Below are positions 1-64,000 of a stretch of DNA of 64,000 bases, in pieces. Position numbers and translations under genes: made by a program. Position 1 is the first letter of the stretch; every line of letters starts with the position of its first letter. This stretch comes from a virus (lineage: Duplodnaviria; Heunggongvirae; Uroviricota; Caudoviricetes). The stretch lies in IMG/VR virus record IMGVR_UViG_2531839524_000004. One strand, 5' to 3'. The notes beneath the pieces were generated by a model, which saw only the letters and a list, made by a program, of their open reading frames with translations, was not told the origin of the DNA and made no database searches.

Positions 1-444
1 GACGCCTACATTAATGAGGTGTCTAAAGCCGTTGGTGTAACCGCAGACATGATCATCGATCTGCATGATTACGACATTCTTCGACCTTTGGTTGAGGCAA
101 TCATTCGCCATGAGAATGGGCGAGGTCCGCTAAAAACGCTGAACACCTGGTATGCGGCAGAAGTTATTGAGGAAGGTCTGCGTCGAGCTGGCGTCGTTAA
201 GCCGGTGAAAACCGTGAAGGCTGTTCCTGTAACTAAAGAAACAGCAGGCGCAACTGTCACAGCAGGTATTGGTCTGGCGCAGCTGGCCGATGTTATGCCG
301 CAGGTTTCCGCTGCTATGGATAAAGCACAAGGTCATATCTCTAGCGGGGATACAGTACGCATCATCTTCGGTATTGCCACTATTGTTGTGGCTGGATTTA
401 TCGCCTGGTCGCAGGTAAGAAGACACCAGAAAGGGATGGTCTAA
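1..444 (+). CDS. hypothetical protein, C-terminal fragment (gene begins upstream of window); C-terminal hydrophobic helix
   Basis: Frame open from position 1 with no start in window, stop at 442-444; sits directly upstream of spanin-like pair, so possibly lysis-related. Confidence 0.4.
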   Translation, partial: DAYINEVSKAVGVTADMIIDLHDYDILRPLVEAIIRHENGRGPLKTLNTWYAAEVIEEGLRRAGVVKPVKTVKAVPVTKETAGATVTAGIGLAQLADVMPQVSAAMDKAQGHISSGDTVRIIFGIATIVVAGFIAWSQVRRHQKGMV

Positions 445-445
445 T

Positions 446-697
446 ATGCTAGGCAGCCTGATGACAAAGCTCAAAGTTGCTTTGATTACGCTGGCTGCCG
501 TTCTTTTCGTTCTGGTCGGCGCTTACACGATGGGCGGAAATGCGGCGCGACGAGCAATGGAAGAGAAGGCAAAACAGGAAGACAGGAAACGACTTCAAAG
601 CACAGTGGACGTCAAAAATGAAACACTTGATGAGTTACGGCGCAAGGATGCTTCTACTGTTCATCATGAGTTGCACAATAAGTGGTTGCGTGATTAA
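446..697 (+). CDS. putative i-spanin (Rz-like)
   Basis: 83 aa; N-terminal TM helix (KVALITLAAVLFVLVGAY) then highly charged helical region; overlapping partner ORF in another frame. Confidence 0.45.
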   Translation: MLGSLMTKLKVALITLAAVLFVLVGAYTMGGNAARRAMEEKAKQEDRKRLQSTVDVKNETLDELRRKDASTVHHELHNKWLRD

Positions 698-848
698 GCC
701 TCAATCCTCTGGTGTGCTTTTCTGCGATGCGGCTACACCGCTATACATCAGCCGTGATGATCTCATGACCGAAGAGACTGAAAGGGAAGTACTTTTTCAC
801 AATATGATAGGGGAGCGATTGTGTGGATGGGGCAGAAAAGTGCCATAA
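618..848 (+). CDS. putative o-spanin (Rz1-like) lipoprotein, overlapping the i-spanin frame
   Basis: ATG at 618 inside 446..697 in a different frame; signal peptide ending in lipobox-like ISGC; extends past i-spanin stop (overlapped architecture). Confidence 0.4.
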   Translation: MKHLMSYGARMLLLFIMSCTISGCVIKPQSSGVLFCDAATPLYISRDDLMTEETEREVLFHNMIGERLCGWGRKVP

Positions 849-1022
849 TAAAAGCGGAATTTTCTAACATAAAATTTGCATATTATTAGAGCACAAGGTA
901 GATTTGAAGCATGGATGTCAAGTAAATCATACCTTGTTTTAATAAATCGACGCATACTCGTAGCCTCTAAACCGACAAGGTCGCCGCTATGACATAAAGT
1001 TATTACCGGCTAAGGTGGAAAC

Positions 1023-1421
1023 ATGCATACTGCACTTAACGCATCTCGTTCTATTCAGACGATAAGAGACTGTACCAAGATGATCGCATCGGTTCCGTTG
1101 CGACATTGGAATGACTCGCTCCAAATTCGTGAAATGAACAAACCGGGTATGCTTAAGGATCAGCGTTTCATCGTTAACCTTAAAAGTGACGTTGAAGAAG
1201 GCAAGTTTACCATCAAATTGTTTGCAGAAATGATGGTGCTCAACAATCGGTTACGTTTTCTTGTTAAGCCAGAAAAACAGTTTCCCGATGTTGTGCGTTG
1301 TGAACAGGATGCTTTCTATGAGATTGAAAGCAAAATAGCTAAATTTATCAAAGATAAATACCGCGTAGATGTTAAAATAGCGAAACTGGATTCATCTACG
1401 GATATGCGGCTTGCTAACTAA
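1023..1421 (+). CDS. hypothetical protein
   Basis: 132 aa ORF with AAGGTGG RBS a few nt upstream of ATG. Confidence 0.5.
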   Translation: MHTALNASRSIQTIRDCTKMIASVPLRHWNDSLQIREMNKPGMLKDQRFIVNLKSDVEEGKFTIKLFAEMMVLNNRLRFLVKPEKQFPDVVRCEQDAFYEIESKIAKFIKDKYRVDVKIAKLDSSTDMRLAN

Positions 1422-2198
1422 ATGTCACCATCATTCATAGCAGAGTATTCAAAAGTACTGTCTGGTTTCCCTGAATGTGAAGCAAGAGAGAAAATCAGAG
1501 TTGGCTACATGGTTAACTCTGATTTTTCTGTTTTACGGCTCACAGAGTGGTCCTTGATCGGGTCTAATTATGATTACTGTTTGACAGTGTCATTTGTAGG
1601 CGACCCTGATGCAGATTGGCTTCAAGAACATGCAATGGATCTTGACGAGCAGGGGTATTCAGAAGCAGAGATAGTTCATAGTGTTCGTGAATTAGTTGGT
1701 GATGAGCAAGAAGATGATGACGGCATTCAGATCGCCAGGTTCGTCTACAAACGATTCCAGTTTCGCTCACAAAAAGGCTCTCATCTTGGGGTCCAGATTA
1801 AAGGGGCATTTGTAACCCCTTCAAAGGAACAAAAGGGACTTGCTAGAAGAGTTTACAATTTCCTTCTCAATTGGCATGACCATGTGGTATGTGATGACCA
1901 TCAGACGGTTTACGGTGCCAGAATTTGGGCGGTCGGTATGCTTCTGGTCGGGCGTGTCCAAATCTATGACAATTTAAACAAAGAATTTATAGATGTCCTT
2001 GTTGAAGGTGGTATTGGGCAGAATGGCGTCAAACCGTGGGACGCGCTGCTATTGAGCAGCGAGGCCCAGTTACGTCACTGGAACCCTATGGCCGTCAGCA
2101 TAGACCCATCTAGTCAGATTCTCGCCATCATCTCCAAAGAAGACCGTCACATTGAAGTGGGCGTTACAACTTTTGACGCCAGGTCTACCAACCATTAA
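1422..2198 (+). CDS. hypothetical protein
   Basis: 258 aa ORF, ATG immediately after upstream stop (coupled); followed by intrinsic terminator. Confidence 0.55.
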   Translation: MSPSFIAEYSKVLSGFPECEAREKIRVGYMVNSDFSVLRLTEWSLIGSNYDYCLTVSFVGDPDADWLQEHAMDLDEQGYSEAEIVHSVRELVGDEQEDDDGIQIARFVYKRFQFRSQKGSHLGVQIKGAFVTPSKEQKGLARRVYNFLLNWHDHVVCDDHQTVYGARIWAVGMLLVGRVQIYDNLNKEFIDVLVEGGIGQNGVKPWDALLLSSEAQLRHWNPMAVSIDPSSQILAIISKEDRHIEVGVTTFDARSTNH

Positions 2199-2203
2199 TT
2201 CCT

Positions 2204-2225
2204 AAACCCGCTTCGGCGGGTTTTT
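2204..2225 (+). terminator. rho-independent terminator
   Basis: AAACCCGC-TTCG-GCGGGTTTTT hairpin plus T-run right after stop at 2198. Confidence 0.7.
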
Positions 2226-2353
2226 GATGTTTCAGTTTCTTTATCAACCTACTAATTAACCTTTACACCGCAGCCGTAGGCATTTAGGCTATATCACATA
2301 TAAGAAAACAAGTTGTTTCAGACGATAATTATATACGCAAAGGGAACTCTCCA

Positions 2354-3022
2354 ATGACCAAGATCTTTGTGGTTGGCGGCACAAAGGGCGGGCCTGGCAA
2401 ATCCACCGTTGCCCAGCAAATTGCCGTTTGCCTGAAAGTCAAAAAGAAGAAGAAGGTTTATATCACTGATATAGATATTCAGCGCACGACAACAAGCTGG
2501 TGTGAAGACCGTCGACAGAACGAAGACCTTGAGCTGATTCCTTTTGCATACGTTCAGGATGACATCATTAAGCACCTAAAATCGCTTCAGGGTAGAGCTG
2601 AGTTTGTAGTGGTAGATGCTGGTGGCTTTGACTCCGAAATTCAGCGACAAGCGATGCTGATGGCCGACGTTATCATTATCCCGCTGCGTCCTAAGCGTCG
2701 TGATTTGAAATCTTTACGTGACATCGATCCTATTATCGACAATGTTCGTAATGTAAACGATAAAGTGAAGGTCCGCGCGGTCATGAACCAGTGCCCGGCT
2801 TTGCCATCACAAGTGTCTCGCATTTTGGCGGCTAAAGAGATTGTCGAGACGTTTGGCATCGAGTCTGCGCCAGTCAATTTATATAACCGCAACGTCTATG
2901 ATGATGCGGAAGAGTCTGGTCGTTCTATCTTTGAAATGACCGGTAGCGAGCGCGACAAAAAGGCGGAAGCCGAGTTTGAAGAATTTGTAGATTATCTGTT
3001 GAGTCTGGAGGAAGAAGAATAA
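2354..3022 (+). CDS. parA: ParA-family partition ATPase
   Basis: Deviant Walker A GGTKGGPGKST near N-terminus, about 220 aa; followed by coupled small gene. Confidence 0.75.
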   Translation: MTKIFVVGGTKGGPGKSTVAQQIAVCLKVKKKKKVYITDIDIQRTTTSWCEDRRQNEDLELIPFAYVQDDIIKHLKSLQGRAEFVVVDAGGFDSEIQRQAMLMADVIIIPLRPKRRDLKSLRDIDPIIDNVRNVNDKVKVRAVMNQCPALPSQVSRILAAKEIVETFGIESAPVNLYNRNVYDDAEESGRSIFEMTGSERDKKAEAEFEEFVDYLLSLEEEE

Positions 3023-3381
3023 TGTCCATGAAAATGGGTGACCTAGCAAAGCGCAAAGAGCCTGATGCACCGGCTAAGAACACAACTCCTTTGCGCCAAC
3101 CAGTCAGACCACAGGGACGCCCGACTCGTGGCAAAGAGAAAATTAAAAGCCGCACAATGTCACTGGAGGACGAATACTTCGAACTGCTGGAGATGATGAA
3201 GTTCATCCCTCGCTTCGAGAAGTTCACTCGTTCTGACGTGATTCGAGCAGCCATTTTCCATCTGGCAGAGAAGTCACCGCAGGAAATCGAGGACATCGTG
3301 AAATTGAATGAGGCGATCACCGCTGCCGATGTCACGATGCGTACCGATGAAATCAAACGAGAGTTGATGAAGAAAGGTTAA
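3022..3381 (+). CDS. putative partition adaptor / centromere-binding protein (ParG/ParB-like small partner)
   Basis: 119 aa, start overlaps parA stop (TAATG); basic N-terminus; position typical of ParA partner; no direct domain proof. Confidence 0.45.
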   Translation: MSMKMGDLAKRKEPDAPAKNTTPLRQPVRPQGRPTRGKEKIKSRTMSLEDEYFELLEMMKFIPRFEKFTRSDVIRAAIFHLAEKSPQEIEDIVKLNEAITAADVTMRTDEIKRELMKKG

Positions 3382-3386
3382 AAATC

Positions 3387-3417
3387 ATGCATTGGCGCGT
3401 ACATTGCGCCAATGCAT
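3387..3417 (-). terminator. perfect 12-bp inverted repeat hairpin, probable terminator for the convergent minus-strand gene
   Basis: ATGCATTGGCGC-gtacatt-GCGCCAATGCAT; on the minus strand it is followed by a T-run (complement of AAAAAT at 3381-3386). Confidence 0.5.
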
Positions 3418-3433
3418 AACTACAGTGTCAGCT

Positions 3434-4201
3434 TTATGCCGCGCTAACACTATGTTCAGTCCTAACCACCCCAACCTTCACAAAAGGGCTACCGTAGCTT
3501 GGTGGCTTCTTGATTAATTTGCCTACATACAGTTTTCTAATATGCTCATCGGCTATTCTGCCAACAAATTCATAACGTTTTGTGTCGGGGCCAAGAGCTA
3601 TATCCCTTGTAAAGTACTGCTGAGAACCGGCTTTGACCCAGCATTCAATCTGATAAACTTCCATTATCAGCCCACCATATGTAGCGTAGGCATATTTGAG
3701 ATTCTCGTCTCTTGGAACCTTTGCCCATACGCCACGCGTAGCTTCATATAATGCCAGAGCGGACATTCCTGACTTGTAGGTGCTGTTTAGCAGGAAGGCA
3801 AGACCGGCGTGCTCAGGAGCAATTTCAGTTTCCTCTTGCAGCACTAAGTGATGGTAGGCGTCCAGTGATATTCTGCCCATCATGGAACCACTTCCTCGTA
3901 CCTTATTCGTAAGCTCTCCGACCCCCATAAGGTCGATGCATGTCGCCTCAACAAGTTTGGCTGTGGTTTCATCCATACCATGACGAAGTATATCTATGCC
4001 TAATTTTTTATTAGCCAAAAGTTCTTTGATCCGCATGGATTTGGGAGAGTCATCGGGATACTTGATGTGATCGAGACAACGAGTCGATTTGCCTTTTCCT
4101 ATGTAAAACGGTCTTTTCATCTTGTCTTCTGTATCATAGAGACAGTAAACATAGTATTTAGCCTTATCCAATGATCTCGCGTATACCGATAAATCGTCCA
4201 T
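3434..4201 (-). CDS. GIY-YIG-type nuclease domain protein (possible homing-endonuclease-like)
   Basis: N-terminal YVYCLYD...FYIGKGK...R motif typical of GIY-YIG; 255 aa; isolated minus-strand gene. Confidence 0.55.
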   Translation of the reverse strand: MDDLSVYARSLDKAKYYVYCLYDTEDKMKRPFYIGKGKSTRCLDHIKYPDDSPKSMRIKELLANKKLGIDILRHGMDETTAKLVEATCIDLMGVGELTNKVRGSGSMMGRISLDAYHHLVLQEETEIAPEHAGLAFLLNSTYKSGMSALALYEATRGVWAKVPRDENLKYAYATYGGLIMEVYQIECWVKAGSQQYFTRDIALGPDTKRYEFVGRIADEHIRKLYVGKLIKKPPSYGSPFVKVGVVRTEHSVSAA

Positions 4202-4319
4202 TATTGCATCTCTTTGCTACTGACTAATGCGTTCTATTTTACACATAAGTTTTTAATCAATTTAACAGGCTCAAAGTGTAGAGCTTCTGGGCGTCTAAGA
4301 CGACAAGTTAGCCTGCTTC

Positions 4320-4380
4320 TGTATATATAAATAATAAGTAACTTATTAAATATATATACGGAAGCAGGTCTTTTAAAAGA
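4320..4380. repeat. about 60-bp near-perfect AT-rich palindrome; first of two related copies in the window
   Basis: AGCCTGCTTCTGTATATATAAATAATAAGTAACTTATTAAATATATATACGGAAGCAGGTC; left arm identical to 52709..52733. Confidence 0.6.
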
Positions 4381-4484
4381 CACCACCAGAACAACTCCCT
4401 TCCGTTTCCACTTCCAAAAACTGCCACCAGTCGCTATCATCCGCTCATTGTGATAAGTAAGTAACTACCTACCAGGTGAGCCAC

Positions 4485-5225
4485 ATGAGCCAAATCTTTT
4501 TCGATACCATCGACAACGACCAGTACGACTTCATGACAGAGTGGAATACCGCTGTTATGGACAAGTGGGTCGCTGAAAACATTGGTTTGTCGCGCTGTAA
4601 AGACGAGGCTGAACTCTTCGAGACGAAGTGGTTTGATTACCGCGACATGCATCCTCTCATGGCCACCTGTCTTTTTACGGAGGCATACAAACGTCAGTAC
4701 TCAAATATCATGCTGACGCACGGTCGCGAACACTTTGAAACAGCTCCGTTCACCACCGGGTTAAAACGCCTGCCTTATCAGGAGTTGTCGACTGCCAATA
4801 AAACGTCGCTATGGAAAGCACGCCAGTTTGCGGATCGCTATTGCTGCTCATACGACTACTTTATCTCCACCGTTCTTTCCGCAGCTGCACGACGGCTGTG
4901 GGACAAGCTGCCGCGCCCACAGCATTTGTGGCAGCCAGAACTGATTGAGATATTTGAAGAGAAATTAGCCAGACGCGCAACAACCCGTCTGGATGACTCT
5001 CTGGTTAGCTTTAAGCATATGGGAGACATGCAGTTCAACCCGATTCAGGAAAGCTATTTTGAGTGGATTCTGGAGCGTTTGCGCACCATCCCTCGCAGCA
5101 AGCGCATACGCGCAATTTTCTCCGCTATCTGGCTAATGGAAATCGTTCCAGAGCGCCTTATTTCCGCCCACTTTCCAGAAGAACTGGAAGAAGCACGGCG
5201 GTTTATTGATCCCCTATCTAATTAA
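4485..5225 (+). CDS. hypothetical protein
   Basis: ORF with AGGTGA RBS 5 nt upstream of ATG 4485 (track ORF begins at in-frame GTG 4476). Confidence 0.5.
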   Translation: MSQIFFDTIDNDQYDFMTEWNTAVMDKWVAENIGLSRCKDEAELFETKWFDYRDMHPLMATCLFTEAYKRQYSNIMLTHGREHFETAPFTTGLKRLPYQELSTANKTSLWKARQFADRYCCSYDYFISTVLSAAARRLWDKLPRPQHLWQPELIEIFEEKLARRATTRLDDSLVSFKHMGDMQFNPIQESYFEWILERLRTIPRSKRIRAIFSAIWLMEIVPERLISAHFPEELEEARRFIDPLSN

Positions 5226-5268
5226 CTAATACTAGAAAACAATTTGTTTAAAAAACAAAGGAAAGCAC

Positions 5269-6609
5269 ATGACCGAACTTTGCCATACAGGACGCGGGCT
5301 GTCCGAAGAGTTTGATGAAGATTTCCAGAACAGACTGACGGCATATTTTTGTCGTGATCACGAGTTTCTTACTCGTGCGGGAGATCTGGTTGTGCCTAGC
5401 CAATTTGCCAATGCGGCCAATGCCATATTGGTTAATATGGTTTCGGGCTATTACCGTATGTACAAGAGCGCGCCCTCTTCATCTGCAATTCTGGATATGC
5501 TTAAGCGTGCGAAACGCGATAAGACTATCCGTGAGGAACTATTCGCCGATGTTGTTGCTGCGTTTAAGCGCATTCTTGCAGAAAAATTGTCCGATACCTC
5601 GTACATGGTTGACCAGGTATCAACCTTCGCAAAAAGTGTAGCGTTTGATGATGCTCTGATTAAGGCTGCTGAACTGAAAGAGAAAGGCGACTTTCACGGG
5701 GCGATGGCAATCATGGCCAAGGTTCAGCAGATTGGATCGAACGAAGCGACCGGAATCTATGACTACTACACCTCCGCAAGTGAGCGATTGAAAGCGCGTG
5801 AATATGAGGCTTCAGAGGAGTATGTACCAAACAGTATTACAACTGGACTCCCTCTTCTCGATAGGTTGCTGTACCAAAAAGGCTGGGCAAAGCGCGAAAT
5901 GGTGCTCTTCATGGGGTTCGCTAAATCCGGTAAATCGACCGCAATGGGTGAGTTTTCCATAAACGCAACACTTGCTGGCTACAATGTTCTGTATCTCTCG
6001 CTGGAGGTTCACACCACCATTTTATCCGACCGTTTTGATGCAAGATTGTCGGAGACGGAAATGTCCAAGTTGGTGGAACGGCGCGATGAAGTTCATCGCA
6101 AGTTGGCAGAGTTGGGAGCTACGAAGGGTATTGGTAGTTTGTGGGTTGTTGAGCGTCCGTCAGGAAGTATGTCACCGGCAGATCTGGACCGTATGCTTAA
6201 CAGCATGAAAGCCAACGGCATGGTGCCTGACATGGTTGTTGTCGACTACGCAGATTTGATGCGTGCCAGTTATGACCTTCGTGATGATCGCGCCAACATT
6301 CGTAGTATCTACACCGATTTACGTGCTCTTTATGACAAGCATAACGTTGCTGGGATCACGGCATCGCAGACAAACCGTGAAGGTGGCGCGTCAGAAGTTG
6401 CCACAATGATGCACGCTGCCGACAACATCGAAAAAGTACGTATTGCTGACCTGGTAATAACGATCAACAAAACCGAAGAAGAAGAAGCGAAAGGAGAGGC
6501 TCGTCTCTACTTTGCTGGTTCACGTAACCAGCAGGGAGGGATCAGCATTCGCGTTAAACAAAACCTCGAACAAATGCGCTTCATTGAGCGAATCTTAGAC
6601 GTTACCTAA
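5269..6609 (+). CDS. DnaB-like replicative DNA helicase
   Basis: 446 aa; C-terminal RecA-like domain with Walker A GFAKSGKST and DnaB-like architecture; conserved leader AAAGGAAAGCACATG. Confidence 0.8.
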   Translation: MTELCHTGRGLSEEFDEDFQNRLTAYFCRDHEFLTRAGDLVVPSQFANAANAILVNMVSGYYRMYKSAPSSSAILDMLKRAKRDKTIREELFADVVAAFKRILAEKLSDTSYMVDQVSTFAKSVAFDDALIKAAELKEKGDFHGAMAIMAKVQQIGSNEATGIYDYYTSASERLKAREYEASEEYVPNSITTGLPLLDRLLYQKGWAKREMVLFMGFAKSGKSTAMGEFSINATLAGYNVLYLSLEVHTTILSDRFDARLSETEMSKLVERRDEVHRKLAELGATKGIGSLWVVERPSGSMSPADLDRMLNSMKANGMVPDMVVVDYADLMRASYDLRDDRANIRSIYTDLRALYDKHNVAGITASQTNREGGASEVATMMHAADNIEKVRIADLVITINKTEEEEAKGEARLYFAGSRNQQGGISIRVKQNLEQMRFIERILDVT

Positions 6610-6690
6610 AAAATAAGCGTGGAGAACACCTCCACGCTTGATTCATTGGTGAAACAACTTTTCTTTTGCCAAACCACAAAAGAAAAACAC

Positions 6691-7872
6691 ATGAGCCTTT
6701 ATGTTATATCAACATTTAGGTTGGTCACAATATTGCCTGTTAAAAGTGGAATTATCGTGAGCGAGCTGAAAGAGCTAATTACCGAATTAGATTTTGAACA
6801 ATGGTTGGATACTGAAGGTATCGTTTATCGACGTGGAGGCGTGAGTACTCGCGGTCGTGAAGTGAATATCAAGGAGTGTCCGGTATGTGGCAGCTCCAAC
6901 TGGAAGGTATATTTCAATCTGACCAGTGGCGTCGGTAAATGCTTCGCTGGTGATCATCCCGAAGAGATTCAGTTCAATAAGCTGGTCTTCCTCAAGCACT
7001 ACAGCGGCAAATCACGACGACAGTTCGAGGAATATGTGCAGAACGCCCTTCTTTCCCAGGGGTGGGCACCAAAGAAAGAAGAGCTAGTGCTTGCAAGCAC
7101 AGTCGAGTTAGAGGGGCCAGTTGCACTCCCTCGTCATTACGAGCTTCCTATAGATGGTCGTCTTCCAGACTATCTGGTTGAACGAAACATATCGCCTGAA
7201 ATGGCAAAGTATTTTGACCTACGATACTGCGTCGAAGGCAAGCACGCCTATGTAGATCCGTATACAGATCAGGTTAAAGGACAGATATTCGATATGCGAA
7301 TACTGATACCGGTTTACGATCTGGATGGGGTAATGAAGACATTTCAGGGACGAGACATTACCGGTACAGCAGAACGTCGCTACCTCTTTCCTATGCAGCT
7401 TCCAGCTTCAGGTAAGTTTCTCTACAACGGCCATAATGCAGTCGGCAAACAGACGGTAGTTGTCTGTGAGGGGGCGTTCGATGTTATGGGGGTCAAACGA
7501 GCTATTTTTGACGAAGAAACATTACGTGATTACGTGGAACCAATAGGAACGTTCGGGATGCATCTATCTGGCAACACCACTCAGGATGCAGAAGATCAGC
7601 TGGGCGCGTTCCTGACGCTCAAGGCGCGTGGATTACGTAATGTGATCATGATGTGGGATAGTGAAAAGCAAGCTATACGCAACACTATGGCCGCAGCTAG
7701 GCGACTCACAAGTATTGGCCTTAATGTCAAAGTTGCGTGTTTGGGCGAGGAAGGACTCGACCCCGGCGATGCGACACCGGGGCAGATTATCAAAGCCTAC
7801 TATTGCGCAAAACCTTATTCACGACAGCTTGAACTCTTAAGCAAGGTGAAAGGCATTGCAGCACTAGTTTGA
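6691..7872 (+). CDS. DNA primase (zinc-ribbon plus TOPRIM)
   Basis: CPVCGS...C...H zinc-binding motif and TOPRIM-like VVVCEGAFDVMG; start chosen at ATG 6691 preceded by conserved AAAGAAAAACAC leader. Confidence 0.7.
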   Translation: MSLYVISTFRLVTILPVKSGIIVSELKELITELDFEQWLDTEGIVYRRGGVSTRGREVNIKECPVCGSSNWKVYFNLTSGVGKCFAGDHPEEIQFNKLVFLKHYSGKSRRQFEEYVQNALLSQGWAPKKEELVLASTVELEGPVALPRHYELPIDGRLPDYLVERNISPEMAKYFDLRYCVEGKHAYVDPYTDQVKGQIFDMRILIPVYDLDGVMKTFQGRDITGTAERRYLFPMQLPASGKFLYNGHNAVGKQTVVVCEGAFDVMGVKRAIFDEETLRDYVEPIGTFGMHLSGNTTQDAEDQLGAFLTLKARGLRNVIMMWDSEKQAIRNTMAAARRLTSIGLNVKVACLGEEGLDPGDATPGQIIKAYYCAKPYSRQLELLSKVKGIAALV

Positions 7873-8901
7873 ACCAGTATTAGTCACGTAAACATTGACC
7901 GAAAATGATTTAACTTCTGTGTTGAAGTTGTCAGTCATTACCGCGAGGTAGGCATTCTTGGTATCTCTGAATTGCTTCAGGATGATTTGAACGTTATCGG
8001 TGCAAACAAACGAGGTAGCCAGATTGCCTCCTTTCTCTGAAAAATCCTTTAGGAAAGTGCAGTCAATTTTGCCATCATTAGCGGTGAAGGTGGCATCATC
8101 ACCCTGCCAGGTAAATGTTGCGTTAACGCCTTTATCAATGGATTTAGCAATAAGTCGCTGAGTGGAGGATTTTGCTTTAGATCTTGCTGCTGATGGTTGG
8201 TATTTACCGCTTTCTTTTAGTTCTGCAATGTAATCACAGCCATTTTTATCTTCTTTATCGCAAGCTGCCTGATAAAGCTCAGCTGCTTTTTTATAATCTT
8301 TTTTAACCCCTTCACCATACTCATACATAATGCCAAGATTCGCCAATGCAGATGCACTGCCTAGTTCGATTCCTTTTTTATAATACTCTATTGCCTTTTT
8401 GTAGCTTTTTGGCACGCCTGCGCCAACATAATATAACTGTCCTAGATATGACGCAGATTCAGGGTCGCCAGCCTCTACTGCAAGTTTGTGATATTTCAGG
8501 GAAAGTTTTTGGTCTTTCTTACCCGCAAGTCCTTTATGATAAATAACACCCAGATTGTGATAAGAGTTGCCTCCAGCTGCATCACCAGCTTTCTTAAAGA
8601 GTTCCTCTGCCTTTTTGAAATTTTTATCAACCCCATACCCAAGGGCATACATTATACCTAGAGCATTAAACGCTTCTTTGTTCCCCTTAGAAGTCGCCAG
8701 TTCAAGCCATTTTCTGGCTTCATCGTAGTTTTTTTCGACACCATGAATACCTTTCATATAGTCGATACCTAAAGCACTCTGTGACTCAACGTCGCCTGCT
8801 TTTGCCGCATCGATCAGCTTTTGTATTTCATAGGCATGTGCACTCCCCGAAACAAGTAATAGCGACAACATAAAGAAAGATATTGGTTTGAAATGTTTCA
8901 T
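7864..8901 (-). CDS. secreted Sel1-like repeat (SLR/TPR-like) protein with extra C-terminal domain
   Basis: N-terminal signal peptide MKHFKPISFFMLSLLLVSGSAHA; multiple repeats with A-G-x-x-Y-x-x-G pattern typical of Sel1 repeats. Confidence 0.7.
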   Translation of the reverse strand: MKHFKPISFFMLSLLLVSGSAHAYEIQKLIDAAKAGDVESQSALGIDYMKGIHGVEKNYDEARKWLELATSKGNKEAFNALGIMYALGYGVDKNFKKAEELFKKAGDAAGGNSYHNLGVIYHKGLAGKKDQKLSLKYHKLAVEAGDPESASYLGQLYYVGAGVPKSYKKAIEYYKKGIELGSASALANLGIMYEYGEGVKKDYKKAAELYQAACDKEDKNGCDYIAELKESGKYQPSAARSKAKSSTQRLIAKSIDKGVNATFTWQGDDATFTANDGKIDCTFLKDFSEKGGNLATSFVCTDNVQIILKQFRDTKNAYLAVMTDNFNTEVKSFSVNVYVTNTGSN

Positions 8902-9082
8902 TTTTGGATTTTCACAAGATGGTTAGGTGGTTGTGGCTACTCGGTGTAAGGCTTTGTAATCACCGATTGGTAAGGTTACTTCAATTTAGCTTAACTGTCA
9001 GCATACCCAATCGCCGAAAAGATAAGTAGATGATTACTTATTAGTGTGTAAGAATACTGCCATCTGTTAGCTAGGAGTTGGT

Positions 9083-9865
9083 ATGAAAGAAGAAATTAAG
9101 AGATTAGCCTGCAACATCATTGATAAAACTGGTTTAGAAATCAGCGAGAGCAATCGGCTAGACATCATTGAAAAAGCCGTCAATACGGCAATGGATCATA
9201 TCGCCACTCGTTTGGTCGAGATCCCGCTACCGGGGCTACCTTATCTGAAGGTTAAGTTGCGCGTATGGGGCGAACCTGCACATGCACGACGTTCTGCATT
9301 AGTTGTTTTTGTACGCAAAGAAAACTTACGAACTCTAAAAGTGCAGGTTGGGGCGTGGTTTGATGGCAGAGTCATCTATACAGATACCATTATCTGTCCT
9401 CCAGGTGACGAACATATTGAAGCCGTCATTCGAGAATCAATTCGAGCTATGCGCAGTTTAGCTTTGCTGGAAGACAAGCAAAACTTTGAAGATTACTTGC
9501 TGTCGGTAAAAGCTGAACCAACATTGTCTCTGAAAGCCGATTTCGTCACCCCGACAAATCTGTTGGAGGTTTTGATTAATAAAGGGGCTAATGATGCTGT
9601 AAACCTAATCAGGGAAAGCGAATATTCGACTCTTTGCGACATGTGCAAAAGCCAGTTGGATCTGGTGCATATCGTTATTGATGCTGGGAAGGCATGTGAT
9701 GGCGTAATGGCTGAATTTGCTGGGAAGATGGTCAGGATTGCTAACGAATTACCGATGATAGAGCAAGAGGCCAAATCATACGCCACCAATCATGTCACAG
9801 AGCTTCTTGCCCCCTATCGCTTAGAAAGCGATCAGCGCAAGATGATTAGCTGGGGAAGTTGGTAA
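9083..9865 (+). CDS. hypothetical protein
   Basis: 260 aa ORF with AGGAG RBS. Confidence 0.5.
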   Translation: MKEEIKRLACNIIDKTGLEISESNRLDIIEKAVNTAMDHIATRLVEIPLPGLPYLKVKLRVWGEPAHARRSALVVFVRKENLRTLKVQVGAWFDGRVIYTDTIICPPGDEHIEAVIRESIRAMRSLALLEDKQNFEDYLLSVKAEPTLSLKADFVTPTNLLEVLINKGANDAVNLIRESEYSTLCDMCKSQLDLVHIVIDAGKACDGVMAEFAGKMVRIANELPMIEQEAKSYATNHVTELLAPYRLESDQRKMISWGSW

Positions 9866-9932
9866 GCTCTCTGTGTGTCGTTTTTTACGCAAATAATGAT
9901 AGGTAAGCACAAGATTATTTCTGGCGGTAATT

Positions 9933-10403
9933 GTGAAAGCTGATTTGTCAAAAATCCCTTCTATTTCAGGAAATAACGGTTATTCACTTCGTTGTGAGGA
10001 AGTAAAGATAAACGGTGAGTCGGCATATTGCAGCTATTCCGTTTGCCAGCACACCATTCTTGCCTTCAAAGAAAACCGTCTTCCTCGAACTTCTTTCCAG
10101 TCGTGCGCAACCGCTATCAAAGCAGGCAAATGCAAGGCGTTAAAAATGATGGTTGAAGAGATTCGTAAAGGAGAATCTCTGTATTTCGAAGATATGACCG
10201 CGCTCATTAAGGAGGTTGAAGAACGGAATAAACAAGCCAGAACTATAAAACGAAAACGTGACAGTGTAACGATTAATAGCATGGTTAAGAAGAGCACCAC
10301 ATCACAAACAGCGATCACTGACGTGTATGCGGCGTTGCTTGAAGAAACAACAAAAGAAACACATGAGCAAATCGATCAACATATGGAGGCAAAACAACAA
10401 TGA
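9933..10403 (+). CDS. hypothetical Cys-rich protein
   Basis: ORF overlapping ligase start; several N-terminal cysteines; start codon uncertain (GTG in track). Confidence 0.4.
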   Translation: MKADLSKIPSISGNNGYSLRCEEVKINGESAYCSYSVCQHTILAFKENRLPRTSFQSCATAIKAGKCKALKMMVEEIRKGESLYFEDMTALIKEVEERNKQARTIKRKRDSVTINSMVKKSTTSQTAITDVYAALLEETTKETHEQIDQHMEAKQQ

Positions 10404-11722
10404 AAAAGTTGATCGCACTTAAGCATAAGCTGGACGAAATGAAAGCTATGGGAACCAATGCAAAAAAAGAGGCATTGGCCAACATGGATGACTTCGAGCA
10501 AAGCATGGTTTCATTGATGCTCAACCCTTTCATCCGTTTTGGGGTAAAGAAATACAAAGTGGCAGAGCCGCTTAGTGAGTCCGTCCCAAGTGACGAAAAA
10601 GCCATTGATATACTGAATAAGCTGGCCTCTCGCGAGCTGACGGGGAACGCAGCAATAGCTGCTGTTGAGTCTATCGTGGCGTCAATGTGCGCCGATGGGC
10701 AGGACGTGTTCCGTCGTTTCCTCTTAAAAGATCCGAAAGCTGGCGTTGGGATTAGCCTATGTAACAAGGTTTTTGAAAATCCCATTCCGAAATTCGAGGT
10801 GCAGCTGGCGTCACCGTATAAAGAAAAAGGCGACAAATACCCCTTCAAGCCAAATCCTAAAGCCAAATGGCCGATGATTGGCAGTCTTAAGCTCGATGGT
10901 TTGCGAGTAATTTGCGAGGTTATTGTTGACGAGGAAGAGGTTAACTTCCTTTCTCGTACTGGTAATCCAATCACGTCTCTCGATCACCTAAAGCCAGCCA
11001 TGCTCGAATTAGGCAAACTTTCAGGCCACAAACACATCTTCTTCGATGGTGAAGGAACTGCCGGTTCATTTAACCAGTCCGTATCTGCATTGCGCAAAAA
11101 GAACGTGCAGGCAATTGGCGCTATTTATCATGTTTTCGACTTCTTCCTACCGGAATGGCGAGCACAGGCTAAATCCAAAGAGTATGCAAAGACAGGTATG
11201 AAGCTGAAAGAGCGCCTGGCTATGCTGGTGGCGTTGTTCAAAAACGATCGCAGTGAAGGCTACACACAAGACATTCACCTGCATCCGTTCTATATCATCC
11301 ATAGCCACGAAGACTTCATCGAACGCTTCATGAAACGCCTGGACGATAACGAAGAAGGGGAGATGGGCAAAGATCCGAACTCTGTTTACGAGTTTAAACG
11401 TACCCGCAGCTGGTGGAAGTTAAAAGACGAAGATTCAGAAGATGGTGAAATTATCGACTTTGAGCCGGGCGACCCGGACTCTGGTTTTGCCAACACACTT
11501 GGAAAAATTGTTATTCGTCTTGAAAACGGCGTCATCGTTCGTGCGAGCGGTATTAAGCATAAATATCTGGACGAGATCTGGAACAACAAAGAGAAGTACC
11601 GTGGTCGTATTGTTGAGGTTCATTGTCACGAGAAAACACCGGATGGCAGCTTACGCCACCCCCGACTGAAATGGCCGCGTTGCTTACGCGATACAGAAGA
11701 TCGAATCGGAGATAAAGAATGA
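10400..11722 (+). CDS. ATP-dependent DNA ligase
   Basis: Adenylation motif I KLDGLR (KxDGxR) in PMIGSLKLDGLRV; length about 440 aa. Confidence 0.8.
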   Translation: MKKLIALKHKLDEMKAMGTNAKKEALANMDDFEQSMVSLMLNPFIRFGVKKYKVAEPLSESVPSDEKAIDILNKLASRELTGNAAIAAVESIVASMCADGQDVFRRFLLKDPKAGVGISLCNKVFENPIPKFEVQLASPYKEKGDKYPFKPNPKAKWPMIGSLKLDGLRVICEVIVDEEEVNFLSRTGNPITSLDHLKPAMLELGKLSGHKHIFFDGEGTAGSFNQSVSALRKKNVQAIGAIYHVFDFFLPEWRAQAKSKEYAKTGMKLKERLAMLVALFKNDRSEGYTQDIHLHPFYIIHSHEDFIERFMKRLDDNEEGEMGKDPNSVYEFKRTRSWWKLKDEDSEDGEIIDFEPGDPDSGFANTLGKIVIRLENGVIVRASGIKHKYLDEIWNNKEKYRGRIVEVHCHEKTPDGSLRHPRLKWPRCLRDTEDRIGDKE

Positions 11723-11898
11723 TGCTCGGCTGGATGATTGCATTTTTAGCAGTTGGGTTTTTCATAGGTATTGTGGTGATGTCCAGTTGCATCAATGACT
11801 ACATTAAAAGCGGTGTTATAGAAAGACGCGGTCGTATTTATCGCATTGTAGAAATAACCAACACCCTGAAGGAGATTAAGGATGATCGTATTAAGTAA
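11719..11898 (+). CDS. small membrane protein (59 aa), first of tandem paralogs
   Basis: ATG overlaps ligase stop (ATGA); N-terminal TM helix then GRIYRIVE motif shared with 12094..12246; below the ORF-track size cutoff. Confidence 0.45.
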   Translation: MMLGWMIAFLAVGFFIGIVVMSSCINDYIKSGVIERRGRIYRIVEITNTLKEIKDDRIK

Positions 11899-12097
11899 AC
11901 GGGAGAAGGAAACGCTTCATGAAATCAGTAAGTGGCCGGAGTTCCCTGAGTACTGGAAGCCTAAAACGCGAGCTAAGTTAGAGCGTTTAGGGTTGGTTGC
12001 AAACGTTTCTGAAACGTGGTGTTCGGCCAACTACCAGTTAACTGATAAAGGGAAAGTATTGCTACAGCAATTAGTAGAATCAGGAGTGTTAAAATGA
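11882..12097 (+). CDS. hypothetical protein
   Basis: 71 aa ORF, translationally coupled to flanking small genes. Confidence 0.4.
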   Translation: MIVLSKREKETLHEISKWPEFPEYWKPKTRAKLERLGLVANVSETWCSANYQLTDKGKVLLQQLVESGVLK

Positions 12098-12246
12098 TTC
12101 CATACATCTCATTAGCTTTTATGGGTGGCTTCCTTATCGGCTTCGGCATCTGTCGTGATTTAATTAAGCAGGAACTTAAAACCAAAACACTGTGCATCGG
12201 AAAGCGTGTGTATCGGGTAGTTCATGAAACAAAGGTGAAAAAATGA
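12094..12246 (+). CDS. small membrane protein (50 aa), paralog of 11719..11898
   Basis: ATGA overlap with upstream stop; TM helix FMGGFLIGFGI then KRVYRVVHE; not in ORF track (under 60 aa). Confidence 0.45.
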   Translation: MIPYISLAFMGGFLIGFGICRDLIKQELKTKTLCIGKRVYRVVHETKVKK

Positions 12247-12533
12247 GCAATTTAACTTCTTGGGAATGGTGGTTGGCCACCTATTTCTTAGCGGCCGGAG
12301 TCGCATTCGCCTTTTACGTAGGTCAGTTAGTCGTAAAACTGTTGCTGATTAAATTTGCTAGTCATAAACGTATCGATGATGGTCTGTGGCGTCTTGGCAC
12401 CCTGGTGGAAACTCGCTACGGGCAACTTAAGGAGAACGAAACCATTACTATCCAAGCGAAACGATTCACTGCCACCATTACAAGAACACCTAGTCGTAGA
12501 GTGGCCTTGATCAAAAAAGTCACAACCGAATAA
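12243..12533 (+). CDS. small membrane protein (96 aa)
   Basis: ATGA overlap with upstream gene; N-terminal TM helix YFLAAGVAFAFYVGQLV. Confidence 0.45.
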   Translation: MSNLTSWEWWLATYFLAAGVAFAFYVGQLVVKLLLIKFASHKRIDDGLWRLGTLVETRYGQLKENETITIQAKRFTATITRTPSRRVALIKKVTTE

Positions 12534-13311
12534 AAACATATTGATAAGTATTTACTTACTTATCTTTTGTGTATAAGATGACTTTGTTTTCGTTGAGACG
12601 CGACTGTTTGAACTTAAATACAAGTGCAAACGAAGAAGTCTATCTGGCAGTAGCCTAATAAGCCAAACACCAGCGAGGTCAGTTTCCAGCCTCGTTACCG
12701 AAATGGGACACACTGAGCGAGTGGGATTGCAGAACGCAGGAGGGAACATTCATGTTCCCTCCGATGAAGTAACAGAATGGGCGGTTGGTATATTTTCAAC
12801 TCCATATGACTCCCGGATTCTTAGCCACTGACCGCCCATTCTGTTACGTCATTTTGTTCAATTATGTCGTTTATACTGGGTTAAAAAGCGGCGACGTAGC
12901 CCGGCTGGTATGGTTAGCCAGCACACAACGTTGAGGCCATTACATTTTTATCAATTCTAAGGTTCTATTCACAGAGATACCGGCGAGCGTTGATATGTAA
13001 CATGTTGGGCAAACATTCAATCGGAGTAGTGGCCTCAACGTTGTGAAGACGGGATTGTTGTGTAGGTTTAACCACTGTTGCCATTGGTGCCTGTTTTCAC
13101 AACAAATGATTCCATACATCACATTGTATAAATTACAAAGTAGGTGCTGTCCTCAGAAACATCATCTACTTAAAGATTTTGCCTTCTACTATTGAGCGAA
13201 GTCGAAAGCGTCTGGCACTAACGAAAAGTGCAAGTAGCGGTGCGTTTCCTGGCAGAAACTAAACCGTCGCGATTGGCACTGTTGAGTAATAAATACTGGC
13301 AGTGCTGAATT

Positions 13312-13386
13312 GATGGTGTAGCTCAGCGGTAGAGCAGTTGGCTGTTAACCAACTGGTCGGTGGTTCGAATCCACCCACCATCGCCA
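13312..13386 (+). tRNA. tRNA-Asn (anticodon GTT)
   Basis: Hand-folded cloverleaf: acceptor GATGGTG/CACCATC, anticodon loop CTGTTAA, T-loop TTCGAAT, encoded CCA. Confidence 0.85.
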
Positions 13387-13391
13387 ATTTA

Positions 13392-13478
13392 GGGGAGTTA
13401 GTCCGTAGAGGTAGCGGTGTAGACTGTAAATCTACTGTCATGGCGACTCGGGTGGTTCGACTCCATCACTCCCCACCA
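13392..13478 (+). tRNA. tRNA-Tyr (anticodon GTA), long variable arm
   Basis: Acceptor GGGGAGT/ACTCCCC, anticodon loop CTGTAAA, long variable arm, encoded CCA. Confidence 0.8.
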
Positions 13479-13482
13479 AATT

Positions 13483-13558
13483 GCCGGTTTAGCTCAGTTG
13501 GTAGAGCGCCTGCCTTGTAAGCAGGATGTCAGCGGTTCGAGTCCGTTAACCGGCACCA
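13483..13558 (+). tRNA. tRNA-Thr (anticodon TGT)
   Basis: Acceptor GCCGGTT/AACCGGC, D-arm GCTCAGTTGGTAGAGC, anticodon loop CTTGTAA, T-loop TTCGAGT, CCA. Confidence 0.85.
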
Positions 13559-13775
13559 ACACAACAGGAAAGAGCATTGAAACCCGCCGAGACTGCCCTG
13601 TTTTAAGCGTAAGTCCGTGCAAACGTCATACAGTGCTCTTTTCGTTGTGGTTGATGCGCAGACTGATGCGCGGAAAGAAATGCCCCAGCGACACACGAGG
13701 CGAGTTCACACACTGCAATGCAGTCAGTAGCCGGGGTCGCTAAGCCGGAGATCAGTACCGGTAACCACAACAATT

Positions 13776-13862
13776 GGAGAGTAGGGAGCATGGTGCTCAA
13801 GCGGTCTTGAAAACCGTCCCATTGTGCAAACGATGATGGTTCGATTCCATTACTCTCCGCCA
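13776..13862 (+). tRNA. tRNA-Ser (anticodon TGA), long variable arm
   Basis: Acceptor GGAGAGT/ACTCTCC, anticodon loop CTTGAAA, long variable arm, T-loop TTCGATT, CCA; D-arm pairing slightly irregular. Confidence 0.7.
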
Positions 13863-14016
13863 GACACAGCGTTGAGCGGTTTGGCCTTTTAATCAACTCG
13901 ATTAAGACTCCGCTAACATAAACCAGACCGCTCAACGCTGTGATAGATAATTACGGCAGACGTTCTTAACCATAGCTTGCTAACATCCTAGCAACACTTT
14001 TTTCAGCGCAAAATTC

Positions 14017-14041
14017 AAAGGGGCTTCGGCCCCTTTTTTGT
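14017..14041 (+). terminator. rho-independent terminator closing the tRNA cluster
   Basis: GGGGC-TTCG-GCCCC followed by TTTTTT. Confidence 0.8.
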
Positions 14042-14054
14042 TGAACAGTGCAAT

Positions 14055-15317
14055 TTACTTTGCATAGTCGCCCAATTTTAATATTTCGCGCTTATATTCA
14101 TTAACCATGCTACTGGATTCAGTATAAATTCGATTTAAAAGATTATCGTTATCTTTATTTTCATTTATCTTAATTAGTGCTAATTTATATTCATAGTCAT
14201 CAAATGCCACAATTAAATGGTGGCCTGGGATTATATCTTCGTCACTCTTAAAGTATATATCTTCAAGTATGTAATCTAGTTGATTAGATTTTCTTTTCTC
14301 GATGTAATCTTCAGCCATAGCTATTACATCATTCCTGTCATTTAACCTGTTTTTTTCGGAAGGCACATCTTCGTAATGTTGCACGATTGAACAACCAATA
14401 AGGCGTGGGATGTAAACGTCAAAATGAGTAACTCTATCATTCGCGGTTTTAAGTAGTTCCTCAAAGTAGTTTCTTACATGTAAAGGCAACTTCTCAAAGT
14501 AATCATTAATTATAGGAGAACAAGGAGTTTTATAATTCATAAGAACCGACGGTACGAGCTTTGGGTGTCGAAACATCCAGTCCCTTTTAACGTCCGATGG
14601 AACATAATAACTTTTAATGATATTATCAAAATAATTTATCATTCGAGATTTGAATATTTTGTTGAATCTAAGGTTTATGAATGTATCCAGATAAGGCATA
14701 TTTGAATAAGCATCATCAAAAAATATTTCATCATTGAAAAAATCATATTTATTCAATAAACAACACAGTTTTTCCGAATTAATATGTTCACAATAATCGA
14801 TTTTTAATCCAAAGATAGCAATGATCAACTTCATCTGAGGTGGGATTTTAAAAATTAATTGTGACACATACGCTCTTTTTTCCTTGAGACATTCCCCATC
14901 AATATAAAATGAACCATCCACATACTCAAATATATTAATAATATGCTTCACATACTGTATTACCTCATGCTGTCTTACCAATGGATAATATAGTCTATGT
15001 AACTCATCGCTGTTTAAATTAATTTTGTGTTTATCGATAATTTGTTTTGCAAGAAGACATAACTCATCATGTTGATTTAATAAGGAATCAAACCATTGTT
15101 TAAATGCACTCTTTCGCATTTCGAACAATGATTCAGTTGTTAATTGAAGGGCTGAAAAAGCTGCTTTTGCACTTTTTCTCGCTTCGTAGGCATTCCATGC
15201 TGTTGCTATAAAAGCAAATGCTGTAGCCAATGTTCCAACAGTTTGACCATTTAAAACAACCCAATCCCAAAAAATGACGGTGAGCAGTAGTATAATAATG
15301 AAAATTAAAAAAGGCAT
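14055..15317 (-). CDS. membrane-anchored hypothetical protein, strongly AT-rich accessory gene
   Basis: 420 aa; two N-terminal TM helices; base composition much more AT-rich than flanking genes; isolated on minus strand. Confidence 0.6.
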   Translation of the reverse strand: MPFLIFIIILLLTVIFWDWVVLNGQTVGTLATAFAFIATAWNAYEARKSAKAAFSALQLTTESLFEMRKSAFKQWFDSLLNQHDELCLLAKQIIDKHKINLNSDELHRLYYPLVRQHEVIQYVKHIINIFEYVDGSFYIDGECLKEKRAYVSQLIFKIPPQMKLIIAIFGLKIDYCEHINSEKLCCLLNKYDFFNDEIFFDDAYSNMPYLDTFINLRFNKIFKSRMINYFDNIIKSYYVPSDVKRDWMFRHPKLVPSVLMNYKTPCSPIINDYFEKLPLHVRNYFEELLKTANDRVTHFDVYIPRLIGCSIVQHYEDVPSEKNRLNDRNDVIAMAEDYIEKRKSNQLDYILEDIYFKSDEDIIPGHHLIVAFDDYEYKLALIKINENKDNDNLLNRIYTESSSMVNEYKREILKLGDYAK

Positions 15318-15491
15318 GTATGTATTTCACTCTACTAACTATAAAATATTAGGCTAATGTTAACCAAACAATGCCTTAATTAATAGATTGATCGAGGCTT
15401 TAATAGCTTTATAATGCAGACTGTAAAGATAAGTATGCACATACCTATCTTCTTTGTAAGTAAAGTTGCATATCAATTCTATGAGGTAACA

Positions 15492-15737
15492 ATGACGATC
15501 ACTATCTACGGACGAGATAACTGCTCATACTGCAAACGTGCGGTCGAGCTGGCGAAGCAACTAAAGGGACATGGCTACGGTGATTATGAGTACATCGACA
15601 TCACCACTGCCGGTATCGACAAGGAAAAACTAAGTGAAATTGTTGGTAAACCGGTAGAGACTATCCCCCAAGTGCTGATCGATGGCCAACCGATTGGCGG
15701 ATACACAGAACTGGCTGCATACGTCAGCACCCTCTGA
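15492..15737 (+). CDS. glutaredoxin/NrdH-like redoxin
   Basis: MTITIYGRDNCSYCKRA with CxxC active-site motif; GAGG RBS 4 nt upstream of ATG 15492. Confidence 0.7.
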   Translation: MTITIYGRDNCSYCKRAVELAKQLKGHGYGDYEYIDITTAGIDKEKLSEIVGKPVETIPQVLIDGQPIGGYTELAAYVSTL

Positions 15738-15741
15738 TTTT

Positions 15742-15766
15742 AACGGCTCACAGGAGCCGTTTTTAT
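15742..15766 (+). terminator. rho-independent terminator
   Basis: AACGGCTC-acag-GAGCCGTT followed by TTTATT. Confidence 0.65.
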
Positions 15767-15947
15767 TCCCACCAAACTCACTCCCGTTTCCCTTAAAATT
15801 CAAAAAACAACGTCAAAATGATTCCATACCTACTATGTATGGAATCATTACTGAAAATGAGTTACTTTGACTCTTGATCCTATAAGAATCTATGCCTAAT
15901 ATACTGTTTACTTATACAGTGAATCGGCGTAACTCGGTGATTGTCAT

Positions 15948-17051
15948 ATGAAAAATAGCTTTGACAGAGCACGCGCTGCGGAGAACACCTCAAAAGAGGC
16001 GATTGAGTATCTCGAAAGAGCATCTCAAATGCAGGCCGTTATGATCTCGCAGGTTAGCAATGATATGAGATTCTCGGACGCATTCATGTTATTTACTCGC
16101 TTATCTCTGCTGATAACAAGACGTCGGCCGGAGATCGCTGTTCATTGTATTTTGATACATGTTTTGCCGCACATTGCTGATGTAAAAGTAAGTGACATTA
16201 ATAGGTTCATGGTGAACCAACTGGTCAACCCCCTAATACTGGATGGCAAAATTGTTATGGGCCGCCGCGTTTTCTCTCTGATGAAGCAGTTCCTTAGCTG
16301 GTGTGCCTTCCAGGGGATGATCGACGTGTCACCGTTAAACGATATGTCACTAAACAAAGTTGCCGGTGGCGCAAAGCCCACGCCTCGCGAGCGGAAGCTA
16401 ACCGACGCAGAGGTATGGGTGTTCTGGAATATATGGGACTACTTCAATGTGTGCGCTGGTACAAAATGGGCGGCCAGGCTATGTCTTGTATCCGCAAGAC
16501 GACCTGACGAAGTACTGCGGGCTAAAAAAAGTGAGTTCAACCTCCAGCGTGGGGTTTGGAATCAAGGCAAGAGAAACAAATCAGCCCGTGAGCATTCTCT
16601 GCCTTTAAGCACATTAATGCGCACATGCATTGAAGAGTTATTCGAATATGGTAAAGGCAGCCAGTGGCTTGTGCCTTCGAATAAAAAAATCGGGAAAGAT
16701 CTTCCGATGTCTAAAGTGGCAATAGCCCAGGCATTACGCCGTATCCTGGAACGACCAGAACTGATGGAGCTTGAGCCATTTACACCACGAGATTTGCGTC
16801 GTACTGCGCGTAGTTACTTCCCAGCATTAGGCATAAGCCAGGAGGTATCACGTAAAATCATGAACCACAGTCTTGAGGGGATAGATCGGGTCTACGACCG
16901 GCACGATTATATGGACGAGATGCGAGACGCCTTAGAAAGTTTCTCGACGTACATCGCATCAATCGTAGAGCAACCGGATTTAGACGAAATTGACCACAAA
17001 TTCAAGGGAGATCGTCTATCGACAGAGCTTATTCGTGTAAATTTTTCATAG
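15948..17051 (+). CDS. tyrosine recombinase / phage-type integrase
   Basis: C-terminal catalytic region with DLRRT box and NHSLEG...RVYDRHDY (His and Tyr nucleophile); first His of HxLRR appears to be Arg. Confidence 0.65.
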   Translation: MKNSFDRARAAENTSKEAIEYLERASQMQAVMISQVSNDMRFSDAFMLFTRLSLLITRRRPEIAVHCILIHVLPHIADVKVSDINRFMVNQLVNPLILDGKIVMGRRVFSLMKQFLSWCAFQGMIDVSPLNDMSLNKVAGGAKPTPRERKLTDAEVWVFWNIWDYFNVCAGTKWAARLCLVSARRPDEVLRAKKSEFNLQRGVWNQGKRNKSAREHSLPLSTLMRTCIEELFEYGKGSQWLVPSNKKIGKDLPMSKVAIAQALRRILERPELMELEPFTPRDLRRTARSYFPALGISQEVSRKIMNHSLEGIDRVYDRHDYMDEMRDALESFSTYIASIVEQPDLDEIDHKFKGDRLSTELIRVNFS

Positions 17052-17432
17052 AGACTTTATGGCCTCAACAACCTTTTGTGATGCGCCTTTCTCTTTACCG
17101 AATCGCTCGTTATATGCAGCAAGAACCTGTTTTTCGTCCTCGTTAAGAGGAGCAGTGCCTTCTTTGTATAAAAATGCTGCGAGTTCGGGTTGGCGTTCTT
17201 CCAGCACCATCATCATAAGACGACTTGGCTCAATACCCAGTGCCAGCGCCAGCGGACGAACCTTATCGATAGGCAAAGGAATTTTGCCGCTTTTAATTAA
17301 AGAAAGGTTGTTGGCGTTTTTATACCCAATTGTTTTGGCTATCTGGGCCTGGCTCATAGGTGAGGATTCAATCAACCCTGCGATAAAAGCAGCGTAGCGA
17401 CTTTCTATAAATTCAATCTTGTTGTCAGACAT
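17046..17432 (-). CDS. XRE-family helix-turn-helix transcriptional regulator
   Basis: HTH signature SQAQIAKTIGYKNANNLSLIKSGK; convergent with and overlapping recombinase 3' end. Confidence 0.7.
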   Translation of the reverse strand: MSDNKIEFIESRYAAFIAGLIESSPMSQAQIAKTIGYKNANNLSLIKSGKIPLPIDKVRPLALALGIEPSRLMMMVLEERQPELAAFLYKEGTAPLNEDEKQVLAAYNERFGKEKGASQKVVEAIKSL

Positions 17433-17684
17433 TGTTACAACCTTTGCGCGTTCAATTCTCTCTGGTAAGTGCTTACCGATATTACATCAAAGGTTAGGGT
17501 TGTAAAGCTATTATCATTTTTTTCGATAGGCACTTAAAAGACCGGTTAAAGGCCATTGCACGGAGAAAAAATTAGCCCAAAACAGGTAAGAAAATTAACT
17601 TGCATCTAATATGGATGTATTCAGTATTGATATAAATTTTAGTAGTATTCCTTACAATAGTATAAGTAAGAATGGATTGATTGA

Positions 17685-17897
17685 ATGAACACCACTATTT
17701 CCAGCCTAATAGCTCTTGAGATCGGACACGTACAAAAATTAGCTGATGAGTGTGTAGCTGACATCCTCACCGAGCTACCGAATGAGCAGATTGAGGTTGG
17801 TGTGAATGACACAACTGGCTTTATATTCGAACTTAACAACAAACGCTTCACGCTTATCAATACCGGCTCCGGGTCTTTAGCCGTCAGAACCTGTTAA
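17685..17897 (+). CDS. hypothetical small protein
   Basis: 70 aa ORF divergent from HTH regulator across an AT-rich intergenic region. Confidence 0.3.
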   Translation: MNTTISSLIALEIGHVQKLADECVADILTELPNEQIEVGVNDTTGFIFELNNKRFTLINTGSGSLAVRTC

Positions 17898-17995
17898 TCC
17901 CTCTTCTACCTGCGCGAATGGCTTAGTTCCCTGTTCGCGCAGTGCTACATTAAACACACTAGTAAATAATTTGTTTTCATAACAAAGGATTAGCC

Positions 17996-20104
17996 ATGTC
18001 TAAAAAACGTTCCATCAAAGAGGTTCAGGACTTCCGTGACAGTGTAAAACGAGTAGTCGCTCTCCTTTCAGGTAAAAACATCCCTGTTGCAGAACGAGGG
18101 GACGACGCTTATGTACGCTATAACGATGATGGAGAGCCAATTCTCGTAAACATCCCATCAATCCCGGATAACGCAACACCGGCATTGATGAATGCTGTGC
18201 GCGGATTTCTCGATCATGAGGTTGCTCACATTTTGTTTACCGATATTCGTGTGTCCAACAAAATGAGAGAAAAAGGACGCGTTCCTTCCTGGTCGCTATG
18301 GAATGCCTTAGAAGACGTGTTCATCGAGCGAAAAATGGGTCAGGTCTTTAACGGAACAAGACGTAATCTGATGGCAACTCAGCGCCTTATAATCGAAAAA
18401 GTCTTTAAACCAAAGGCTTCAGAGGCTATTGCTTATTGTGGCAAAGATCAGCGCGCGCTTTTTCTAAACTTCTTTCTCTGTCCGGTTGTAAGAGCCTGGG
18501 ATGGCCAAGCACCGTTCGTAGATTTCATGGATGAATATTGGCCTGTCATTGAGAAACCAATTTCATTATTAAAAGAACATGGTATCGATGTGGCCGTGCG
18601 TAACATGTCTTGCACCGAGGATTGTGTAAAGGTGGCTGCGACCATAGCTAAGATCCTCAAAGACACTGAAAGTGAAAGCAAAGGTAAGGAGTCAGCTCCG
18701 GGAAAAACTTCCGATCCTTCAGACGCTGACCAGACGGATGCCTCTGGAGAAAACAATGAAGACAACGAAGATCATGAGACACTCTCAGTGTTAGATAATC
18801 ACAAATCTATCAAATCAGAATCACATAGTAAGTACAAACATGATAATAACGACAGTGATGATTCAGATAATTCTGAATCATCAGAAACAATATTCGATGA
18901 TACAGAAAATGATAAAGAGGTATCAGATTCTGATGCTTCTGATAACGCGGCGTCAGAATCATTAACCGCTGACCACGAAAAAAGAAAAACGACAGAAGAC
19001 GGCTCTTCAGATATCCCAACTCCGTCAAAAATGAGTCTGGAAGAGGCTTTAGAGGAGCTGGATAGCATAGAAGATGAAGTCGGAGGCATGACAGAAGATG
19101 CTCTATCCGAAACGATTAAAAGCGAGTTAACAGAAAGCTCGAAAAGCGAATACAGGCCATACAATCGCTCATACGACTTCATCGGCTCGATTGATCAGGC
19201 AGAAGCCCATATCAAACGGCTTATTAAAACATTCTCCGATATTGATTTAGGTGGATATCCAATCAGCCGTTATCGCATCGTTCCTGAAGGCAACCAACTC
19301 TTCGACAAATATATTGAAAAGCACCTTTCGTCAGGTGTTTCGTCGACGCTGGCAAAAGACCTGGAACGTGCAATAGCAAGCAGAAACAGAGTTCAGTTTA
19401 TACCTGGCCAGCGTCGGGGGCGCATTCATGGTTCAAGTATCTACAGATTAACAATGAATGATGATCGCGTGTTTCGTAAAAAAGAAGAATCTAAAGCCGT
19501 TAACGCCTGTGTTCAACAAGTGATTGATTTATCAGGTTCAATGAGTGGTATAACGATACAATTGGCTCTTGCAAGTGCATATACCATCGCCGATGCCCTT
19601 GATCGAATAAATGTTCCCAACATTATCACCGGCTTCACTACATTTGGTAGTCATATGGCGGCAGGAGAACTTAAGGCTGTCAAGTATGAGTTCTCTCGCT
19701 TTGAATCTTTAATGCTACCTATCATCAAAAATTGGAATGAAAAGGTAAATTCTCGCGAAGTTCGCTCACGTATGGGGTGCGTAGGCTACACATTCCCACT
19801 TCTTAATAACGTGGATGGTGAAAGCATAGCCAGCCTTGCATCGTTATTTTCCGGTCGCATGGAGGACAGGAAGATCATGCTTGTTCTGAGTGATGGCGCG
19901 CCGTGGGCTGTTGGGAGAGGTTTTGACGCTCATTTGCGTTCAGTTGCGAAGCAAATTGAAACGCAGACTGATATTGATTTGATGGCAATTGGCATCATGA
20001 CTGACGCACCGGAGAGATTTTACGCAAATCATGCCCTGGTAACGAGCGTTGATAGTCTTGGTGCATCTGTAGTTACTGAACTATCTCGTATCATTTTGAA
20101 GTGA
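17996..20104 (+). CDS. VWA-domain protein (CobT-like) with acidic Ser/Asp-rich insert
   Basis: MIDAS motif in VIDLSGSMSG; long low-complexity acidic segment (residues about 230-330). Confidence 0.7.
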   Translation: MSKKRSIKEVQDFRDSVKRVVALLSGKNIPVAERGDDAYVRYNDDGEPILVNIPSIPDNATPALMNAVRGFLDHEVAHILFTDIRVSNKMREKGRVPSWSLWNALEDVFIERKMGQVFNGTRRNLMATQRLIIEKVFKPKASEAIAYCGKDQRALFLNFFLCPVVRAWDGQAPFVDFMDEYWPVIEKPISLLKEHGIDVAVRNMSCTEDCVKVAATIAKILKDTESESKGKESAPGKTSDPSDADQTDASGENNEDNEDHETLSVLDNHKSIKSESHSKYKHDNNDSDDSDNSESSETIFDDTENDKEVSDSDASDNAASESLTADHEKRKTTEDGSSDIPTPSKMSLEEALEELDSIEDEVGGMTEDALSETIKSELTESSKSEYRPYNRSYDFIGSIDQAEAHIKRLIKTFSDIDLGGYPISRYRIVPEGNQLFDKYIEKHLSSGVSSTLAKDLERAIASRNRVQFIPGQRRGRIHGSSIYRLTMNDDRVFRKKEESKAVNACVQQVIDLSGSMSGITIQLALASAYTIADALDRINVPNIITGFTTFGSHMAAGELKAVKYEFSRFESLMLPIIKNWNEKVNSREVRSRMGCVGYTFPLLNNVDGESIASLASLFSGRMEDRKIMLVLSDGAPWAVGRGFDAHLRSVAKQIETQTDIDLMAIGIMTDAPERFYANHALVTSVDSLGASVVTELSRIILK

Positions 20105-20199
20105 TTAAAACAGCCTTAATGATAAGTAACTACTTATCATAGTTAATGGTATATTTATATAAGAAATTAAACGCTCATTAGAGAACAAAGGAAAAGCGC

Positions 20200-21435
20200 A
20201 TGACTACGACTGCACTGCAAAATGATAAAAATCCTTCTGATTACCTTGTTTGCAAGTGGTGCGGCAAATCATTTCATTATTTTAAGTCCCATGTAGCCAA
20301 TGGTAATTGCGAGGGCATTCCTGAGTCAGTAAAAGATGCCGATCCTGACACTGTACTGAAAATGTACACAACGCAGTTTCCAGACGAGCCGACGCTATCA
20401 AAAAAGGCACTTGATGCAATTCAAGCCAAACGTGCCGAGCAAAAAAGCGAAATAGCCAAATCTTCTGGCGTAACCAGTAACCCAGGCTACACAGGCACAG
20501 TTGAGTACAAGACAGATCTGGTCGCAGCTCACGAACTGCTAGGTGTAACGGTGAAAGAACTCGGGACAAAACGTGGGGCGCCGCTCATGGTTAGCGTCAA
20601 CGTCAATACGCCGTTTCCAGAGTTCGTTCCAGAAGTGAAGCAGGGCTACGTATATGGCGACTTTGAACTGATCAAAGACATTTTCATGATGCTTGAACTT
20701 GGCATACCAGGCTATTTGTGGGGTCATGCGGGAACAGGCAAATCATCATTACCTACACAGCTATGTGCTTTGCTCAATCGTCCGTTAATCCGTGCCCAAC
20801 ATACAGCATCAATGGAAGAGGCTCATGTTACTGGTCAAATTCTGGCGCGTGATGGCTCTACGTATTTCGAACCTGGCTTACTTGCGCTTGCCATGAAGCA
20901 TGGCTGGGTTTACCTCGCGGATGAATACGACTTTGCGTTTCCACAAATTCTTGGCGTGTACCAGCCAGTGCTGGAAGGTGAGGCGTTGGTTATCAAAGAG
21001 GCGACTCCAGAATGGCGTCGCATTACTCCGCATGAACGATTTGCTTTCATTGGTACTGGCAACACAAACGGTTCTGGTGATGAAACCGGCTTGTACCAGG
21101 GTACAAATATCCAGAACGCCGCAAACTTTTCGCGTTTTGGCATCGTTTCGAACGTGAAATACATGAGCAAAGAGGCAGAGATCAACATGTTGATAAATGC
21201 CGGCATCGTGGATGAATACGCTGAGAAGATGGTTAAGTTTGCCGGTATCGTTCGCGATGGATACGAAGAACACAATATCAGCCAACCAATTGGGCCTCGT
21301 GAGCTTTTGTTGTCGGCCAAGATTGGAATGATGCGAGGCGACTTTGTGACAGGCATTGAGCGTTCTTTCATTAACAAACTCCCTTCAGCTTCTGCGCAAG
21401 CGGCTCGTGAAATTGTTCAGAAAATATTTGGTTAA
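20200..21435 (+). CDS. AAA+ ATPase (CobS/MoxR-like), partner of VWA protein
   Basis: Walker A GHAGTGKSS, Walker B VYLADEYD; N-terminal Cys-rich segment; adjacent to VWA gene. Confidence 0.75.
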   Translation: MTTTALQNDKNPSDYLVCKWCGKSFHYFKSHVANGNCEGIPESVKDADPDTVLKMYTTQFPDEPTLSKKALDAIQAKRAEQKSEIAKSSGVTSNPGYTGTVEYKTDLVAAHELLGVTVKELGTKRGAPLMVSVNVNTPFPEFVPEVKQGYVYGDFELIKDIFMMLELGIPGYLWGHAGTGKSSLPTQLCALLNRPLIRAQHTASMEEAHVTGQILARDGSTYFEPGLLALAMKHGWVYLADEYDFAFPQILGVYQPVLEGEALVIKEATPEWRRITPHERFAFIGTGNTNGSGDETGLYQGTNIQNAANFSRFGIVSNVKYMSKEAEINMLINAGIVDEYAEKMVKFAGIVRDGYEEHNISQPIGPRELLLSAKIGMMRGDFVTGIERSFINKLPSASAQAAREIVQKIFG

Positions 21436-21615
21436 TCGTGCGTAAAGGATGTTTCGGCTCTCTTATCGCTGCTTCTGAAACTGGTAAGGCTTGTCTGGTA
21501 TGTCCAGACAAGCCCGATTGTCACCAATCAGCAAAAGAAGTTGCGATTTCGATGTATGGGAAGTTCGTAGGCTTCCCCAATGACAAAATCAAAAAAACCA
21601 GAAAGGTAAAAACAC

Positions 21616-24600
21616 ATGAAGGCTCTAATGGTTCGAACTGACTTCTCTCTTGGGGAGTCGGCTCTAAAAGCAGAAAACGCGGGGAAGATTGCCAGAGAAG
21701 CTGGCTACACCGCTGTAATTTCGGCAGATAGCATGAATATTGCGAGTGTTATTCCACTACAACGTGCCGCTGGTGACGACATGGCGGTTATTTGTGGTGT
21801 GAAACTAAACATCGTTGATGATCCCACATACGAGCACCGGGCTAAACTTGCTAAAGAGTCTATGAGATGTATGGAATCATTAGAGCGTGGGCGGAACTAC
21901 TCGTTTACCGCTCTAATTAAAAATGAGCAAGGATATCGCGACATCTGCGAACTAATGACGGTGGCCAACACACGAGAACAATTCTACTTTGTACCGCGTC
22001 TCTCGCTCGATCAGCTGGTTTCTACATATGCCAAAGGCAACATCATCCTGCTTACTTCCGACATCGGTAGCGTGTTCCAACGCAACGATTTTGCAAAAAT
22101 CATAAGCTCACTGATTACAGCGGGTGGAAAAGACAACTTCTATAGCGTGGTTTATCCGCACCCTACCCCATTCTACGACCAGATTAACGTCCGAGCGATG
22201 AAAGTAGCTAGCGCACTGAAAATAGAGCCAGTGGCGTTCTATCCCGCTTATTACGAATCGATCGACGATGCAGACATTAAAGACATTGCGCACATGGTTA
22301 CGAACAACATCAAAATAGCCCAGCCGCATCGTCTGCGTATCCCCCACCAGCGAGATAACGCCGTCAATGGTCGCCGCCATCTCCTTGAGGCGCTTAAAGC
22401 CTTCTCCGTTCGCATGGATGTGCCGGTAACAGCTGCAATGGCCTCAACAACGCAGGACACCATTATCGAAGCCTGCACATGGCGCTGGCATGAATTGCCA
22501 CCAGCACTTCCTAAGATGGCAGACGACGAACCTGCAACACTGATGAAACTTGCTGTTGCAGGGCTGCGTAAGCGTCTTACCACAAAAGAGTTTGGCTATA
22601 TACCACCGGCTTCTGAGAACAGGGTTTATGTTGAACGACTTAAGTACGAAATGGACACGCTGACTCGCCTGGGATTCTGTGGTTACTTCCTGATGGTGCG
22701 CGATCTGATGAATCATAGTCGTGAAACTGGCATTCCCGTTGGGCCTGGTCGTGGTTCCTCTGCCGGTTCTCTGGTGGCGTGGTGCATAGGCATAACCAAC
22801 GTCGACCCAATCCGTCACGGTCTTCTGTTTGAACGTTTCATCAACCCTGAGCGTCTCGACTTGCCGGATGCGGATTTGGACTTCAGCCAGGCACGTCGCC
22901 ATGAGGTGATCGAGTATCTGAATGAACGCTACGGCGAAGATTACGTTGCAGGCATTCCGAACTTCACCTACCTGGGCGCCGCCTCTGCACTACGTGACAC
23001 TGCTCGTATTTATGGTGTGGAGTCCGCAGATATGGCGGTATCAAAAGAGCTGAAGAACGTCGAGGATGATAGCCTTCCATTGGAGGAGCTGCGCGAACAA
23101 CTGGCAAGTCTCGACAAATACGCGACAAAATACCCTGATGCATTCAATGCAGCCTGCAAGTTACAAAGCCTTATGCGTGGCTTTGGTAGGCATGCGGCTG
23201 GGATGATCGTAGCAGGTGTTCCTCTGACTGAACGTACACCGGTTGAACGTCGTGGTGACGCGCGTTGTATCGCATTTGACAAGCGTTACTGCGAGGCTAT
23301 GGGCCTAATTAAGCTGGACGTACTTGGCCTAGCAACTCTCGATTTGCTCGATAGTGCAAAACGCTATATCAAAGAGAACACGGGTGAAGATATCAACCTT
23401 GATGCCATTTCTCTTGAAGATCGCAAGGTGCTGGATGGTTTTGCTGCTGGGTACACTCAAGGTGTTTTCCAGCTTGAATCAGGCCCAATGCGCAAGCTGC
23501 TTAAGGACTTAGGTAGTGGCATTGAGCCAATGAGCTTTAAAACGGTCGTTGCTACGACTGCGCTCTTCCGACCGGGGCCAATTCAGTCAGGCATGTTGGA
23601 TGACTATGTTTCTGTCGCCAAAGGTTTTATGACGCCAGAGTCACTACACCCCGTTCTTGATGAGCTTACCGCAGAAACCAACGGTGTGATTCTCTATCAG
23701 GAGCAGACGATGAACGCGACCCGATTGCTTGCCGGCTTCACAATGGCTGAAGCTGACGGCGTTCGTAAAGCGATCGGCAAAAAAGATATGGAAAAAATGA
23801 AGAGCATGGGCGAGAAGTTCATCGTTCAGGCTCAAGCTGGCTGGATAGACGTTGAGCTGGAAGATGGCACTACACAGCGCATTCACCGTGCGGAACATTT
23901 TAAATGCGAAGACGGAACTCTGAAAACTGTCGAAGAGGCACTTGAGCACGGCGCAAAACTACCTATAAACGCAGTACGCGTGACAGCGTCACACCCAGGG
24001 CTATCAGAGATGAAAGCGAAGGAGATCTGGACCGCATTCGAAAAAAATGGTGCCTACCAGTTCAACAAATCACACTCTGTTGCTTACTCCTTAATCAGTT
24101 ATCAATCTATGTGGTTGAAAACTCATTATCCCGCAGAGTTTTTCGCTGCTGCTCTTACTATTCTTGGTGAAGATAAACACCAGGGGCTGGTTAAAGATGC
24201 GCTGACCTATGGCATTCGCGTATTGCCACCAGACGTTAATGTGTCATCTAACCGAATAGAGATCCGCACGCTTGAAGATGGCAGCCAGGTGCTGTTCGCG
24301 CCTTTCTCTGCTGTGAAGGGGTGTTCAGAGAATGGCTGCCAAGCCATCATGAGAGCGCGTGAAAAAGTTGGAGGTAAATTCGAGTCACTGGCGCAATTCG
24401 AAGAAGCTGTCGAGAAACGTGCCTGTAATAGTCGAGTACGCGAATCACTGCAAAAAGTAGGGGCGTTTGCATCCATTGAGCCTGGTAGTCTGCCAGCAAC
24501 TGATCCAGAGCGTCTCCGCGACCAAGCAGAATTGATGGGAAACCTTGTCATAGACGCAGTTAAAGCCTCACGTCCGTTTGAAATGAACCCCAAACGATCG

Positions 24601-25134
24601 GCTGAAATTAACGTGCTCATGACACGGATGGCGGCTGAAATGGGTTTAGGTGATGAACTAATCCGCCCCAGCATTGGTATTAAGCCGAAAATCATGATCA
24701 TTCTGGACAATGCGAACGGCAATGATGCTCGAACCGGTTACTTTATGGAGAACGGATACGACGATTTTAAGGCCAAGTTGCTGACGGCCGGAGATTTGCG
24801 TATGGGCGATCTCTATGTCACAGGCGTTTGCAAGAAGGTTAAAGACAAAGAAAAAGACTACACCAAAGACGAGATCGGCCAGTTCACCGACTTTATGCGT
24901 GAAGAGATCAATCTGGTGCGTCCGACCTATGTTCTGACGTGTGGTAGTCGGGCGACGTCGCTCTTCAACAACAAGAGCAAACCATCCGACCTGGTTGGAC
25001 GCAAAGAGTATCTGCCAGAGCTGGATGTGACCGTTTTCTACGGCTTTAACCCGAATATTTTGTACTTTCGTCCAGAGGAAGGCGAGAAGCTGGAAGCAAT
25101 TCTGGCAGAGGTAGCGGAGACTATTAGCAAATGA
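21616..25134 (+). CDS. DNA polymerase III alpha-like (DnaE-family C-type polymerase)
   Basis: 1172 aa; strong match to DnaE catalytic core, e.g. GPGRGSSAGSLVAWCIGIT..DP and FERFINPERLDLPDADLDF. Confidence 0.9.
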   Translation: MKALMVRTDFSLGESALKAENAGKIAREAGYTAVISADSMNIASVIPLQRAAGDDMAVICGVKLNIVDDPTYEHRAKLAKESMRCMESLERGRNYSFTALIKNEQGYRDICELMTVANTREQFYFVPRLSLDQLVSTYAKGNIILLTSDIGSVFQRNDFAKIISSLITAGGKDNFYSVVYPHPTPFYDQINVRAMKVASALKIEPVAFYPAYYESIDDADIKDIAHMVTNNIKIAQPHRLRIPHQRDNAVNGRRHLLEALKAFSVRMDVPVTAAMASTTQDTIIEACTWRWHELPPALPKMADDEPATLMKLAVAGLRKRLTTKEFGYIPPASENRVYVERLKYEMDTLTRLGFCGYFLMVRDLMNHSRETGIPVGPGRGSSAGSLVAWCIGITNVDPIRHGLLFERFINPERLDLPDADLDFSQARRHEVIEYLNERYGEDYVAGIPNFTYLGAASALRDTARIYGVESADMAVSKELKNVEDDSLPLEELREQLASLDKYATKYPDAFNAACKLQSLMRGFGRHAAGMIVAGVPLTERTPVERRGDARCIAFDKRYCEAMGLIKLDVLGLATLDLLDSAKRYIKENTGEDINLDAISLEDRKVLDGFAAGYTQGVFQLESGPMRKLLKDLGSGIEPMSFKTVVATTALFRPGPIQSGMLDDYVSVAKGFMTPESLHPVLDELTAETNGVILYQEQTMNATRLLAGFTMAEADGVRKAIGKKDMEKMKSMGEKFIVQAQAGWIDVELEDGTTQRIHRAEHFKCEDGTLKTVEEALEHGAKLPINAVRVTASHPGLSEMKAKEIWTAFEKNGAYQFNKSHSVAYSLISYQSMWLKTHYPAEFFAAALTILGEDKHQGLVKDALTYGIRVLPPDVNVSSNRIEIRTLEDGSQVLFAPFSAVKGCSENGCQAIMRAREKVGGKFESLAQFEEAVEKRACNSRVRESLQKVGAFASIEPGSLPATDPERLRDQAELMGNLVIDAVKASRPFEMNPKRSAEINVLMTRMAAEMGLGDELIRPSIGIKPKIMIILDNANGNDARTGYFMENGYDDFKAKLLTAGDLRMGDLYVTGVCKKVKDKEKDYTKDEIGQFTDFMREEINLVRPTYVLTCGSRATSLFNNKSKPSDLVGRKEYLPELDVTVFYGFNPNILYFRPEEGEKLEAILAEVAETISK

Positions 25135-25312
25135 ACAAAGAGAACACCATAAAGGTGGTCAAAGAATTTATGGAAGTGAACAGATTGGCGATGTGAGACA
25201 GTATCGGCTGAAGCGTCAAACCAGAGTAACGCGATCCAACATTTTTAGTAAGAAAGTCGCTTAATTGTAAGGCTCGCTAAGTAGCGAGCCTTAATAGCAA
25301 CAATAAGAGGAC

Positions 25313-26161
25313 TCAATATTTAACAAATATTTCATTAAGCCTAGGGTTAACTTGGTCATATTTATCTATGTCGTCTTTTAAAACTGAATGACATTTGACA
25401 CCAATTTCAAATGCTATCAATATCGAATTTATATATTGATTATAGCATTCAATCAAAGATTTAATATCAGATGATAGTTGTATCAACCGTGGATTGACTC
25501 TAAGAGCACTAATAACCTTATCATACTTGTTAAGCAACCCATTCAATTCATTAGCAAAATTATATGGATAACCATTTTGGTATGTATTTTCATCATCAGC
25601 AGGACCTAAATAATCACCAATGCACTTAAGTTTATTCTTAATGAATACAGCATCTTCAGTGGCATCTATATCATTTTTCGTTAAGAAAAGTTCTATCCAC
25701 TTGTTCTTGTCCGACTCTTTCAAAAGGTTATTTTCTTTATCAAAAGTAATACAATAGCTATCACTTTTTTTCTCGTTGGAAATACTAATCATTTCCGCCA
25801 ACTCGTCTTTACCTAAATGTTTCCAAAATATTACAGGGAGACCGTTGTCGTTTAGAAAAACGCGAACAATGACAATCGGATCATTAATACTTTGCCAATA
25901 AATTAAATTTTTAATAGGTACAGAAACTCTTAGTGAATCATCGATTTTTTTACTTGTTGTTTTAACTTGAACTCCAATAAACATACCTGTTGAATGACAG
26001 TTGTCATCATAAATCTCAACCTGAGCATCCAACCCCATGTCAATATCAAGAATTCGGCAAGGCCATACAAATTTATTTGAAATCCAATATGCGAAATAAA
26101 ACTCACCAGCATTTCCGTTAGCAACTCTTTCGATATATCTCATGCCCTGATCGTTTGCCAC
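25313..26161 (-). CDS. hypothetical protein with PD-(D/E)xK-like N-terminal motif (recalled DUF4365-like pattern); AT-rich accessory gene
   Basis: 282 aa; LDIDMGLDAQVEIY ... IGVQVKTT arrangement; isolated minus-strand AT-rich gene convergent with polymerase. Confidence 0.55.
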   Translation of the reverse strand: MANDQGMRYIERVANGNAGEFYFAYWISNKFVWPCRILDIDMGLDAQVEIYDDNCHSTGMFIGVQVKTTSKKIDDSLRVSVPIKNLIYWQSINDPIVIVRVFLNDNGLPVIFWKHLGKDELAEMISISNEKKSDSYCITFDKENNLLKESDKNKWIELFLTKNDIDATEDAVFIKNKLKCIGDYLGPADDENTYQNGYPYNFANELNGLLNKYDKVISALRVNPRLIQLSSDIKSLIECYNQYINSILIAFEIGVKCHSVLKDDIDKYDQVNPRLNEIFVKY

Positions 26162-26315
26162 TTCCGTATCCCTTGTTAAGTTATCACTGGAGCACTTTAG
26201 AGAACACTTTGATAATTAACAAGTTGCAGCCTAGTGGACAGACAAAGGCTATTGTTTGATGTAACACCAGATAGTCATATAATTGATATATAGAAATAAG
26301 TAACAGGATACATTT

Positions 26316-26747
26316 ATGAACGCCGATATTTACGAGAAAATAATGTCTGATCTCGAGTTTGACCGAGACAATCTGGAAGACGTCTGGCGTAGACAACCTC
26401 GCCTGTTGATGGAGTATGGTTCAAAGCTCGCCCATGCAGAAAGAAGTGTCGCAGAGGCAAAACTTAACCTTGAAGCTGTTGAAGCAAAGCTATACGACAC
26501 AGAGCGTAAGAACTTGAGTATGAACGGCATTAAGTTCAACGAATCTGTACTAGACGCTAAGGTTAAAACAAACCCACAGTATCTATCTAAACGGCAGAAG
26601 TTGGATGAAGCACGGCACATCGCAGACATATACAAACATGCTGTCGCCGCCTTTTCGCATCGCCGAGACATGATCGTTCAGGCGTCGAAGATGGCCATTG
26701 TTGAATTAGAGCGATTAGGCTCTGAACGCTTTATCACTCCCCGTTGA
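26316..26747 (+). CDS. hypothetical protein
   Basis: 143 aa, predicted helical; directly upstream of SSB. Confidence 0.5.
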   Translation: MNADIYEKIMSDLEFDRDNLEDVWRRQPRLLMEYGSKLAHAERSVAEAKLNLEAVEAKLYDTERKNLSMNGIKFNESVLDAKVKTNPQYLSKRQKLDEARHIADIYKHAVAAFSHRRDMIVQASKMAIVELERLGSERFITPR

Positions 26748-26864
26748 TTTTTGATAGATAATAAGTAAGTACTGATCTATCATTTAGCAGCTCGAAAGAG
26801 TCACGAATGAACGAAAGCCCAACGCGCATAGCGCCATCGGCCAAATCACAACAAGGAGAAACAC

Positions 26865-27893
26865 ATGTCTAAGACATTACTTGATTTGCTTAACAAAACT
26901 CGTGAAGACATTGCCGCCAAACGTGGTAACAACGTTGATCTGACTCGCTTAAAAGACGGCGTCAACTATATCCGCATCTTCCCGAATAAAGACGACCCAA
27001 ACGGTAAGTTCTTCCAGACTTTCGGTATGCACTACGTTAAGTATCAGAACGAGGAAGGTAAAGAAGCAACCAACGCTTATATTTGTGAGCAACATACTCA
27101 CGGTCGCGCTTGTCAGCTATGCGAAATGGTGATGGAAGGTCGCGCTCGTCACAAGGGTAACAAAGCAATGGAAGAACGCATCGGTCAAATGCGTGCCACT
27201 CCTCGCTACCTGGTCAACGGCATTCTTTCTGCTCGTGAGGATTTCGCAGATGCTGAGAAATGCCAGTTAATCGAGCTGCCGTCTACTGTATTCGATGATA
27301 TCTGCAAAGCAATCACCGAAGACATCGCTGATGATATCGGCAATCCACTGAGCAAAGAGGAAGGCTACGCATTCCTGATTAAACGTACTGGCTCTGGTCG
27401 CGATACCAAATATGACGTCTCGCCTAAGCGTAAAGTCTACAAAGGCGATATCGAAGATAAATTCTGGAACACCCAGCATGATCTGATCGCATACGCAAAT
27501 CAGGCTGATGAAACTCGTCTTCTGTCGACAGTTCGCACTATGGGTCGTCTGATTGGCATCGCTGCACCAACTGCCGCAGCATCTGCACCAGCAATTTCCT
27601 CAACCGCGAAAACATCGGCTGCGGCACTACCTGGATTTGGCTCTGTCACTGGTCATACAGAAGGAGCGACGGCTGTAGCTACCGCTCATACCCCAGCTTC
27701 TGAACCAACCAGTCTGGTTGATGAAGAAATCCTCCGTGCCGTTGAAACTGAATTTAAACCAGAAGCAAGTTCCGCTGCCGTTGCCGTATCAGTCAAAGAG
27801 TCTGAAGCAGTCGCAGCGACATCTGTAGCAGCCGCATCTGCGACGGAAGATGAAGGTCTGGATGACCTACTGAGAGAGCTGGACTCTCTGTAA
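26865..27893 (+). CDS. single-stranded DNA-binding protein (gp32-like)
   Basis: Cys/His cluster CEQHTHGRACQLCE; Ala/Ser-rich linker and acidic C-terminal tail DEGLDDLLRELDSL. Confidence 0.6.
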   Translation: MSKTLLDLLNKTREDIAAKRGNNVDLTRLKDGVNYIRIFPNKDDPNGKFFQTFGMHYVKYQNEEGKEATNAYICEQHTHGRACQLCEMVMEGRARHKGNKAMEERIGQMRATPRYLVNGILSAREDFADAEKCQLIELPSTVFDDICKAITEDIADDIGNPLSKEEGYAFLIKRTGSGRDTKYDVSPKRKVYKGDIEDKFWNTQHDLIAYANQADETRLLSTVRTMGRLIGIAAPTAAASAPAISSTAKTSAAALPGFGSVTGHTEGATAVATAHTPASEPTSLVDEEILRAVETEFKPEASSAAVAVSVKESEAVAATSVAAASATEDEGLDDLLRELDSL

Positions 27894-27909
27894 TCCCATT
27901 ACGTGACCA

Positions 27910-27938
27910 GTAAGGCGTCTACGGACGCCTTACTTTTT
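27910..27938 (+). terminator. rho-independent terminator (GGCGTC/GACGCC stem family)
   Basis: GTAAGGCGTC-tacg-GACGCCTTAC followed by TTTTT. Confidence 0.7.
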
Positions 27939-27953
27939 GGAAGGAATGTACCG

Positions 27954-28898
27954 GTGAATTATCTCTTCGTAGATGGCAATAGCCTGGGTTATTACCACCA
28001 ACAATCTGACAAATTGCACAACGGCGAAATGGAAGTACAGGCTGCTTTCGGCTTTGTTAAGAACGTCCGTCGTTATGCCTCCATCCTCCATGCCCGACCT
28101 ATGATTCTTTGGGATGGATTTAGTGACAAGCGTCGCGACTTTTACCCGGACTACAAAGCAAATCGCGACGACGATCCTGATATGAAAAAGATGAAGGAAG
28201 GCTTTGCTATCCAGAAGCCATACATCCTCAAAATGATGACCGCGCTTGGTGTTAACCAAATCATTGCAAAAGATGCAGAAGCGGATGATCTGGCCGGGCT
28301 GCTGGTATCCCGCATGGCACCGCAGCCAACCGTTGAACACATCTATCTGTTAACAGGCGATAGCGACTGGCTTCAGTTAGTTCGCGAAAACGTAAGCTGG
28401 GTAAGCCTGCGTGAAGACGCCAAAAACAAGCAGGTTAATTTTGAGCAATTTGCGGAGCTGACAGGATTCGCCACGCCTCGCGCATTTTTGGAAGCAAAAG
28501 CATTACAAGGCGATAACTCGGACAACATTAGCGGTGTTGGTGGCATTGGTGCTGGCGGTGCGAAAGAGCTGCTGCATGAATGGGGAAGTGTCGCAACGAT
28601 GGTACGCGGCATCAACGACGGCTCAATCGTGGTTAATAAAGGGCGTCATAAGACCGCCTTCAACAAACTAGCGAAGAATGCCTTCAACGAGAAAACAGGC
28701 TGTCGAATGCTCGAAGCGTTCAAGAGAAACATCACGCTAATGAACCTGATTGAGACGAAGTTTCCGCCTACCGAAATCGAAACAATCAAAGGCAATCGTG
28801 ACGTGAAAGCATTCGAGCAACTGTGCTACGAGCTGAATTTCCGTTCGTTCCTTGAAGACCTTGAAGTGTTTGTTCTTCCATTCGAAAGGTATTGCTAA
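27954..28898 (+). CDS. flap endonuclease / 5'-3' exonuclease
   Basis: LFVDGNSLGYY N-terminal motif, GDSDWLQL, H3TH-like GVGGIGAGGAKELL; start set at in-frame GTG 27954 after GGAAGG RBS. Confidence 0.75.
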   Translation: MNYLFVDGNSLGYYHQQSDKLHNGEMEVQAAFGFVKNVRRYASILHARPMILWDGFSDKRRDFYPDYKANRDDDPDMKKMKEGFAIQKPYILKMMTALGVNQIIAKDAEADDLAGLLVSRMAPQPTVEHIYLLTGDSDWLQLVRENVSWVSLREDAKNKQVNFEQFAELTGFATPRAFLEAKALQGDNSDNISGVGGIGAGGAKELLHEWGSVATMVRGINDGSIVVNKGRHKTAFNKLAKNAFNEKTGCRMLEAFKRNITLMNLIETKFPPTEIETIKGNRDVKAFEQLCYELNFRSFLEDLEVFVLPFERYC

Positions 28899-29164
28899 TG
28901 CTTAAATCGATTATCAATGGCGCTACAACCACCCCTGCCCAACTGGCAAAAGAGATTGTCTTTTATCACGGTGAGTACGCTGTCATCGCACTGCCGTCAA
29001 TTCTAGGCGCTGCCGGAATGAAAGCGACAGATCGCGAGTTTGGATTAGTCAGCGAGCAGGTCGTAAAAATCCTCGCTCGTGTATCCAGACTCCTTAACCA
29101 CGATGCGATTGTATTCGACGAATCCGCCGCTTTAAAACGAATCAACGAAACAAAAGGAGCCTGA
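28892..29164 (+). CDS. hypothetical protein
   Basis: 90 aa ORF overlapping FEN stop. Confidence 0.4.
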   Translation: MLMLKSIINGATTTPAQLAKEIVFYHGEYAVIALPSILGAAGMKATDREFGLVSEQVVKILARVSRLLNHDAIVFDESAALKRINETKGA

Positions 29165-29166
29165 TC

Positions 29167-30240
29167 ATGGCAAAAGGAAAATCCGCACTGGCACTTGCTC
29201 TGAAAAAGAAAATCGGTAGCAACGACGAAATTCAGAAAGTAACTCATTGGATTGATACAGGCTTTCCACCGTTAAACAAAGCTATTTCTGGTCGTTACGA
29301 TGGCGGCTTCCCATGTGGTCGTATCGTCGAAGGATTCGGTCCTCCAAGTGCAGGGAAAACGTTCCTTGCAACAGCAGCGATGATCTCCGCTCAAAAACAA
29401 GATGGTCTGGCGGTATTCCTCGATCATGAAAACAGTTTTGACGTTGGCCTGGCTGTAGCCAATGGCCTGAACGCAGATGAGGATGACGGTCAGTGGGTAT
29501 ACAAGCAGCCTGATACCTTCGAAGACTCTGTAGAGTTGATCGGCACAATTCTTAAATTGGTACGTGATGAAGAGCTTATTCCTGAATCAGCACCTATCTG
29601 TATCGTGGCTGACTCACTTGCGTCTATGGTTCCGAACTCCAAAGCCGAGAAGTTCGAAAAGATGGCTGAAGGCACTGCCAAAGACAAAGATCAGCTAAAC
29701 ATGAACGACAATACGGCACTGGCTCGTGCGACAAGTGCGAACTTCCCTACTCTGGCTTTGTGGGCACGCAAATACAACGCCTGCATCATCTTCTTGAATC
29801 AGGTTCGCACAAAAATCGGTGTAATGTTTGGCGACCCTACTACGTCGCCAGGTGGAGATTCACCGAAGTTCTACGCTTCTGTACGTATCCGTCTTGGTGC
29901 ATCGGTGATGAAGGATGGTAAAGAGAAGATCGGCCAGGACGTAGGCGCAGAATGCATCAAAAACAAAGTTGCACCACCGTATGGCAAATGCACCTGGAAA
30001 TTCTACTTCGATCCTACTCGTGGCCTCGACGTTATCGAATCGCTCGTCGAGTACATGCTGGAAGAAGGATACCTGCCAAAGAACGCCAGCGGGCGAGTTG
30101 AAATTGGTGACAAGAAATACACCAAATCGCAGATCGTCGAGATGTATCGGGAGAAGCCACTGGCTGAAATCATTGCGGCTTTGCAGGCAATCGACGACCG
30201 AAGAGCAAAAGACAACCCCACCGAGTCAGTAGAAGAGTAA
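29167..30240 (+). CDS. RecA-family recombinase (UvsX/Sak4-like)
   Basis: GRIVEGFGPPSAGKTFLA Walker A context closely resembling the RecA core; 357 aa. Confidence 0.8.
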   Translation: MAKGKSALALALKKKIGSNDEIQKVTHWIDTGFPPLNKAISGRYDGGFPCGRIVEGFGPPSAGKTFLATAAMISAQKQDGLAVFLDHENSFDVGLAVANGLNADEDDGQWVYKQPDTFEDSVELIGTILKLVRDEELIPESAPICIVADSLASMVPNSKAEKFEKMAEGTAKDKDQLNMNDNTALARATSANFPTLALWARKYNACIIFLNQVRTKIGVMFGDPTTSPGGDSPKFYASVRIRLGASVMKDGKEKIGQDVGAECIKNKVAPPYGKCTWKFYFDPTRGLDVIESLVEYMLEEGYLPKNASGRVEIGDKKYTKSQIVEMYREKPLAEIIAALQAIDDRRAKDNPTESVEE

Positions 30241-30245
30241 ACACA

Positions 30246-30269
30246 AGGCGTCCACAGGACGCCTTTTTT
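30246..30269 (+). terminator. rho-independent terminator (GGCGTC/GACGCC stem family)
   Basis: AGGCGTCC-aca-GGACGCCT followed by TTTTTT. Confidence 0.75.
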
Positions 30270-30332
30270 ATCTCTTGAAAATATATAAGTACTTACTTAT
30301 TATTTTCGCATAACAACCACATAGGAAAACAC

Positions 30333-30533
30333 ATGATCAAAATCTATCTATTGGCAGTAGCCACAGGCCTTTCAGTGGCTCTCATCTACGGTTTACTGGT
30401 TCCGTCGCTGATTTCTACCAAGAGTGATTTAGCCGTCATGTTTGGAGTTATCGTTGGTTTTGGTGCTCCTGTAATCGGTCTTATTGCTGGTCGTAAGTTT
30501 ATCAACTCATTAATCAAAGCAAAGGGGAAATAA
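30333..30533 (+). CDS. small two-helix membrane protein
   Basis: 66 aa, two hydrophobic helices; immediately upstream of SPFH gene. Confidence 0.5.
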   Translation: MIKIYLLAVATGLSVALIYGLLVPSLISTKSDLAVMFGVIVGFGAPVIGLIAGRKFINSLIKAKGK

Positions 30534-30536
30534 GTA

Positions 30537-31367
30537 ATGAAGAAAGGTTTACTTGCAGTTGCTCTGGCGGCTATTTGCACAATGGGTCTTACTGGCTGTG
30601 ATCGCGTGGAGCCTGGATACGTTGGCATCAAAGTAAACAAATTAGGTGAAGACAAAGGGATCGGTGAAGTGGTTGGCGTTGGTCGCCAATGGACAGGTCT
30701 TAACACCGAACTTTACGTATTCCCGACCTTCAAACAAATGAAGACCTACGACGAACCGTTCACATTCCAGATGAGTGACGGTACTGCTATTGGTCACAAA
30801 ATTGGCGTTGCGTATCTGGTTAATCGTGACAAGGTAACGACGGTGTTCCAGACCTATCGCAAAGGCGTAGACGATATCACCGAATCAGATCTGCGTCAGA
30901 AAATTGCCGACTCTCTAAACCGTTTGGCCAGCCGTATGACCACTGACTCATTTATCGACGGTGGTAAGGCGCAATTGCTGGACAACGCACTGAAAGATAT
31001 TCAGAAAGAGATGTCTCCGGTTGGTATTGAGGTACTGAGCCTGTCATGGGTTGGAAAGCCTGATTACCCAAAAACCGTCATTGAATCTATCAACGCCAAA
31101 GTAACGGCTAACCAGCGTACTCTGCAACGTCAGCAGGAAGTTGAACAGCGTAAAGCTGAGGCGAATATGCTACGTGAACAGGCTAATGGTGAAGCTGATG
31201 CTATCCGTGCTCGTGCGCAAGCAGAAGCCGACGCCATTCGTCTGCGCGGTGAAGCTCTGCGTCAAAACCCGAACGTTATGGAGCTGGAAGCCATCAATAA
31301 ATGGAATGGCCAGTTACCGCAGTACATGACTCAAGGGGCTAACACTCCTTTCATTACAGTGAAATAA
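30537..31367 (+). CDS. SPFH/band-7 domain lipoprotein
   Basis: Signal peptide with lipobox LTGC; band-7 core and C-terminal Ala/Glu/Arg-rich coiled coil. Confidence 0.7.
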   Translation: MKKGLLAVALAAICTMGLTGCDRVEPGYVGIKVNKLGEDKGIGEVVGVGRQWTGLNTELYVFPTFKQMKTYDEPFTFQMSDGTAIGHKIGVAYLVNRDKVTTVFQTYRKGVDDITESDLRQKIADSLNRLASRMTTDSFIDGGKAQLLDNALKDIQKEMSPVGIEVLSLSWVGKPDYPKTVIESINAKVTANQRTLQRQQEVEQRKAEANMLREQANGEADAIRARAQAEADAIRLRGEALRQNPNVMELEAINKWNGQLPQYMTQGANTPFITVK

Positions 31368-31385
31368 CTCTCATTAAGAAGATCA

Positions 31386-31409
31386 GGCGTCCAGTTGGAC
31401 GCCGTTTTA
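31386..31409 (+). terminator. rho-independent terminator (GGCGTC/GACGCC stem family)
   Basis: GGCGTCCA-gt-TGGACGCC followed by GTTTTA. Confidence 0.7.
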
Positions 31410-31462
31410 TTCTCGTTATTATCACACACAAGAAAACAATTTGTTAAAAGGTTAAGTTAATT

Positions 31463-32287
31463 ATGCCCAACCACATTACAAACGAAATCCGAGTCATAGG
31501 TGGTACAAATAAACAACGCTTAGATTTCATACGTGCCATAACTAACAAAAAAGGTCTAATTGACTTTAATACCATTTGCAGACGTCCGAAAAGTATAGAA
31601 ATGGAAGAAAACAATCATATCAGGCGCATGGCCTCTGCAATGGCGGGCGAAACAGTTTACGACCACATGTTCGGTGAATTAAAGACTCCAGAACAGGTCG
31701 AATTAGCTATGCGTGAATCAGGAATGACACGCAAGGAAATTCGCAAAATCAAAGAGCAGGCTCTTATGCGGCTTGAGAATTATCGTCGCTATGGCTATTA
31801 CTCATGGTTTGACTGGTCGCGAGCTAATTGGGGAACAAAATGGAATGCCTACAACATCGAAATGCCCGTAAAACGTATCCCTACACGTATTAAGTACGGC
31901 CATAATTTCCGCCATACACACGTTCGAGCATATGCAAAACGAATCTATAAAAAACGTCTTGCAAGACATGCCGCAACTGGTAGTGAGTTGGTGATTCGCT
32001 TTGAAACAGCCTGGTCTATGCCAAAACCAATTTATCAAGAGATGGCTAGAAAGTTCCCGCACCTTGAGTTTGTAATACGTTATGCAGACGAAGACTTCGG
32101 CAATAACTGCGGATTCATTTTACTTCGCAACGGCAAATGGGAATATGACTACATTGCACCGGCGAATAACAAACAATCGTCAGAAGAAAAAATCAAATGG
32201 CGCAAGTTCGCCTTTGAGTTATGTTGTCCTGGTATCACTCCACAAGAATACGGTCTAAATGAAGAATACGAATACGCCGGATATTAA
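31463..32287 (+). CDS. conserved hypothetical protein with SWFDW...NWGTKWN motif
   Basis: 274 aa; AT-rich gene; motif recalled from a plasmid/phage family (DUF1281-like), unverified. Confidence 0.5.
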   Translation: MPNHITNEIRVIGGTNKQRLDFIRAITNKKGLIDFNTICRRPKSIEMEENNHIRRMASAMAGETVYDHMFGELKTPEQVELAMRESGMTRKEIRKIKEQALMRLENYRRYGYYSWFDWSRANWGTKWNAYNIEMPVKRIPTRIKYGHNFRHTHVRAYAKRIYKKRLARHAATGSELVIRFETAWSMPKPIYQEMARKFPHLEFVIRYADEDFGNNCGFILLRNGKWEYDYIAPANNKQSSEEKIKWRKFAFELCCPGITPQEYGLNEEYEYAGY

Positions 32288-32334
32288 AAAAAATTGTCAT
32301 TTAGCTTTACGCATGAAGCATAGAGGTTAATAAG

Positions 32335-33075
32335 ATGAAAAGAAAAATTGAAGAACCAAAAACGACCCTTAATAAACATGGGGAAAAAATTCAAACACAT
32401 CCAGCGTTCGGTCTTGTGAAAACAAGCCGTGTTAGCACAACTGGCATTCGCCTATTTGATTCAGAACTGGAACATAGAGACTATATTGAAATAGGCGTTT
32501 ACGAGGCGGAACTGTCCTTAGACAATGAACGAACCCGCCCACAAAGAAGTTGCAATAGACGGCCTTTAGTTGAAATTAGACTTAGCCAGGCACAATGGGC
32601 TGCTATGGTTAGCAGTTTTGGAGTGGGCGAAGGTGTGCCATGCACTATTTCATATAAAACCATTGGAGACTCAATTAGAGTTCATGATATTGCCGAGCAA
32701 AAAAGTATTCGGCAAAAATTCAACGATCAAATAAAGGCCGCTACGAATAGTGAGATTGATCGACTTAATCAGCAAGTTTCAGAGCTAGGTGAACTTGTGA
32801 AAAAAGGAAGAGCTGGAAAACGTGACCTTGAAGAACTATATAGAAAACTAGCATCTGCTGTAGCTAACCTTCCTGAAAATCTGTGCTTTGCTACCGAATT
32901 AATGCAGGAACAAATGGATGAAATTGTCTCATCTGGAAAGGCGGAGATTGAGGCGTATGTTGCGGGCACGGTTATGCGTAAAGGGTTAGCAGCATTAGGC
33001 ACAGAATCATGCATTAACGATGATCCTACTGTCTCTATCACCAAAATGGAAAGCGGTAAAGAATTACTGCCATAA
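32335..33075 (+). CDS. hypothetical protein
   Basis: 246 aa ORF with GAGG RBS. Confidence 0.45.
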   Translation: MKRKIEEPKTTLNKHGEKIQTHPAFGLVKTSRVSTTGIRLFDSELEHRDYIEIGVYEAELSLDNERTRPQRSCNRRPLVEIRLSQAQWAAMVSSFGVGEGVPCTISYKTIGDSIRVHDIAEQKSIRQKFNDQIKAATNSEIDRLNQQVSELGELVKKGRAGKRDLEELYRKLASAVANLPENLCFATELMQEQMDEIVSSGKAEIEAYVAGTVMRKGLAALGTESCINDDPTVSITKMESGKELLP

Positions 33076-33095
33076 ATGCATCTGAGGTACTGACA

Positions 33096-33485
33096 ATGTT
33101 TTTAATTCAACCTGGGTTCGGTTTAAAGATAAAAAAAGGGCATATGTTTGGTGAGCGAGATTCCAAACGAAAAATTCTGTCTATTCGATTACCATTTATC
33201 ACCATTCATTGGTTAAACAGAGAGTCAACCGATTATTGGTATAAATGCGCAAGAGCAGCATTTAACGACCCTGACTGGTTTGTAGAAAATCACCACGCGG
33301 TTCGTCAGGCAAAAAGAAAGGCTAATACGACATATATGAAGGCATATCAGGATGCCTGGGAAGAACATCGTGGCCGATACCAAAAAAACATTGAAAAACT
33401 TGAATCAGAAAATATGGACCTAAGAAGAAAACTCGGTGAAGCACGTCGAGACATCGAAGCATATAAACGTCTTGTATCGGAGTGA
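33096..33485 (+). CDS. hypothetical protein (start uncertain)
   Basis: ORF with coiled-coil C-terminus; internal ATG possible. Confidence 0.4.
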   Translation: MFLIQPGFGLKIKKGHMFGERDSKRKILSIRLPFITIHWLNRESTDYWYKCARAAFNDPDWFVENHHAVRQAKRKANTTYMKAYQDAWEEHRGRYQKNIEKLESENMDLRRKLGEARRDIEAYKRLVSE

Positions 33486-33546
33486 ATATATCTTTGCTTT
33501 ATTTTTTCAAAGGTGATTATTTTCCTATTTATAAGGAGAAGTAAAC

Positions 33547-33972
33547 ATGGCAGCAATTAAGAAACTCTACGATGCCGCAAACGCGGCTCTGGATGTTATT
33601 GATGATGAAGTATCAAAAGGCTTTCCTGAACCTGATTGGGCGCATCAGCTACGAAACGCTATCGCAGAAATGACCCCATCAGATCCAACCCCCGACGAGA
33701 CAAACTGGCAGCGATTCATCCGTATGTACGCTCAGGAAATAGGTCCAACGCCAACGGCAGAGCAGGCAATGCTGCTGAAATACTTCAAAGAGGCGGGAGA
33801 GGATTTACCAATTGATGACTCAGCATATTGGTTCCACTGCGCATGGCGTAAGTATGACGTGATATTCACACAAGGCATGGGAAGCAAAGATATGGTTGTG
33901 TGGCATCTACTCCATATAGACACAGCCGTTGACAGAGTTATTGAACAGTTTTTCCCTAACCAAGAAGATTGA
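33547..33972 (+). CDS. hypothetical protein
   Basis: 141 aa, AAGGAGA RBS. Confidence 0.5.
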   Translation: MAAIKKLYDAANAALDVIDDEVSKGFPEPDWAHQLRNAIAEMTPSDPTPDETNWQRFIRMYAQEIGPTPTAEQAMLLKYFKEAGEDLPIDDSAYWFHCAWRKYDVIFTQGMGSKDMVVWHLLHIDTAVDRVIEQFFPNQED

Positions 33973-34027
33973 TCGCCTATTCATAACTAACAAAATAAGT
34001 AAACACTAACCACAAAAGGAAAAACAC

Positions 34028-34303
34028 ATGAGAGTTTTAGTTCGAATCGTTACCAGCACTGTCTATGACGTGTTTCCGCTTTTTATGGTCAAAGTCGATG
34101 GCCTTAACGATGAAGAAACTGACGCGCTGATCCAGCGTATTCTCGTTGAATATACAGGTCATGACGCTGATTCAGTGATGGTTGATGATGATGGTGTTTG
34201 TTGGCATAACGGCAACTGTTGGTACGTAGAAGAGACTCAACAAATCAGTGATGAAGATGCCGCACATCTTGAGCGTATTTTAAGCATCAGCACTTTTGAG
34301 TGA
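34028..34303 (+). CDS. hypothetical protein
   Basis: 91 aa; conserved leader AAAGGAAAAACACATG. Confidence 0.5.
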   Translation: MRVLVRIVTSTVYDVFPLFMVKVDGLNDEETDALIQRILVEYTGHDADSVMVDDDGVCWHNGNCWYVEETQQISDEDAAHLERILSISTFE

Positions 34304-34518
34304 GTTTACAGTAAAATTTATATAAGTTAGTATCTACCTATCATGAAGATTTTTATTGAATACTTGTTACTCATCGTTTCAATAGCTTTTGTCATCGACT
34401 GCATTTTCACCGGTGTCATTCGTAAAGTCTTTTCCCCGGTGAACGACGTAGTCATAAACGCTTTGGCTATCGTGCTCGTATTTAATTCAGCATTTGATCT
34501 AATCAAAGAGGTGGCAGC

Positions 34519-34854
34519 ATGAAGGCCATCCCATTCGCGCTGTTGTTCCTTTCTTCGATCGTTGTGGCCGACACCACTGTTTATCAGTGTGAAATGTCTG
34601 TAGCCGACGTTAAGAATGGCGCTCTTACCGACGTCATAAAAGCACCATATGGAGCGATGGTCGTAGACAGCGGCGACCAGTTCTATGTTGTGCGTGACGA
34701 TCGAGTGTTGTCATCCCCATATCTCACAAATCGTAATGGCAAATTAACCGGCGTCGGAGAAGACCACTTCGTATACAACAAATACAAGGGCTTCTATGGC
34801 GTTCACGCTTCTCAGCAAAGCTACCTTTTCGATGACTGCAAGGAGGTTGGGTAA
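34519..34854 (+). CDS. hypothetical secreted protein
   Basis: N-terminal signal peptide MKAIPFALLFLSSIVVA; GAGG RBS. Confidence 0.5.
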   Translation: MKAIPFALLFLSSIVVADTTVYQCEMSVADVKNGALTDVIKAPYGAMVVDSGDQFYVVRDDRVLSSPYLTNRNGKLTGVGEDHFVYNKYKGFYGVHASQQSYLFDDCKEVG

Positions 34855-35066
34855 TGGCATTAACACTGGCAGGTCTGGAAATCGAGAAAACAAGCGGCTA
34901 CTGGCGTGCTAAGGGTTTCAAGCAGCCTGGCATTCTTGAGCGTCTGGAACGTGAAGATGGGTATATCGTCCACCAGCGGCGTGAATGGCGTATGTACGAT
35001 CCAGAAACAGGAAAACTGACTACAAAAGCCGGAACACTTTGGGGTCTGTTGAAGAAAATACACTAA
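34854..35066 (+). CDS. hypothetical protein
   Basis: 70 aa ORF coupled to upstream gene. Confidence 0.4.
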   Translation: MALTLAGLEIEKTSGYWRAKGFKQPGILERLEREDGYIVHQRREWRMYDPETGKLTTKAGTLWGLLKKIH

Positions 35067-35112
35067 ATGCAAACTGACTGCGGCTCGTTCCGCAGTCATA
35101 TTTCATAGTCGT

Positions 35113-35646
35113 CACCGCTGACAGCATACACAATCAACTACCGCTGATAGCATATCGAGAGTCTATCTCACCGCTCACAGCATACTTTACTCGATTTTTT
35201 ACCGCTGACAGCATACTTAAGAAATTGCATGAATAATGTGTCCCAGTATGGGTATAACCAGAACAAAATTACCGCTGGCAGCATACGAATGTCTGACATA
35301 TACCATTAATTACCGCTGATAGCATATCCAAACAAAAATTCCTCAATAAAACACCGCTGACAGCATACGTTCTATCAGGGAGTAGCAGGCAATAAATGCC
35401 TTTCACTACAAGCAATCAGCGCAATAGCAATAGAATGTTAGTGAGCGCAAACCTATATGGAATGCACTCTTCGAGGTTAGTAACCACTGGGGAGGTATGA
35501 CAGAGCATTGAGTGGTGATAGATGATTTACCGCTCACAGCATACGTTCATCTCACTATACCGCTGGTAGCATATCTTTAACCGTTCACAGCATACTTTTC
35601 AGAAAAATAGCCGCTGATAGCATACATTTCACCGCTGACAGCATAT
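35113..35646. repeat. iteron array (about 12 copies of about 17 bp ACCGCTGACAGCATAC), incA-like copy-control locus
   Basis: Copies at about 35113, 35149, 35169, 35200, 35270, 35311, 35352, 35528, 35558, 35579, 35609, 35630 with minor variants; downstream of Rep gene. Confidence 0.8.
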
Positions 35647-36740
35647 CAAAGCAGTTTGAGACTATTGGAAAGGATCTCAATCATCTTGATATTTTCAGGC
35701 GTCAAATTCTGCGAAAGTTCGGTTATCTTGTTGATAATGTTCTGTTTGGCATCAATTTCCCCAGCTTTCTCATCTGGTTTTTTGGGTTCGATGTCTTCAG
35801 GTTTTGGCGGTGCGACTTTGAGTTTTGGATTGCGGCTGTGAATCTGGATATAGATCGACCGCCCACGCTTAATCTCGCTGTATTCGAGATAGCCCAAATC
35901 TTGGAGAGCTTTTAAGCCGTTACGTATAGTCTGATTCTGCGAGCTGACATTCCTGCTACTCAAATTGAGTCGCGCACGCAATCGAGCAAGCGATACCGGC
36001 GCAGGCTTGGTTGGAAGACTTTCGATGAAGGTGTACAGAGCCTGTGCTGTTTCTTTGCGTGGTAGCTTATTGATAACCTTTAACTGCAAAAGAACCTTAT
36101 GGTCAAAGCGATATAGTTCGGCCAGCTTCGGTTCTGCATAGAACACCACCGTATCTTTCTGCTCGTTGTAGTCCACGCTATTGATGAGGTGCACCATCAG
36201 AAGCGAGATCTTGTTAGAGCCGTCGACGTTCTTTTCTTCATACGTTCTCTGGAAAGACAGAGTTGTACGCATGATCTTCAAAAGACTGTTTGTAAGCCGG
36301 TCGCGGAGTGTTTTGCGGATCTGTGACGATGGATAGCCACAAAACTTAGCAAATTTCGTGATGCTTAACTCGACACGACCGTTAGGTTCGCCGTATTCTG
36401 CCAGCGAACGCACAACGCCCACCCACGTTTTGAAATCATGATCCATGTCGAGACGAGGACCGGTTATCTTGATATCGGAATAGCCTTCAGAACGGGCTAC
36501 TTCGAGCTGGACAAGCTCCTTTGAAGCATCGATCTCATTTGGCTTGTTACGTTTACTGTATTTTGTTCCCTTAAGCGTGGGGACGAACAACCCCAGTCGC
36601 ATCAACGCAATTGGTTGGACTGTATTGTTGCTATTAGGGACAAGTTCCCCTGTGTACAATTCAAGGGAACCTTCTTCAAAGTTGTCGATGTTATCTTCTA
36701 CTTCTTTGTTATTTTTACCTTTTTTATTTTTTGTGGACAT
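35646..36740 (-). CDS. plasmid-type replication initiator (Rep) protein
   Basis: Minus-strand 364 aa ORF flanked on both sides by iterons; start set at ATG (MSTKNKKGK) with AAGGTG RBS because the longer track ORF would overlap upstream iterons. Confidence 0.6.
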   Translation of the reverse strand: MSTKNKKGKNNKEVEDNIDNFEEGSLELYTGELVPNSNNTVQPIALMRLGLFVPTLKGTKYSKRNKPNEIDASKELVQLEVARSEGYSDIKITGPRLDMDHDFKTWVGVVRSLAEYGEPNGRVELSITKFAKFCGYPSSQIRKTLRDRLTNSLLKIMRTTLSFQRTYEEKNVDGSNKISLLMVHLINSVDYNEQKDTVVFYAEPKLAELYRFDHKVLLQLKVINKLPRKETAQALYTFIESLPTKPAPVSLARLRARLNLSSRNVSSQNQTIRNGLKALQDLGYLEYSEIKRGRSIYIQIHSRNPKLKVAPPKPEDIEPKKPDEKAGEIDAKQNIINKITELSQNLTPENIKMIEILSNSLKLL

Positions 36741-36759
36741 GTGGACACCTTTGTCATTC

Positions 36760-36863
36760 AACCGCTGACAGCATACTTGATTTGCCGCTGACAGAATACC
36801 AAAAACAGTTGGCAGCATACGGTGAACCGCTGACAGACTATCAATTACCGCTGACAGCATACA
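36760..36863. repeat. iteron array (5 copies) upstream of rep, origin/incC-like
   Basis: ACCGCTGACAGCATAC-type repeats at about 36760, 36783, 36805, 36825, 36845. Confidence 0.75.
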
Positions 36864-36920
36864 TGAACATGACTTCAGACCAGGCGTGGCGCGGCTTACA
36901 GCGATCGGGGATCTTATTTG

Positions 36921-36996
36921 ATCTATATAAGGATCTATCTATGGATCTCTTTATTAGGATCTATCCTGTGGATATGTGAATAATTAAAACAGGCAT
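36921..36996. promoter_or_regulatory. origin-associated GATC-rich repeat block with DnaA-box-like site
   Basis: Six GATC sites within about 65 bp, mostly as GGATCT repeats; TGTGGATAT (complement of DnaA-box-like ATATCCACA) at 36988-36996. Confidence 0.6.
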
Positions 36997-37061
36997 TTAC
37001 TACCTTCGGCGCACCTGGTGGGTTATCGTTGCCTCGGCTAACAATCACAGAAAAATGACAT

Positions 37062-37706
37062 ATGGATCTAAAACGCACGCGCTGGGTTCGTCGTCTTGAA
37101 GACGGCTCCTACACTATCGAATCAAATTCCAACCTGAATAAGCAGAAGTTGCTTTGTGACATCTGCGGTATAGCGGCGAAGTGCCCGATCTACGAAACCA
37201 GAATTAAACTTGATAAGGCTGGTGTGAATTTTCATTTAAACAGTTGCATCAGGTACGTTCCATTACTCGCATTTCGTAAACCGATCATCGGATTGGATGC
37301 TCCCTACTTCAACACACTCCGTTCAGGTGTGACGTGGCGAGATCGTTTATCACCAGACAAGCTGATTTGCCTCGTATCCGCAGACACAGGGAAAATCATC
37401 CGTTTTGGGAAAGTAGACAAGGTTTACTCAGGCCCAGTAGACGAAATGTTGCGGAAACACAGCCGGTTTAATCATCTCTGTATGGGTGGTGAGAAAATCG
37501 AGAAGGTAGAAGAAGTGATCCGCAAATCCTACGGACACTTTCTGACCAAAGATAGCCTGCTCACCGCAATCTACATCAGACATGTAAAACGTGAGTTCGA
37601 CCTCGAATACCACAGCGAAGAAGAGCTTAACCTTGTTGACCCACGTCCAAAAGCTGGCGTCATAAGCATAAACGCAGCGCGTAAAAAGCCCACTGACGCG
37701 CTGTAA
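37062..37706 (+). CDS. hypothetical protein
   Basis: 214 aa ORF. Confidence 0.5.
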   Translation: MDLKRTRWVRRLEDGSYTIESNSNLNKQKLLCDICGIAAKCPIYETRIKLDKAGVNFHLNSCIRYVPLLAFRKPIIGLDAPYFNTLRSGVTWRDRLSPDKLICLVSADTGKIIRFGKVDKVYSGPVDEMLRKHSRFNHLCMGGEKIEKVEEVIRKSYGHFLTKDSLLTAIYIRHVKREFDLEYHSEEELNLVDPRPKAGVISINAARKKPTDAL

Positions 37707-37960
37707 CCCTCCAGATCGTATATTGGCGTAGATAGAATCTACGCCTCCTCAAAATAGCTCTCATAGCGTTCTACAGTGATTCTGTCTTATTTTTAGTCAT
37801 ATAGACAAGCAAACTTGCGCCACAATAAATAGGTATATACTTACTTATAAATTTTGTATATTAAGGCGCTCGTTTCATTCCTAACATACCGTTATGCATA
37901 GTTGTTTACCTCATCATTGCTCTTAGAATTTGTATCAAAATAACCACAAAGGAAAAATAC

Positions 37961-39046
37961 ATGACTTTGCCATACGGCGTCATTTCTGACTGCCACTACC
38001 ACAAATGGGATGCGTTCTCCACGACGAACGCTGAGGGGCTTAACTCCAGACTTGAAATACAGTTGGAAGCAACGAAAGAAGCAGCCATCGCCATGAAGAA
38101 GGCCGGTTGTAAGTACATGTTGGTTGCCGGTGATACATTTCACGTCCGAGGAACTGTGTCCCCTTCTGTTTTGCATTACGTAACTGAAACGTACAAGTGG
38201 ATTATCAACGAGCTTGATCTGATAGTAGTAATGCTGGCCGGTAATCACGATCTTGAAACCAACGATTCAGTATATAGCGCCAACGCAGCAGCATCGCTGA
38301 GTTCTATCGGCGTGGTAATCGTATGTGGCAAGCGCCCACACTCAATAAAAATTGGTGATGTGACTGTCCACCTGATTAGCTGGCGTAACAATCATGCGGA
38401 GCTTATCAGCGATCTGAAAGCATTACGTAAGAGCGTAGAAGGTGATAATCATGACGTTGTTATCCATACATCCATTAACAAAGCCATTCCAACAATGCCT
38501 GACGTCGGTATCGATGCGCAGGAGTTAAAGGATATCGGCTTTCGTCTCGTGCTTAGTGGGCATTACCACAACCACAAAGAGGTCATTCCTGGAGTTATCA
38601 GTGTCGGTGCGCTGACCCATCAAAATTGGGGAGATGTTGGATCTCTGGCTGGTTACATGATCGTAAACCCGGACGGCAGTTTCAGTCACTACGAAACCAG
38701 TGCGCCTAAATTCATTAACCTGGAAGATTATGTTGCCGATGACCAAATTCGCGGCAACTACGTGCGTTTCCGCGCCGTAATCGAGAACGATGAAGAAGGC
38801 ATTAAGTACCAGAACATCCTTAAAACAATGGGTGCAAAAGGTGTTGTGTGCAACTTCATCCGTAAGTCATCAATGATGGAAGGGACAGCAAGCACAACGG
38901 AAACCAGCAAAATCGATAGCCTGGGAGAGTCGGTATCTGCTTATTGCAAGATTGTCCACGATACTGACGGCGGATTTGATCTGAGCAAGTTGGATATTTT
39001 GTGTCAGGAAATCCTCACCGAAGCGGAGAGTTCGGAGGCTGTGTGA
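37961..39046 (+). CDS. sbcD: SbcD/Mre11-like metallophosphoesterase nuclease
   Basis: Calcineurin-like motifs DCHYH, AGDTFH, GNHD; followed by SbcC-like gene. Confidence 0.75.
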   Translation: MTLPYGVISDCHYHKWDAFSTTNAEGLNSRLEIQLEATKEAAIAMKKAGCKYMLVAGDTFHVRGTVSPSVLHYVTETYKWIINELDLIVVMLAGNHDLETNDSVYSANAAASLSSIGVVIVCGKRPHSIKIGDVTVHLISWRNNHAELISDLKALRKSVEGDNHDVVIHTSINKAIPTMPDVGIDAQELKDIGFRLVLSGHYHNHKEVIPGVISVGALTHQNWGDVGSLAGYMIVNPDGSFSHYETSAPKFINLEDYVADDQIRGNYVRFRAVIENDEEGIKYQNILKTMGAKGVVCNFIRKSSMMEGTASTTETSKIDSLGESVSAYCKIVHDTDGGFDLSKLDILCQEILTEAESSEAV

Positions 39047-39275
39047 GGCAAAGTCGTTATGGGAGCTTTCGAGACTTTGCCATCACGATGAAAAGACTTG
39101 AACGAGGCCAGACGGTGATGTTTCACAAGCCCTACCCGCCACAAGGAAATCCCGTAGCGTTTTATCTTGGAAGGTTAACCAGAAAAGGCGTATTGAGGCG
39201 CAGATCCTTCCCGGCGCATACGGAGTTCAGATTGAAAGAAGGTCAAAAGCTAACACACGGTATCAAAGGTGTTAT

Positions 39276-41192
39276 ATGAAGTTTTTAAAGCTCCAGGTTG
39301 AGAATTTTATGGCTATCGCCAGCGCGGAGGTCGAGTTAGATCAGCGTGGTTTAGTGCTCATTCAGGGTGTTAATAGTGATGATAGTTCCGCATCAAGTAA
39401 TGGCTCTGGAAAGTCAACTCTAATGAATAGCCTGATGTGGTGTCTTTATGGCGAAACAGCTCATGGTGTGAAGGGGGACGATGTGTTGTCTACCGACCAT
39501 GAAAAGAACTGTCGTGTTGCAGTAACCATCGAGGATGAAGGCAAGAGATATGCGATCATTCGTCACCGTAAACACAAAGAGTTCAAAAATCGTCTTATCG
39601 TTCGTGGTGAAGACGGCGATATGACGAAAGGCAAAGATGCGCTGACGCAAGAGTTCGTCGAGCGTCTGATCGGTGCATCTAAAGAGGTTTTCATGGCTTC
39701 CATCTATGCGAGCCAAGAAGCTATGCCAGATTTACCTGGAATGTCCGACAAAAACCTCAAAACCATCGTAGAAGAAGCCGCTGGCGTTGACAGACTGACA
39801 CGCGCCTACGCTATTGCTCGTGAGCGAGCTAATGCAGCTGCCGCACGTATGGATGTGGTTAAAACCAAATTGGAGTCGACAATCTCGACCATTGAGGCAA
39901 CACAGTCAGAAATTGAGTCAGCGAAAGCCTCCTCTGAATCATGGGAGCAAGAGCGTTCTAAACGTTATGACGATGCCCTGGCTGGGCTGGCCAGTGCCGA
40001 AGTTGAGTTAACGGAAGTTGAACTTGAGATCCGCACTCTTCCCGAACAGATCCGTGATACCGAGAAGGCAATCGAAAGTGAGCGCAAAAAGTTAGCCTCA
40101 AAAGAAGAACATGACGCCAAGTTGCTCAAAGTTCGTGGTGCGATAACTGATATTCGGGCAAGCATCAAAGCTACAGAAAATAGTCAGGCTGATGCAATGA
40201 ACCGCGCGCGTAATTTTAAGACCAAAGCAGAAGAGGTTGGTACTAAAGTGGGATCACCATGCCCTACTTGTGGCAAAGCCTACTGCGAAGAAGATCTATC
40301 AACGGTGAAGGAGAATTTCATTGAACAAGCACGTCAGGAAATTGGTCAGGCGAAGACACTTGCAGAGGCAATGGCTAAACACAAAACGAATCTTGAGAAA
40401 GCGTTAAGCATTGAGTCTGCCCTTGTTAAAACGACACCTGATGTAACGGCTATCATTGCCCGGATTGAAGAGCTTACGAAACAACTCTCATCTTTGCGTC
40501 ATCGTGAGAAGGAGGTTGTTGCTATTGAGTCTCTTGTGACTCGTGCTCGTACTGAGGTCGATCGTATATCAAAAGAGATTAATCCGTTTATTGCTCTTAT
40601 CGCCAGACACGAAGATAACCTGGTATCCAGTAAGTCTACCTTCAAGTCCTTAAAAGATGAGTTGAAGGCTATTCAGGAACAAACGTTGCTATTGGAAAAA
40701 GCTCGTCAGGTCTACTCTCCTGCCGGGGTGCGTTCTCATATTTTGACGTCTGTTACGCCTTTCCTGAATACACGCACTGCCGAGTATCTCAATACGTTGT
40801 CTGACGGGAATATTACTGCTGAGTGGTCGACGATGGATGTCACTAAAAAAGGTGAGTATCGCGACAAATTCAACATTAGTGTGCAGAAGAAAGGTTCAAG
40901 TAAGTCGTTCCAGACCCTCTCTGGTGGTGAGAAGCGGAAGGTTCGCATTGCGTGTTCTTTGGCATTGCAGGATCTGGTTAGTAACCGGGCGAGTAAAAAC
41001 ATCGATTTGTTTATCGGCGACGAAATTGACGATGCACTCGATACAGCCGGTCTTGAACGCCTCATGGGTATTCTGGAGTCCAAAGCTCGCGAGCGAGGTA
41101 CTGTGCTGATTATCTCCCATAAAGAGATGAAGTCATGGTTCCGGGAAACTATTACGCTGGAAGTTAAAGAGGGGCGCAGCTATGTCGTTTAA
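39276..41192 (+). CDS. sbcC: SbcC/Rad50-like ATPase
   Basis: N-terminal Walker A NGSGKSTL, long coiled coil with CPTCG zinc hook, C-terminal signature and Walker B (LFIGDEIDDALD). Confidence 0.75.
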   Translation: MKFLKLQVENFMAIASAEVELDQRGLVLIQGVNSDDSSASSNGSGKSTLMNSLMWCLYGETAHGVKGDDVLSTDHEKNCRVAVTIEDEGKRYAIIRHRKHKEFKNRLIVRGEDGDMTKGKDALTQEFVERLIGASKEVFMASIYASQEAMPDLPGMSDKNLKTIVEEAAGVDRLTRAYAIARERANAAAARMDVVKTKLESTISTIEATQSEIESAKASSESWEQERSKRYDDALAGLASAEVELTEVELEIRTLPEQIRDTEKAIESERKKLASKEEHDAKLLKVRGAITDIRASIKATENSQADAMNRARNFKTKAEEVGTKVGSPCPTCGKAYCEEDLSTVKENFIEQARQEIGQAKTLAEAMAKHKTNLEKALSIESALVKTTPDVTAIIARIEELTKQLSSLRHREKEVVAIESLVTRARTEVDRISKEINPFIALIARHEDNLVSSKSTFKSLKDELKAIQEQTLLLEKARQVYSPAGVRSHILTSVTPFLNTRTAEYLNTLSDGNITAEWSTMDVTKKGEYRDKFNISVQKKGSSKSFQTLSGGEKRKVRIACSLALQDLVSNRASKNIDLFIGDEIDDALDTAGLERLMGILESKARERGTVLIISHKEMKSWFRETITLEVKEGRSYVV

Positions 41193-41925
41193 ATTAAGCC
41201 GCTCGCAGTTTTTGCAGGTATTTGCAGTGATGCAGTCGATAAAACTGATCAATGGGCATACTTCCAATGGTGCGGCTCCACGTATTCTGTGGGGCAGCAA
41301 CAATATTGACGGAGTACAATTCGCCGCGTTGCTTGGTCTAATATCCGAGACGCCATTGATGCAAAGTTTGAAATCACTACCACCTGGATGTATTGCGCCG
41401 ATCCTGATTAATCCTTTTGTTGAGGGGGGATATCTTCCCAACGTCGGGCCTGGGTTTATTGCATCCCATGAAACTGAAGATCTTAACATTAATAGCGAAG
41501 GGTTCTTTGGGGGAATGGGTGCGCATCACTGTATGGCTTTCACGAACCTTATTCGACTTGCCAATAAGCGGGTGGATAGTTTGGCATCGCCAGGTGATGC
41601 TTTTACTGGTTTCCTTATCCAAAGGAGGGATAAAAAGTACAGTGCGGACAAACTACAGTTTGTTGGTAAGTATGGAGAAATGGTAGAAATCGAACTTCAG
41701 CTCCCTCATGTTTTAGCAAACGATAGTGCAGACAGTCGGAGGCTGTTGGGCATCATGCGTCATTTCATAGCAAGTGGTGTTAAACATGCCGCAGATAAAC
41801 GTGTCACGCAGGAAAATGAGTATTCAGACTTTGCAAACTATCCCCAACCAACGTTGCAAACGGCAATAGTAGCCAATTCGTTGGAGGCGAGATTATTGGA
41901 AAACCCTATATGGGGAACATGGTAA
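41182..41925 (+). CDS. hypothetical protein
   Basis: 247 aa ORF overlapping sbcC stop. Confidence 0.5.
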   Translation: MSFKLSRSQFLQVFAVMQSIKLINGHTSNGAAPRILWGSNNIDGVQFAALLGLISETPLMQSLKSLPPGCIAPILINPFVEGGYLPNVGPGFIASHETEDLNINSEGFFGGMGAHHCMAFTNLIRLANKRVDSLASPGDAFTGFLIQRRDKKYSADKLQFVGKYGEMVEIELQLPHVLANDSADSRRLLGIMRHFIASGVKHAADKRVTQENEYSDFANYPQPTLQTAIVANSLEARLLENPIWGTW

Positions 41926-41934
41926 GGAGACTAT

Positions 41935-42504
41935 ATGAGTAAAAAAATCAGCGTAGTTGGTGTTGATCCCTCAATGAGCAACTTTGGGCTTGCTGTGGGC
42001 ACTTTAGACCTTGAGACGGACGAACTTGAGATTCACGGCCTTACTCTTGTTGAGACTAAAGCGGGGAGTAACAAAAAGACCGTTCGTGTGAACAGTGACG
42101 ATCTGCGCCGAGCCAGTGAAATATGGCGTGTTGCGAAGCCAATCATTGATAAGGCAAATATGGTTTTTTGTGAGCTACCGGTTGGGAGCCAAAACTCTCG
42201 TTCGCAGACGTCTTACGGTATTTGTATCGGTGTACTTGCGTGTGTGGATAAGCCATTGATCCAGGTTACTCCAAACGAAATCAAGCATTTTGTCGGCAAT
42301 AAACTTACTACATCGAAAGAAGAGATTATCCAGTGGGCTACGAAAAAACACCCTAAAGCACCGTGGCTGCGTCGTAAGCAATCTGGACAGGATGTTCTCG
42401 TGAACAAAAACGAACATTTGGCTGATGCGGTGGCTGCCATCCATACCGGTATGCAAACAGATCAGTTCCGCCAGGTGCGCGATGTTCTTAAGTCTCTCAT
42501 TTGA
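41935..42504 (+). CDS. RuvC-like Holliday junction resolvase
   Basis: VVGVDPSMSNFGLAV N-terminal motif, acidic FCELPV, C-terminal ADAVAAIHTG resembling RuvC catalytic motifs. Confidence 0.6.
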   Translation: MSKKISVVGVDPSMSNFGLAVGTLDLETDELEIHGLTLVETKAGSNKKTVRVNSDDLRRASEIWRVAKPIIDKANMVFCELPVGSQNSRSQTSYGICIGVLACVDKPLIQVTPNEIKHFVGNKLTTSKEEIIQWATKKHPKAPWLRRKQSGQDVLVNKNEHLADAVAAIHTGMQTDQFRQVRDVLKSLI

Positions 42505-42538
42505 TTTCATTGATAGGTAAGTGCTTATCTATTAACAT

Positions 42539-42569
42539 GGGCCACTATATTTAGTGGCCCTCTTTATTT
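42539..42569 (+). terminator. rho-independent terminator
   Basis: GGGCCACTA-tatt-TAGTGGCCC followed by T-rich run. Confidence 0.65.
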
Positions 42570-42577
42570 GGTGATAC

Positions 42578-44893
42578 ATGATAAGCATCGTAAAACGTAA
42601 CGGCCAAACAGAGCCGTTATCCGAAGAAAAATACAACCGCGTCGTAATGTATGGCGTAGAAGGCATTCGTGGTGTAAGCGCATCCGCTGTAGCAATGGGA
42701 GCTGCGGCCAGCATTTTTGATGGGATGACCACCAGCCAGTTGCATGAGGCTTTGGTTAAATCTGCCGCTGATTTGATCTCACCAGAAGCACCAAATTACT
42801 CACAGGTGGCTGCCCGCCTGAACATTTTTAAAATCCGCAAAGATGCCTTCGGTCGTTACGACTATCCGAACTTCTACCAACACATTGTCAAGAACGTTAA
42901 CAAGGGCGTTTATGACAAGGATTTGCTGACACATTATTCGTTTGAAGAGATCGAAGAACTCGGCAATTACATTAAGCCGAAACGTGACGATCTTTTTGGC
43001 TATGCAGCTACGGTGCAGTTGCAAAGCAAATACCTCGTTCAAAACCGTGTTACTGGTGAGATTCATGAGGGGCCGCAACATATCTATATGCTGGTAGGCA
43101 TGTGTCTGTTCCAGAATTGGGAAGACGACTGCGCTGGCAAAACACGTATGGAGATGGTCAAAGGTTTCTATGACGTTACAAGTACGTTCAAACTGTCTCT
43201 GCCCACACCAATCATGGCCGGCGTCCGTACTCCAACCCGTCAGTTCTCCAGTTGTGTGCTGATTGAGTCTGGCGATAGTCTGAAAGGGATTAGTGCAGCT
43301 TCAGCCGCAATTATCGACTACGTTTCACGTCGTGCTGGAATTGGTATTGGTTTTGGCCGTATCCGTGCGCTGGGCAGCGAGATCCGCAATGGTGAAGCCA
43401 CCCATACCGGAGTTATTCCATTCCTGAAGCATTTCCAGACGGCTGTTAAATCTTGTTCGCAAGGTGGTGTTCGTGGTGGCGCAGCAACAGCGTTTTACCC
43501 GATCTGGCATCTTGAAGTTGAAAGTCTGCTGGTGGTGAAAAATAACCGTGGTATTGATGAAAACCGCGTTCGCCATCTTGATTACGGCGTCATGAGTAAC
43601 CGTCTAATGTACCGTCGACTCGTCAGAAGCGAGAACATCACTCTGTTCAGCCCGCATGATGTGCCTGATATGTACGAAGCCTTCTTCACAGACCAGGAGC
43701 TGTTTGAAAAGCTGTACCATAAATACGAAGCCGATGATTCAATTCGCAAGAAGTCAGTACCTGCCATTGAGCTGTTCTCATCTCTGATGCAGGAACGAGC
43801 GTCCACGGGCCGAATTTATATTGCGAACGTCGATCATATTAATGAGCATGGCGCTTTCATTCCTGCTCTTGCACCTGTCCGCCAGTCAAACCTGTGCATG
43901 GAGATCACTCTACCCACTCGTCCACTGGCATTTACCGACGACCCGAACGGTGAGATCGCGCTATGCACTTTATCCGCTTTTAACCTCGGAGCCATCCGTT
44001 CACTGGAGTCTCTTAAAGAGGTGGCGTTCTATGCCGTTGCTGCACTGGATTCGTTACTGGATTATCAAGACTATCCGATGGAGGCAGCCGAAGTGCCTGC
44101 CAAAGCTCGTCGTAGCTTGGGAATTGGTGTAACCAACTTTGCTTATTACCTGGCAAAGAATGGCGTTCGTTATTCTGATACCGCTGGCAATAAACTGGTG
44201 CATGAAACGTTCGAAGCTATCCAGTATTACCTTCTTGATGCCAGCTGCCGACTTGCTGAAGCAAAAGGTGAGTGTGACTGGTTTGAGCAGACCAAATACG
44301 CAATTGGTCAGTTGCCGATCGACCATTACCGTTCTTCATTAGACGAAAGTGGCGAAACCAACTTTGAGTTAAAGATGCCGTGGGAAGAACTGCGTGAACG
44401 TATTGCAAAATACGGCCTTCGCAACTCCACACTGACGGCACAAATGCCATGCGAGACTTCCAGCCAGATCACTAATTCCACCAACGGCATCGAACCGCCT
44501 CGTGGCCCGGTGTCAGTGAAATCTTCTAAGGACGGCATCGTCAAGATGGTCGTGCCTGAGTTTGAAAAACTGAAGGAACAGTATGAATACCTGTGGGATA
44601 TGCCGGACAACCGCGGCTATCTGACAAAGGTGGCGATCATCCAGAAGTTCTTTGACCAGGCTATTTCGGCCAATACCAACTATGACCCTTCTCGCTTTGA
44701 AGGCGATAAAGTCCCAATGATGACGCTACTGTCAGATTTGCTTCTCGCCTACAAGATGGGAGTTAAAACGCTTTACTACCACAACACCAGAGATGGTGCA
44801 GGAAAGCGTGATGACGACGAACCGCAGAATCCACTGGCGCAAGCTGTAGCCGTCGAGCCAGAAGATGAGTGCGACGGAGCCTGCAAAATCTGA
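42578..44893 (+). CDS. nrdA: ribonucleotide reductase class Ia alpha subunit
   Basis: 771 aa; long identical stretches to enterobacterial NrdA (e.g. LVQNRVTGEI, SLPTPIMAGVRTPTRQFSSCVLIE, PVRQSNLCMEI); C-terminal CDGACKI. Confidence 0.9.
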   Translation: MISIVKRNGQTEPLSEEKYNRVVMYGVEGIRGVSASAVAMGAAASIFDGMTTSQLHEALVKSAADLISPEAPNYSQVAARLNIFKIRKDAFGRYDYPNFYQHIVKNVNKGVYDKDLLTHYSFEEIEELGNYIKPKRDDLFGYAATVQLQSKYLVQNRVTGEIHEGPQHIYMLVGMCLFQNWEDDCAGKTRMEMVKGFYDVTSTFKLSLPTPIMAGVRTPTRQFSSCVLIESGDSLKGISAASAAIIDYVSRRAGIGIGFGRIRALGSEIRNGEATHTGVIPFLKHFQTAVKSCSQGGVRGGAATAFYPIWHLEVESLLVVKNNRGIDENRVRHLDYGVMSNRLMYRRLVRSENITLFSPHDVPDMYEAFFTDQELFEKLYHKYEADDSIRKKSVPAIELFSSLMQERASTGRIYIANVDHINEHGAFIPALAPVRQSNLCMEITLPTRPLAFTDDPNGEIALCTLSAFNLGAIRSLESLKEVAFYAVAALDSLLDYQDYPMEAAEVPAKARRSLGIGVTNFAYYLAKNGVRYSDTAGNKLVHETFEAIQYYLLDASCRLAEAKGECDWFEQTKYAIGQLPIDHYRSSLDESGETNFELKMPWEELRERIAKYGLRNSTLTAQMPCETSSQITNSTNGIEPPRGPVSVKSSKDGIVKMVVPEFEKLKEQYEYLWDMPDNRGYLTKVAIIQKFFDQAISANTNYDPSRFEGDKVPMMTLLSDLLLAYKMGVKTLYYHNTRDGAGKRDDDEPQNPLAQAVAVEPEDECDGACKI

Positions 44894-44898
44894 CATAT

Positions 44899-44930
44899 GG
44901 TGGGGGATATCCCCACCTTCTCTTTGATTT
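44899..44930 (+). terminator. rho-independent terminator
   Basis: GGTGGGGGATATCCCCACC hairpin followed by TTCTCTTTGATTT. Confidence 0.65.
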
Positions 44931-44999
44931 GTAAGCCTTGTTTAAACACATAAGATAACAACTTGTTTAAACGCACCAAAAAAGAAAAAGGAAAAACAC

Positions 45000-46142
45000 A
45001 TGTCATATTCAACGTTCCGTTTGGGTGCTAATGATGCAACCAAAGAGCCTATGTTCCTCGGACAATCTGTCAACGTGGCACGTTACGATCAGCAAAAATA
45101 CCGTGATTTTGAAAAGTTGATTGAACGTCAATTGTCTTTCTTCTGGCGGCCGGAAGAAGTTGATATTTCGAGCGATCGTATCGACTTCAACACGAAGCTG
45201 CGGGACCACGAACGTCACATTTTTCTGAGCAATCTCCGTTATCAAACGTTACTCGATTCAGTTCAGGGACGTAGTCCAAATGCAACGCTGCTGCCGCTTA
45301 TCTCTATTCCTGAACTGGAAACGTGGGTTGAAACGTGGTCTTTCTCTGAGACTATCCATAGCCGCAGCTACACCCACATTATTCGTGGCATGGTGGACGA
45401 TCCGAGCATTGTTTTTGACGGTATTGTTACGGATGAAGAAATCATCAACCGAGCGATCAGTATCTCTGCTGAATATGACAGGCTTTATGGGATGACCTGC
45501 GAGCGCCAGTCGTTAGGTGAGAAGGAATTTGAGCGTCTGTACGTAAATGAATATGGCTGGGAGCCATACCCTTTGCATCGTCAGCTTTTCCGCACGTTGG
45601 TGTCCATTAATGCGCTTGAGGCGATCCGTTTCTACGTAAGTTTTGCATGTACGTTTGCCTTTGGTGAACGGAAGTTGCTTGAGGGTAACACCAAAATTAT
45701 GCGCTTTATTGCCCGTGATGAAGCTCTGCATTGCGAAGGAACTGAACGCATGATCCGCTTCATGCGTACCGGTCGCGAAGGTTTATTGTGGAAAGAGATT
45801 GCTGCTGATGAAGAAAACGTCATTTACGACACCATGAAATCAGTCGCCGAACAAGAAATGAACTGGGCAGACTATCTCTTCAAAGACGGTTCGATGATTG
45901 GTTTAAACGCGGATATTCTCAAAACCTATGTAAAATACCGCACCAATCTGGCTATGAATCGTCTTGGCCTGAAGGCTTTATTTCCAGAAGTTACCACAGA
46001 TCCGCTGGTCTGGATGAACAAGTGGTTGTTAACCGACACACTGCAAATTGCACCACAAGAGGCAGAGCAAAGCACATATCTGGTAGGTCAGATCGATTCT
46101 ACCGTGGATAAGGCTTCTCTAAGCCAGTTTGCAGACCTGTAA
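45000..46142 (+). CDS. nrdB: ribonucleotide reductase class Ia beta subunit
   Basis: 380 aa; near-identity to enterobacterial NrdB in blocks such as FFWRPEEVD and [33 protein letters not shown]. Confidence 0.9.
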
Positions 46143-46219
46143 ACCGATACAAAGCATTATGTGGCCTGGCAACGCTGGGCCACAATGGATCACAAGAATT
46201 AAGAAGGAACAAAACTAGC

Positions 46220-47089
46220 ATGAACTTTACCAAACTGACTGACCCCCTGAAACTTGCCACCGATCGTCTCATTGGATTTAAGCCAGAACCATATGAGTTG
46301 CATGAAGGTCATGGTGTAGCTACTGAAAGTATTTACAAGATGGTCGATCAGTTTCATGAACTCTTCCAGCATCCGAGACGCGTTATGCCGACACCAGAGC
46401 TGCTTCGTCTCCGTGCAAGCCTGATTCATGAAGAAGCTGTAGTGGAAGGTATTCCAGCCGCAATGAATGGGGATATTGAGCAACTGCTGGATGCAATGGC
46501 CGACTTTTTATACGTTGGTGTTGGTACGATGGTCGCCATCAAAGGTGGTATTTCTACCGGCATGACCTATTACACGCAGGAACAGAGCATTGATCGCTTT
46601 ATGCAGACAATTTTTGTGCCCGGTAACACTGTTTTCGATGATATGGCAATGCCATTTCAGGAAGCTCGTGAGGCGTCATATATGCTCGAAGAGCTGGCAG
46701 ATAAACTTGAGAACAAGACTGTTAAGGATTCTGAGCTGATTCAGGAACTGCGCCGTGTCATGAACAAAATCTATGTGGCGTGCATGATGACCTATCGACT
46801 GGCTGATTTCCTCGGTATCAATGTAGTCGAGCTGGTTGGCGAAATTCATCGGTCTAACATGACAAAATTATGGCCTGCTGATGTCGAGGAACGTCGCCAG
46901 GCTGTGGCCAACTGCAAATACGACTCTTCAGACCTGGGATTTCGCCATGCTGATGGTACCGATAAGATGATCGGTTTTCGAATTTCCGATGGAAAGATTC
47001 TGAAGTCTCCAACCTATAGTGATGTCGATTTATCCTCCTTTGTTGAGCAAGCTAAAGCCTCAGCAATGTACGGAATGATCAAAAAATAA
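46220..47089 (+). CDS. putative MazG-like nucleoside triphosphate pyrophosphohydrolase
   Basis: All-alpha candidate with acidic EEAVVEG...DIEQLLDAMADFLY pattern reminiscent of MazG/HisE; weak, by eye. Confidence 0.35.
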   Translation: MNFTKLTDPLKLATDRLIGFKPEPYELHEGHGVATESIYKMVDQFHELFQHPRRVMPTPELLRLRASLIHEEAVVEGIPAAMNGDIEQLLDAMADFLYVGVGTMVAIKGGISTGMTYYTQEQSIDRFMQTIFVPGNTVFDDMAMPFQEAREASYMLEELADKLENKTVKDSELIQELRRVMNKIYVACMMTYRLADFLGINVVELVGEIHRSNMTKLWPADVEERRQAVANCKYDSSDLGFRHADGTDKMIGFRISDGKILKSPTYSDVDLSSFVEQAKASAMYGMIKK

Positions 47090-47156
47090 TTGTAGGTAGT
47101 TATCTATCTATGTATATTGTGTTAGCGCGTTAAATTCCTGAAACAACTATTCGTTT

Positions 47157-47182
47157 TGGTGGCCTATGGCCACCATTTTTTT
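47157..47182 (+). terminator. rho-independent terminator
   Basis: TGGTGGCC-tat-GGCCACCA followed by TTTTTTT. Confidence 0.75.
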
Positions 47183-47259
47183 ATCTATCTGGCCTTGTTC
47201 CCTCAATAAATGTAAACTCACGCAATGAATAAGTGATTACTTATCTTTGTGAGGTTTTT

Positions 47260-48363
47260 GTGTCACTCCTTTTGAATCGTGAGCATACGAACGGTCAGGT
47301 AACAAACGCATCGTATGCAAAAGTTATTGAGACGGTGCTTAAAAGCGGCGTGCAGGCTGATGATCGCACAGGCACTGGTACTTTAAGCACCTGCTACGTT
47401 CCCTCTTACTACATGCTTACTGGTGGGACTGTGCCGCTTATTTCTGGAAAGGCGGTAAATCTTAAGCCACTGCTTGTCGAACTTGAGTGGTATCTGAAAG
47501 GCACGGGCAACATCCAATTTCTCAAGGATAACGGCGTTAAGATTTGGGATGCATGGGCCGATGAGAATGGCGATTTGGGGCCAGTTTACGGTAAGCAGTG
47601 GCGTCGATGGGAAGATACCCGCATCGTGAGCCATAGTGAATATCTGAGCAAGATCGCTACTTTCCGTGAACGCGGGTACAAAGTCGAGGGATACCTAGGT
47701 ATCAGTGAAGATCGCGTAGTGCTGTCCCGTGAAATCGATCAGCTACAGCGTATTGTCGATACACTGCGCACGAACCCTACCGATCGTCGCATCATGCTTA
47801 ACGCATGGAACGTAGGCGAGCTTGAGGATATGAAACTGCCACCTTGCCACTTTGTCTTCTCTTTGTGGAGTCGTGAGCTTGATTTTGAAACCCGTTTAAC
47901 GATGGCAACTGACATTGGTCTTCAACACAGTCGCCTCGGTTACGAGTCTATCTACACCAAGATGCTATACGATCTGGAGATGGACGGCAGTGTTACTGAA
48001 GCTGAACTGGATGAACTTGGAATCCCCAAACGCATCCTCAACTCCTGCCTCGTACAGCGTAGCGTAGACACTTTTGTTGGTATGCCATTCAATATTGCTG
48101 GCTATGGCATTCTCACTCATTTTCTCGCGAAGATTACGGGTCACATGGCCGGTGCATTTGTGCATTTTGGCTTTGACGTGCATTTGTACAATAACCACAT
48201 GGAAAGTGTGCGTGAGCTAATGCAACGACAGGCTCCAGAGCATTCAGATCCGGTCGTTATATTCCCTAATGAATGGTCTGAGCTGGATGATTTCAAATGG
48301 GACGAGATTCTTATTCTTGGCTATGCCCCTCTACCGTGGATCAAGGTTCCAGTGGCGGTGTGA
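47260..48363 (+). CDS. thyA: thymidylate synthase (ThyA) with two in-frame insertions
   Basis: DRTGTGT, WADENGDLGPVYGKQWR, catalytic LPPCH, MPFNIA motifs; GTG start at 47260 after GAGG RBS; about 100 aa longer than E. coli ThyA. Confidence 0.85.
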   Translation: MSLLLNREHTNGQVTNASYAKVIETVLKSGVQADDRTGTGTLSTCYVPSYYMLTGGTVPLISGKAVNLKPLLVELEWYLKGTGNIQFLKDNGVKIWDAWADENGDLGPVYGKQWRRWEDTRIVSHSEYLSKIATFRERGYKVEGYLGISEDRVVLSREIDQLQRIVDTLRTNPTDRRIMLNAWNVGELEDMKLPPCHFVFSLWSRELDFETRLTMATDIGLQHSRLGYESIYTKMLYDLEMDGSVTEAELDELGIPKRILNSCLVQRSVDTFVGMPFNIAGYGILTHFLAKITGHMAGAFVHFGFDVHLYNNHMESVRELMQRQAPEHSDPVVIFPNEWSELDDFKWDEILILGYAPLPWIKVPVAV

Positions 48364-48364
48364 T

Positions 48365-48778
48365 ATGGCAAGAGGTATGTATGTCTTATGCGAAATTGAA
48401 GGTGTGCTGGCAAATACCAGCCATCGTAAATCTGTATCTGACTCGGATGCAGGCCAATTCATTGCCGGTGATGAACTCATTTTCCCCACCAGCCGTATGT
48501 TGCGTGGTTTTGCTCGCTCAGGGGCTGAAGTGGTGCTTATCAGTAGCCGCTCTGAAACTCTTGAAGCGCCCACTAAACGATGGCTGAAAGATTTTGGTGT
48601 TGATTACGACTGGCTTCATCTCGTACCGAATAGCACTAGTTATGAGAAGCATATTAAGCGCACATTAGCGGAGCATAAAGGCGATCTGCTTATCGCTGCG
48701 CTGGTGCACGATCCTCGACTCCGTGCCGCTTTAGCTGACTCTCATCATAGACCGGTCATCTATGAGGTGAGCAAATGA
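48365..48778 (+). CDS. hypothetical protein
   Basis: 137 aa ORF between thyA and DHFR, translationally coupled. Confidence 0.45.
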   Translation: MARGMYVLCEIEGVLANTSHRKSVSDSDAGQFIAGDELIFPTSRMLRGFARSGAEVVLISSRSETLEAPTKRWLKDFGVDYDWLHLVPNSTSYEKHIKRTLAEHKGDLLIAALVHDPRLRAALADSHHRPVIYEVSK

Positions 48779-49251
48779 AGATGATAGCTGCTGTTGGCCG
48801 TAACTATGAGATCGGCATAGCGAACGAACTGCCCTGGCGTTGTTCTACCGATCTGAAGCTATTTAAGAGACTCACCAAAAACGCCACTGTCGTTATGGGG
48901 CGTAAAACGATGGAAAGTCTCAAACGCCCTCTTCCAGAGAGTCATAACCTCGTTTTGACGCGCTCTCATGGCTTTGTACCAAATGGATTCTACCCTGCTG
49001 GTGTGGATGATGTGTTGCGATTACCAGAGCCTGTGTGGGTGATTGGCGGGGAACAAATTTACTCGCTATTCATGCCGCATGTTGAAGAGATTTGGCTCTC
49101 CCACATCGGCGTTGATGTGCCAAACGCCGATGCATTCTTCCCGGCAAGCATGATGCGTAATTTAGGCTTTGTGCCTGTTGAAACAGCTTATACCCAACGA
49201 GCCAGCGAGGAAGAGCCTGGCTTTTCGCAGATCGTATACAGAAGGTCGTAA
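48775..49251 (+). CDS. folA: dihydrofolate reductase
   Basis: MKMIAAVGRNYEIGIANELPWR N-terminus and overall DHFR-like length/pattern (VMGRKT, VIGGEQIY). Confidence 0.75.
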   Translation: MKMIAAVGRNYEIGIANELPWRCSTDLKLFKRLTKNATVVMGRKTMESLKRPLPESHNLVLTRSHGFVPNGFYPAGVDDVLRLPEPVWVIGGEQIYSLFMPHVEEIWLSHIGVDVPNADAFFPASMMRNLGFVPVETAYTQRASEEEPGFSQIVYRRS

Positions 49252-49895
49252 TGGATTACCGGATTGGGATCACTGGTGCTCAGGGCAGTGGGAAAACAAC
49301 CCTGGCTAAATATATCGACAAACATTACGGAATCCCTTACGTGGATGCTGGTGTCGGAAGTTTGATGAGCCGCCTCGGTGTTCGAGTAGGTGATTCTATG
49401 CCTCTATATGAGCGGCTTCAGATTCAAATGGAAATAGCAAAGCATATAGAGCTACTTACGCGTGGTGTTGAAGGCTTTGTTATCGATCGCACACCTGCTG
49501 ATGTTATGGCCTACACGTTGGATTTGGTCGGCCATACAAATGAAGATCGGTGTATTGAGTTAGCCCTCGATATCGAAAAGTTTTGCCACAAAACTGCTAT
49601 TTCAAACTTTAACGCCATTGCTGGCCTACGCCCGGGGGTCGCTCTCTCAGAGCGAGATTACTTGCGGTCACAACGAGCATCATTAGACCGTCTGTATGTC
49701 GCTCGTATTGATGCGTTGATGTGCGGGGAACTGACAAAAATTCACCTGCATCCGCAAAGGGGAGATCTGCAAACCTTCGTCGTTTCCAACCGGTATCGCA
49801 CAGTTGAAGCAAGAGCCAGATCAGTGATGAGAATGCTAGATAACGCTGTAGAAAAGATAGAAAACCGCTTCTGTGGCCGAGTAACCGTTCATTAG
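49251..49895 (+). CDS. deoxynucleoside monophosphate kinase-like P-loop kinase
   Basis: P-loop GAQGSGKTT at N-terminus; 214 aa; nucleotide-metabolism context. Confidence 0.6.
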   Translation: MDYRIGITGAQGSGKTTLAKYIDKHYGIPYVDAGVGSLMSRLGVRVGDSMPLYERLQIQMEIAKHIELLTRGVEGFVIDRTPADVMAYTLDLVGHTNEDRCIELALDIEKFCHKTAISNFNAIAGLRPGVALSERDYLRSQRASLDRLYVARIDALMCGELTKIHLHPQRGDLQTFVVSNRYRTVEARARSVMRMLDNAVEKIENRFCGRVTVH

Positions 49896-49956
49896 AAATT
49901 GTTCGCCTCTTCGACATTGCGACAATAAAACTCTCAAAATGGGTTAAGGATAAAAA

Positions 49957-50376
49957 ATGTTTAGTGAAATGTTGCTTGAAGATGAACTGGATCGGAAAAC
50001 AACAGAGGCTTTGATTCGTGTAGCGGACGAACATTCCCGGTCGCTTATGAGCGATCGAGAGGCTCGTCTGGCTATTCGTGCCATATTCGAAACTGCGCAG
50101 GGGCTTGTTGGTACACAAGTGGGTGAAGCCATTAACATCGCCATGTCTCAGTTCAGTGAAGGCAGTAAAAAGCCTCTGTTTCCTATGCATTTGATGCTGG
50201 CTGGTGGCACGGTGCTTTATATCTCTGTTTGTCTGGATAGCAACCAAATCAATATTCTCAACACTGTGTCAGGTAAGTGGAAAGATCCGATTGTCTGTGA
50301 AACCAGTGAAGAAACTTTGAAAAAAGCGGCTCAATTTGTACGTAGCGCACTACTTAAGGGCGCTAAGAAGTTGTAA
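49957..50376 (+). CDS. hypothetical protein
   Basis: 139 aa ORF. Confidence 0.45.
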   Translation: MFSEMLLEDELDRKTTEALIRVADEHSRSLMSDREARLAIRAIFETAQGLVGTQVGEAINIAMSQFSEGSKKPLFPMHLMLAGGTVLYISVCLDSNQINILNTVSGKWKDPIVCETSEETLKKAAQFVRSALLKGAKKL

Positions 50377-50385
50377 GGAGTTCTG

Positions 50386-50943
50386 ATGACAACGATTGTT
50401 GCAGGCATCGATATCGAGTCTACGGGACTGGATTTCCTTGCTGGTCATAAAATTATTGAAATCGCAATTACCCGCTATGAACTGGAGACACAGAGACATA
50501 TTGATAGTCTGGAGATGCGTTTTAACCCTCGCAGAAACATAGATCCGAAAGCTCAAGCCGTTCATGGCATTTCATTGGAACAGCTCGCAGCTGAACCTTT
50601 GTTGTCAAATCATGCCAGCGAAATTGGCGCTTATATGGGGGCATGTAGTGTGTGGGTTGCTCATAACGGCGAAGCATTTGATATACCATTTATTCGACAC
50701 GAGTTTTCAGGGTATGGAGTAAGACTGCCAGAAGTTCCTGTTATAGATACTATGTTATCGGGATTGTGGGCCACAGAAGACGGCAAACGTCCCCGCCTTG
50801 AAGAGTTGGCCTTCTCTCTTGGCTATATATACGATCATGCCAAAGCACATAGTGCCTTATATGACACAAACTTAATGATGCAATGCTTCTTTAAGGCACG
50901 TAATAAGTACGGATTTTTTAAATTACCCTCTGAAATTGTGTAA
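50386..50943 (+). CDS. DnaQ-like DEDDh 3'-5' exonuclease (candidate proofreading subunit)
   Basis: Exo I GIDIESTG, Exo II HNGEAFDIPF, Exo III HSALYDTNL. Confidence 0.75.
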   Translation: MTTIVAGIDIESTGLDFLAGHKIIEIAITRYELETQRHIDSLEMRFNPRRNIDPKAQAVHGISLEQLAAEPLLSNHASEIGAYMGACSVWVAHNGEAFDIPFIRHEFSGYGVRLPEVPVIDTMLSGLWATEDGKRPRLEELAFSLGYIYDHAKAHSALYDTNLMMQCFFKARNKYGFFKLPSEIV

Positions 50944-50947
50944 AACA

Positions 50948-50986
50948 AAAGCCTACTTTAAAAAGTTTAAAGTAGGCTTTCTTTTA
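50948..50986 (+). terminator. rho-independent terminator
   Basis: AAAGCCTACTTTAAA-aag-TTTAAAGTAGGCTTT followed by CTTTT. Confidence 0.7.
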
Positions 50987-51101
50987 AAGAACAGTAGCCT
51001 TTCAATCATTTCCTGCCTGTATTTAATACTTTTCCGCCTGATAGGTTTAGTCAAAATGCAGCCATCGAAACGCAAATGTAACCAAACAGAAGGAGACTTA
51101 C

Positions 51102-51911
51102 ATGAGTTCGGTTGAAAATGTAATGACAAATGATGATCTGGACGAGCTGACAGCCATGTTGCAATCACTTGATGAACCAGTAAAAAAAGCTGCACAGGTT
51201 GAAAATACTGATGATATTGACGATCTGCTGCTCGGCCTAGATGCTGGCGTAGCCATGAGTTCTGATGATGTTGCCGAAGAACTGTTCAATGAAGAAAAAG
51301 CAGGTGATTTCAGCTCTGCTTTAAATGAGTTGGAGTTAGCGCATGAGCCTATAAACGTAATTAACGCTGAAAGTGTTGAAGCTGCCGAAAACGAGCCAGA
51401 ACAATTGGGATTTATTGAGGTTGAAGAGTGTGTTGAGGTTAATGATGAATTAAAAGTTCAACAGTCAAATGATAGCAATACAAATAAAAAAGCTCGTACT
51501 GCAAGAGGTCCTCGTTTTACTTTAAGTGATAAAGATGATTCGTTTTTCAATAAAGCGGGCTTAGAAAAAGATATTTTCTTAGACGCTTACGATAACGCGC
51601 CTGTCAAAGCAAAGGATAAGATATTAAACCTTCTTAATTGGTTTAGCGGAGGTCCAGATATTAGTGTTTACACGGTAATTTCCATGAGACACCTTCTCAC
51701 AGAAAAGAAGGCTACAAGTAATAGTATTAAGATTGCTTTAATGAGCAATCCAGAAAAACCGTATCCGCTTAATACTGCGTCAACTCAGGCTGGGCAAATG
51801 ATGGCTGTATTTCCAGCGACAGGAATTGCCGTTAGAGACGGTGGAAATCTAACATTGAACGAAGAATCACCGATCGTTAAGAAGTTTGTCGCGGAGTACA
51901 CTATTGGATGA
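51102..51911 (+). CDS. hypothetical acidic protein
   Basis: 269 aa; highly acidic N-terminal half; GGAGA RBS. Confidence 0.5.
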   Translation: MSSVENVMTNDDLDELTAMLQSLDEPVKKAAQVENTDDIDDLLLGLDAGVAMSSDDVAEELFNEEKAGDFSSALNELELAHEPINVINAESVEAAENEPEQLGFIEVEECVEVNDELKVQQSNDSNTNKKARTARGPRFTLSDKDDSFFNKAGLEKDIFLDAYDNAPVKAKDKILNLLNWFSGGPDISVYTVISMRHLLTEKKATSNSIKIALMSNPEKPYPLNTASTQAGQMMAVFPATGIAVRDGGNLTLNEESPIVKKFVAEYTIG

Positions 51912-52094
51912 CGTTCCCCTACTTAAAATAAAGCCCATAGAGAGCTTTATAGTACTGGGTAAGCCAATCACATACCCAGCACCACAAAAACGCGCCAGAG
52001 AGCTTCTCGTTTGCATTTCTGGCGCGTTTTATTTGATTGCCAGACATAAAATCAAATGCAAAAATAGGTATATACTTACCTATCGAGAAAGAAG

Positions 52095-52688
52095 ATGATT
52101 GCAGCCGAAAAAATCAAACAGCGAAAGCGCGACAACTCTCTTCGTGACCTCTGGAGAACACCTGACTGGCTGTTTTCTGCCATTCAACGTTATCTTGGAG
52201 TGACATTTGATGTTGACGTTGCCTGCAACAAGGACAATGCAAAGCTGCCTAATTTCATAGGCGTTGAGCGTGATGCTTTGAAATCTGAATGGGGACAGCC
52301 AGGTACAATTGCCTTCCTCAATCCACCCTACTCCAAAATCTCCCCCTGGATTGATGCGGCTATACGTGAGCAGGCTCCCGGAGTTACAACAGTGATGCTA
52401 ATTCCTCAATCCCTAGATACAAAGTGGTATGAGCGTGCAACAGAGTGTGCGAATGAGACGATTATTCTGTCTGGTGGCCGCGTAGCGTTTGTCGAGCCTG
52501 ACGTAAATCTGGGTCAGGTAGAAGTAAACATCAACCCAGGTGGCAGTATGCTCGTTGTTTTTCGAGGATTCTGTCAGGACGCTGGGCACTCTATAAGCAA
52601 GATCCCTTTGGACGTCATGAAAAGTCTGGGAGGGTATGATCCTGCGAATGTGATCAGGAAAAAAAGACCATCAAAGAAGGCTGCTTAG
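52095..52688 (+). CDS. phage-type N6-adenine DNA methyltransferase (Dam-like)
   Basis: Catalytic motif FLNPPYS (DPPY/NPPY class) and small size (197 aa) typical of phage Dam family. Confidence 0.7.
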   Translation: MIAAEKIKQRKRDNSLRDLWRTPDWLFSAIQRYLGVTFDVDVACNKDNAKLPNFIGVERDALKSEWGQPGTIAFLNPPYSKISPWIDAAIREQAPGVTTVMLIPQSLDTKWYERATECANETIILSGGRVAFVEPDVNLGQVEVNINPGGSMLVVFRGFCQDAGHSISKIPLDVMKSLGGYDPANVIRKKRPSKKAA

Positions 52689-52708
52689 TTTGTTCTGGTG
52701 TCTGTAAT

Positions 52709-52768
52709 TAGCCTGCTTCTGTATATATAAATAACTACATATTAATTATTAATATACGGAAGAAGGCT
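52709..52768. repeat. second copy of AT-rich palindromic element
   Basis: AGCCTGCTTCTGTATATATAAATAA identical to 4320..4344; partner arm TTAATATACGGAAGAAGGCTG degenerate. Confidence 0.55.
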
Positions 52769-52873
52769 GTTTTGTATCAGAGACTCCAGACCTGAACATC
52801 ACTACAGAATCCACTAGAACCCCTTCCCAGACGCTTTAAAATCGATTTTATGAACCACTTTAAGGAAACCAAC

Positions 52874-53104
52874 ATGTCATACCCGACTAATGTCGTTGCG
52901 CTCGTAGAGAGCGATTTTCTGGCCCAGGCTCGTGAAATGATGAAAGATCGTGAGCAGGCTTTCAACTTGTACGAATGGGCAATTAAGTGCTTGCATCTTG
53001 GCGAGCATCGCGAACTTGTTGAACAGCTTTTAGGTGAGTTGATCAATGAGGTGTTTGCCTTGAATGTTCAACTACATGGTAGAGAAAATAATCAATCACA
53101 ATGA
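52874..53104 (+). CDS. hypothetical small protein
   Basis: 76 aa from ATG 52874 with AAGGAAACC RBS. Confidence 0.35.
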   Translation: MSYPTNVVALVESDFLAQAREMMKDREQAFNLYEWAIKCLHLGEHRELVEQLLGELINEVFALNVQLHGRENNQSQ

Positions 53105-53686
53105 TAGATAAGTACAAACTATTCATAAAGTGAATTGTAAGTGCTAAGATCTGATAGTTTCCAGTCGTAGACTGGAGACTCGACCTGATGGGTGGGGGTA
53201 AGCGTCACTGGCGTCAGGTTTAAAAAAGCTCACTACCAGCGTAGAACTGGTGCCGTTTAGGTGTCGGGGAAGGGGGAACCAAAGTGAGCAGAGACAAGGG
53301 TCACTTTATGATTGTCGAGTCTGGGGTGTTTCGAGAGGTTGAATCCAGTACTCCCCTTCATAAAGTGTGGGAAGATCTCGGTTCTGGGGTGCTGTCATCC
53401 ATAACTTCCCAAGTCTAAGCTGGCAGTAGACTTAGACCATAACTTTTCAGGTTATGAAACGACCAGGTTGGTGAGAGATTTTTATACTCACCTCCCTGGG
53501 AGAGTATTACCTGAAAAGACAACCTCTCACTTCGTTCGAGGTGAACTTCACTCACTTCGTTCGTTCAGTTCAGGTTTATAAAAACCTGTTCTGGGAAGTA
53601 ATTTGTTTATTTTAATAATTATTAACACGCACGCGTGTGCGCACGCGCGAGGAAAAATCGGCGCGGCGCTTGATTCAGGAGTTTAT

Positions 53687-54277
53687 ATGACGACGAAGAC
53701 ACCAGCCCGATCGCAAGCAAAAACTCGCAAAAAAGCCAAAAACAAAAATTCCCCCCGCACCAATCCCACAACGCCTGTCGTAGAGTTCAATCCCCAGCTT
53801 AAAACCGTGAAAATCTTTAGTGATGGCTCTTGCCTTAAAAATCCGGGTGGCCCGGGCGGTTACGGTATCGTTCTCCAGTATCGTGGTGAGGAACGCGAGT
53901 TCTCAGATGGTTTTCATAGCACCACCAATAACCGCATGGAGATGATGGGGGCACTTATCGGGCTGGAGCGTTTGAAATATCCATGCAACGTTATTTTGCA
54001 CTCTGATAGCCAGTATCTGAAAAACGGCATGACACAGTGGATGAAATGGTGGAAACGCAATGGATGGATGACTTCTGACAAAAAACCGGTAAAGAATGTT
54101 GATCTGTGGAAGCGTCTGGATGAGGCCGCAAGTCGACATAATGTTCGCTGGAAGTGGGTTAAAGGCCACGCCGGGCATCGTGAGAATGAAATATGCGATC
54201 GACTCGCGAAGATCGCAGCTTTTTCAGCAGCAGATATGCCTCACAAGAAAGATATTGGTTTTGTTTATAATAAGTAG
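53687..54277 (+). CDS. rnhA: ribonuclease HI with basic N-terminal extension
   Basis: [57 protein letters not shown] closely match RNase HI. Confidence 0.85.
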
Positions 54278-54425
54278 TAAGTAAGTGTTTACCTATCATT
54301 TTAAATCATGTATCTTATCGGCGTCAGGATGACAATGTGTCGGTAAGACACAGTTCCAGGATGGAACGAGAAAGGCGGCTGGCAATCGCCAGCCGCAACT
54401 CTTTCTGACACTGGATGGGGTCCAC

Positions 54426-54920
54426 ATGGCACGTCAAACCTATTTCACTTCTGCAACTAAACGTCCTCGTTCTTTACGTCAAATTTTGGCCGAATTATTT
54501 AGCGGTCGTGTTATGTCACGTCTTGATGAACTAGAGACTACCGTTCGGTTGCTGAATGAACGTTTAGATAATCAAGCGTCAGTTGTTGCGAACGTGGGGG
54601 CGATTGTTGCCTCTGGTTCTTCACGCGAAGCGAAAAGTACACGGCCTTTAGTGAAGGAGAAAAACAACAAGGACAGTTCGAATGGAAAATTTTCAAAGAA
54701 AGAGGCTGAAACCAATGGCCTACGTTCTCATTATAGTTTCACTGGCGACGGTAGCCGTTCCAGCCGGCCAGAGCCTTTTGATGCCGGATTCATCCATCAC
54801 CACACCTTCGTCGACGACAATTACCACCACTCCAGTGGAGCGTCCTGTCACTCTGGATGGGATGGCGGTGGATGCGATACCTCAAGTTCATCCAGTTACT
54901 CAGGATCATGCTGTGACTAA
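54426..54920 (+). CDS. hypothetical protein; 3' half frame-ambiguous with overlapping ORF 54715..54933
   Basis: N-terminal 85 aa look protein-like; C-terminal low-complexity Ser/Cys/Gly tail overlaps an alternative frame encoding a signal-peptide-like protein. Confidence 0.3.
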   Translation: MARQTYFTSATKRPRSLRQILAELFSGRVMSRLDELETTVRLLNERLDNQASVVANVGAIVASGSSREAKSTRPLVKEKNNKDSSNGKFSKKEAETNGLRSHYSFTGDGSRSSRPEPFDAGFIHHHTFVDDNYHHSSGASCHSGWDGGGCDTSSSSSYSGSCCD

Positions 54921-54929
54921 GGCGGTTGT

Positions 54930-55118
54930 ATGAACTGGTTTTCAAATCACTTTGGAAAAATTTGGCTGGCAATTCTTGCCCTTATGGTCGCCGGTTGGGT
55001 ATCGAACATTATAAAACTTGTTTGCTCTGGCGATCTCCAGTTTCAGGCTGGCATGACCTTGGCTCGTGTAGTTGGGATTTTTGTTTTTCCAGTTGGTTCG
55101 GTACTTGGTTATTTCTGA
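54930..55118 (+). CDS. small two-helix membrane protein
   Basis: 62 aa, two hydrophobic helices; ATGA overlap with upstream frame. Confidence 0.4.
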   Translation: MNWFSNHFGKIWLAILALMVAGWVSNIIKLVCSGDLQFQAGMTLARVVGIFVFPVGSVLGYF

Positions 55119-55211
55119 CGGCTGTTAGTGCATATGCATTGACCATCTCTGCGTAAGCAATTTATGTAATTAGAAAACAACTTGTTTTGACAAATAATAA
55201 AAGGAAAGCAC

Positions 55212-55637
55212 ATGTTAGGTTTCTTCAAAAAGAAAACTCGTAAAGCTGTTATCGAAGTCAAAAAAATGGAGAACCGTGATGCGGTTGAGGCCACCGTGTG
55301 GGGCGCGTACATGATCTCCTATGCCGACGGCACATGTGACGCAAAAGAAATTGCCATTCTTGAGAAGACAATTGCAGCTCTGCCTGCGTTTTCTCCGTTT
55401 GCTGGTGAAATTGCCCAAATGAGCGCCAATATCCGTGCTCGTTACGAAGCGTCCCCTCGTTCTGCTAATGCACAGGCTATTCGTGAGCTGTCTGATATTG
55501 CGGGTACTCCAGAGGCGGTCGATGTTCTGTGTCTGTGCCTTGATATTGCCGATCAGGACGGCATTGGTGAACAAGAAGAGCAGGCACTGAAAAAGATCGC
55601 CCAGGCGCTTCAGTTGTCACTGGATGCTTATCTCTAA
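55212..55637 (+). CDS. TerB-like domain protein
   Basis: By-eye resemblance to TerB tellurite-resistance domain (SYADGTCDAKEIAILE...DIADQDGIGEQEEQALKKIA); conserved leader upstream. Confidence 0.5.
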   Translation: MLGFFKKKTRKAVIEVKKMENRDAVEATVWGAYMISYADGTCDAKEIAILEKTIAALPAFSPFAGEIAQMSANIRARYEASPRSANAQAIRELSDIAGTPEAVDVLCLCLDIADQDGIGEQEEQALKKIAQALQLSLDAYL

Positions 55638-55796
55638 TGCTTGAGAGATTCCGGCTTGTGATCGTCATTGCTCTTCTGGTGATGGCGGGGTTGGTGGATT
55701 TTACGGGAAAGATGATGTCTGTCATTTCTGATGGCGTCCTCATTGGTTTGGCGATCTACTTCGCTTATCCGTTAGTTCGTAAAGCAAAGTGTTAAT
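55638..55796 (+). CDS. small membrane peptide (52 aa)
   Basis: ATG overlaps TerB-like stop (TAATG); hydrophobic sequence; followed by strong terminator; not in ORF track (under 60 aa). Confidence 0.4.
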
Positions 55797-55798
55797 GA

Positions 55799-55828
55799 CA
55801 AGGGCCAAATGGCCCTTGTGTTTCGTTG
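55799..55828 (+). terminator. rho-independent terminator
   Basis: ACAAGGGCC-aaat-GGCCCTTGT followed by GTTTCGTT. Confidence 0.7.
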
Positions 55829-55934
55829 ACCGAAATAGAGAGTTTGCACCTTTACGTTTAGCTTGCTCCCCTTTTATGCCACATCACAATAAAGCCAATA
55901 AGAAAACAACTTGTTTAAGCATTAGGAAAAACAC

Positions 55935-56504
55935 ATGTGCAAGAAATGCAAAGCGATAGCTGATGAACAAAACGCCTTATTCGAAGAAATGGATGCTAAT
56001 GAACTGGTCAAAATGTTAGCCATTCTTCGAGGAATAGAAGACGTTTCCATATTTGAGAGAGTGGTTACAGCACTTAATTTTGAGTCCACCTTTGAAGAGC
56101 CAACTCAGGTTGTAGCTTTAGCACATCATTTCGGTGTTCATTATCTTGCTGAAAAAGAGCGCGCTGATAAGTTGCAGGCGACTTTGGATATGGTGAGCGA
56201 GACTCAACGAACTGATGACACTAACAAGAGTGAGGCGATTATTGCCAGCAAAGATCGTGAAATTGCTGGGCTTAAATCCTCTCTAACGATGTTGATGTCT
56301 GCGTTCAATCTTATGTCTTCTCAGGCGGGTTATAAAATGCCATCACTAAACAGCGATGATCCGATGGCCGTTCGTCAGCTTTTGGGAGCAATGGCCGACC
56401 AACTCGACGACACAAAGAGTCGGCTTGAAGACATGATGCGTGAGTTAAGCCATCGACATAACCTCGCAACACAGCCACACAAAGCCTTTCAAAGCTCTAA
56501 TTGA
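55935..56504 (+). CDS. hypothetical protein
   Basis: 189 aa; conserved leader GGAAAAACACATG. Confidence 0.5.
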   Translation: MCKKCKAIADEQNALFEEMDANELVKMLAILRGIEDVSIFERVVTALNFESTFEEPTQVVALAHHFGVHYLAEKERADKLQATLDMVSETQRTDDTNKSEAIIASKDREIAGLKSSLTMLMSAFNLMSSQAGYKMPSLNSDDPMAVRQLLGAMADQLDDTKSRLEDMMRELSHRHNLATQPHKAFQSSN

Positions 56505-56559
56505 TCTGATATGGCCGCATGATCGGCCATATTGTGTTGATAAAAAACAAGGATGAAAA

Positions 56560-56841
56560 ATGGCATACGGTACAGGGATTTACAACAATAAAGGAATTAA
56601 CGTTACTGGCTTCCTTACTCCTATTTTTTTTCTTGATCGATTTACTGCGTCATCAGGCTCTAAGACGTACTCCAATCCGCCACCGGGTAAATCGCTACAT
56701 GCCGTGTGGTCATTGATGCCTCTTAACAACGACAACTACATTAATTTACCTGTTCCAACAGTTACTATTAATGGAAATACGGTTAGTTGGTCAAATTTAT
56801 ATACGGGGCTTGGTTCTTACATATACACATACTGGGGATAA
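56560..56841 (+). CDS. hypothetical protein (AT-rich cassette)
   Basis: 93 aa; Gly/Asn/Thr/Tyr-rich. Confidence 0.4.
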   Translation: MAYGTGIYNNKGINVTGFLTPIFFLDRFTASSGSKTYSNPPPGKSLHAVWSLMPLNNDNYINLPVPTVTINGNTVSWSNLYTGLGSYIYTYWG

Positions 56842-56843
56842 TT

Positions 56844-57458
56844 ATGTTCGGGATGTCAATTACTCAATCAGATGGAAGTTTGTGGATGAGTCCAGAATTT
56901 ACTCCGCAAAATCTGATTAATAAAGGGACAATGTCTACATCTAAAGGTTCTGTTTTTCAAACATCAATCCCATCAAACAAATCATGCTTTTTCTTCATAA
57001 AAAGCAGTAATAAGGCGAACATGATGTTTATTCATGAGCATAGTAACGGATACAATGCTCTCAGATTGCATCAGGTAAATGGTAGCCCCGGAACAATAAC
57101 AGTTTATGCTTTTTCTGATATGGTGTTACCACATTCTGGCTATGGCATTGCCATGTATAACAGCGCAGGCGCAATGGTGTATCACGGTGAGATGATGCCC
57201 CTTGATGCGAAACTTATCACTATTTCGGACCCTCAATTTACCATAGATGTGGGGTATCCGTGTGCGGTAATGCCTGCTATGGTTGGGGTTTATAACTATA
57301 GACGAACCGATTACGACAGACCTGTCTATGTAACTATGACCGGTGCAACTGGAAACCAAGTATATAACGGTCAATGGTATTCCGGTAATGTCACATGGGA
57401 TATTAAGAAGATTTATACAAACAAAATCCTGGTTATAAATACCTCAAAGTATGATTAG
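56844..57458 (+). CDS. hypothetical protein (AT-rich cassette)
   Basis: ATG 56844 directly after upstream stop; 204 aa; Gly/Asn/Tyr-rich. Confidence 0.45.
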   Translation: MFGMSITQSDGSLWMSPEFTPQNLINKGTMSTSKGSVFQTSIPSNKSCFFFIKSSNKANMMFIHEHSNGYNALRLHQVNGSPGTITVYAFSDMVLPHSGYGIAMYNSAGAMVYHGEMMPLDAKLITISDPQFTIDVGYPCAVMPAMVGVYNYRRTDYDRPVYVTMTGATGNQVYNGQWYSGNVTWDIKKIYTNKILVINTSKYD

Positions 57459-57561
57459 CAAATACCTTTATTTAAAGGATTGCCTGTTAATTTCTATTTA
57501 GCACCTTTTCATTTTTGAAATAATTGCACCATTAAACAAATCTTTTCTTAATGGTGCAATT

Positions 57562-59247
57562 ATGAATACAGCTCTTTCCATCATCGACGATGCCAACTCA
57601 AACACTGCTATCGATTATCGTCAGGAAATGAACGTCATCCACGAAATTGTGGCCGAGTGCGAGAAGGAGATCGCCTTCATGTATCAGGTTCACGACTTCG
57701 TTTATGGAGACGAACGCCACAACATGATTAATCGCCTGCTGCAACTGAACCACCGACCAGATGAAGAACGCTCACGTTTGAATCGAGCTTGGCTGGATAA
57801 AGTCGATCTGGAATGGGTGAAACAGAATATTTGGGCCGAGTACTGGAGGAAGGTCACGGATATGACTAACGTTCTGCTGATCATGCCAGCTTCCCGTCGC
57901 GACGAGTGGCGTGAGCAGTTTATCGAGGGTAAGCAGGAAGTCATCAAAACTGACAGAACCGGCTATCAGATGAAGGTAAAAGAGTTCGTTGGTGTACCGG
58001 AGTTCAAAGCAGAAACGGTCATACCCACGATGCTTAATTTGCTGAATGACAGGCACAAATATCTCTCTGAGCGCGTGTATGGCTTGTTTAAGGCGCTGAG
58101 TCCTGCGCACAAGACAAATAAGACAAACGGTTTCAGCGAACGTCTGATAATCGCTGACTGCATTTCTGATTTCTGGCGGGACAGCGTTAGTGTGAACTAT
58201 CGCAAAGAGGACTATATCGACGATCTGCGTGTCTTGCTTCATTTCTTCGCGCACAAAGAATTTATTACCATCAACCGCACTGCTGAGGTGCTATCAGCTG
58301 CGTATCGGGCAAACGACTGCCGGACCGGTGACTGGATGAACGTCGATGGAAATCTGATGCGCGTGAAGATGTTCAAGAACGGCAACGTTCACTTTGAAAT
58401 ACATCCTGACGTGGCCTGGAAGTTGAATGAGGGGCTGGCTTACAGTATGCCTGCTGCAATCCCCGCGCCATGTCGCACCGCGCCAAAAACACGGGCACCA
58501 AAGCAGTTCGGGTTAATCCAGAAGACGATCTCCGTGCCGGTTCGCACTGCGCTTCGTGACGGGCGATTGAGCAAAGACAAAGGCGTATGGTACTTCTCTG
58601 ATTCAGCTCTCCAGAAGTCGCAGGTGGAAGAGCTTGAGCGCACACTGAGCTTCATTGGCGGCGTGCAGGAGAAAAAGCACTGGCAGTTCCCGTATGACAT
58701 CGTCCATACGCTAAATACGATTGTGGCTACCGGTTTAATACCGGATACAAAATCACACCAGTTCTACCCTCCCCCACGCTTGATTGCTGAGTACGTTGCC
58801 AGAGCCACTGAATTGAAGTCTGGTGAGAAGCTGCTGGAGCCTCAAGCCGGACGTGGGGATCTTCTGGCCTATATTAACGCCGATCTGGAAGATGTTACCT
58901 GCATAGAAATCGCACCTCTCTTCGCTGATATCCTGCGTGGAAAAGGGTATACGAACACGATTTGCTGCGACTTCATAAAGTGGTCTGAGGACAACGTAGG
59001 TTATCAGTTCGACAAAATCGTTATGAACCCGCCGTATTCGCTTGGTCGTCATAGAGAGCACACGCTGGCTGCGCTGGGGCATCTGAAAGTCGGCGGGCGT
59101 CTTGTAGCAGTATTGCCGGGCACTGCGCCAATACTGGACTGGATGACGATGGATAATTACGTTTATGCCAGAGGGAAGTCGTTTACCAACGAGTTTGAAG
59201 ACACAGGGATCACAGTCAGCGTATACGTTTTCAAACGCGTTAAATGA
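57562..59247 (+). CDS. large protein with C-terminal amino-methyltransferase domain (gamma-class, NPPY)
   Basis: C-terminal motif I-like LLEPQAGRGDLL and motif IV IVMNPPYS; N-terminal about 400 aa without recognisable motifs. Confidence 0.65.
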   Translation: MNTALSIIDDANSNTAIDYRQEMNVIHEIVAECEKEIAFMYQVHDFVYGDERHNMINRLLQLNHRPDEERSRLNRAWLDKVDLEWVKQNIWAEYWRKVTDMTNVLLIMPASRRDEWREQFIEGKQEVIKTDRTGYQMKVKEFVGVPEFKAETVIPTMLNLLNDRHKYLSERVYGLFKALSPAHKTNKTNGFSERLIIADCISDFWRDSVSVNYRKEDYIDDLRVLLHFFAHKEFITINRTAEVLSAAYRANDCRTGDWMNVDGNLMRVKMFKNGNVHFEIHPDVAWKLNEGLAYSMPAAIPAPCRTAPKTRAPKQFGLIQKTISVPVRTALRDGRLSKDKGVWYFSDSALQKSQVEELERTLSFIGGVQEKKHWQFPYDIVHTLNTIVATGLIPDTKSHQFYPPPRLIAEYVARATELKSGEKLLEPQAGRGDLLAYINADLEDVTCIEIAPLFADILRGKGYTNTICCDFIKWSEDNVGYQFDKIVMNPPYSLGRHREHTLAALGHLKVGGRLVAVLPGTAPILDWMTMDNYVYARGKSFTNEFEDTGITVSVYVFKRVK

Positions 59248-59308
59248 TAGGTAAATACTTACCTAATTTGTGTAAGAATGTAGTTACTAAACGATAAGAG
59301 AAAAACAC

Positions 59309-60013
59309 ATGAACAACCTCCAGTTAGAGCATTTTAACGTCACAGGCCATTCTGATTTTCCTTTCAAGTTTACATTGAAAGGTTATGCAGAGGATGCGGT
59401 AGGCCAGATCATTATTGATAAAGGCATCGTTAAGTTTGAGGGGGATTTTGATGAATCCGCGAAAACATTCATAGACTTCGTTGCCAAACGTTGGAGCGAG
59501 CAATGGAAAAACCTGGAAAAGCGCGCCAATGAGTTTGATCGGTTCATGGATGCAATGGATACAGCAAAAGAGGCTCTTGATGCCGGGACTCCGTTAGATC
59601 TGGAGTCACTTTTCAACGGCGAAGTGGCCTCTGCGATGTTTGCCACCATGTTCGCGGGTGAGTTCGTCCGCAGCGGTGCCAAAAACTACCTTGAGCTGGA
59701 TTACAACGTCCCTGCAATTGGCGATTTCGTCGTTACCATCCAACGCAAAGAAGGTAAGACGCCAGGTGAACGCGTCGCAGAGCTTGAGGCCGTTGTGGAT
59801 CAGCGTAACGGAGAGTGTGACCGTTTGATCAACGAGCTTCATGCACTTCGGGAAGAAAGAATATGTGCGGGTAGCAATACACGTAATGCAGCGGATATCT
59901 ACTTCCAGTTAGTTGAGGAATGCCAGATTCCACCAGGTGGCTCTCTTGTCGATTACGTCAGACATTTAATGGCGGAAGTTAACTCCAGCCATAAAGATGG
60001 TGAGGTGCGCTGA
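59309..60013 (+). CDS. hypothetical protein
   Basis: 234 aa; conserved leader AGAAAAACACATG. Confidence 0.5.
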   Translation: MNNLQLEHFNVTGHSDFPFKFTLKGYAEDAVGQIIIDKGIVKFEGDFDESAKTFIDFVAKRWSEQWKNLEKRANEFDRFMDAMDTAKEALDAGTPLDLESLFNGEVASAMFATMFAGEFVRSGAKNYLELDYNVPAIGDFVVTIQRKEGKTPGERVAELEAVVDQRNGECDRLINELHALREERICAGSNTRNAADIYFQLVEECQIPPGGSLVDYVRHLMAEVNSSHKDGEVR

Positions 60014-60393
60014 TGTTTGGCATTGACGCACAGCGTATAGCCGCTTTTGCAAAAAGCCCTCTTGATAATCCCTTGTCTCGTAGTGAGCAAATGGAGCTGG
60101 CAAGGCTTTTTCTTCACATTCAAAAACAGGCAGACATTTTCAATAACATGCCTAATCAACCTATTCTGGATGGTCACATCCAGATGGTCATTAACAGTCA
60201 TGAGAAAGGCTGGGCTGCAATCGTCCCCTGCACAATTACATACAAGTTGGCGAAAGAGGTTCAAGAGTTTCGAAAAGCCAGTGTCGAATCGGAGTCTACC
60301 AAAGCCGCAATAAACACTCTTATTCGCATGGGGTTCACATGGACCGGTGGAGCCTACTGGCAAGCACCTCACCCCATTTTATCCGGCAATTAG
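60013..60393 (+). CDS. hypothetical protein
   Basis: 126 aa, ATGA-coupled to upstream gene. Confidence 0.5.
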   Translation: MFGIDAQRIAAFAKSPLDNPLSRSEQMELARLFLHIQKQADIFNNMPNQPILDGHIQMVINSHEKGWAAIVPCTITYKLAKEVQEFRKASVESESTKAAINTLIRMGFTWTGGAYWQAPHPILSGN

Positions 60394-60423
60394 ACGCTAC
60401 AAATCCTTCGGCATGAATAAATA

Positions 60424-60460
60424 AAGGCCATAAGTTGTGGCCTTAAATAAATTGTTTTCT
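60424..60460 (+). terminator. putative terminator
   Basis: AAGGCCA-taagttg-TGGCCTT hairpin followed by A/T-rich tract ending in TTTTCT. Confidence 0.4.
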
Positions 60461-60512
60461 ACCTTTTCTTATTTGTGAAAATAACCACAACTAGAAAACA
60501 ACGGAGTTAAGA

Positions 60513-61154
60513 ATGTCTAGTATTTCCGAAGCTCATATGTTCGCCGCTGGCGCTCATGGTGGCGTTGGTCAGAAAAGAAAATATACCGGCGAAGACTACA
60601 TCAACCACCCGGTTGCTGTCCGAGAGATTGTTGCATTGCATGACGGAACCGTGGAGATGCAAATCGCGGCGCTTCTGCATGATGTGGTCGAAGACACCCA
60701 TGTAACCATAGAGATGGTTCGTGATCACTTCGGTGAGCGCGTAGCTGAAATGGTTCAGGCTCTGACCAACATTGCAAGGCCAGAAGACGGCAATCGAATA
60801 CAGCGTTTCATCATCAATGTCCGGGAGCTGGAGCAAAATCTCGACATGCAGACGCGCATGATCAAGCTGGCTGACCTGCTCGACAATACCTCTTCTATCG
60901 TGAGTCGCGATCCCGAGTTTTCAGCTGTCTACCTCGCAGAGAAAGAACTGATGCTGGACGTACTCTTTCACGGCAAAGAGATTGGTGCCAATGCTGATGT
61001 TGTCGAGTACATGGAGAGGATCGGTATAGAACACCCGTTGCTATTAAGCGCAATGGCGAAAGTCACTGAAGGTATTGCGCTTCTGAAACCGGTACACATC
61101 AAACGTTATGAAAAACACAAATCGCTGATCTGGAGCGCGTGGGAGGCTGCATGA
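60513..61154 (+). CDS. RelA/SpoT-type HD-domain hydrolase (small alarmone hydrolase-like)
   Basis: HPVAV...AALLHDVVEDT...FGERVAEMV...IKLADLLDN matches the (p)ppGpp hydrolase HD domain motifs. Confidence 0.75.
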   Translation: MSSISEAHMFAAGAHGGVGQKRKYTGEDYINHPVAVREIVALHDGTVEMQIAALLHDVVEDTHVTIEMVRDHFGERVAEMVQALTNIARPEDGNRIQRFIINVRELEQNLDMQTRMIKLADLLDNTSSIVSRDPEFSAVYLAEKELMLDVLFHGKEIGANADVVEYMERIGIEHPLLLSAMAKVTEGIALLKPVHIKRYEKHKSLIWSAWEAA

Positions 61155-61693
61155 AGGTCGAAAAAATAGATGTTCTTTCCTTTGTGCTGACGGATCTGGA
61201 ACGCCTCGATCCGGTTCGAGTAATGATTGAAAACTACGAACCTGGTAAGGGAAGAATCACCATCATCTGCTACGGAAAAGCGTGGACTGCGGCTTGGTTT
61301 GCTATGGGCGGTGATGATGTGCAGACGTTCATTAAGCGGGTCAGCAACGAGTATCTAATCGGCTATTTCGACTCTCAACTGCGAAGCACGGTCGACGATG
61401 ACAACGATGCAAATCTGCTTTTCGTGAAGTCAGAAATCATAAAGTTACGAAGAGAGAGAGAAATAGACGCCGTACTGGCTCGCGAAATGTGGGACGAGGC
61501 GGAAAACGCCGATGACGTAAAAGAAAGCTGCTGTTGTTTCGGCGTCGGTAACAAACTGCTGAATCTCTTTGGTGATGATCCGTGGTATGCCGACTGGCCA
61601 ACGGTACCAAACCCGAAATACCAGTATCTGGAACGCATTGTGAACGCGGTACGTGAAGGGCTGAAAGAGTTAGATAAGTTAGAGGCATCGTAA
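61151..61693 (+). CDS. hypothetical protein
   Basis: ATG 61151 after GGGAGG RBS; overlaps HD hydrolase 3' end. Confidence 0.45.
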   Translation: MKVEKIDVLSFVLTDLERLDPVRVMIENYEPGKGRITIICYGKAWTAAWFAMGGDDVQTFIKRVSNEYLIGYFDSQLRSTVDDDNDANLLFVKSEIIKLRREREIDAVLAREMWDEAENADDVKESCCCFGVGNKLLNLFGDDPWYADWPTVPNPKYQYLERIVNAVREGLKELDKLEAS

Positions 61694-62115
61694 TGAGAGA
61701 GAAAATCAAGAACCCGGTCGTCGTATTGTATAAACGGGAAACCAGCGATTCTTATGCGGTATCCATCACTGATGGAAGCCAGAACATGCACGATGGTCTG
61801 CTAATGGCCTCCGTATCTCCTGATGATTCTGACTACCCTTTCGCCACTTTCGCTATGGTTGGTTACTACATGGCTGCCGAAATTGAGAAGTTGCGTGTTG
61901 AGCTGGAGACCGTTAAACAGCGGGAAAAGGATCTGTTTATGGAAAATGTTCGACTTAAGTCAGGTATAGCCGGTCTGATACACCTCGGTATTCGATATGC
62001 GGATGTTGAGGTCATGAAAATTGCTGGAGATGCCCAGCTTTCTACTCCATGCACTGACAGCATCATAAACAGCATTGCAGCAGGCATTTTCACCAAAGAG
62101 GGGGCAGCACGATGA
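61693..62115 (+). CDS. hypothetical protein
   Basis: 140 aa, coupled. Confidence 0.45.
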   Translation: MREKIKNPVVVLYKRETSDSYAVSITDGSQNMHDGLLMASVSPDDSDYPFATFAMVGYYMAAEIEKLRVELETVKQREKDLFMENVRLKSGIAGLIHLGIRYADVEVMKIAGDAQLSTPCTDSIINSIAAGIFTKEGAAR

Positions 62116-62297
62116 GAACACTAGAGGTTCGCGCTGAAGACGTAATCCCTGGTGATGTGCTCATAACATCTAAAGGTCAACAATGTGCGGTTAAATCTTT
62201 TTGGATGGAAAATGACAAAGTGACTCTGTTCGGTACGGATGGTTCCGAAACTGATTATGACTACGACGAATTGCTTGTTGTTGAGAGAGCTGCCTAA
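62112..62297 (+). CDS. hypothetical small protein
   Basis: 61 aa, coupled. Confidence 0.35.
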   Translation: MRTLEVRAEDVIPGDVLITSKGQQCAVKSFWMENDKVTLFGTDGSETDYDYDELLVVERAA

Positions 62298-62950
62298 TGA
62301 CCACCGTTAACAATAAGAAATGCTACCCAAGCGAGAAATATCTTAATGAGCTGATCACCAACATTGAGTTTGCTGCAAAGGCACCAGTTGAAGTCGTGAG
62401 AGCGATTGCAGCAGAGCTACAGAAGCACCGTAAGGCCTATGCCAATACAGCCGCATCTAAGGATGGTTGGATAAGCTGTAGTGAGCGAATGCCTGTAATT
62501 GGCGAGCTAAATTGGAGAACTAGTTTTCCTTTACTGGTTATGTGTGAGATCGGCGTTATACCTGCTTATTACGGCTTTGTGAGCGTTAATGGTGATAGGC
62601 ATTATGGCTTTATGGAGAGTCTTAAATACGGAGACGATAACGGCAACCATCCTCAAACTAATGAATATGGTCTGATTAGCAATGTCACACACTGGATGCC
62701 ACTACCAGAACGCCGCAGGAGTCGAACAGTGAATAATGCAGAGTTATTTCAGAAAATATCGGCTCTCGCGACTGAATGCCACGCTATAGCATCTGAGCTT
62801 GATGTTGGCGATGAACGAACCGAGATGTTCGAAATATACAGTGTGCTGCGCAATCTCTGTCGGCGTGGCTACGCCACTCAAGTAGGGCGAATGACTAACC
62901 CACTACTCTCATCCTGTGATGAGGATGACTCGGATGAGGATGACGAATGA
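62297..62950 (+). CDS. hypothetical protein (possible DUF551-like phage protein)
   Basis: 217 aa; WISCSERMP pattern recalled from a phage protein family, unverified. Confidence 0.4.
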   Translation: MTTVNNKKCYPSEKYLNELITNIEFAAKAPVEVVRAIAAELQKHRKAYANTAASKDGWISCSERMPVIGELNWRTSFPLLVMCEIGVIPAYYGFVSVNGDRHYGFMESLKYGDDNGNHPQTNEYGLISNVTHWMPLPERRRSRTVNNAELFQKISALATECHAIASELDVGDERTEMFEIYSVLRNLCRRGYATQVGRMTNPLLSSCDEDDSDEDDE

Positions 62951-63330
62951 TGCATAAATCAGTAGCCGGTGAGTTTCAGAAGGAAGTCGATAATACCACT
63001 GATCTATTGGACGATATTTTAAGCATTCTCGCGCTGCTTGAGGCTGGCGATTGGTCAGAACATTGCACTCAAACAGAGCTAGGCGGTCGGCTTGAAAGAG
63101 AGATTACACGACTGATTAGCGATGCCCAAAATGATTTGTCACCTGAGCATCTCCCCTGCGATGTAGTTCTTGTGCCAGGGATGAGGATACACGAAGGCGT
63201 CAGAACGAAAACATTATTAACCGCATTACAGAGAAGAGCCGAACTAAGCTCGCGGATAAAGTTGATGCCATCCAAAATATTTGATGTCGTCAAATTTACG
63301 CCATCGCAACATACTGAGAGAGATAAATGA
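62947..63330 (+). CDS. hypothetical protein
   Basis: 127 aa, coupled. Confidence 0.4.
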   Translation: MMHKSVAGEFQKEVDNTTDLLDDILSILALLEAGDWSEHCTQTELGGRLEREITRLISDAQNDLSPEHLPCDVVLVPGMRIHEGVRTKTLLTALQRRAELSSRIKLMPSKIFDVVKFTPSQHTERDK

Positions 63331-63707
63331 GCACGGTAGCGAAAGATCTCACAGAAGATATTCTCAATGAAATTATTGCTGGTGCAAATACCTCGCTTGA
63401 GCAACTTCTTGCGTTAGCACTGAGAGCCGAACGTCGAGACAGAAATCGTTTTTATGAGCGATTACCAGGGAAGCGACCAGATAGATCGGATGAAGAAGGT
63501 TGCGATATAGACTACATGGAGCCTTCAGAGATTTATCAACTTGGTAAAGATGACGGCTGGAACGCTTATCACGATGCTGTGATGAAGTTGGATGAAAAAG
63601 TTAAACCTCTTTCTCGACCGGTAGATCACGGTTTCCGCGATAACTGCGAATGCTCTAGTTGCCAGACCACGGCCCGTATTTGTTCCGAATTGACAGATAA
63701 GTCGTAA
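63327..63707 (+). CDS. hypothetical protein; stop codon lies inside the IS terminal sequence
   Basis: 126 aa; TAA at 63705-63707 is part of GTAAGCG at the putative IS end. Confidence 0.4.
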   Translation: MSTVAKDLTEDILNEIIAGANTSLEQLLALALRAERRDRNRFYERLPGKRPDRSDEEGCDIDYMEPSEIYQLGKDDGWNAYHDAVMKLDEKVKPLSRPVDHGFRDNCECSSCQTTARICSELTDKS

Positions 63708-64000
63708 GCGTAAACTGACCGCCGTATGTAGCCATCAGACGAGAATTGGTAACTTAGACGCCCATCTGATATAGACGGACATCTAAGTATGGAATTACAG
63801 GACTGGCGAAAAGAACCTCGTAAAAACTATTCGAATGAATTCAAACTTCGTATGGTGGAACTGGCATCACAACCTGGAGCTTGTGTTGCACAGATTGCAC
63901 GTGAAAATGGCGTCAATGATAATGTTATTTTCAAATGGCTCAGGCTCTGGCAGAACGAAGGGCGTGTTTCGCGGCGTCTTCCGGTAACGACCTCTTCTGA
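63704..64000 (+). mobile_element. left end of an insertion sequence (IS66-family-like), truncated by window edge
   Basis: GTAAGCG terminus recalled as typical of IS66-family inverted repeats; HTH transposase-accessory ORF starts about 85 bp inside. Confidence 0.45.
63789..64000 (+). CDS. IS transposase accessory protein (TnpA/OrfA-type HTH), 5' partial at window end
   Basis: MELQDWRKEPRKNYSNEFKLRMVELASQPGACVAQIARENGVNDNVIFKWLRLWQ is a typical IS HTH OrfA pattern; no stop before 64000. Confidence 0.5.
   Translation, partial: MELQDWRKEPRKNYSNEFKLRMVELASQPGACVAQIARENGVNDNVIFKWLRLWQNEGRVSRRLPVTTSS

Follow-up and report, generated by a model that had tools for sequence, protein, structure and literature searches.

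The region from 56560 to 59247 of the window (the whole 64,000-nucleotide stretch that was analyzed) is largely ordinary. The best joint explanation for its three genes, which we regard as reasonably probable, is that an orphan, anti-restriction N6-adenine DNA methyltransferase is preceded by unrelated receptor-binding cargo. The methyltransferase is an ordinary member of a family that is widespread, already catalogued, and experimentally unstudied.

The window derives from an E. coli phage-plasmid of the SSU5/pHCM2 type, a non-mobilizable element, and shares 99.9% identity with plasmids of ~109 kb. The three open reading frames described in the initial annotation were confirmed (Table 1). The start of the 204-aa gene is the ATG at 56844, as in RefSeq and in homologues; the mechanically called frame begins at a TTG at 56787. 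A scan for promoters and terminators was uninformative, with promoter-like sites fewer than in shuffled sequences.

Table 1. Features of the window, with positions counted from its first letter (aa, residues of the 561-aa protein).
Feature	Position	Strand	Basis
Compact phage Dam-type N6-adenine methyltransferase, SSU5_088 orthologue; second methyltransferase of the element	52095..52688	+	Profile matches, SSU5 gene order
Segment of ~1 kb replacing the 81-bp, terminator-containing spacer of SSU5 between orthologous genes	56484..57481		SSU5 comparison, DNA homology, GC
93-aa protein, PHROG 557, small partner of receptor-binding-locus pair	56560..56841	+	PHROG, pairwise identities
204-aa protein, PHROG 425, large partner of receptor-binding-locus pair	56844..57458	+	PHROG, pairwise identities
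Hairpin over methyltransferase start, 16-bp stem, 12-nt loop	57520..57563	+	Folding dG and z
561-aa DUF4942-family class I SAM-dependent methyltransferase, predicted N6-adenine; SSU5-like core gene	57562..59247	+	Pfam, PHROG, gene order
N-terminal helical region, aa 1–139	57562..57978	+	AF2 models, alignment, conservation
DUF4942 core, aa 140–294	57979..58443	+	Pfam PF13708, conservation
Small alpha/beta sub-domains directly before catalytic fold, aa 320–395	58519..58746	+	AF2 models, alignment, conservation, PHROG
Minimal Rossmann methyltransferase module, aa 396–561	58747..59244	+	Motifs, structural and sequence matches
QFYPPP	58759-58776	+	Catalytic module
Motif I, EPQAGRG, residue 426	58837-58857	+	Catalytic module
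Motif IV, NPPY, residue 489	59026-59037	+	Catalytic module

Architecture of the DUF4942 methyltransferase

The 561-aa protein is the orthologue of SSU5_095 (91% amino acid identity), holds the same position in gene order as in SSU5, and shares 98–99.9% identity with RefSeq entries from E. coli phage-plasmids; it is annotated as a “DUF4942 domain-containing protein”. Over its full length it matches PHROG 6263 (“DNA methyltransferase”, E = 6e-296), and residues 140–294 match Pfam DUF4942 (PF13708; E = 1e-19, 71.4 bits where the cutoff is 25), as do all 24 of the 24 family members aligned. NCBIfam holds no family for the protein. Members of PF13708/PHROG 6263 include SSU5 gp095, “YdiA” of S. Typhi pHCM2, and L0010 of SRL-type islands in E. 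coli and Shigella, all of the same full-length architecture. There is no substantive difference between these relatives and the window protein, other than that the E. coli lineage has gained the upstream receptor-binding pair and a hairpin occluding the start codon. Names given to distant family members at their sources were uninformative.

The initial annotation described a gamma-type amino-methyltransferase module at the end of a large, uncharacterized N-terminal sequence. The module is indeed C-terminal to ~395 residues that carry no assigned function, although the Pfam and PHROG matches mean that this sequence is already catalogued; the sensing or targeting role suggested for it is conjecture. 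The suggestion that such a fusion is unusual did not survive comparison: the architecture is fixed in no fewer than 579 sequence clusters from Proteobacteria, and 131 of 134 full-length relatives, retrieved by the N-terminus alone, have a C-terminal NPP[YFW] module. The median distance in these relatives is 70 aa between NPP[YFW] and the C-terminus, and 59 aa between NPP[YFW] and the motif I upstream of it.

Motif I, the acidic residues of motifs II/III, and NPP[YF] are invariant in the family, including relatives down to 33% identity. A class I Rossmann fold with motif I ahead of motif IV places the module in the gamma class. M.TaqI, M.BseCI, and CamA each possess their own C-terminal target-recognition domain. 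In contrast, the window enzyme ends ~70 residues past NPPY, a stretch that completes the Rossmann fold in the model, and its extra mass is N-terminal and of an unrelated fold. Segment-wise Pfam searches (E ≤ 5) gave no match for residues 1–125 or 301–395, and for the C-terminus yielded only sub-threshold methyltransferase families.

Within the N-terminal region, residues 1–82 diverge fastest and are missing from many relatives, and many genomic relatives align only from about residue 82–92 onward. The segment that follows (83–139) is conserved, with W95, T102, M108, P109, and W116 invariant. The DUF4942 core is the most conserved part of the protein, above the catalytic domain, with 16.1% of its columns invariant; these include R164, E170, S180, H183, T185, N186, D221, R223, D262, H277, H281, D283, and N289. 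Because residues 320–395 are fast-diverging and rich in indels, they are a candidate specificity region; they also stay with the catalytic module where it occurs in a different architecture (phrog_9133, matching aa 328–560).

Such conservation of the core, with its invariant His, Asp, and Arg residues, is unlike that of a variable target-recognition domain and sits uneasily with the explanation preferred here. A second activity could lie behind it, as could a fixed target other than a DNA sequence. The core might even be a new functional domain with a new fold and an unusual mode of action, a reading that we hold to be doubtful. In that event, the enzyme could methylate adenines broadly or near-nonspecifically in incoming or replicating DNA, much like M.EcoGII or M.EcoGIX but independently evolved, or the core could have a second catalytic activity.

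Substrate, neighbors, and kin

The DNA enzymes nearest to the catalytic module are gamma-class m6A methyltransferases (M.TaqI at 24% and CamA at 25% identity). The best PDB sequence match is to ErmC′ (E = 1e-3), and the Pfam methyltransferase matches are all sub-threshold and divided among MTS, N6_Mtase, and RrnaAD, a split that speaks against the DNA adenine assignment. The ErmC′ match, together with sub-threshold MTS in 8 of 24 members and RrnaAD in 2 of 24, could point to a substrate other than DNA, namely RNA (adenine-N6 of rRNA or tRNA, or another exocyclic amine) or protein glutamine. DUF4942 would then recognize a host substrate that is conserved universally, with effects such as altered translation or evasion of RNA-targeting defense, and the N-terminal core is kept from Alpha- to Gammaproteobacteria, as would be expected for a fixed substrate. 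We consider this unlikely. The DNA enzymes score equally and at higher identity, PADLOC matches are to DNA methyltransferases throughout (Type II enzymes and mad2 only), on phage genomes some family members occur together with a Dam-type enzyme, and in phages the homologues closest to the module form part of proteins annotated as DarB-like antirestriction or DNA methyltransferase. The N-terminal segments are near neutral in net charge, which is uninformative about nucleic-acid binding and so lends the preferred explanation no positive support on this point.

These phage homologues are giant proteins of the P1 DarB-like, polyvalent virion type (phrog_15406, phrog_11358, and phrog_10691, and the “DarB-like antirestriction” protein of Serratia phage Parlo). 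The window enzyme differs from them in standing alone at 561 aa, free of helicase and other polyvalent domains, and P1 DarB itself gave no significant match to it. A possible functional analogue is found in M.EcoGIX and M.BceJIII, which are plasmid-borne, promiscuous, single-strand-specific orphan methyltransferases of the beta class, with a DPPY motif, encoded in conjugative leading regions (PMC7736820). The likeness is that of orphan adenine methyltransferases on mobile elements, thought to shield incoming DNA. Membership in the M.EcoGIX type was rejected, since the enzyme of the window shows the gamma motif order with NPPY and resides on a non-mobilizable phage-plasmid; there is no kinship in sequence or architecture.

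The element carries a second, different adenine methyltransferase, as had been proposed. Profile matches identify the product of 52095..52688 as a phage Dam, with E = 9.7e-38 for PF05869 and a score over the cutoff for TIGR01712. Both enzymes are core to SSU5-like elements, in which such a pair is the rule. The DUF4942 enzyme occurs in 858 plasmid records, and the settings of the family are all mobile elements: phage-plasmids, prophage ends beside the integrase, ParAB plasmids, and CP4-57/SRL-type islands, where its members adjoin KlcA, RadC, and CbtA (PMC6980539, PMC10587187).

Among 80 methyltransferase loci, the most recurrent neighbor family was present in at most eight, and the ten most recurrent neighbors scanned were phage and plasmid housekeeping genes with no nuclease family among them. 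Because no partner gene recurs beyond this, the methyltransferase looks like an orphan. The initial annotation had entertained a defense module with a cognate nuclease, and this was not borne out: nothing resembling a Type II/IIG or MADS system, with a fused or neighboring nuclease or effector, was found. The protein might still be conceived as half of a restriction or defense system, or as a single-chain one, with the DUF4942 core as a Type IIG-like nuclease or effector or with a downstream gene (59309-60393, or the HD-domain gene at 60513-61154) as the effector. Residues H183, D221, D262, H277, H281, D283, and N289, invariant in a beta-hairpin-plus-helix context, would suit such a role, as would a weak PADLOC match to mad2 (E = 2.7e-14) that is confined to the catalytic domain. 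We judge it improbable, given that Pfam, PHROGs, NCBIfam, PADLOC, and structural matches reveal no nuclease in the N-terminus or elsewhere in the protein, that the 80 loci lack a conserved neighbor, and that the downstream genes are specific to the SSU5 group and do not accompany the family. A DrmE_N match in a downstream gene (E = 0.009), which could be counted toward a defense role, is below cutoff with no significant stretch and was taken as chance.

A receptor-binding-locus pair inserted upstream

The two genes upstream of the methyltransferase correspond to the T1-like receptor-binding pair, PHROG 557 plus PHROG 425, found downstream of gpJ. The 93-aa protein matches phrog_557 (E = 4.7e-29) and is 76% identical to JenP2 gp22, 64% to gp57 of Stx phage PA2, and 49% to tonn_66; neither a signal peptide nor a transmembrane segment was found in it. 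The 204-aa protein matches phrog_425 (E = 2.7e-72), with identities of 82% to JenP2 gp21, 61% to PA2 gp56, and 24% to T1 ST31. PDB sequence searches with both proteins returned no matches, and rtp44/45 of the LptD-type Rtp locus were rejected as relatives, not being homologous.

A “bona fide RBP locus” has been described downstream of gpJ in Drexlerviridae, Dhillonvirus, and Queuovirinae (BASEL collection, PMC8594841), and the concept is also used in a preprint (10.64898/2026.04.02.716166), where >30% identity over >99% coverage delimits the BtuB class. The 204-aa protein shares 40% identity with tonn_67 over 204 of 204 residues, and the allele of FritzSarasin, a BtuB-dependent phage, is 98.5% identical to tonn_67. 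On these homologies the pair would be a BtuB-class allele, the class of FritzSarasin, with BtuB as its candidate receptor. The pairs T1 ST32/ST31, FritzSarasin bas04_0024/0023, and JenP2 gp22/gp21 are homologous to the cassette, equal in size, and equally tightly coupled. The window pair differs from the RBP locus in position, since it is not at a tail locus but between the SSU5_094 orthologue and the methyltransferase, in the early/replication region ~50 kb from the tail genes. It also lacks an adjoining gene for a Cor/Llp-type lipoprotein.

The pair is absent from the corresponding position in SSU5, and the insertion is confined to Escherichia and Shigella relatives. JenP2-like DNA (76% nucleotide identity) covers 56554-57458, and the tail locus of an E. 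coli relative lacks the pair. The cassette had been called AT-rich, which is correct in direction but only moderately so in degree: its GC content of 0.394 lies below the 0.451 average of the window (z = −1.6, at the 5th percentile for stretches of 899 bp), and the methyltransferase gene stands at 0.500. Base composition and DNA homology single out the pair as a discrete insertion, with the cassette apparently acquired horizontally from a Nonagvirus-like phage into an intergenic spacer as cargo unrelated to the methyltransferase.

At the junction lies a hairpin (dG −20.6 kcal/mol, z = −6.0; the SSU5 z is +1.0) that is predicted to sequester an SD-like GGUG together with the A and U of the methyltransferase start codon. 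It occurs in the cassette-bearing lineage and not in SSU5 or a Klebsiella relative. Its overlap with the methyltransferase start, the shared strand, a gap of only 103 bp, and the lack of a predicted terminator between the cassette and the methyltransferase would all be compatible with a single operon, in which, for instance, the small proteins target or regulate the enzyme. This is very improbable and is effectively refuted by the comparative data. SSU5 and most relatives carry the methyltransferase without the pair, which is found in only 124 plasmid records, compared with the 858 for the methyltransferase. The pair also occurs in 287 phage records. In the six elements examined (T1, tonn, FritzSarasin, JenP2, PA2, and SSU5) it resides at tail-fiber loci, adjoining gpJ in the first four, with no DUF4942-type methyltransferase nearby. 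The discrete insertion argues likewise, and the functional link proposed between the upstream genes and the methyltransferase falls away. The initial annotation would have yielded to two findings together, namely no such link and an N-terminus matching the target-recognition domain of a characterized orphan methyltransferase; the first was obtained, whereas the N-terminus matches no characterized target-recognition domain.

The hairpin also bears on whether methylation is chiefly regulatory, acting on replication, copy number, lysis-lysogeny, or packaging in the manner of Dam or CcrM, instead of serving anti-restriction. A strong structure over the SD and AUG points to translation that is tightly limited or conditional in this lineage, the enzyme is an orphan, and its gene lies within a block for replication and nucleotide metabolism. 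We nonetheless think a regulatory role rather unlikely. The hairpin is lineage-specific, and the family inhabits widely differing kinds of element whose replication systems are unrelated. Furthermore, the gene is not essential for maintenance, because some viable Klebsiella relatives have lost it, keeping only a stub, and have a Type I restriction-modification system in its stead. Such dispensability also counts against the anti-restriction explanation.

Proposed role and significance

Taken with the unrelated cargo upstream, the preferred explanation holds that the 561-aa protein is a solitary mobile-element N6-adenine DNA methyltransferase, most likely serving self-protective DNA methylation. 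Its C-terminal 165 residues would form a minimal gamma-order catalytic fold and, because this lacks an M.TaqI-like C-terminal target-recognition domain, substrate binding most likely falls to the conserved N-terminal region. Within it, the DUF4942 core may provide a conserved scaffold or clamp, and the variable residues 320–395 may determine specificity. The methyltransferase, produced together with the Dam-type enzyme from the early/replication gene block, would modify the element’s own DNA, and host DNA incidentally, such that progeny genomes would be pre-protected against the restriction systems of the next host. The upstream pair would derive from a Nonagvirus-like phage and represent, as an allele of the BtuB class, the two-gene receptor-binding locus that T1-like siphoviruses carry.

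The importance of the finding is modest. The family is catalogued but experimentally untouched; a literature search found no methylome or biochemical data for any DUF4942 member, and no functional data in work on the SSU5 methyltransferase or phage-plasmid methylomes. It resides on hundreds of phage-plasmids of clinical Enterobacteriaceae, including S. Typhi pHCM2, as well as in genomic islands and prophages of Proteobacteria, and anti-defense screens report almost nothing for the SSU5-type group. The target motif, once known, would help in reading bacterial methylomes and in understanding how SSU5-type elements cross restriction barriers. The N-terminal 395 residues have a confident AlphaFold model and no solved structural relative, and are therefore a reasonable target for structural biology. 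If DUF4942 were indeed a new functional domain, it would represent a widespread, unrecognized class of anti-restriction enzymes of phages, plasmids, and genomic islands. A possibly more useful by-product is the pair itself, putatively of the BtuB class, which appears to have moved from a virulent Nonagvirus-like phage to an ectopic site in a temperate phage-plasmid. It would be a concrete example of the exchange of host-range modules between virulent phages and plasmid-like prophages.

The carrier element and its early block

The 3-kb region that holds the three genes of interest shares 99.9% identity with ~109-kb non-mobilizable plasmids of E. coli and is matched by 554 plasmid records from Escherichia, Klebsiella, Enterobacter, Salmonella and Citrobacter. 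The same genes are carried by Salmonella phage SSU5 and by the E. coli phages CMS-2020a, Cyrano and PhiR41_1. Together, the near-identity to plasmids and the genes shared with phages identify the window, on sequence grounds, as part of an SSU5/pHCM2-type phage-plasmid. The three open reading frames described in the initial annotation, a two-gene cassette followed by a methyltransferase, were recovered, and the same three CDSs appear in the RefSeq annotation. They lie in the early/replication block of the SSU5/pHCM2 group, surrounded by genes that all run on the + strand and encode thymidylate synthase, DHFR, a 3'-5' exonuclease, Dam, RNase H, a TerB-domain protein and an HD-domain protein.

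The TerB gene is followed by a 52-aa ORF, annotated as DUF3927 in the RefSeq record of an identical plasmid. E. coli and Klebsiella relatives keep both upstream of the region; SSU5 lacks the two, and the anti-repressor Ant occupies their position. The HD-domain gene, three genes downstream of the methyltransferase, is conserved in SSU5 as SSU5_099. The GC minima of the window fall below the GC content of the cassette and may be other horizontally acquired inserts.

Features of the window discussed in the text
Feature	Position	Strand	Description
GC minimum	14001-16000		GC 0.315-0.381
GC minimum	25001-26000		GC 0.345
Dam gene	52095-52688	+	Phage N6-adenine methyltransferase; PF05869, E 9.7e-38; TIGR01712 exceeds its cutoff
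TerB-domain gene and following 52-aa ORF	55212-55795	+	TerB domain: PF05099, E 2.4e-7
ORF upstream of cassette	55935-56504	+
Inverted repeat	56509-56532		9 bp, ATATGGCCG N6 CGGCCATAT; no T-run
JenP2-like DNA	56554-57458		76% identity to Nonagvirus JenP2
Cassette gene 1	56560-56841	+	93 aa; PHROG 557, E 4.7e-29
Cassette gene 2	56844-57458	+	204 aa; PHROG 425, E 2.7e-72; probable start ATG 56844
Hairpin	57520-57563		Perfect 16-bp stem, 12-nt loop; dG -20.6 kcal/mol, z -6.0
Methyltransferase gene	57562-59247	+	561 aa; GC 0.500
HD-domain gene	60513-61154	+	HD_4-type phosphohydrolase; PF13328, E 1.2e-18

An orphan methyltransferase with a DUF4942 domain

The element carries two adenine methyltransferases, as had been proposed. 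SSU5 also has both, with an orthologue of the larger enzyme at 91% identity (SSU5_095) and a Dam gene (SSU5_088) in the same order, which makes two such genes the ancestral state of the SSU5 group. The motifs quoted for the larger enzyme were likewise confirmed (EPQAGRG, aa 426-432; NPPY, aa 489-492), and QFYPPP (aa 400-405) precedes motif I. As in gamma-class amino-methyltransferases, motif I comes ahead of motif IV. Unlike those enzymes, the chain stops ~70 residues past NPPY and so lacks the usual C-terminal target-recognition domain. An AlphaFold2 model built from 24 diverse homologues was confident (pLDDT 82.7, pTM 0.70). All catalytic-motif residues (P427, A429, G430, G432, E449, D470, F471, N489, P490 and P491) are invariant in relatives down to 33% identity, which argues for an active enzyme.

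That the substrate is DNA is inferred, since Pfam methyltransferase matches among 24 members of the family were mixed and all sub-threshold (MTS 8/24, N6_Mtase 3/24, RrnaAD 2/24, Eco57I 1/24). A family-profile search of PDB sequences matched ErmC', M.TaqI and EcoR124 M weakly. DNA is favored by higher identity to DNA enzymes, by PADLOC matches to DNA methyltransferases only, by the PHROG label, and by the closest phage relatives of the module, which sit in giant proteins annotated as DarB-like antirestriction proteins or DNA methyltransferases.

The N-terminal 395 residues had been described as a large unknown fusion. This is no one-off, as DUF4942, a curated Pfam family, is matched by aa 140-294 and PHROG 6263 by the entire protein. 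When 1.84 billion cluster representatives were searched exhaustively by HMMER with aa 1-395 alone, at least 579 relatives were recovered. The family is present on both chromosomes and plasmids of Gamma-, Beta- and Alphaproteobacteria. Among the 134 top relatives of at least 450 aa, 131 have NPP[YFW]; its median distance to the C-terminus is 70 residues, and motif I lies a median of 59 residues upstream of it. The DUF4942 core is the best-conserved part of the protein (16.1% invariant columns versus 12.7% in the catalytic module), and the polar residues that never vary within it are R164, E170, S180, H183, T185, N186, D221, R223, D262, H277, H281, D283 and N289. Divergence is fastest in aa 1-82 and 320-395, with frequent indels in the latter. 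Since aa 328-560 recur inside a 1,259-position PHROG profile and the DUF4942-like core matches a separate profile of ~299 positions, the modules are separable. On one reading, aa 320-395 plus the Rossmann fold would form the methyltransferase unit, with aa 320-395 the likeliest specificity element, and DUF4942 would be a conserved accessory domain.

A defence module had also been suggested. When every ORF within 6 kb of the gene was clustered across 80 loci, no recurrent partner exceeded 8/80, and those eight represent one common syntenic element. The ten most recurrent neighbours scanned include a ParB-HTH protein, a D12 Dam, a CI-type S24 repressor, a lambda integrase and a YqaJ recombinase; the rest are a bacterial Ig-like-domain protein, a weak DnaJ-type zinc-finger match and three without a Pfam match. 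The Erwinia amylovora copy adjoins an integrase at a prophage end, metagenomic copies lie near ParAB, and DUF4942 genes have been listed in SRL/CP4-57-type islands beside YeeU/CbtA, RadC and KlcA-like genes (PMC6980539, PMC10587187). No nuclease partner was evident in any of these settings, and no experimental work on any member of the family was found in the literature searched. Self-methylation of the element's DNA against restriction is the most probable role, at slightly better than even chances; its rivals are an RNA or other substrate, a regulatory role and a hidden second activity of DUF4942.

Two side observations concern related loci. In chromosomes of Enterobacter, Huaxiibacter, Superficieibacter and Pseudocitrobacter, a distinct sub-lineage (L032, L035-L037 and related loci; 31% identity over the full length) occupies one conserved element, with a ParB-HTH protein directly upstream and a D12-class Dam ~1.8 kb upstream on the opposite strand, a further instance of a DUF4942 enzyme together with a Dam-type enzyme. 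In the SSU5-like K. pneumoniae plasmid pRHBSTW-00832_3 (positions 4965-10123, equivalent to window 57562 onward), the methyltransferase is reduced to a 71-codon stub and its place is taken by hsdR, hsdS and hsdM, a complete Type I R-M system on the opposite strand; in other sampled Klebsiella plasmids, matches to the gene are confined to nt 37-159. The locus is therefore a hotspot of cargo exchange.

The cassette as a transplanted receptor-binding pair

The cassette is AT-rich as stated (GC 0.394 versus 0.451 for the window), although only moderately so (5th percentile, z -1.6). Its second gene most likely begins two bases past the stop of the first. The proposed tie to the methyltransferase does not hold, as the cassette is unrelated cargo of recognisable identity. 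In SSU5, the methyltransferase comes straight after the orthologue of the upstream ORF, with only an 81-bp spacer containing a terminator between them; SSU5 homology ends at window 56483 and restarts at 57482, and the JenP2-like DNA covers exactly 56554-57458. The pair occurs in 124 plasmid records, all from Escherichia or Shigella bar one uncultured-bacterium record, and the methyltransferase gene in 858, which cover at least eight genera.

In every other phage examined, the pair belongs to a host-recognition module. In T1, ST32/ST31 and then Cor lie directly downstream of the J-like central tail fibre gene. The pair of tonn has the same place, convergent to the J-like fibre gene, and FritzSarasin shares this position and three-gene layout; in tonn, the gene immediately upstream encodes a lipobox lipoprotein. 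The pair adjoins central tail fibre gene J in JenP2, follows the tail fibre adhesin in SSU5 (023/024, then Cor), and lies between the tail fibre genes and lom in Stx phage PA2. Nothing in the sequences backs the labels "outer membrane protein" and "membrane associated protein", as both proteins lack a signal peptide and any TM-grade hydrophobic segment. Such receptor-binding loci have been described as horizontally mobile and matching receptor specificity (PMC8594841), and a 2026 preprint (10.64898/2026.04.02.716166) describes receptor-specific RBP families encoded alongside one accessory protein or two.

The 204-aa protein shares 82% identity with JenP2 gp21 and 40% over its full length with tonn_67, to which the FritzSarasin allele is 98.5% identical; FritzSarasin has BtuB as its terminal receptor (BASEL S5 table). 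In contrast, the T1 (FhuA) pair is distant (24-28% identity), and Rtp rtp44/45 (LptD type) are unrelated. For these reasons the cassette can reasonably be regarded as a putative BtuB-class allele.

The tail module of E. coli plasmid pG749_2 (9000-19400) differs from that of SSU5, as its large tail proteins, one of 1,575 and one of 1,342 aa, lead directly into holin, endolysin and Rz. This tail locus has no adhesin, PHROG 557/425 pair or cor, all present there in SSU5, so the ectopic copy adjoining the methyltransferase is the single copy of the pair in this E. coli lineage.

Structures also mark the two junctions. On the left, the inverted repeat lies directly past the stop of the upstream ORF. 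On the right, the hairpin is predicted to sequester an SD-like GGUG together with the start codon of the methyltransferase at its first two bases, and may repress translation. Nothing comparable was found in SSU5 (z +1.0) or in one Klebsiella relative (z +0.1), and the 5' arm resembles the conserved 3' arm in inverted form, as if copied from it when the cassette insertion made this junction.

The initial annotation rested on a real observation, and its interpretation was right only in part. Mobile elements carry a large, uncharacterised family of orphan methyltransferases, of which this enzyme is an ordinary and already annotated member, and little here is new, as family, domain and gene are all catalogued. 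What remains of interest is the DUF4942 domain, which is unstudied, and the transplanted receptor-binding module.

Follow-up and report, generated by a model that had tools for sequence, protein, structure and literature searches.

Salmonella phage SSU5 carries a single RSH-like gene, SSU5_099 (protein YP_006906731), which is labelled in GenBank as a 'putative guanosine polyphosphate pyrophosphohydrolase/synthetase'. Its product is the small alarmone hydrolase (SAH) that was named PaSpo by Jimmy et al. (2020) and classed by them as a 'stand-alone phage-encoded SAH' (PMC7229694). In E. coli, SSU5 PaSpo neutralises all five of the toxSAS toxins against which it was tested, namely CapRel, PhRel, PhRel2, FaRel and FaRel2 (Jimmy et al., 2020, PNAS, PMC7229694, Table 1). 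SAHs of another subfamily, PbcSpo, which includes ATfaRel of Cellulomonas marina and the SAH of Salmonella phage PVP-SE1, are likewise single-domain RSH hydrolases, active against all of the toxSAS tested, and the antitoxin activity requires the aspartate of the HD motif, as the D54A variant of ATfaRel is inactive (PMC7229694). The Discussion of the same paper already suggests that phage hydrolases bypass alarmone- or toxSAS-based defence. PaSpo has since been co-expressed for the purification of CapRel-SJ46 (Zhang et al., 2022, Nature, PMC9712102), and also with PhRel2 and FaRel2 as a detoxifier, for which leaky expression is enough (bioRxiv 2024.07.05.602228).

The chemistry that such hydrolases reverse is not confined to alarmones. 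[quoted passage not shown] The in vitro data on tRNA repair that we found in the searchable literature concern these two enzymes, and a search of the same literature returned neither an in vitro assay of PaSpo itself nor a paper in which PaSpo aids SSU5 or a phage-plasmid in a real infection.

The DNA considered here (the window, a 64,000-nt stretch of viral origin, IMGVR_UViG_2531839524_000004) is part of an E. coli SSU5-like phage-plasmid. The 3 kb surrounding the gene of interest shares 99% identity with E. coli plasmids of approximately 110 kb that are non-mobilizable, among them pECOH89 and pLAU-OXA1, and 86% identity with Salmonella phage SSU5. Most of the window is matched by pLAU-OXA1 at 97–99% identity, and this plasmid carries genes for capsid, portal, terminase, tape-measure and tail proteins together with dnaE, nrdAB, thyA, a DHFR gene and partition genes. 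An earlier reading of the window, made from the sequence only, had described the gene as phage-plasmid-encoded, and the 99% match to plasmids that bear phage structural genes and are relatives of SSU5 bears this description out.

On the + strand, an open reading frame with an ATG start and a TGA stop extends from position 60513 to 61154 and specifies a protein of 213 amino acids; a Shine–Dalgarno sequence, GGAG, can be read at 60503–60506 (+ strand), 6 nt 5′ of the start codon. On the combined basis of the ORF call, profile searches and an AF2 model, we annotate it as an SAH of the PaSpo subfamily that is orthologous to SSU5_099. The protein matches Pfam PF13328 (HD_4) with E = 1.2e-18 and 67.8 bits against a cut-off of 27.2, PF01966 (HD) with a score of 26.9 against a cut-off of 22, and phrog_990 ('metal-dependent phosphohydrolase') with E = 2.9e-55. 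Its match to NCBIfam TIGR00691 (spoT_relA, E = 1.4e-24) is confined to the hydrolase portion of the profile (positions 1–123 of 687). In the PDB, the proteins matched by sequence are SpoT, Rel, human and fly MESH1 and bacterial SAHs, with E-values from 1e-13 to 1e-5. By these sequence comparisons, the match to the family is far above chance.

The domain content agrees with that of an enzyme reduced to hydrolysis. A Pfam scan of the 213 residues found HD_4 and HD only, and no synthetase (RelA_SpoT, PF04607), TGS or ACT domain; a protein of this length has no space for a synthetase domain. The sequence-only reading had proposed a protein that has RelA/SpoT-type hydrolase motifs and lacks a synthetase domain, and both halves of that proposal are borne out by the Pfam and TIGR00691 matches, which cover the hydrolase part only, and by the translation, in which INHPVAV (containing H32), AALLHDVVEDT (residues 52–62) and IKLADLLDN (residues 117–125) are all present. 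What defines membership of the RSH hydrolase domain within the HD_4/HD superfamily, that is the profile match, the metal tetrad, the ED pair and a helical HD fold, was found in full, and the architecture of an SAH, a hydrolase domain alone, is seen in the AF2 model as one compact helical domain.

In HMMER alignments with Acinetobacter baumannii SpoT, Mycobacterium tuberculosis Rel and human MESH1, residues H32, H56-D57, E60-D61 and D121, followed by N125, lie opposite the HP, HD, ED and KLAD...N motifs. The codon for the first metal ligand, His32, is located at 60606–60608 (+ strand) and aligns with the histidine of the HP motif in human MESH1 and SpoT. The codons for H56-D57-V-V-E60-D61, which carry the metal ligands of the HD motif and the catalytic ED pair as identified by alignment and conservation, occupy 60678–60695 (+ strand). 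Those for D121-L-L-D-N125, comprising the last metal ligand and the substrate-contacting asparagine, occupy 60873–60887 (+ strand), opposite the 'KLADxxxN' of MESH1 and SpoT. Conservation was assessed in an alignment of 32 homologues sharing 43–88% identity, which also served as input for the AF2 model. Thirteen residues are invariant in this alignment (R22, Y24, T25, Y29, H32, P33, H56, E60, D61, T62, K118, D121 and N125), and D57 is retained in 31 of the 32 sequences. Loss of the metal-binding His and Asp residues on careful alignment had been named beforehand as grounds for abandoning the hydrolase assignment, and H32, H56, D57 and D121 are all there. Residues 10–129 of the protein align with residues 34–152 of the RelSeq chain. 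In the RelSeq structure of Hogg et al. from 2004, the classical residues are reportedly H53, H77, D78, E81, D82, D144 and N148. We take the metal tetrad H32, H56, D57 and D121 to be the equivalent of RelSeq H53, H77, D78 and D144, a correspondence that fits the aligned coordinate ranges.

The predicted fold leads to the same family. The AF2 model has a mean pLDDT of 96.7 and a pTM of 0.92, and its best Foldseek match in the PDB is human MESH1 (3nr1), with a target-normalised TM-score of 0.83 and an rmsd of 2.5 Å. Drosophila Mesh1, the Pseudomonas aeruginosa SAH, Corynebacterium glutamicum RelH and the hydrolase domains of Rel and SpoT follow, and the 40 matches listed at E ≤ 0.001, of 41 counted by the tool, are all Mesh1, SAH, Rel or SpoT. 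Sequence, fold and literature thus concur with the earlier proposal of a stand-alone SAH of the SpoT/Mesh1 type.

Each of these relatives differs from the window protein in some respect. The HD domains of long RSH enzymes (RelSeq 1vj7, Thermus thermophilus Rel 6s2t and A. baumannii SpoT 7qpr) share the catalytic motifs and give the best PDB sequence matches, with E = 1e-13 to 1e-10 over residues 10–139, but those enzymes also possess synthetase, TGS, ACT and regulatory domains, whereas the window protein consists of the hydrolase domain alone. Bacterial SAHs (P. aeruginosa 6yvc, C. glutamicum RelH 7qoc/7qod and Bacteroides caccae 7smg) share the fold and the single-domain architecture, but they are only 21–27% identical to the protein and are chromosomal rather than borne on a phage-plasmid. 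Human MESH1 (HDDC3; 3nr1, 5vxa, 9chy) has the same HP/HD/ED/D...N layout and is 26–28% identical; it neutralises toxSAS (PMC7229694) and repairs pyrophosphorylated tRNA (bioRxiv 2021.04.30.441581). At approximately 179 amino acids, however, MESH1 lacks two elements of the phage-plasmid protein, an extra segment of about 20 residues at approximately 153–173 and a C-terminal helix at 193–212, both of which are extra also by comparison with homologues of about 175 amino acids.

MESH1 is in addition a reported NADPH phosphatase, and its structures with NADPH and PAPS (5vxa, 9chy) are among the best structural matches to our model. Metabolic promiscuity has also been described for an orphan SAH from bacteria (PMC9765508). 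The gene could on these grounds encode a metabolic phosphatase, either acting on NADPH as human MESH1 does or, as a promiscuous nucleotide phosphohydrolase, adjusting cofactor levels to suit the nucleotide-synthesis genes of the element. We consider this very improbable. The activity of the orthologue in cells is the neutralisation of toxSAS products, for which pyrophosphate must be removed from the 3′ position of nucleotides or tRNA (PMC7229694), and no link is seen between the gene and the nrd/thyA/DHFR cluster, which lies at 42578–49251, some 11 kb or more upstream.

A far closer counterpart is PaSpo of SSU5 itself. The two proteins align without gaps over their full length and are identical at 186 of 213 positions (87%); we used this identity to the SSU5 protein, the named PaSpo representative (PMC7229694), as a proxy for subfamily placement. 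Both consist of 213 amino acids, retain all catalytic residues and are encoded on SSU5-like phage-plasmids at the same position, after genes for a DUF4942 methyltransferase and Ead/Eaa-like proteins, and both genes overlap a phiTE_072-family gene through ATGA. They differ in host, which is Salmonella for SSU5 and E. coli for the element studied here, and in 27 substitutions. Eighteen of these fall within residues 141–213, so that the 13% amino-acid difference from the tested SSU5 protein is concentrated in the C-terminal 70 residues. Relative to the SSU5 gene, dN/dS is 0.20 overall, 0.10 for residues 1–140 and 0.32 for residues 141–213, figures that point to purifying selection, strongest in the catalytic core. 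Considering sequence, model and published data on the orthologue together, the gene probably encodes a functional stand-alone SAH that belongs to the PaSpo subfamily and is the counterpart, by orthology, of SSU5 PaSpo on an E. coli phage-plasmid.

The orthology also bears on what had been proposed for the function of the gene. The sequence-only reading suggested that the enzyme could neutralise alarmone-producing toxins. Neutralisation stands, in that the 87% identical orthologue acts against five toxSAS; the description of the toxins needs refining, because four of those five classes make no alarmones. Rescue from toxSAS toxicity had been put forward as an experimental check, and since neutralisation by SSU5 PaSpo is published, this check has already been done on the orthologue. 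The identity and interpretation given to the gene are therefore correct but have been known since 2020, and they introduce no new kind of biology.

As SAHs adjoining toxSAS genes do act as antitoxins (PMC7229694), we considered whether the gene could be the type IV antitoxin of a toxSAS module carried on the same element, in the manner of ATfaRel, which is encoded beside its toxin FaRel in C. marina. Pfam scans detected no RelA_SpoT synthetase in the nine neighbouring ORFs or in ten ORFs in or beside the segments of the window that are absent from pLAU-OXA1, and none is annotated on the whole of pLAU-OXA1 (97–99% identical). The SSU5 enzyme, too, was classed as 'stand-alone' by Jimmy et al. 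(PMC7229694). With no toxSAS found on the element, the SAH is not a cis antitoxin. A candidate of the ATfaRel kind should have an adjoining, co-conserved toxSAS gene; here no such partner is seen and the neighbours vary between lineages, and we reject this explanation as almost certainly wrong. PADLOC models likewise gave no match, either for the SAH or for the two small ORFs that flank it on each side, four in all.

The gene opens a string of seven + strand ORFs (60513–63707) linked by start/stop overlaps of 1 or 4 nt, an arrangement that the earlier reading had recognised as a run of small coupled genes. It is preceded by a 119-nt spacer (60394–60512) that contains a G+C-rich hairpin, AAGGCCATAAGTTGTGGCCTT, at 60424–60444. 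In form the hairpin resembles a terminator or boundary element; a pattern scan calls a terminator here on the − strand only. The spacer folds better than shuffled sequences (z = −3.17). Its 3′ part belongs to cassette-specific DNA that is missing in phage Cyrano, and for this reason we do not read the folded leader as a regulator. A pattern scan of the + strand from 59200 to 63900 found no sigma-70-like promoter.

Comparison with Cyrano delimits the cassette. The phage is 100% identical to the window up to position 60487 and then continues directly into a homologue of the ORF that begins at 61693, which defines a two-gene unit at 60488–61692 (+ strand) that is present in some SSU5-like phage-plasmids and absent from others. 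The second gene, at 61151–61693 (+ strand, start as assigned by PGAP), encodes a 180-amino-acid protein of the family PF26211 (Phage_phiTE_072; phrog_3451), and its ATG overlaps the stop codon of the SAH gene. The cassette occurs in SSU5-like elements of E. coli, Salmonella, Enterobacter and Citrobacter. Chromosomal lambdoid prophages nevertheless often encode PF26211 proteins with no HD gene in the vicinity, while a Klebsiella phage-plasmid carries a PaSpo of 52% identity that lies upstream of the DUF4942 methyltransferase gene and has no phiTE_072 partner. An AF2 model of the 180-amino-acid protein (pLDDT 77.7) had no fold match in the PDB, and NCBIfam, the Pfam scan and PADLOC gave no functional match for it. 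An obligate functional pair is unsupported by these observations; as judged from gene order, the pairing is local and does not constitute a conserved two-component system.

Distribution data show that the SAH gene is dispensable. It is present in 44 of 5,426 complete E. coli genomes, always on a plasmid. Of 401 plasmids that match the 3-kb region, only 144 have a match to the SAH gene, in 122 cases covering 80% or more of it, and most SSU5-like plasmids of E. coli lack the gene. PaSpo-bearing plasmids are found in Escherichia, Enterobacter, Salmonella, Citrobacter and Klebsiella. Decayed forms are varied. They include a chimera in which residues 60–213 of PaSpo are fused to an AAA-ATPase, a second in which the C-terminal part of PaSpo follows an Ead-like protein, a truncation of 139 amino acids, a D57G variant (P0009), and pM160133_p3, in which an IS1-mediated deletion has left 43 nt of the gene. 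The N-terminal His ligands are missing from P0010 and P0012. This patchy presence, combined with repeated independent decay, indicates that the SAH gene is accessory and often lost, as would be expected of a conditionally useful counter-measure.

The existence of P0010, P0012, P0009 and pM160133_p3 raises the question of whether the copy in the window is itself an inactive or decaying remnant. It is full length and has all catalytic residues and a good ribosome-binding site, and a cluster at 99% identity comprises 705 member sequences. On the intact active site, the ribosome-binding site and the overall dN/dS of 0.20 we reject a dead gene, and decay of this copy is accordingly an extremely unlikely explanation.

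The same distribution bears on whether the enzyme is directed at the host's own alarmones. SpoT, Rel, Mesh1 and bacterial SAHs, the closest characterised relatives, are (p)ppGpp hydrolases, Jimmy et al. mention a known connection between phage infection and the accumulation of alarmones (PMC7229694), and the element is rich in genes for replication and nucleotide supply (dnaE, nrdAB, thyA and DHFR). The SAH might thus lower host (p)ppGpp during take-over of the cell, which would sustain DNA replication and the production of rRNA, tRNA and ribosomes in lytic growth, or would permit the plasmid prophage to replicate in starved cells. This role would be compatible with the counter-toxin function that we favour, and we regard it as possible, if rather doubtful. 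E. coli already has SpoT, and because the gene is missing from most E. coli SSU5-like plasmids it is not required for replication or lytic growth.

An advantage to the lysogen is another explanation to be weighed. Among the relatives in sequence and fold are the SAH of P. aeruginosa (6yvc, 6z3n, 6z3o) and a (p)ppApp hydrolase from Bacteroides (7smg), and FaRel, a ppApp-producing toxin, is neutralised by PaSpo (PMC7229694). The gene could then confer orphan immunity against the (p)ppApp-synthetase toxins of competitors, such as type VI effectors of the Tas1 type or MuF polymorphic toxins. Its location in a run of early-type phage genes, and a distribution that tracks phage-plasmid lineages rather than niches known for (p)ppApp toxins, make this improbable.

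We favour instead a function directed against toxSAS encountered in the host, and the residues identified above suggest how it would be carried out. The protein is predicted to be a single HD-domain 3′-pyrophosphohydrolase that depends on a divalent metal, which is Mn2+ in relatives. The metal would be held by H32, H56, D57 and D121, catalysis would be performed by E60 together with D61, and the substrate would be held by R22/K23, Y29 and N125, resulting in removal of the pyrophosphate from the ribose 3′-OH. (p)ppGpp, (p)ppApp and tRNA pyrophosphorylated at its 3′-CCA end are all likely substrates. We infer that the E. coli allele shares the activity of SSU5 PaSpo, and that PaSpo itself hydrolyses both alarmones and pyrophosphorylated tRNA. 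[quoted passage not shown]

In a cell defended by a toxSAS, such an enzyme would most likely act as a broad counter-measure in trans when the phage-plasmid enters or grows. By erasing the product of the toxin, the hydrolase would allow translation and phage production to go on, and the element would escape abortive infection of the toxSAS type. Prophages of Salmonella and E. coli carry CapRel defences, which are also present in Enterobacter and Klebsiella. Escape from this type of abortive infection is a plausible benefit to the element, since the genera that host CapRel overlap those in which PaSpo-bearing plasmids are found.

A more specific proposal, which we offer tentatively and consider unlikely to hold in full, is that PaSpo is a lineage-variable counter-defence gene whose natural substrate is pyrophosphorylated tRNA and not alarmones. 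The insert at approximately residues 153–173 and the helix at 193–212, both additions to the Mesh1 core specific to the phage-plasmid form, would adapt the enzyme to tRNA 3′ ends, and its patchiness, evident in the 144 of 401 plasmids and in the decayed copies, would track exposure to CapRel in Enterobacteriaceae. In a weaker variant of this proposal, the SAH and the phiTE_072-family protein to which it is coupled through ATGA would work jointly, as the two parts of one module.

To what is known of PaSpo, the present analysis adds the orphan status of the gene, its residence in a two-gene cassette that is often missing or decayed, and pyrophosphorylated tRNA as a likely substrate. The SSU5 orthologue is a broad-spectrum neutraliser whose targets include CapRel, a well-studied enterobacterial anti-phage system, and the phage-plasmid family that carries the SAH spreads CTX-M-15 in clinical E. 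coli. If the enzyme is active during infection, it would represent an enzymatic form of counter-defence that erases the product of the effector rather than blocking the sensor, and it would help to account for the host range of SSU5-like elements.

The gene for the small alarmone hydrolase (SAH; window 60513-61154, + strand), an orthologue of the SSU5 protein PaSpo, forms with the phiTE_072-family open reading frame (ORF) that follows it a cassette (window 60488-61692) that is variably present among SSU5-like elements. The cassette was compared with positions 4189-4231 of a phage Cyrano locus that carries no SAH gene. Its left junction is sharp and falls at window 60487/60488, 25 nt upstream of the SAH start codon, and its right side passes into a diverged Ea22-like gene.

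The second gene of the cassette is a 180-aa ORF (window 61151-61693, + strand; Pfam PF26211, Phage_phiTE_072; phrog_3451), whose ATG shares the sequence ATGA with the SAH stop codon. The encoded protein is strongly conserved, with a mean column identity of 76% over 25 homologues. Its AF2 model (pLDDT 77.7) has an N-terminal four-stranded sheet plus helices, and no fold match to this model was found in the PDB. Genes of the phiTE_072 family are common in chromosomal lambdoid prophages, where they lie with an MT-A70 methylase gene on one side and a gene for a DksA/TraR zinc-finger protein on the other. The PHROG 3451 profile (287 positions) is divided between two ORFs of the window, as profile positions 13-101 match the N-terminus of a 234-aa ORF (59309-60013) and positions 105-282 match the entire 180-aa ORF; the two parts are therefore a single protein in some phages. 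The split match points to mosaic recombination in this part of the window.

Upstream of the SAH gene is a 119-nt spacer (window 60394-60512) with a G+C-rich hairpin of 9 bp (60424-60444). The predicted fold of the spacer is more stable than those of shuffled sequences (z = -3.17), and its outer stem is paired with the GGAG ribosome-binding site. No sigma-70-like promoter was found on the + strand of window 59200-63900. On the same side, a 561-aa protein (window 57562-59247, + strand; phrog_6263) combines an N-terminal DUF4942 domain with a C-terminal DNA methyltransferase domain. This protein matches the PADLOC model 'mad2' (methylation-associated defence; E = 2.7e-14) and also type II methyltransferase models, and its position close to the PaSpo gene is conserved in elements from E. 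coli, Salmonella and Klebsiella.

Related plasmids carry PaSpo genes in decayed form (proteins P0009-P0012 and plasmid pM160133_p3). The decayed forms include residues 60-213 joined to an AAA-ATPase N-terminus, the C-terminal part joined to an Ead-like N-terminus, a truncation (139 aa), and a D57G form with a frameshifted tail. In pM160133_p3 (locus L010, 2501-2543), an IS1-associated deletion has left 43 nt of the gene adjoining apbC.

Six window segments (831-2244, 3380-4309, 7819-9017, 25127-26276, 31457-33527 and 56484-57503) have no megablast match in the E. coli plasmid pLAU-OXA1, which is 97-99% identical elsewhere, and are therefore variable cargo. This cargo includes genes for GIY-YIG (3434-4201, - strand), Sel1-repeat (7864-8901, - strand), DUF4365 (25313-26161, - strand) and DUF1281_C/Api92-like (31463-32287) proteins. 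In place of two ORFs without a Pfam hit (1023-2198), pLAU-OXA1 carries a DUF1778/GNAT (TacAT-like) toxin-antitoxin pair. The ISEcp1-blaCTX-M-15 insertion of pLAU-OXA1 is absent from the window at about 55819-55824, where the flanking alignments share 6 nt, an overlap that looks like the empty target site.

The element carries a cluster of four tRNA genes (Asn-GTT, Tyr-GTA, Thr-TGT and Ser-TGA; window 13312-13862, + strand), and related plasmids encode methionyl-tRNA synthetase (metG) just past the right end of the window; the element therefore has tRNA-related genes as well as the hydrolase. The hydrolase that these genes accompany has an orthologue that counteracts toxins modifying tRNA 3′ ends.
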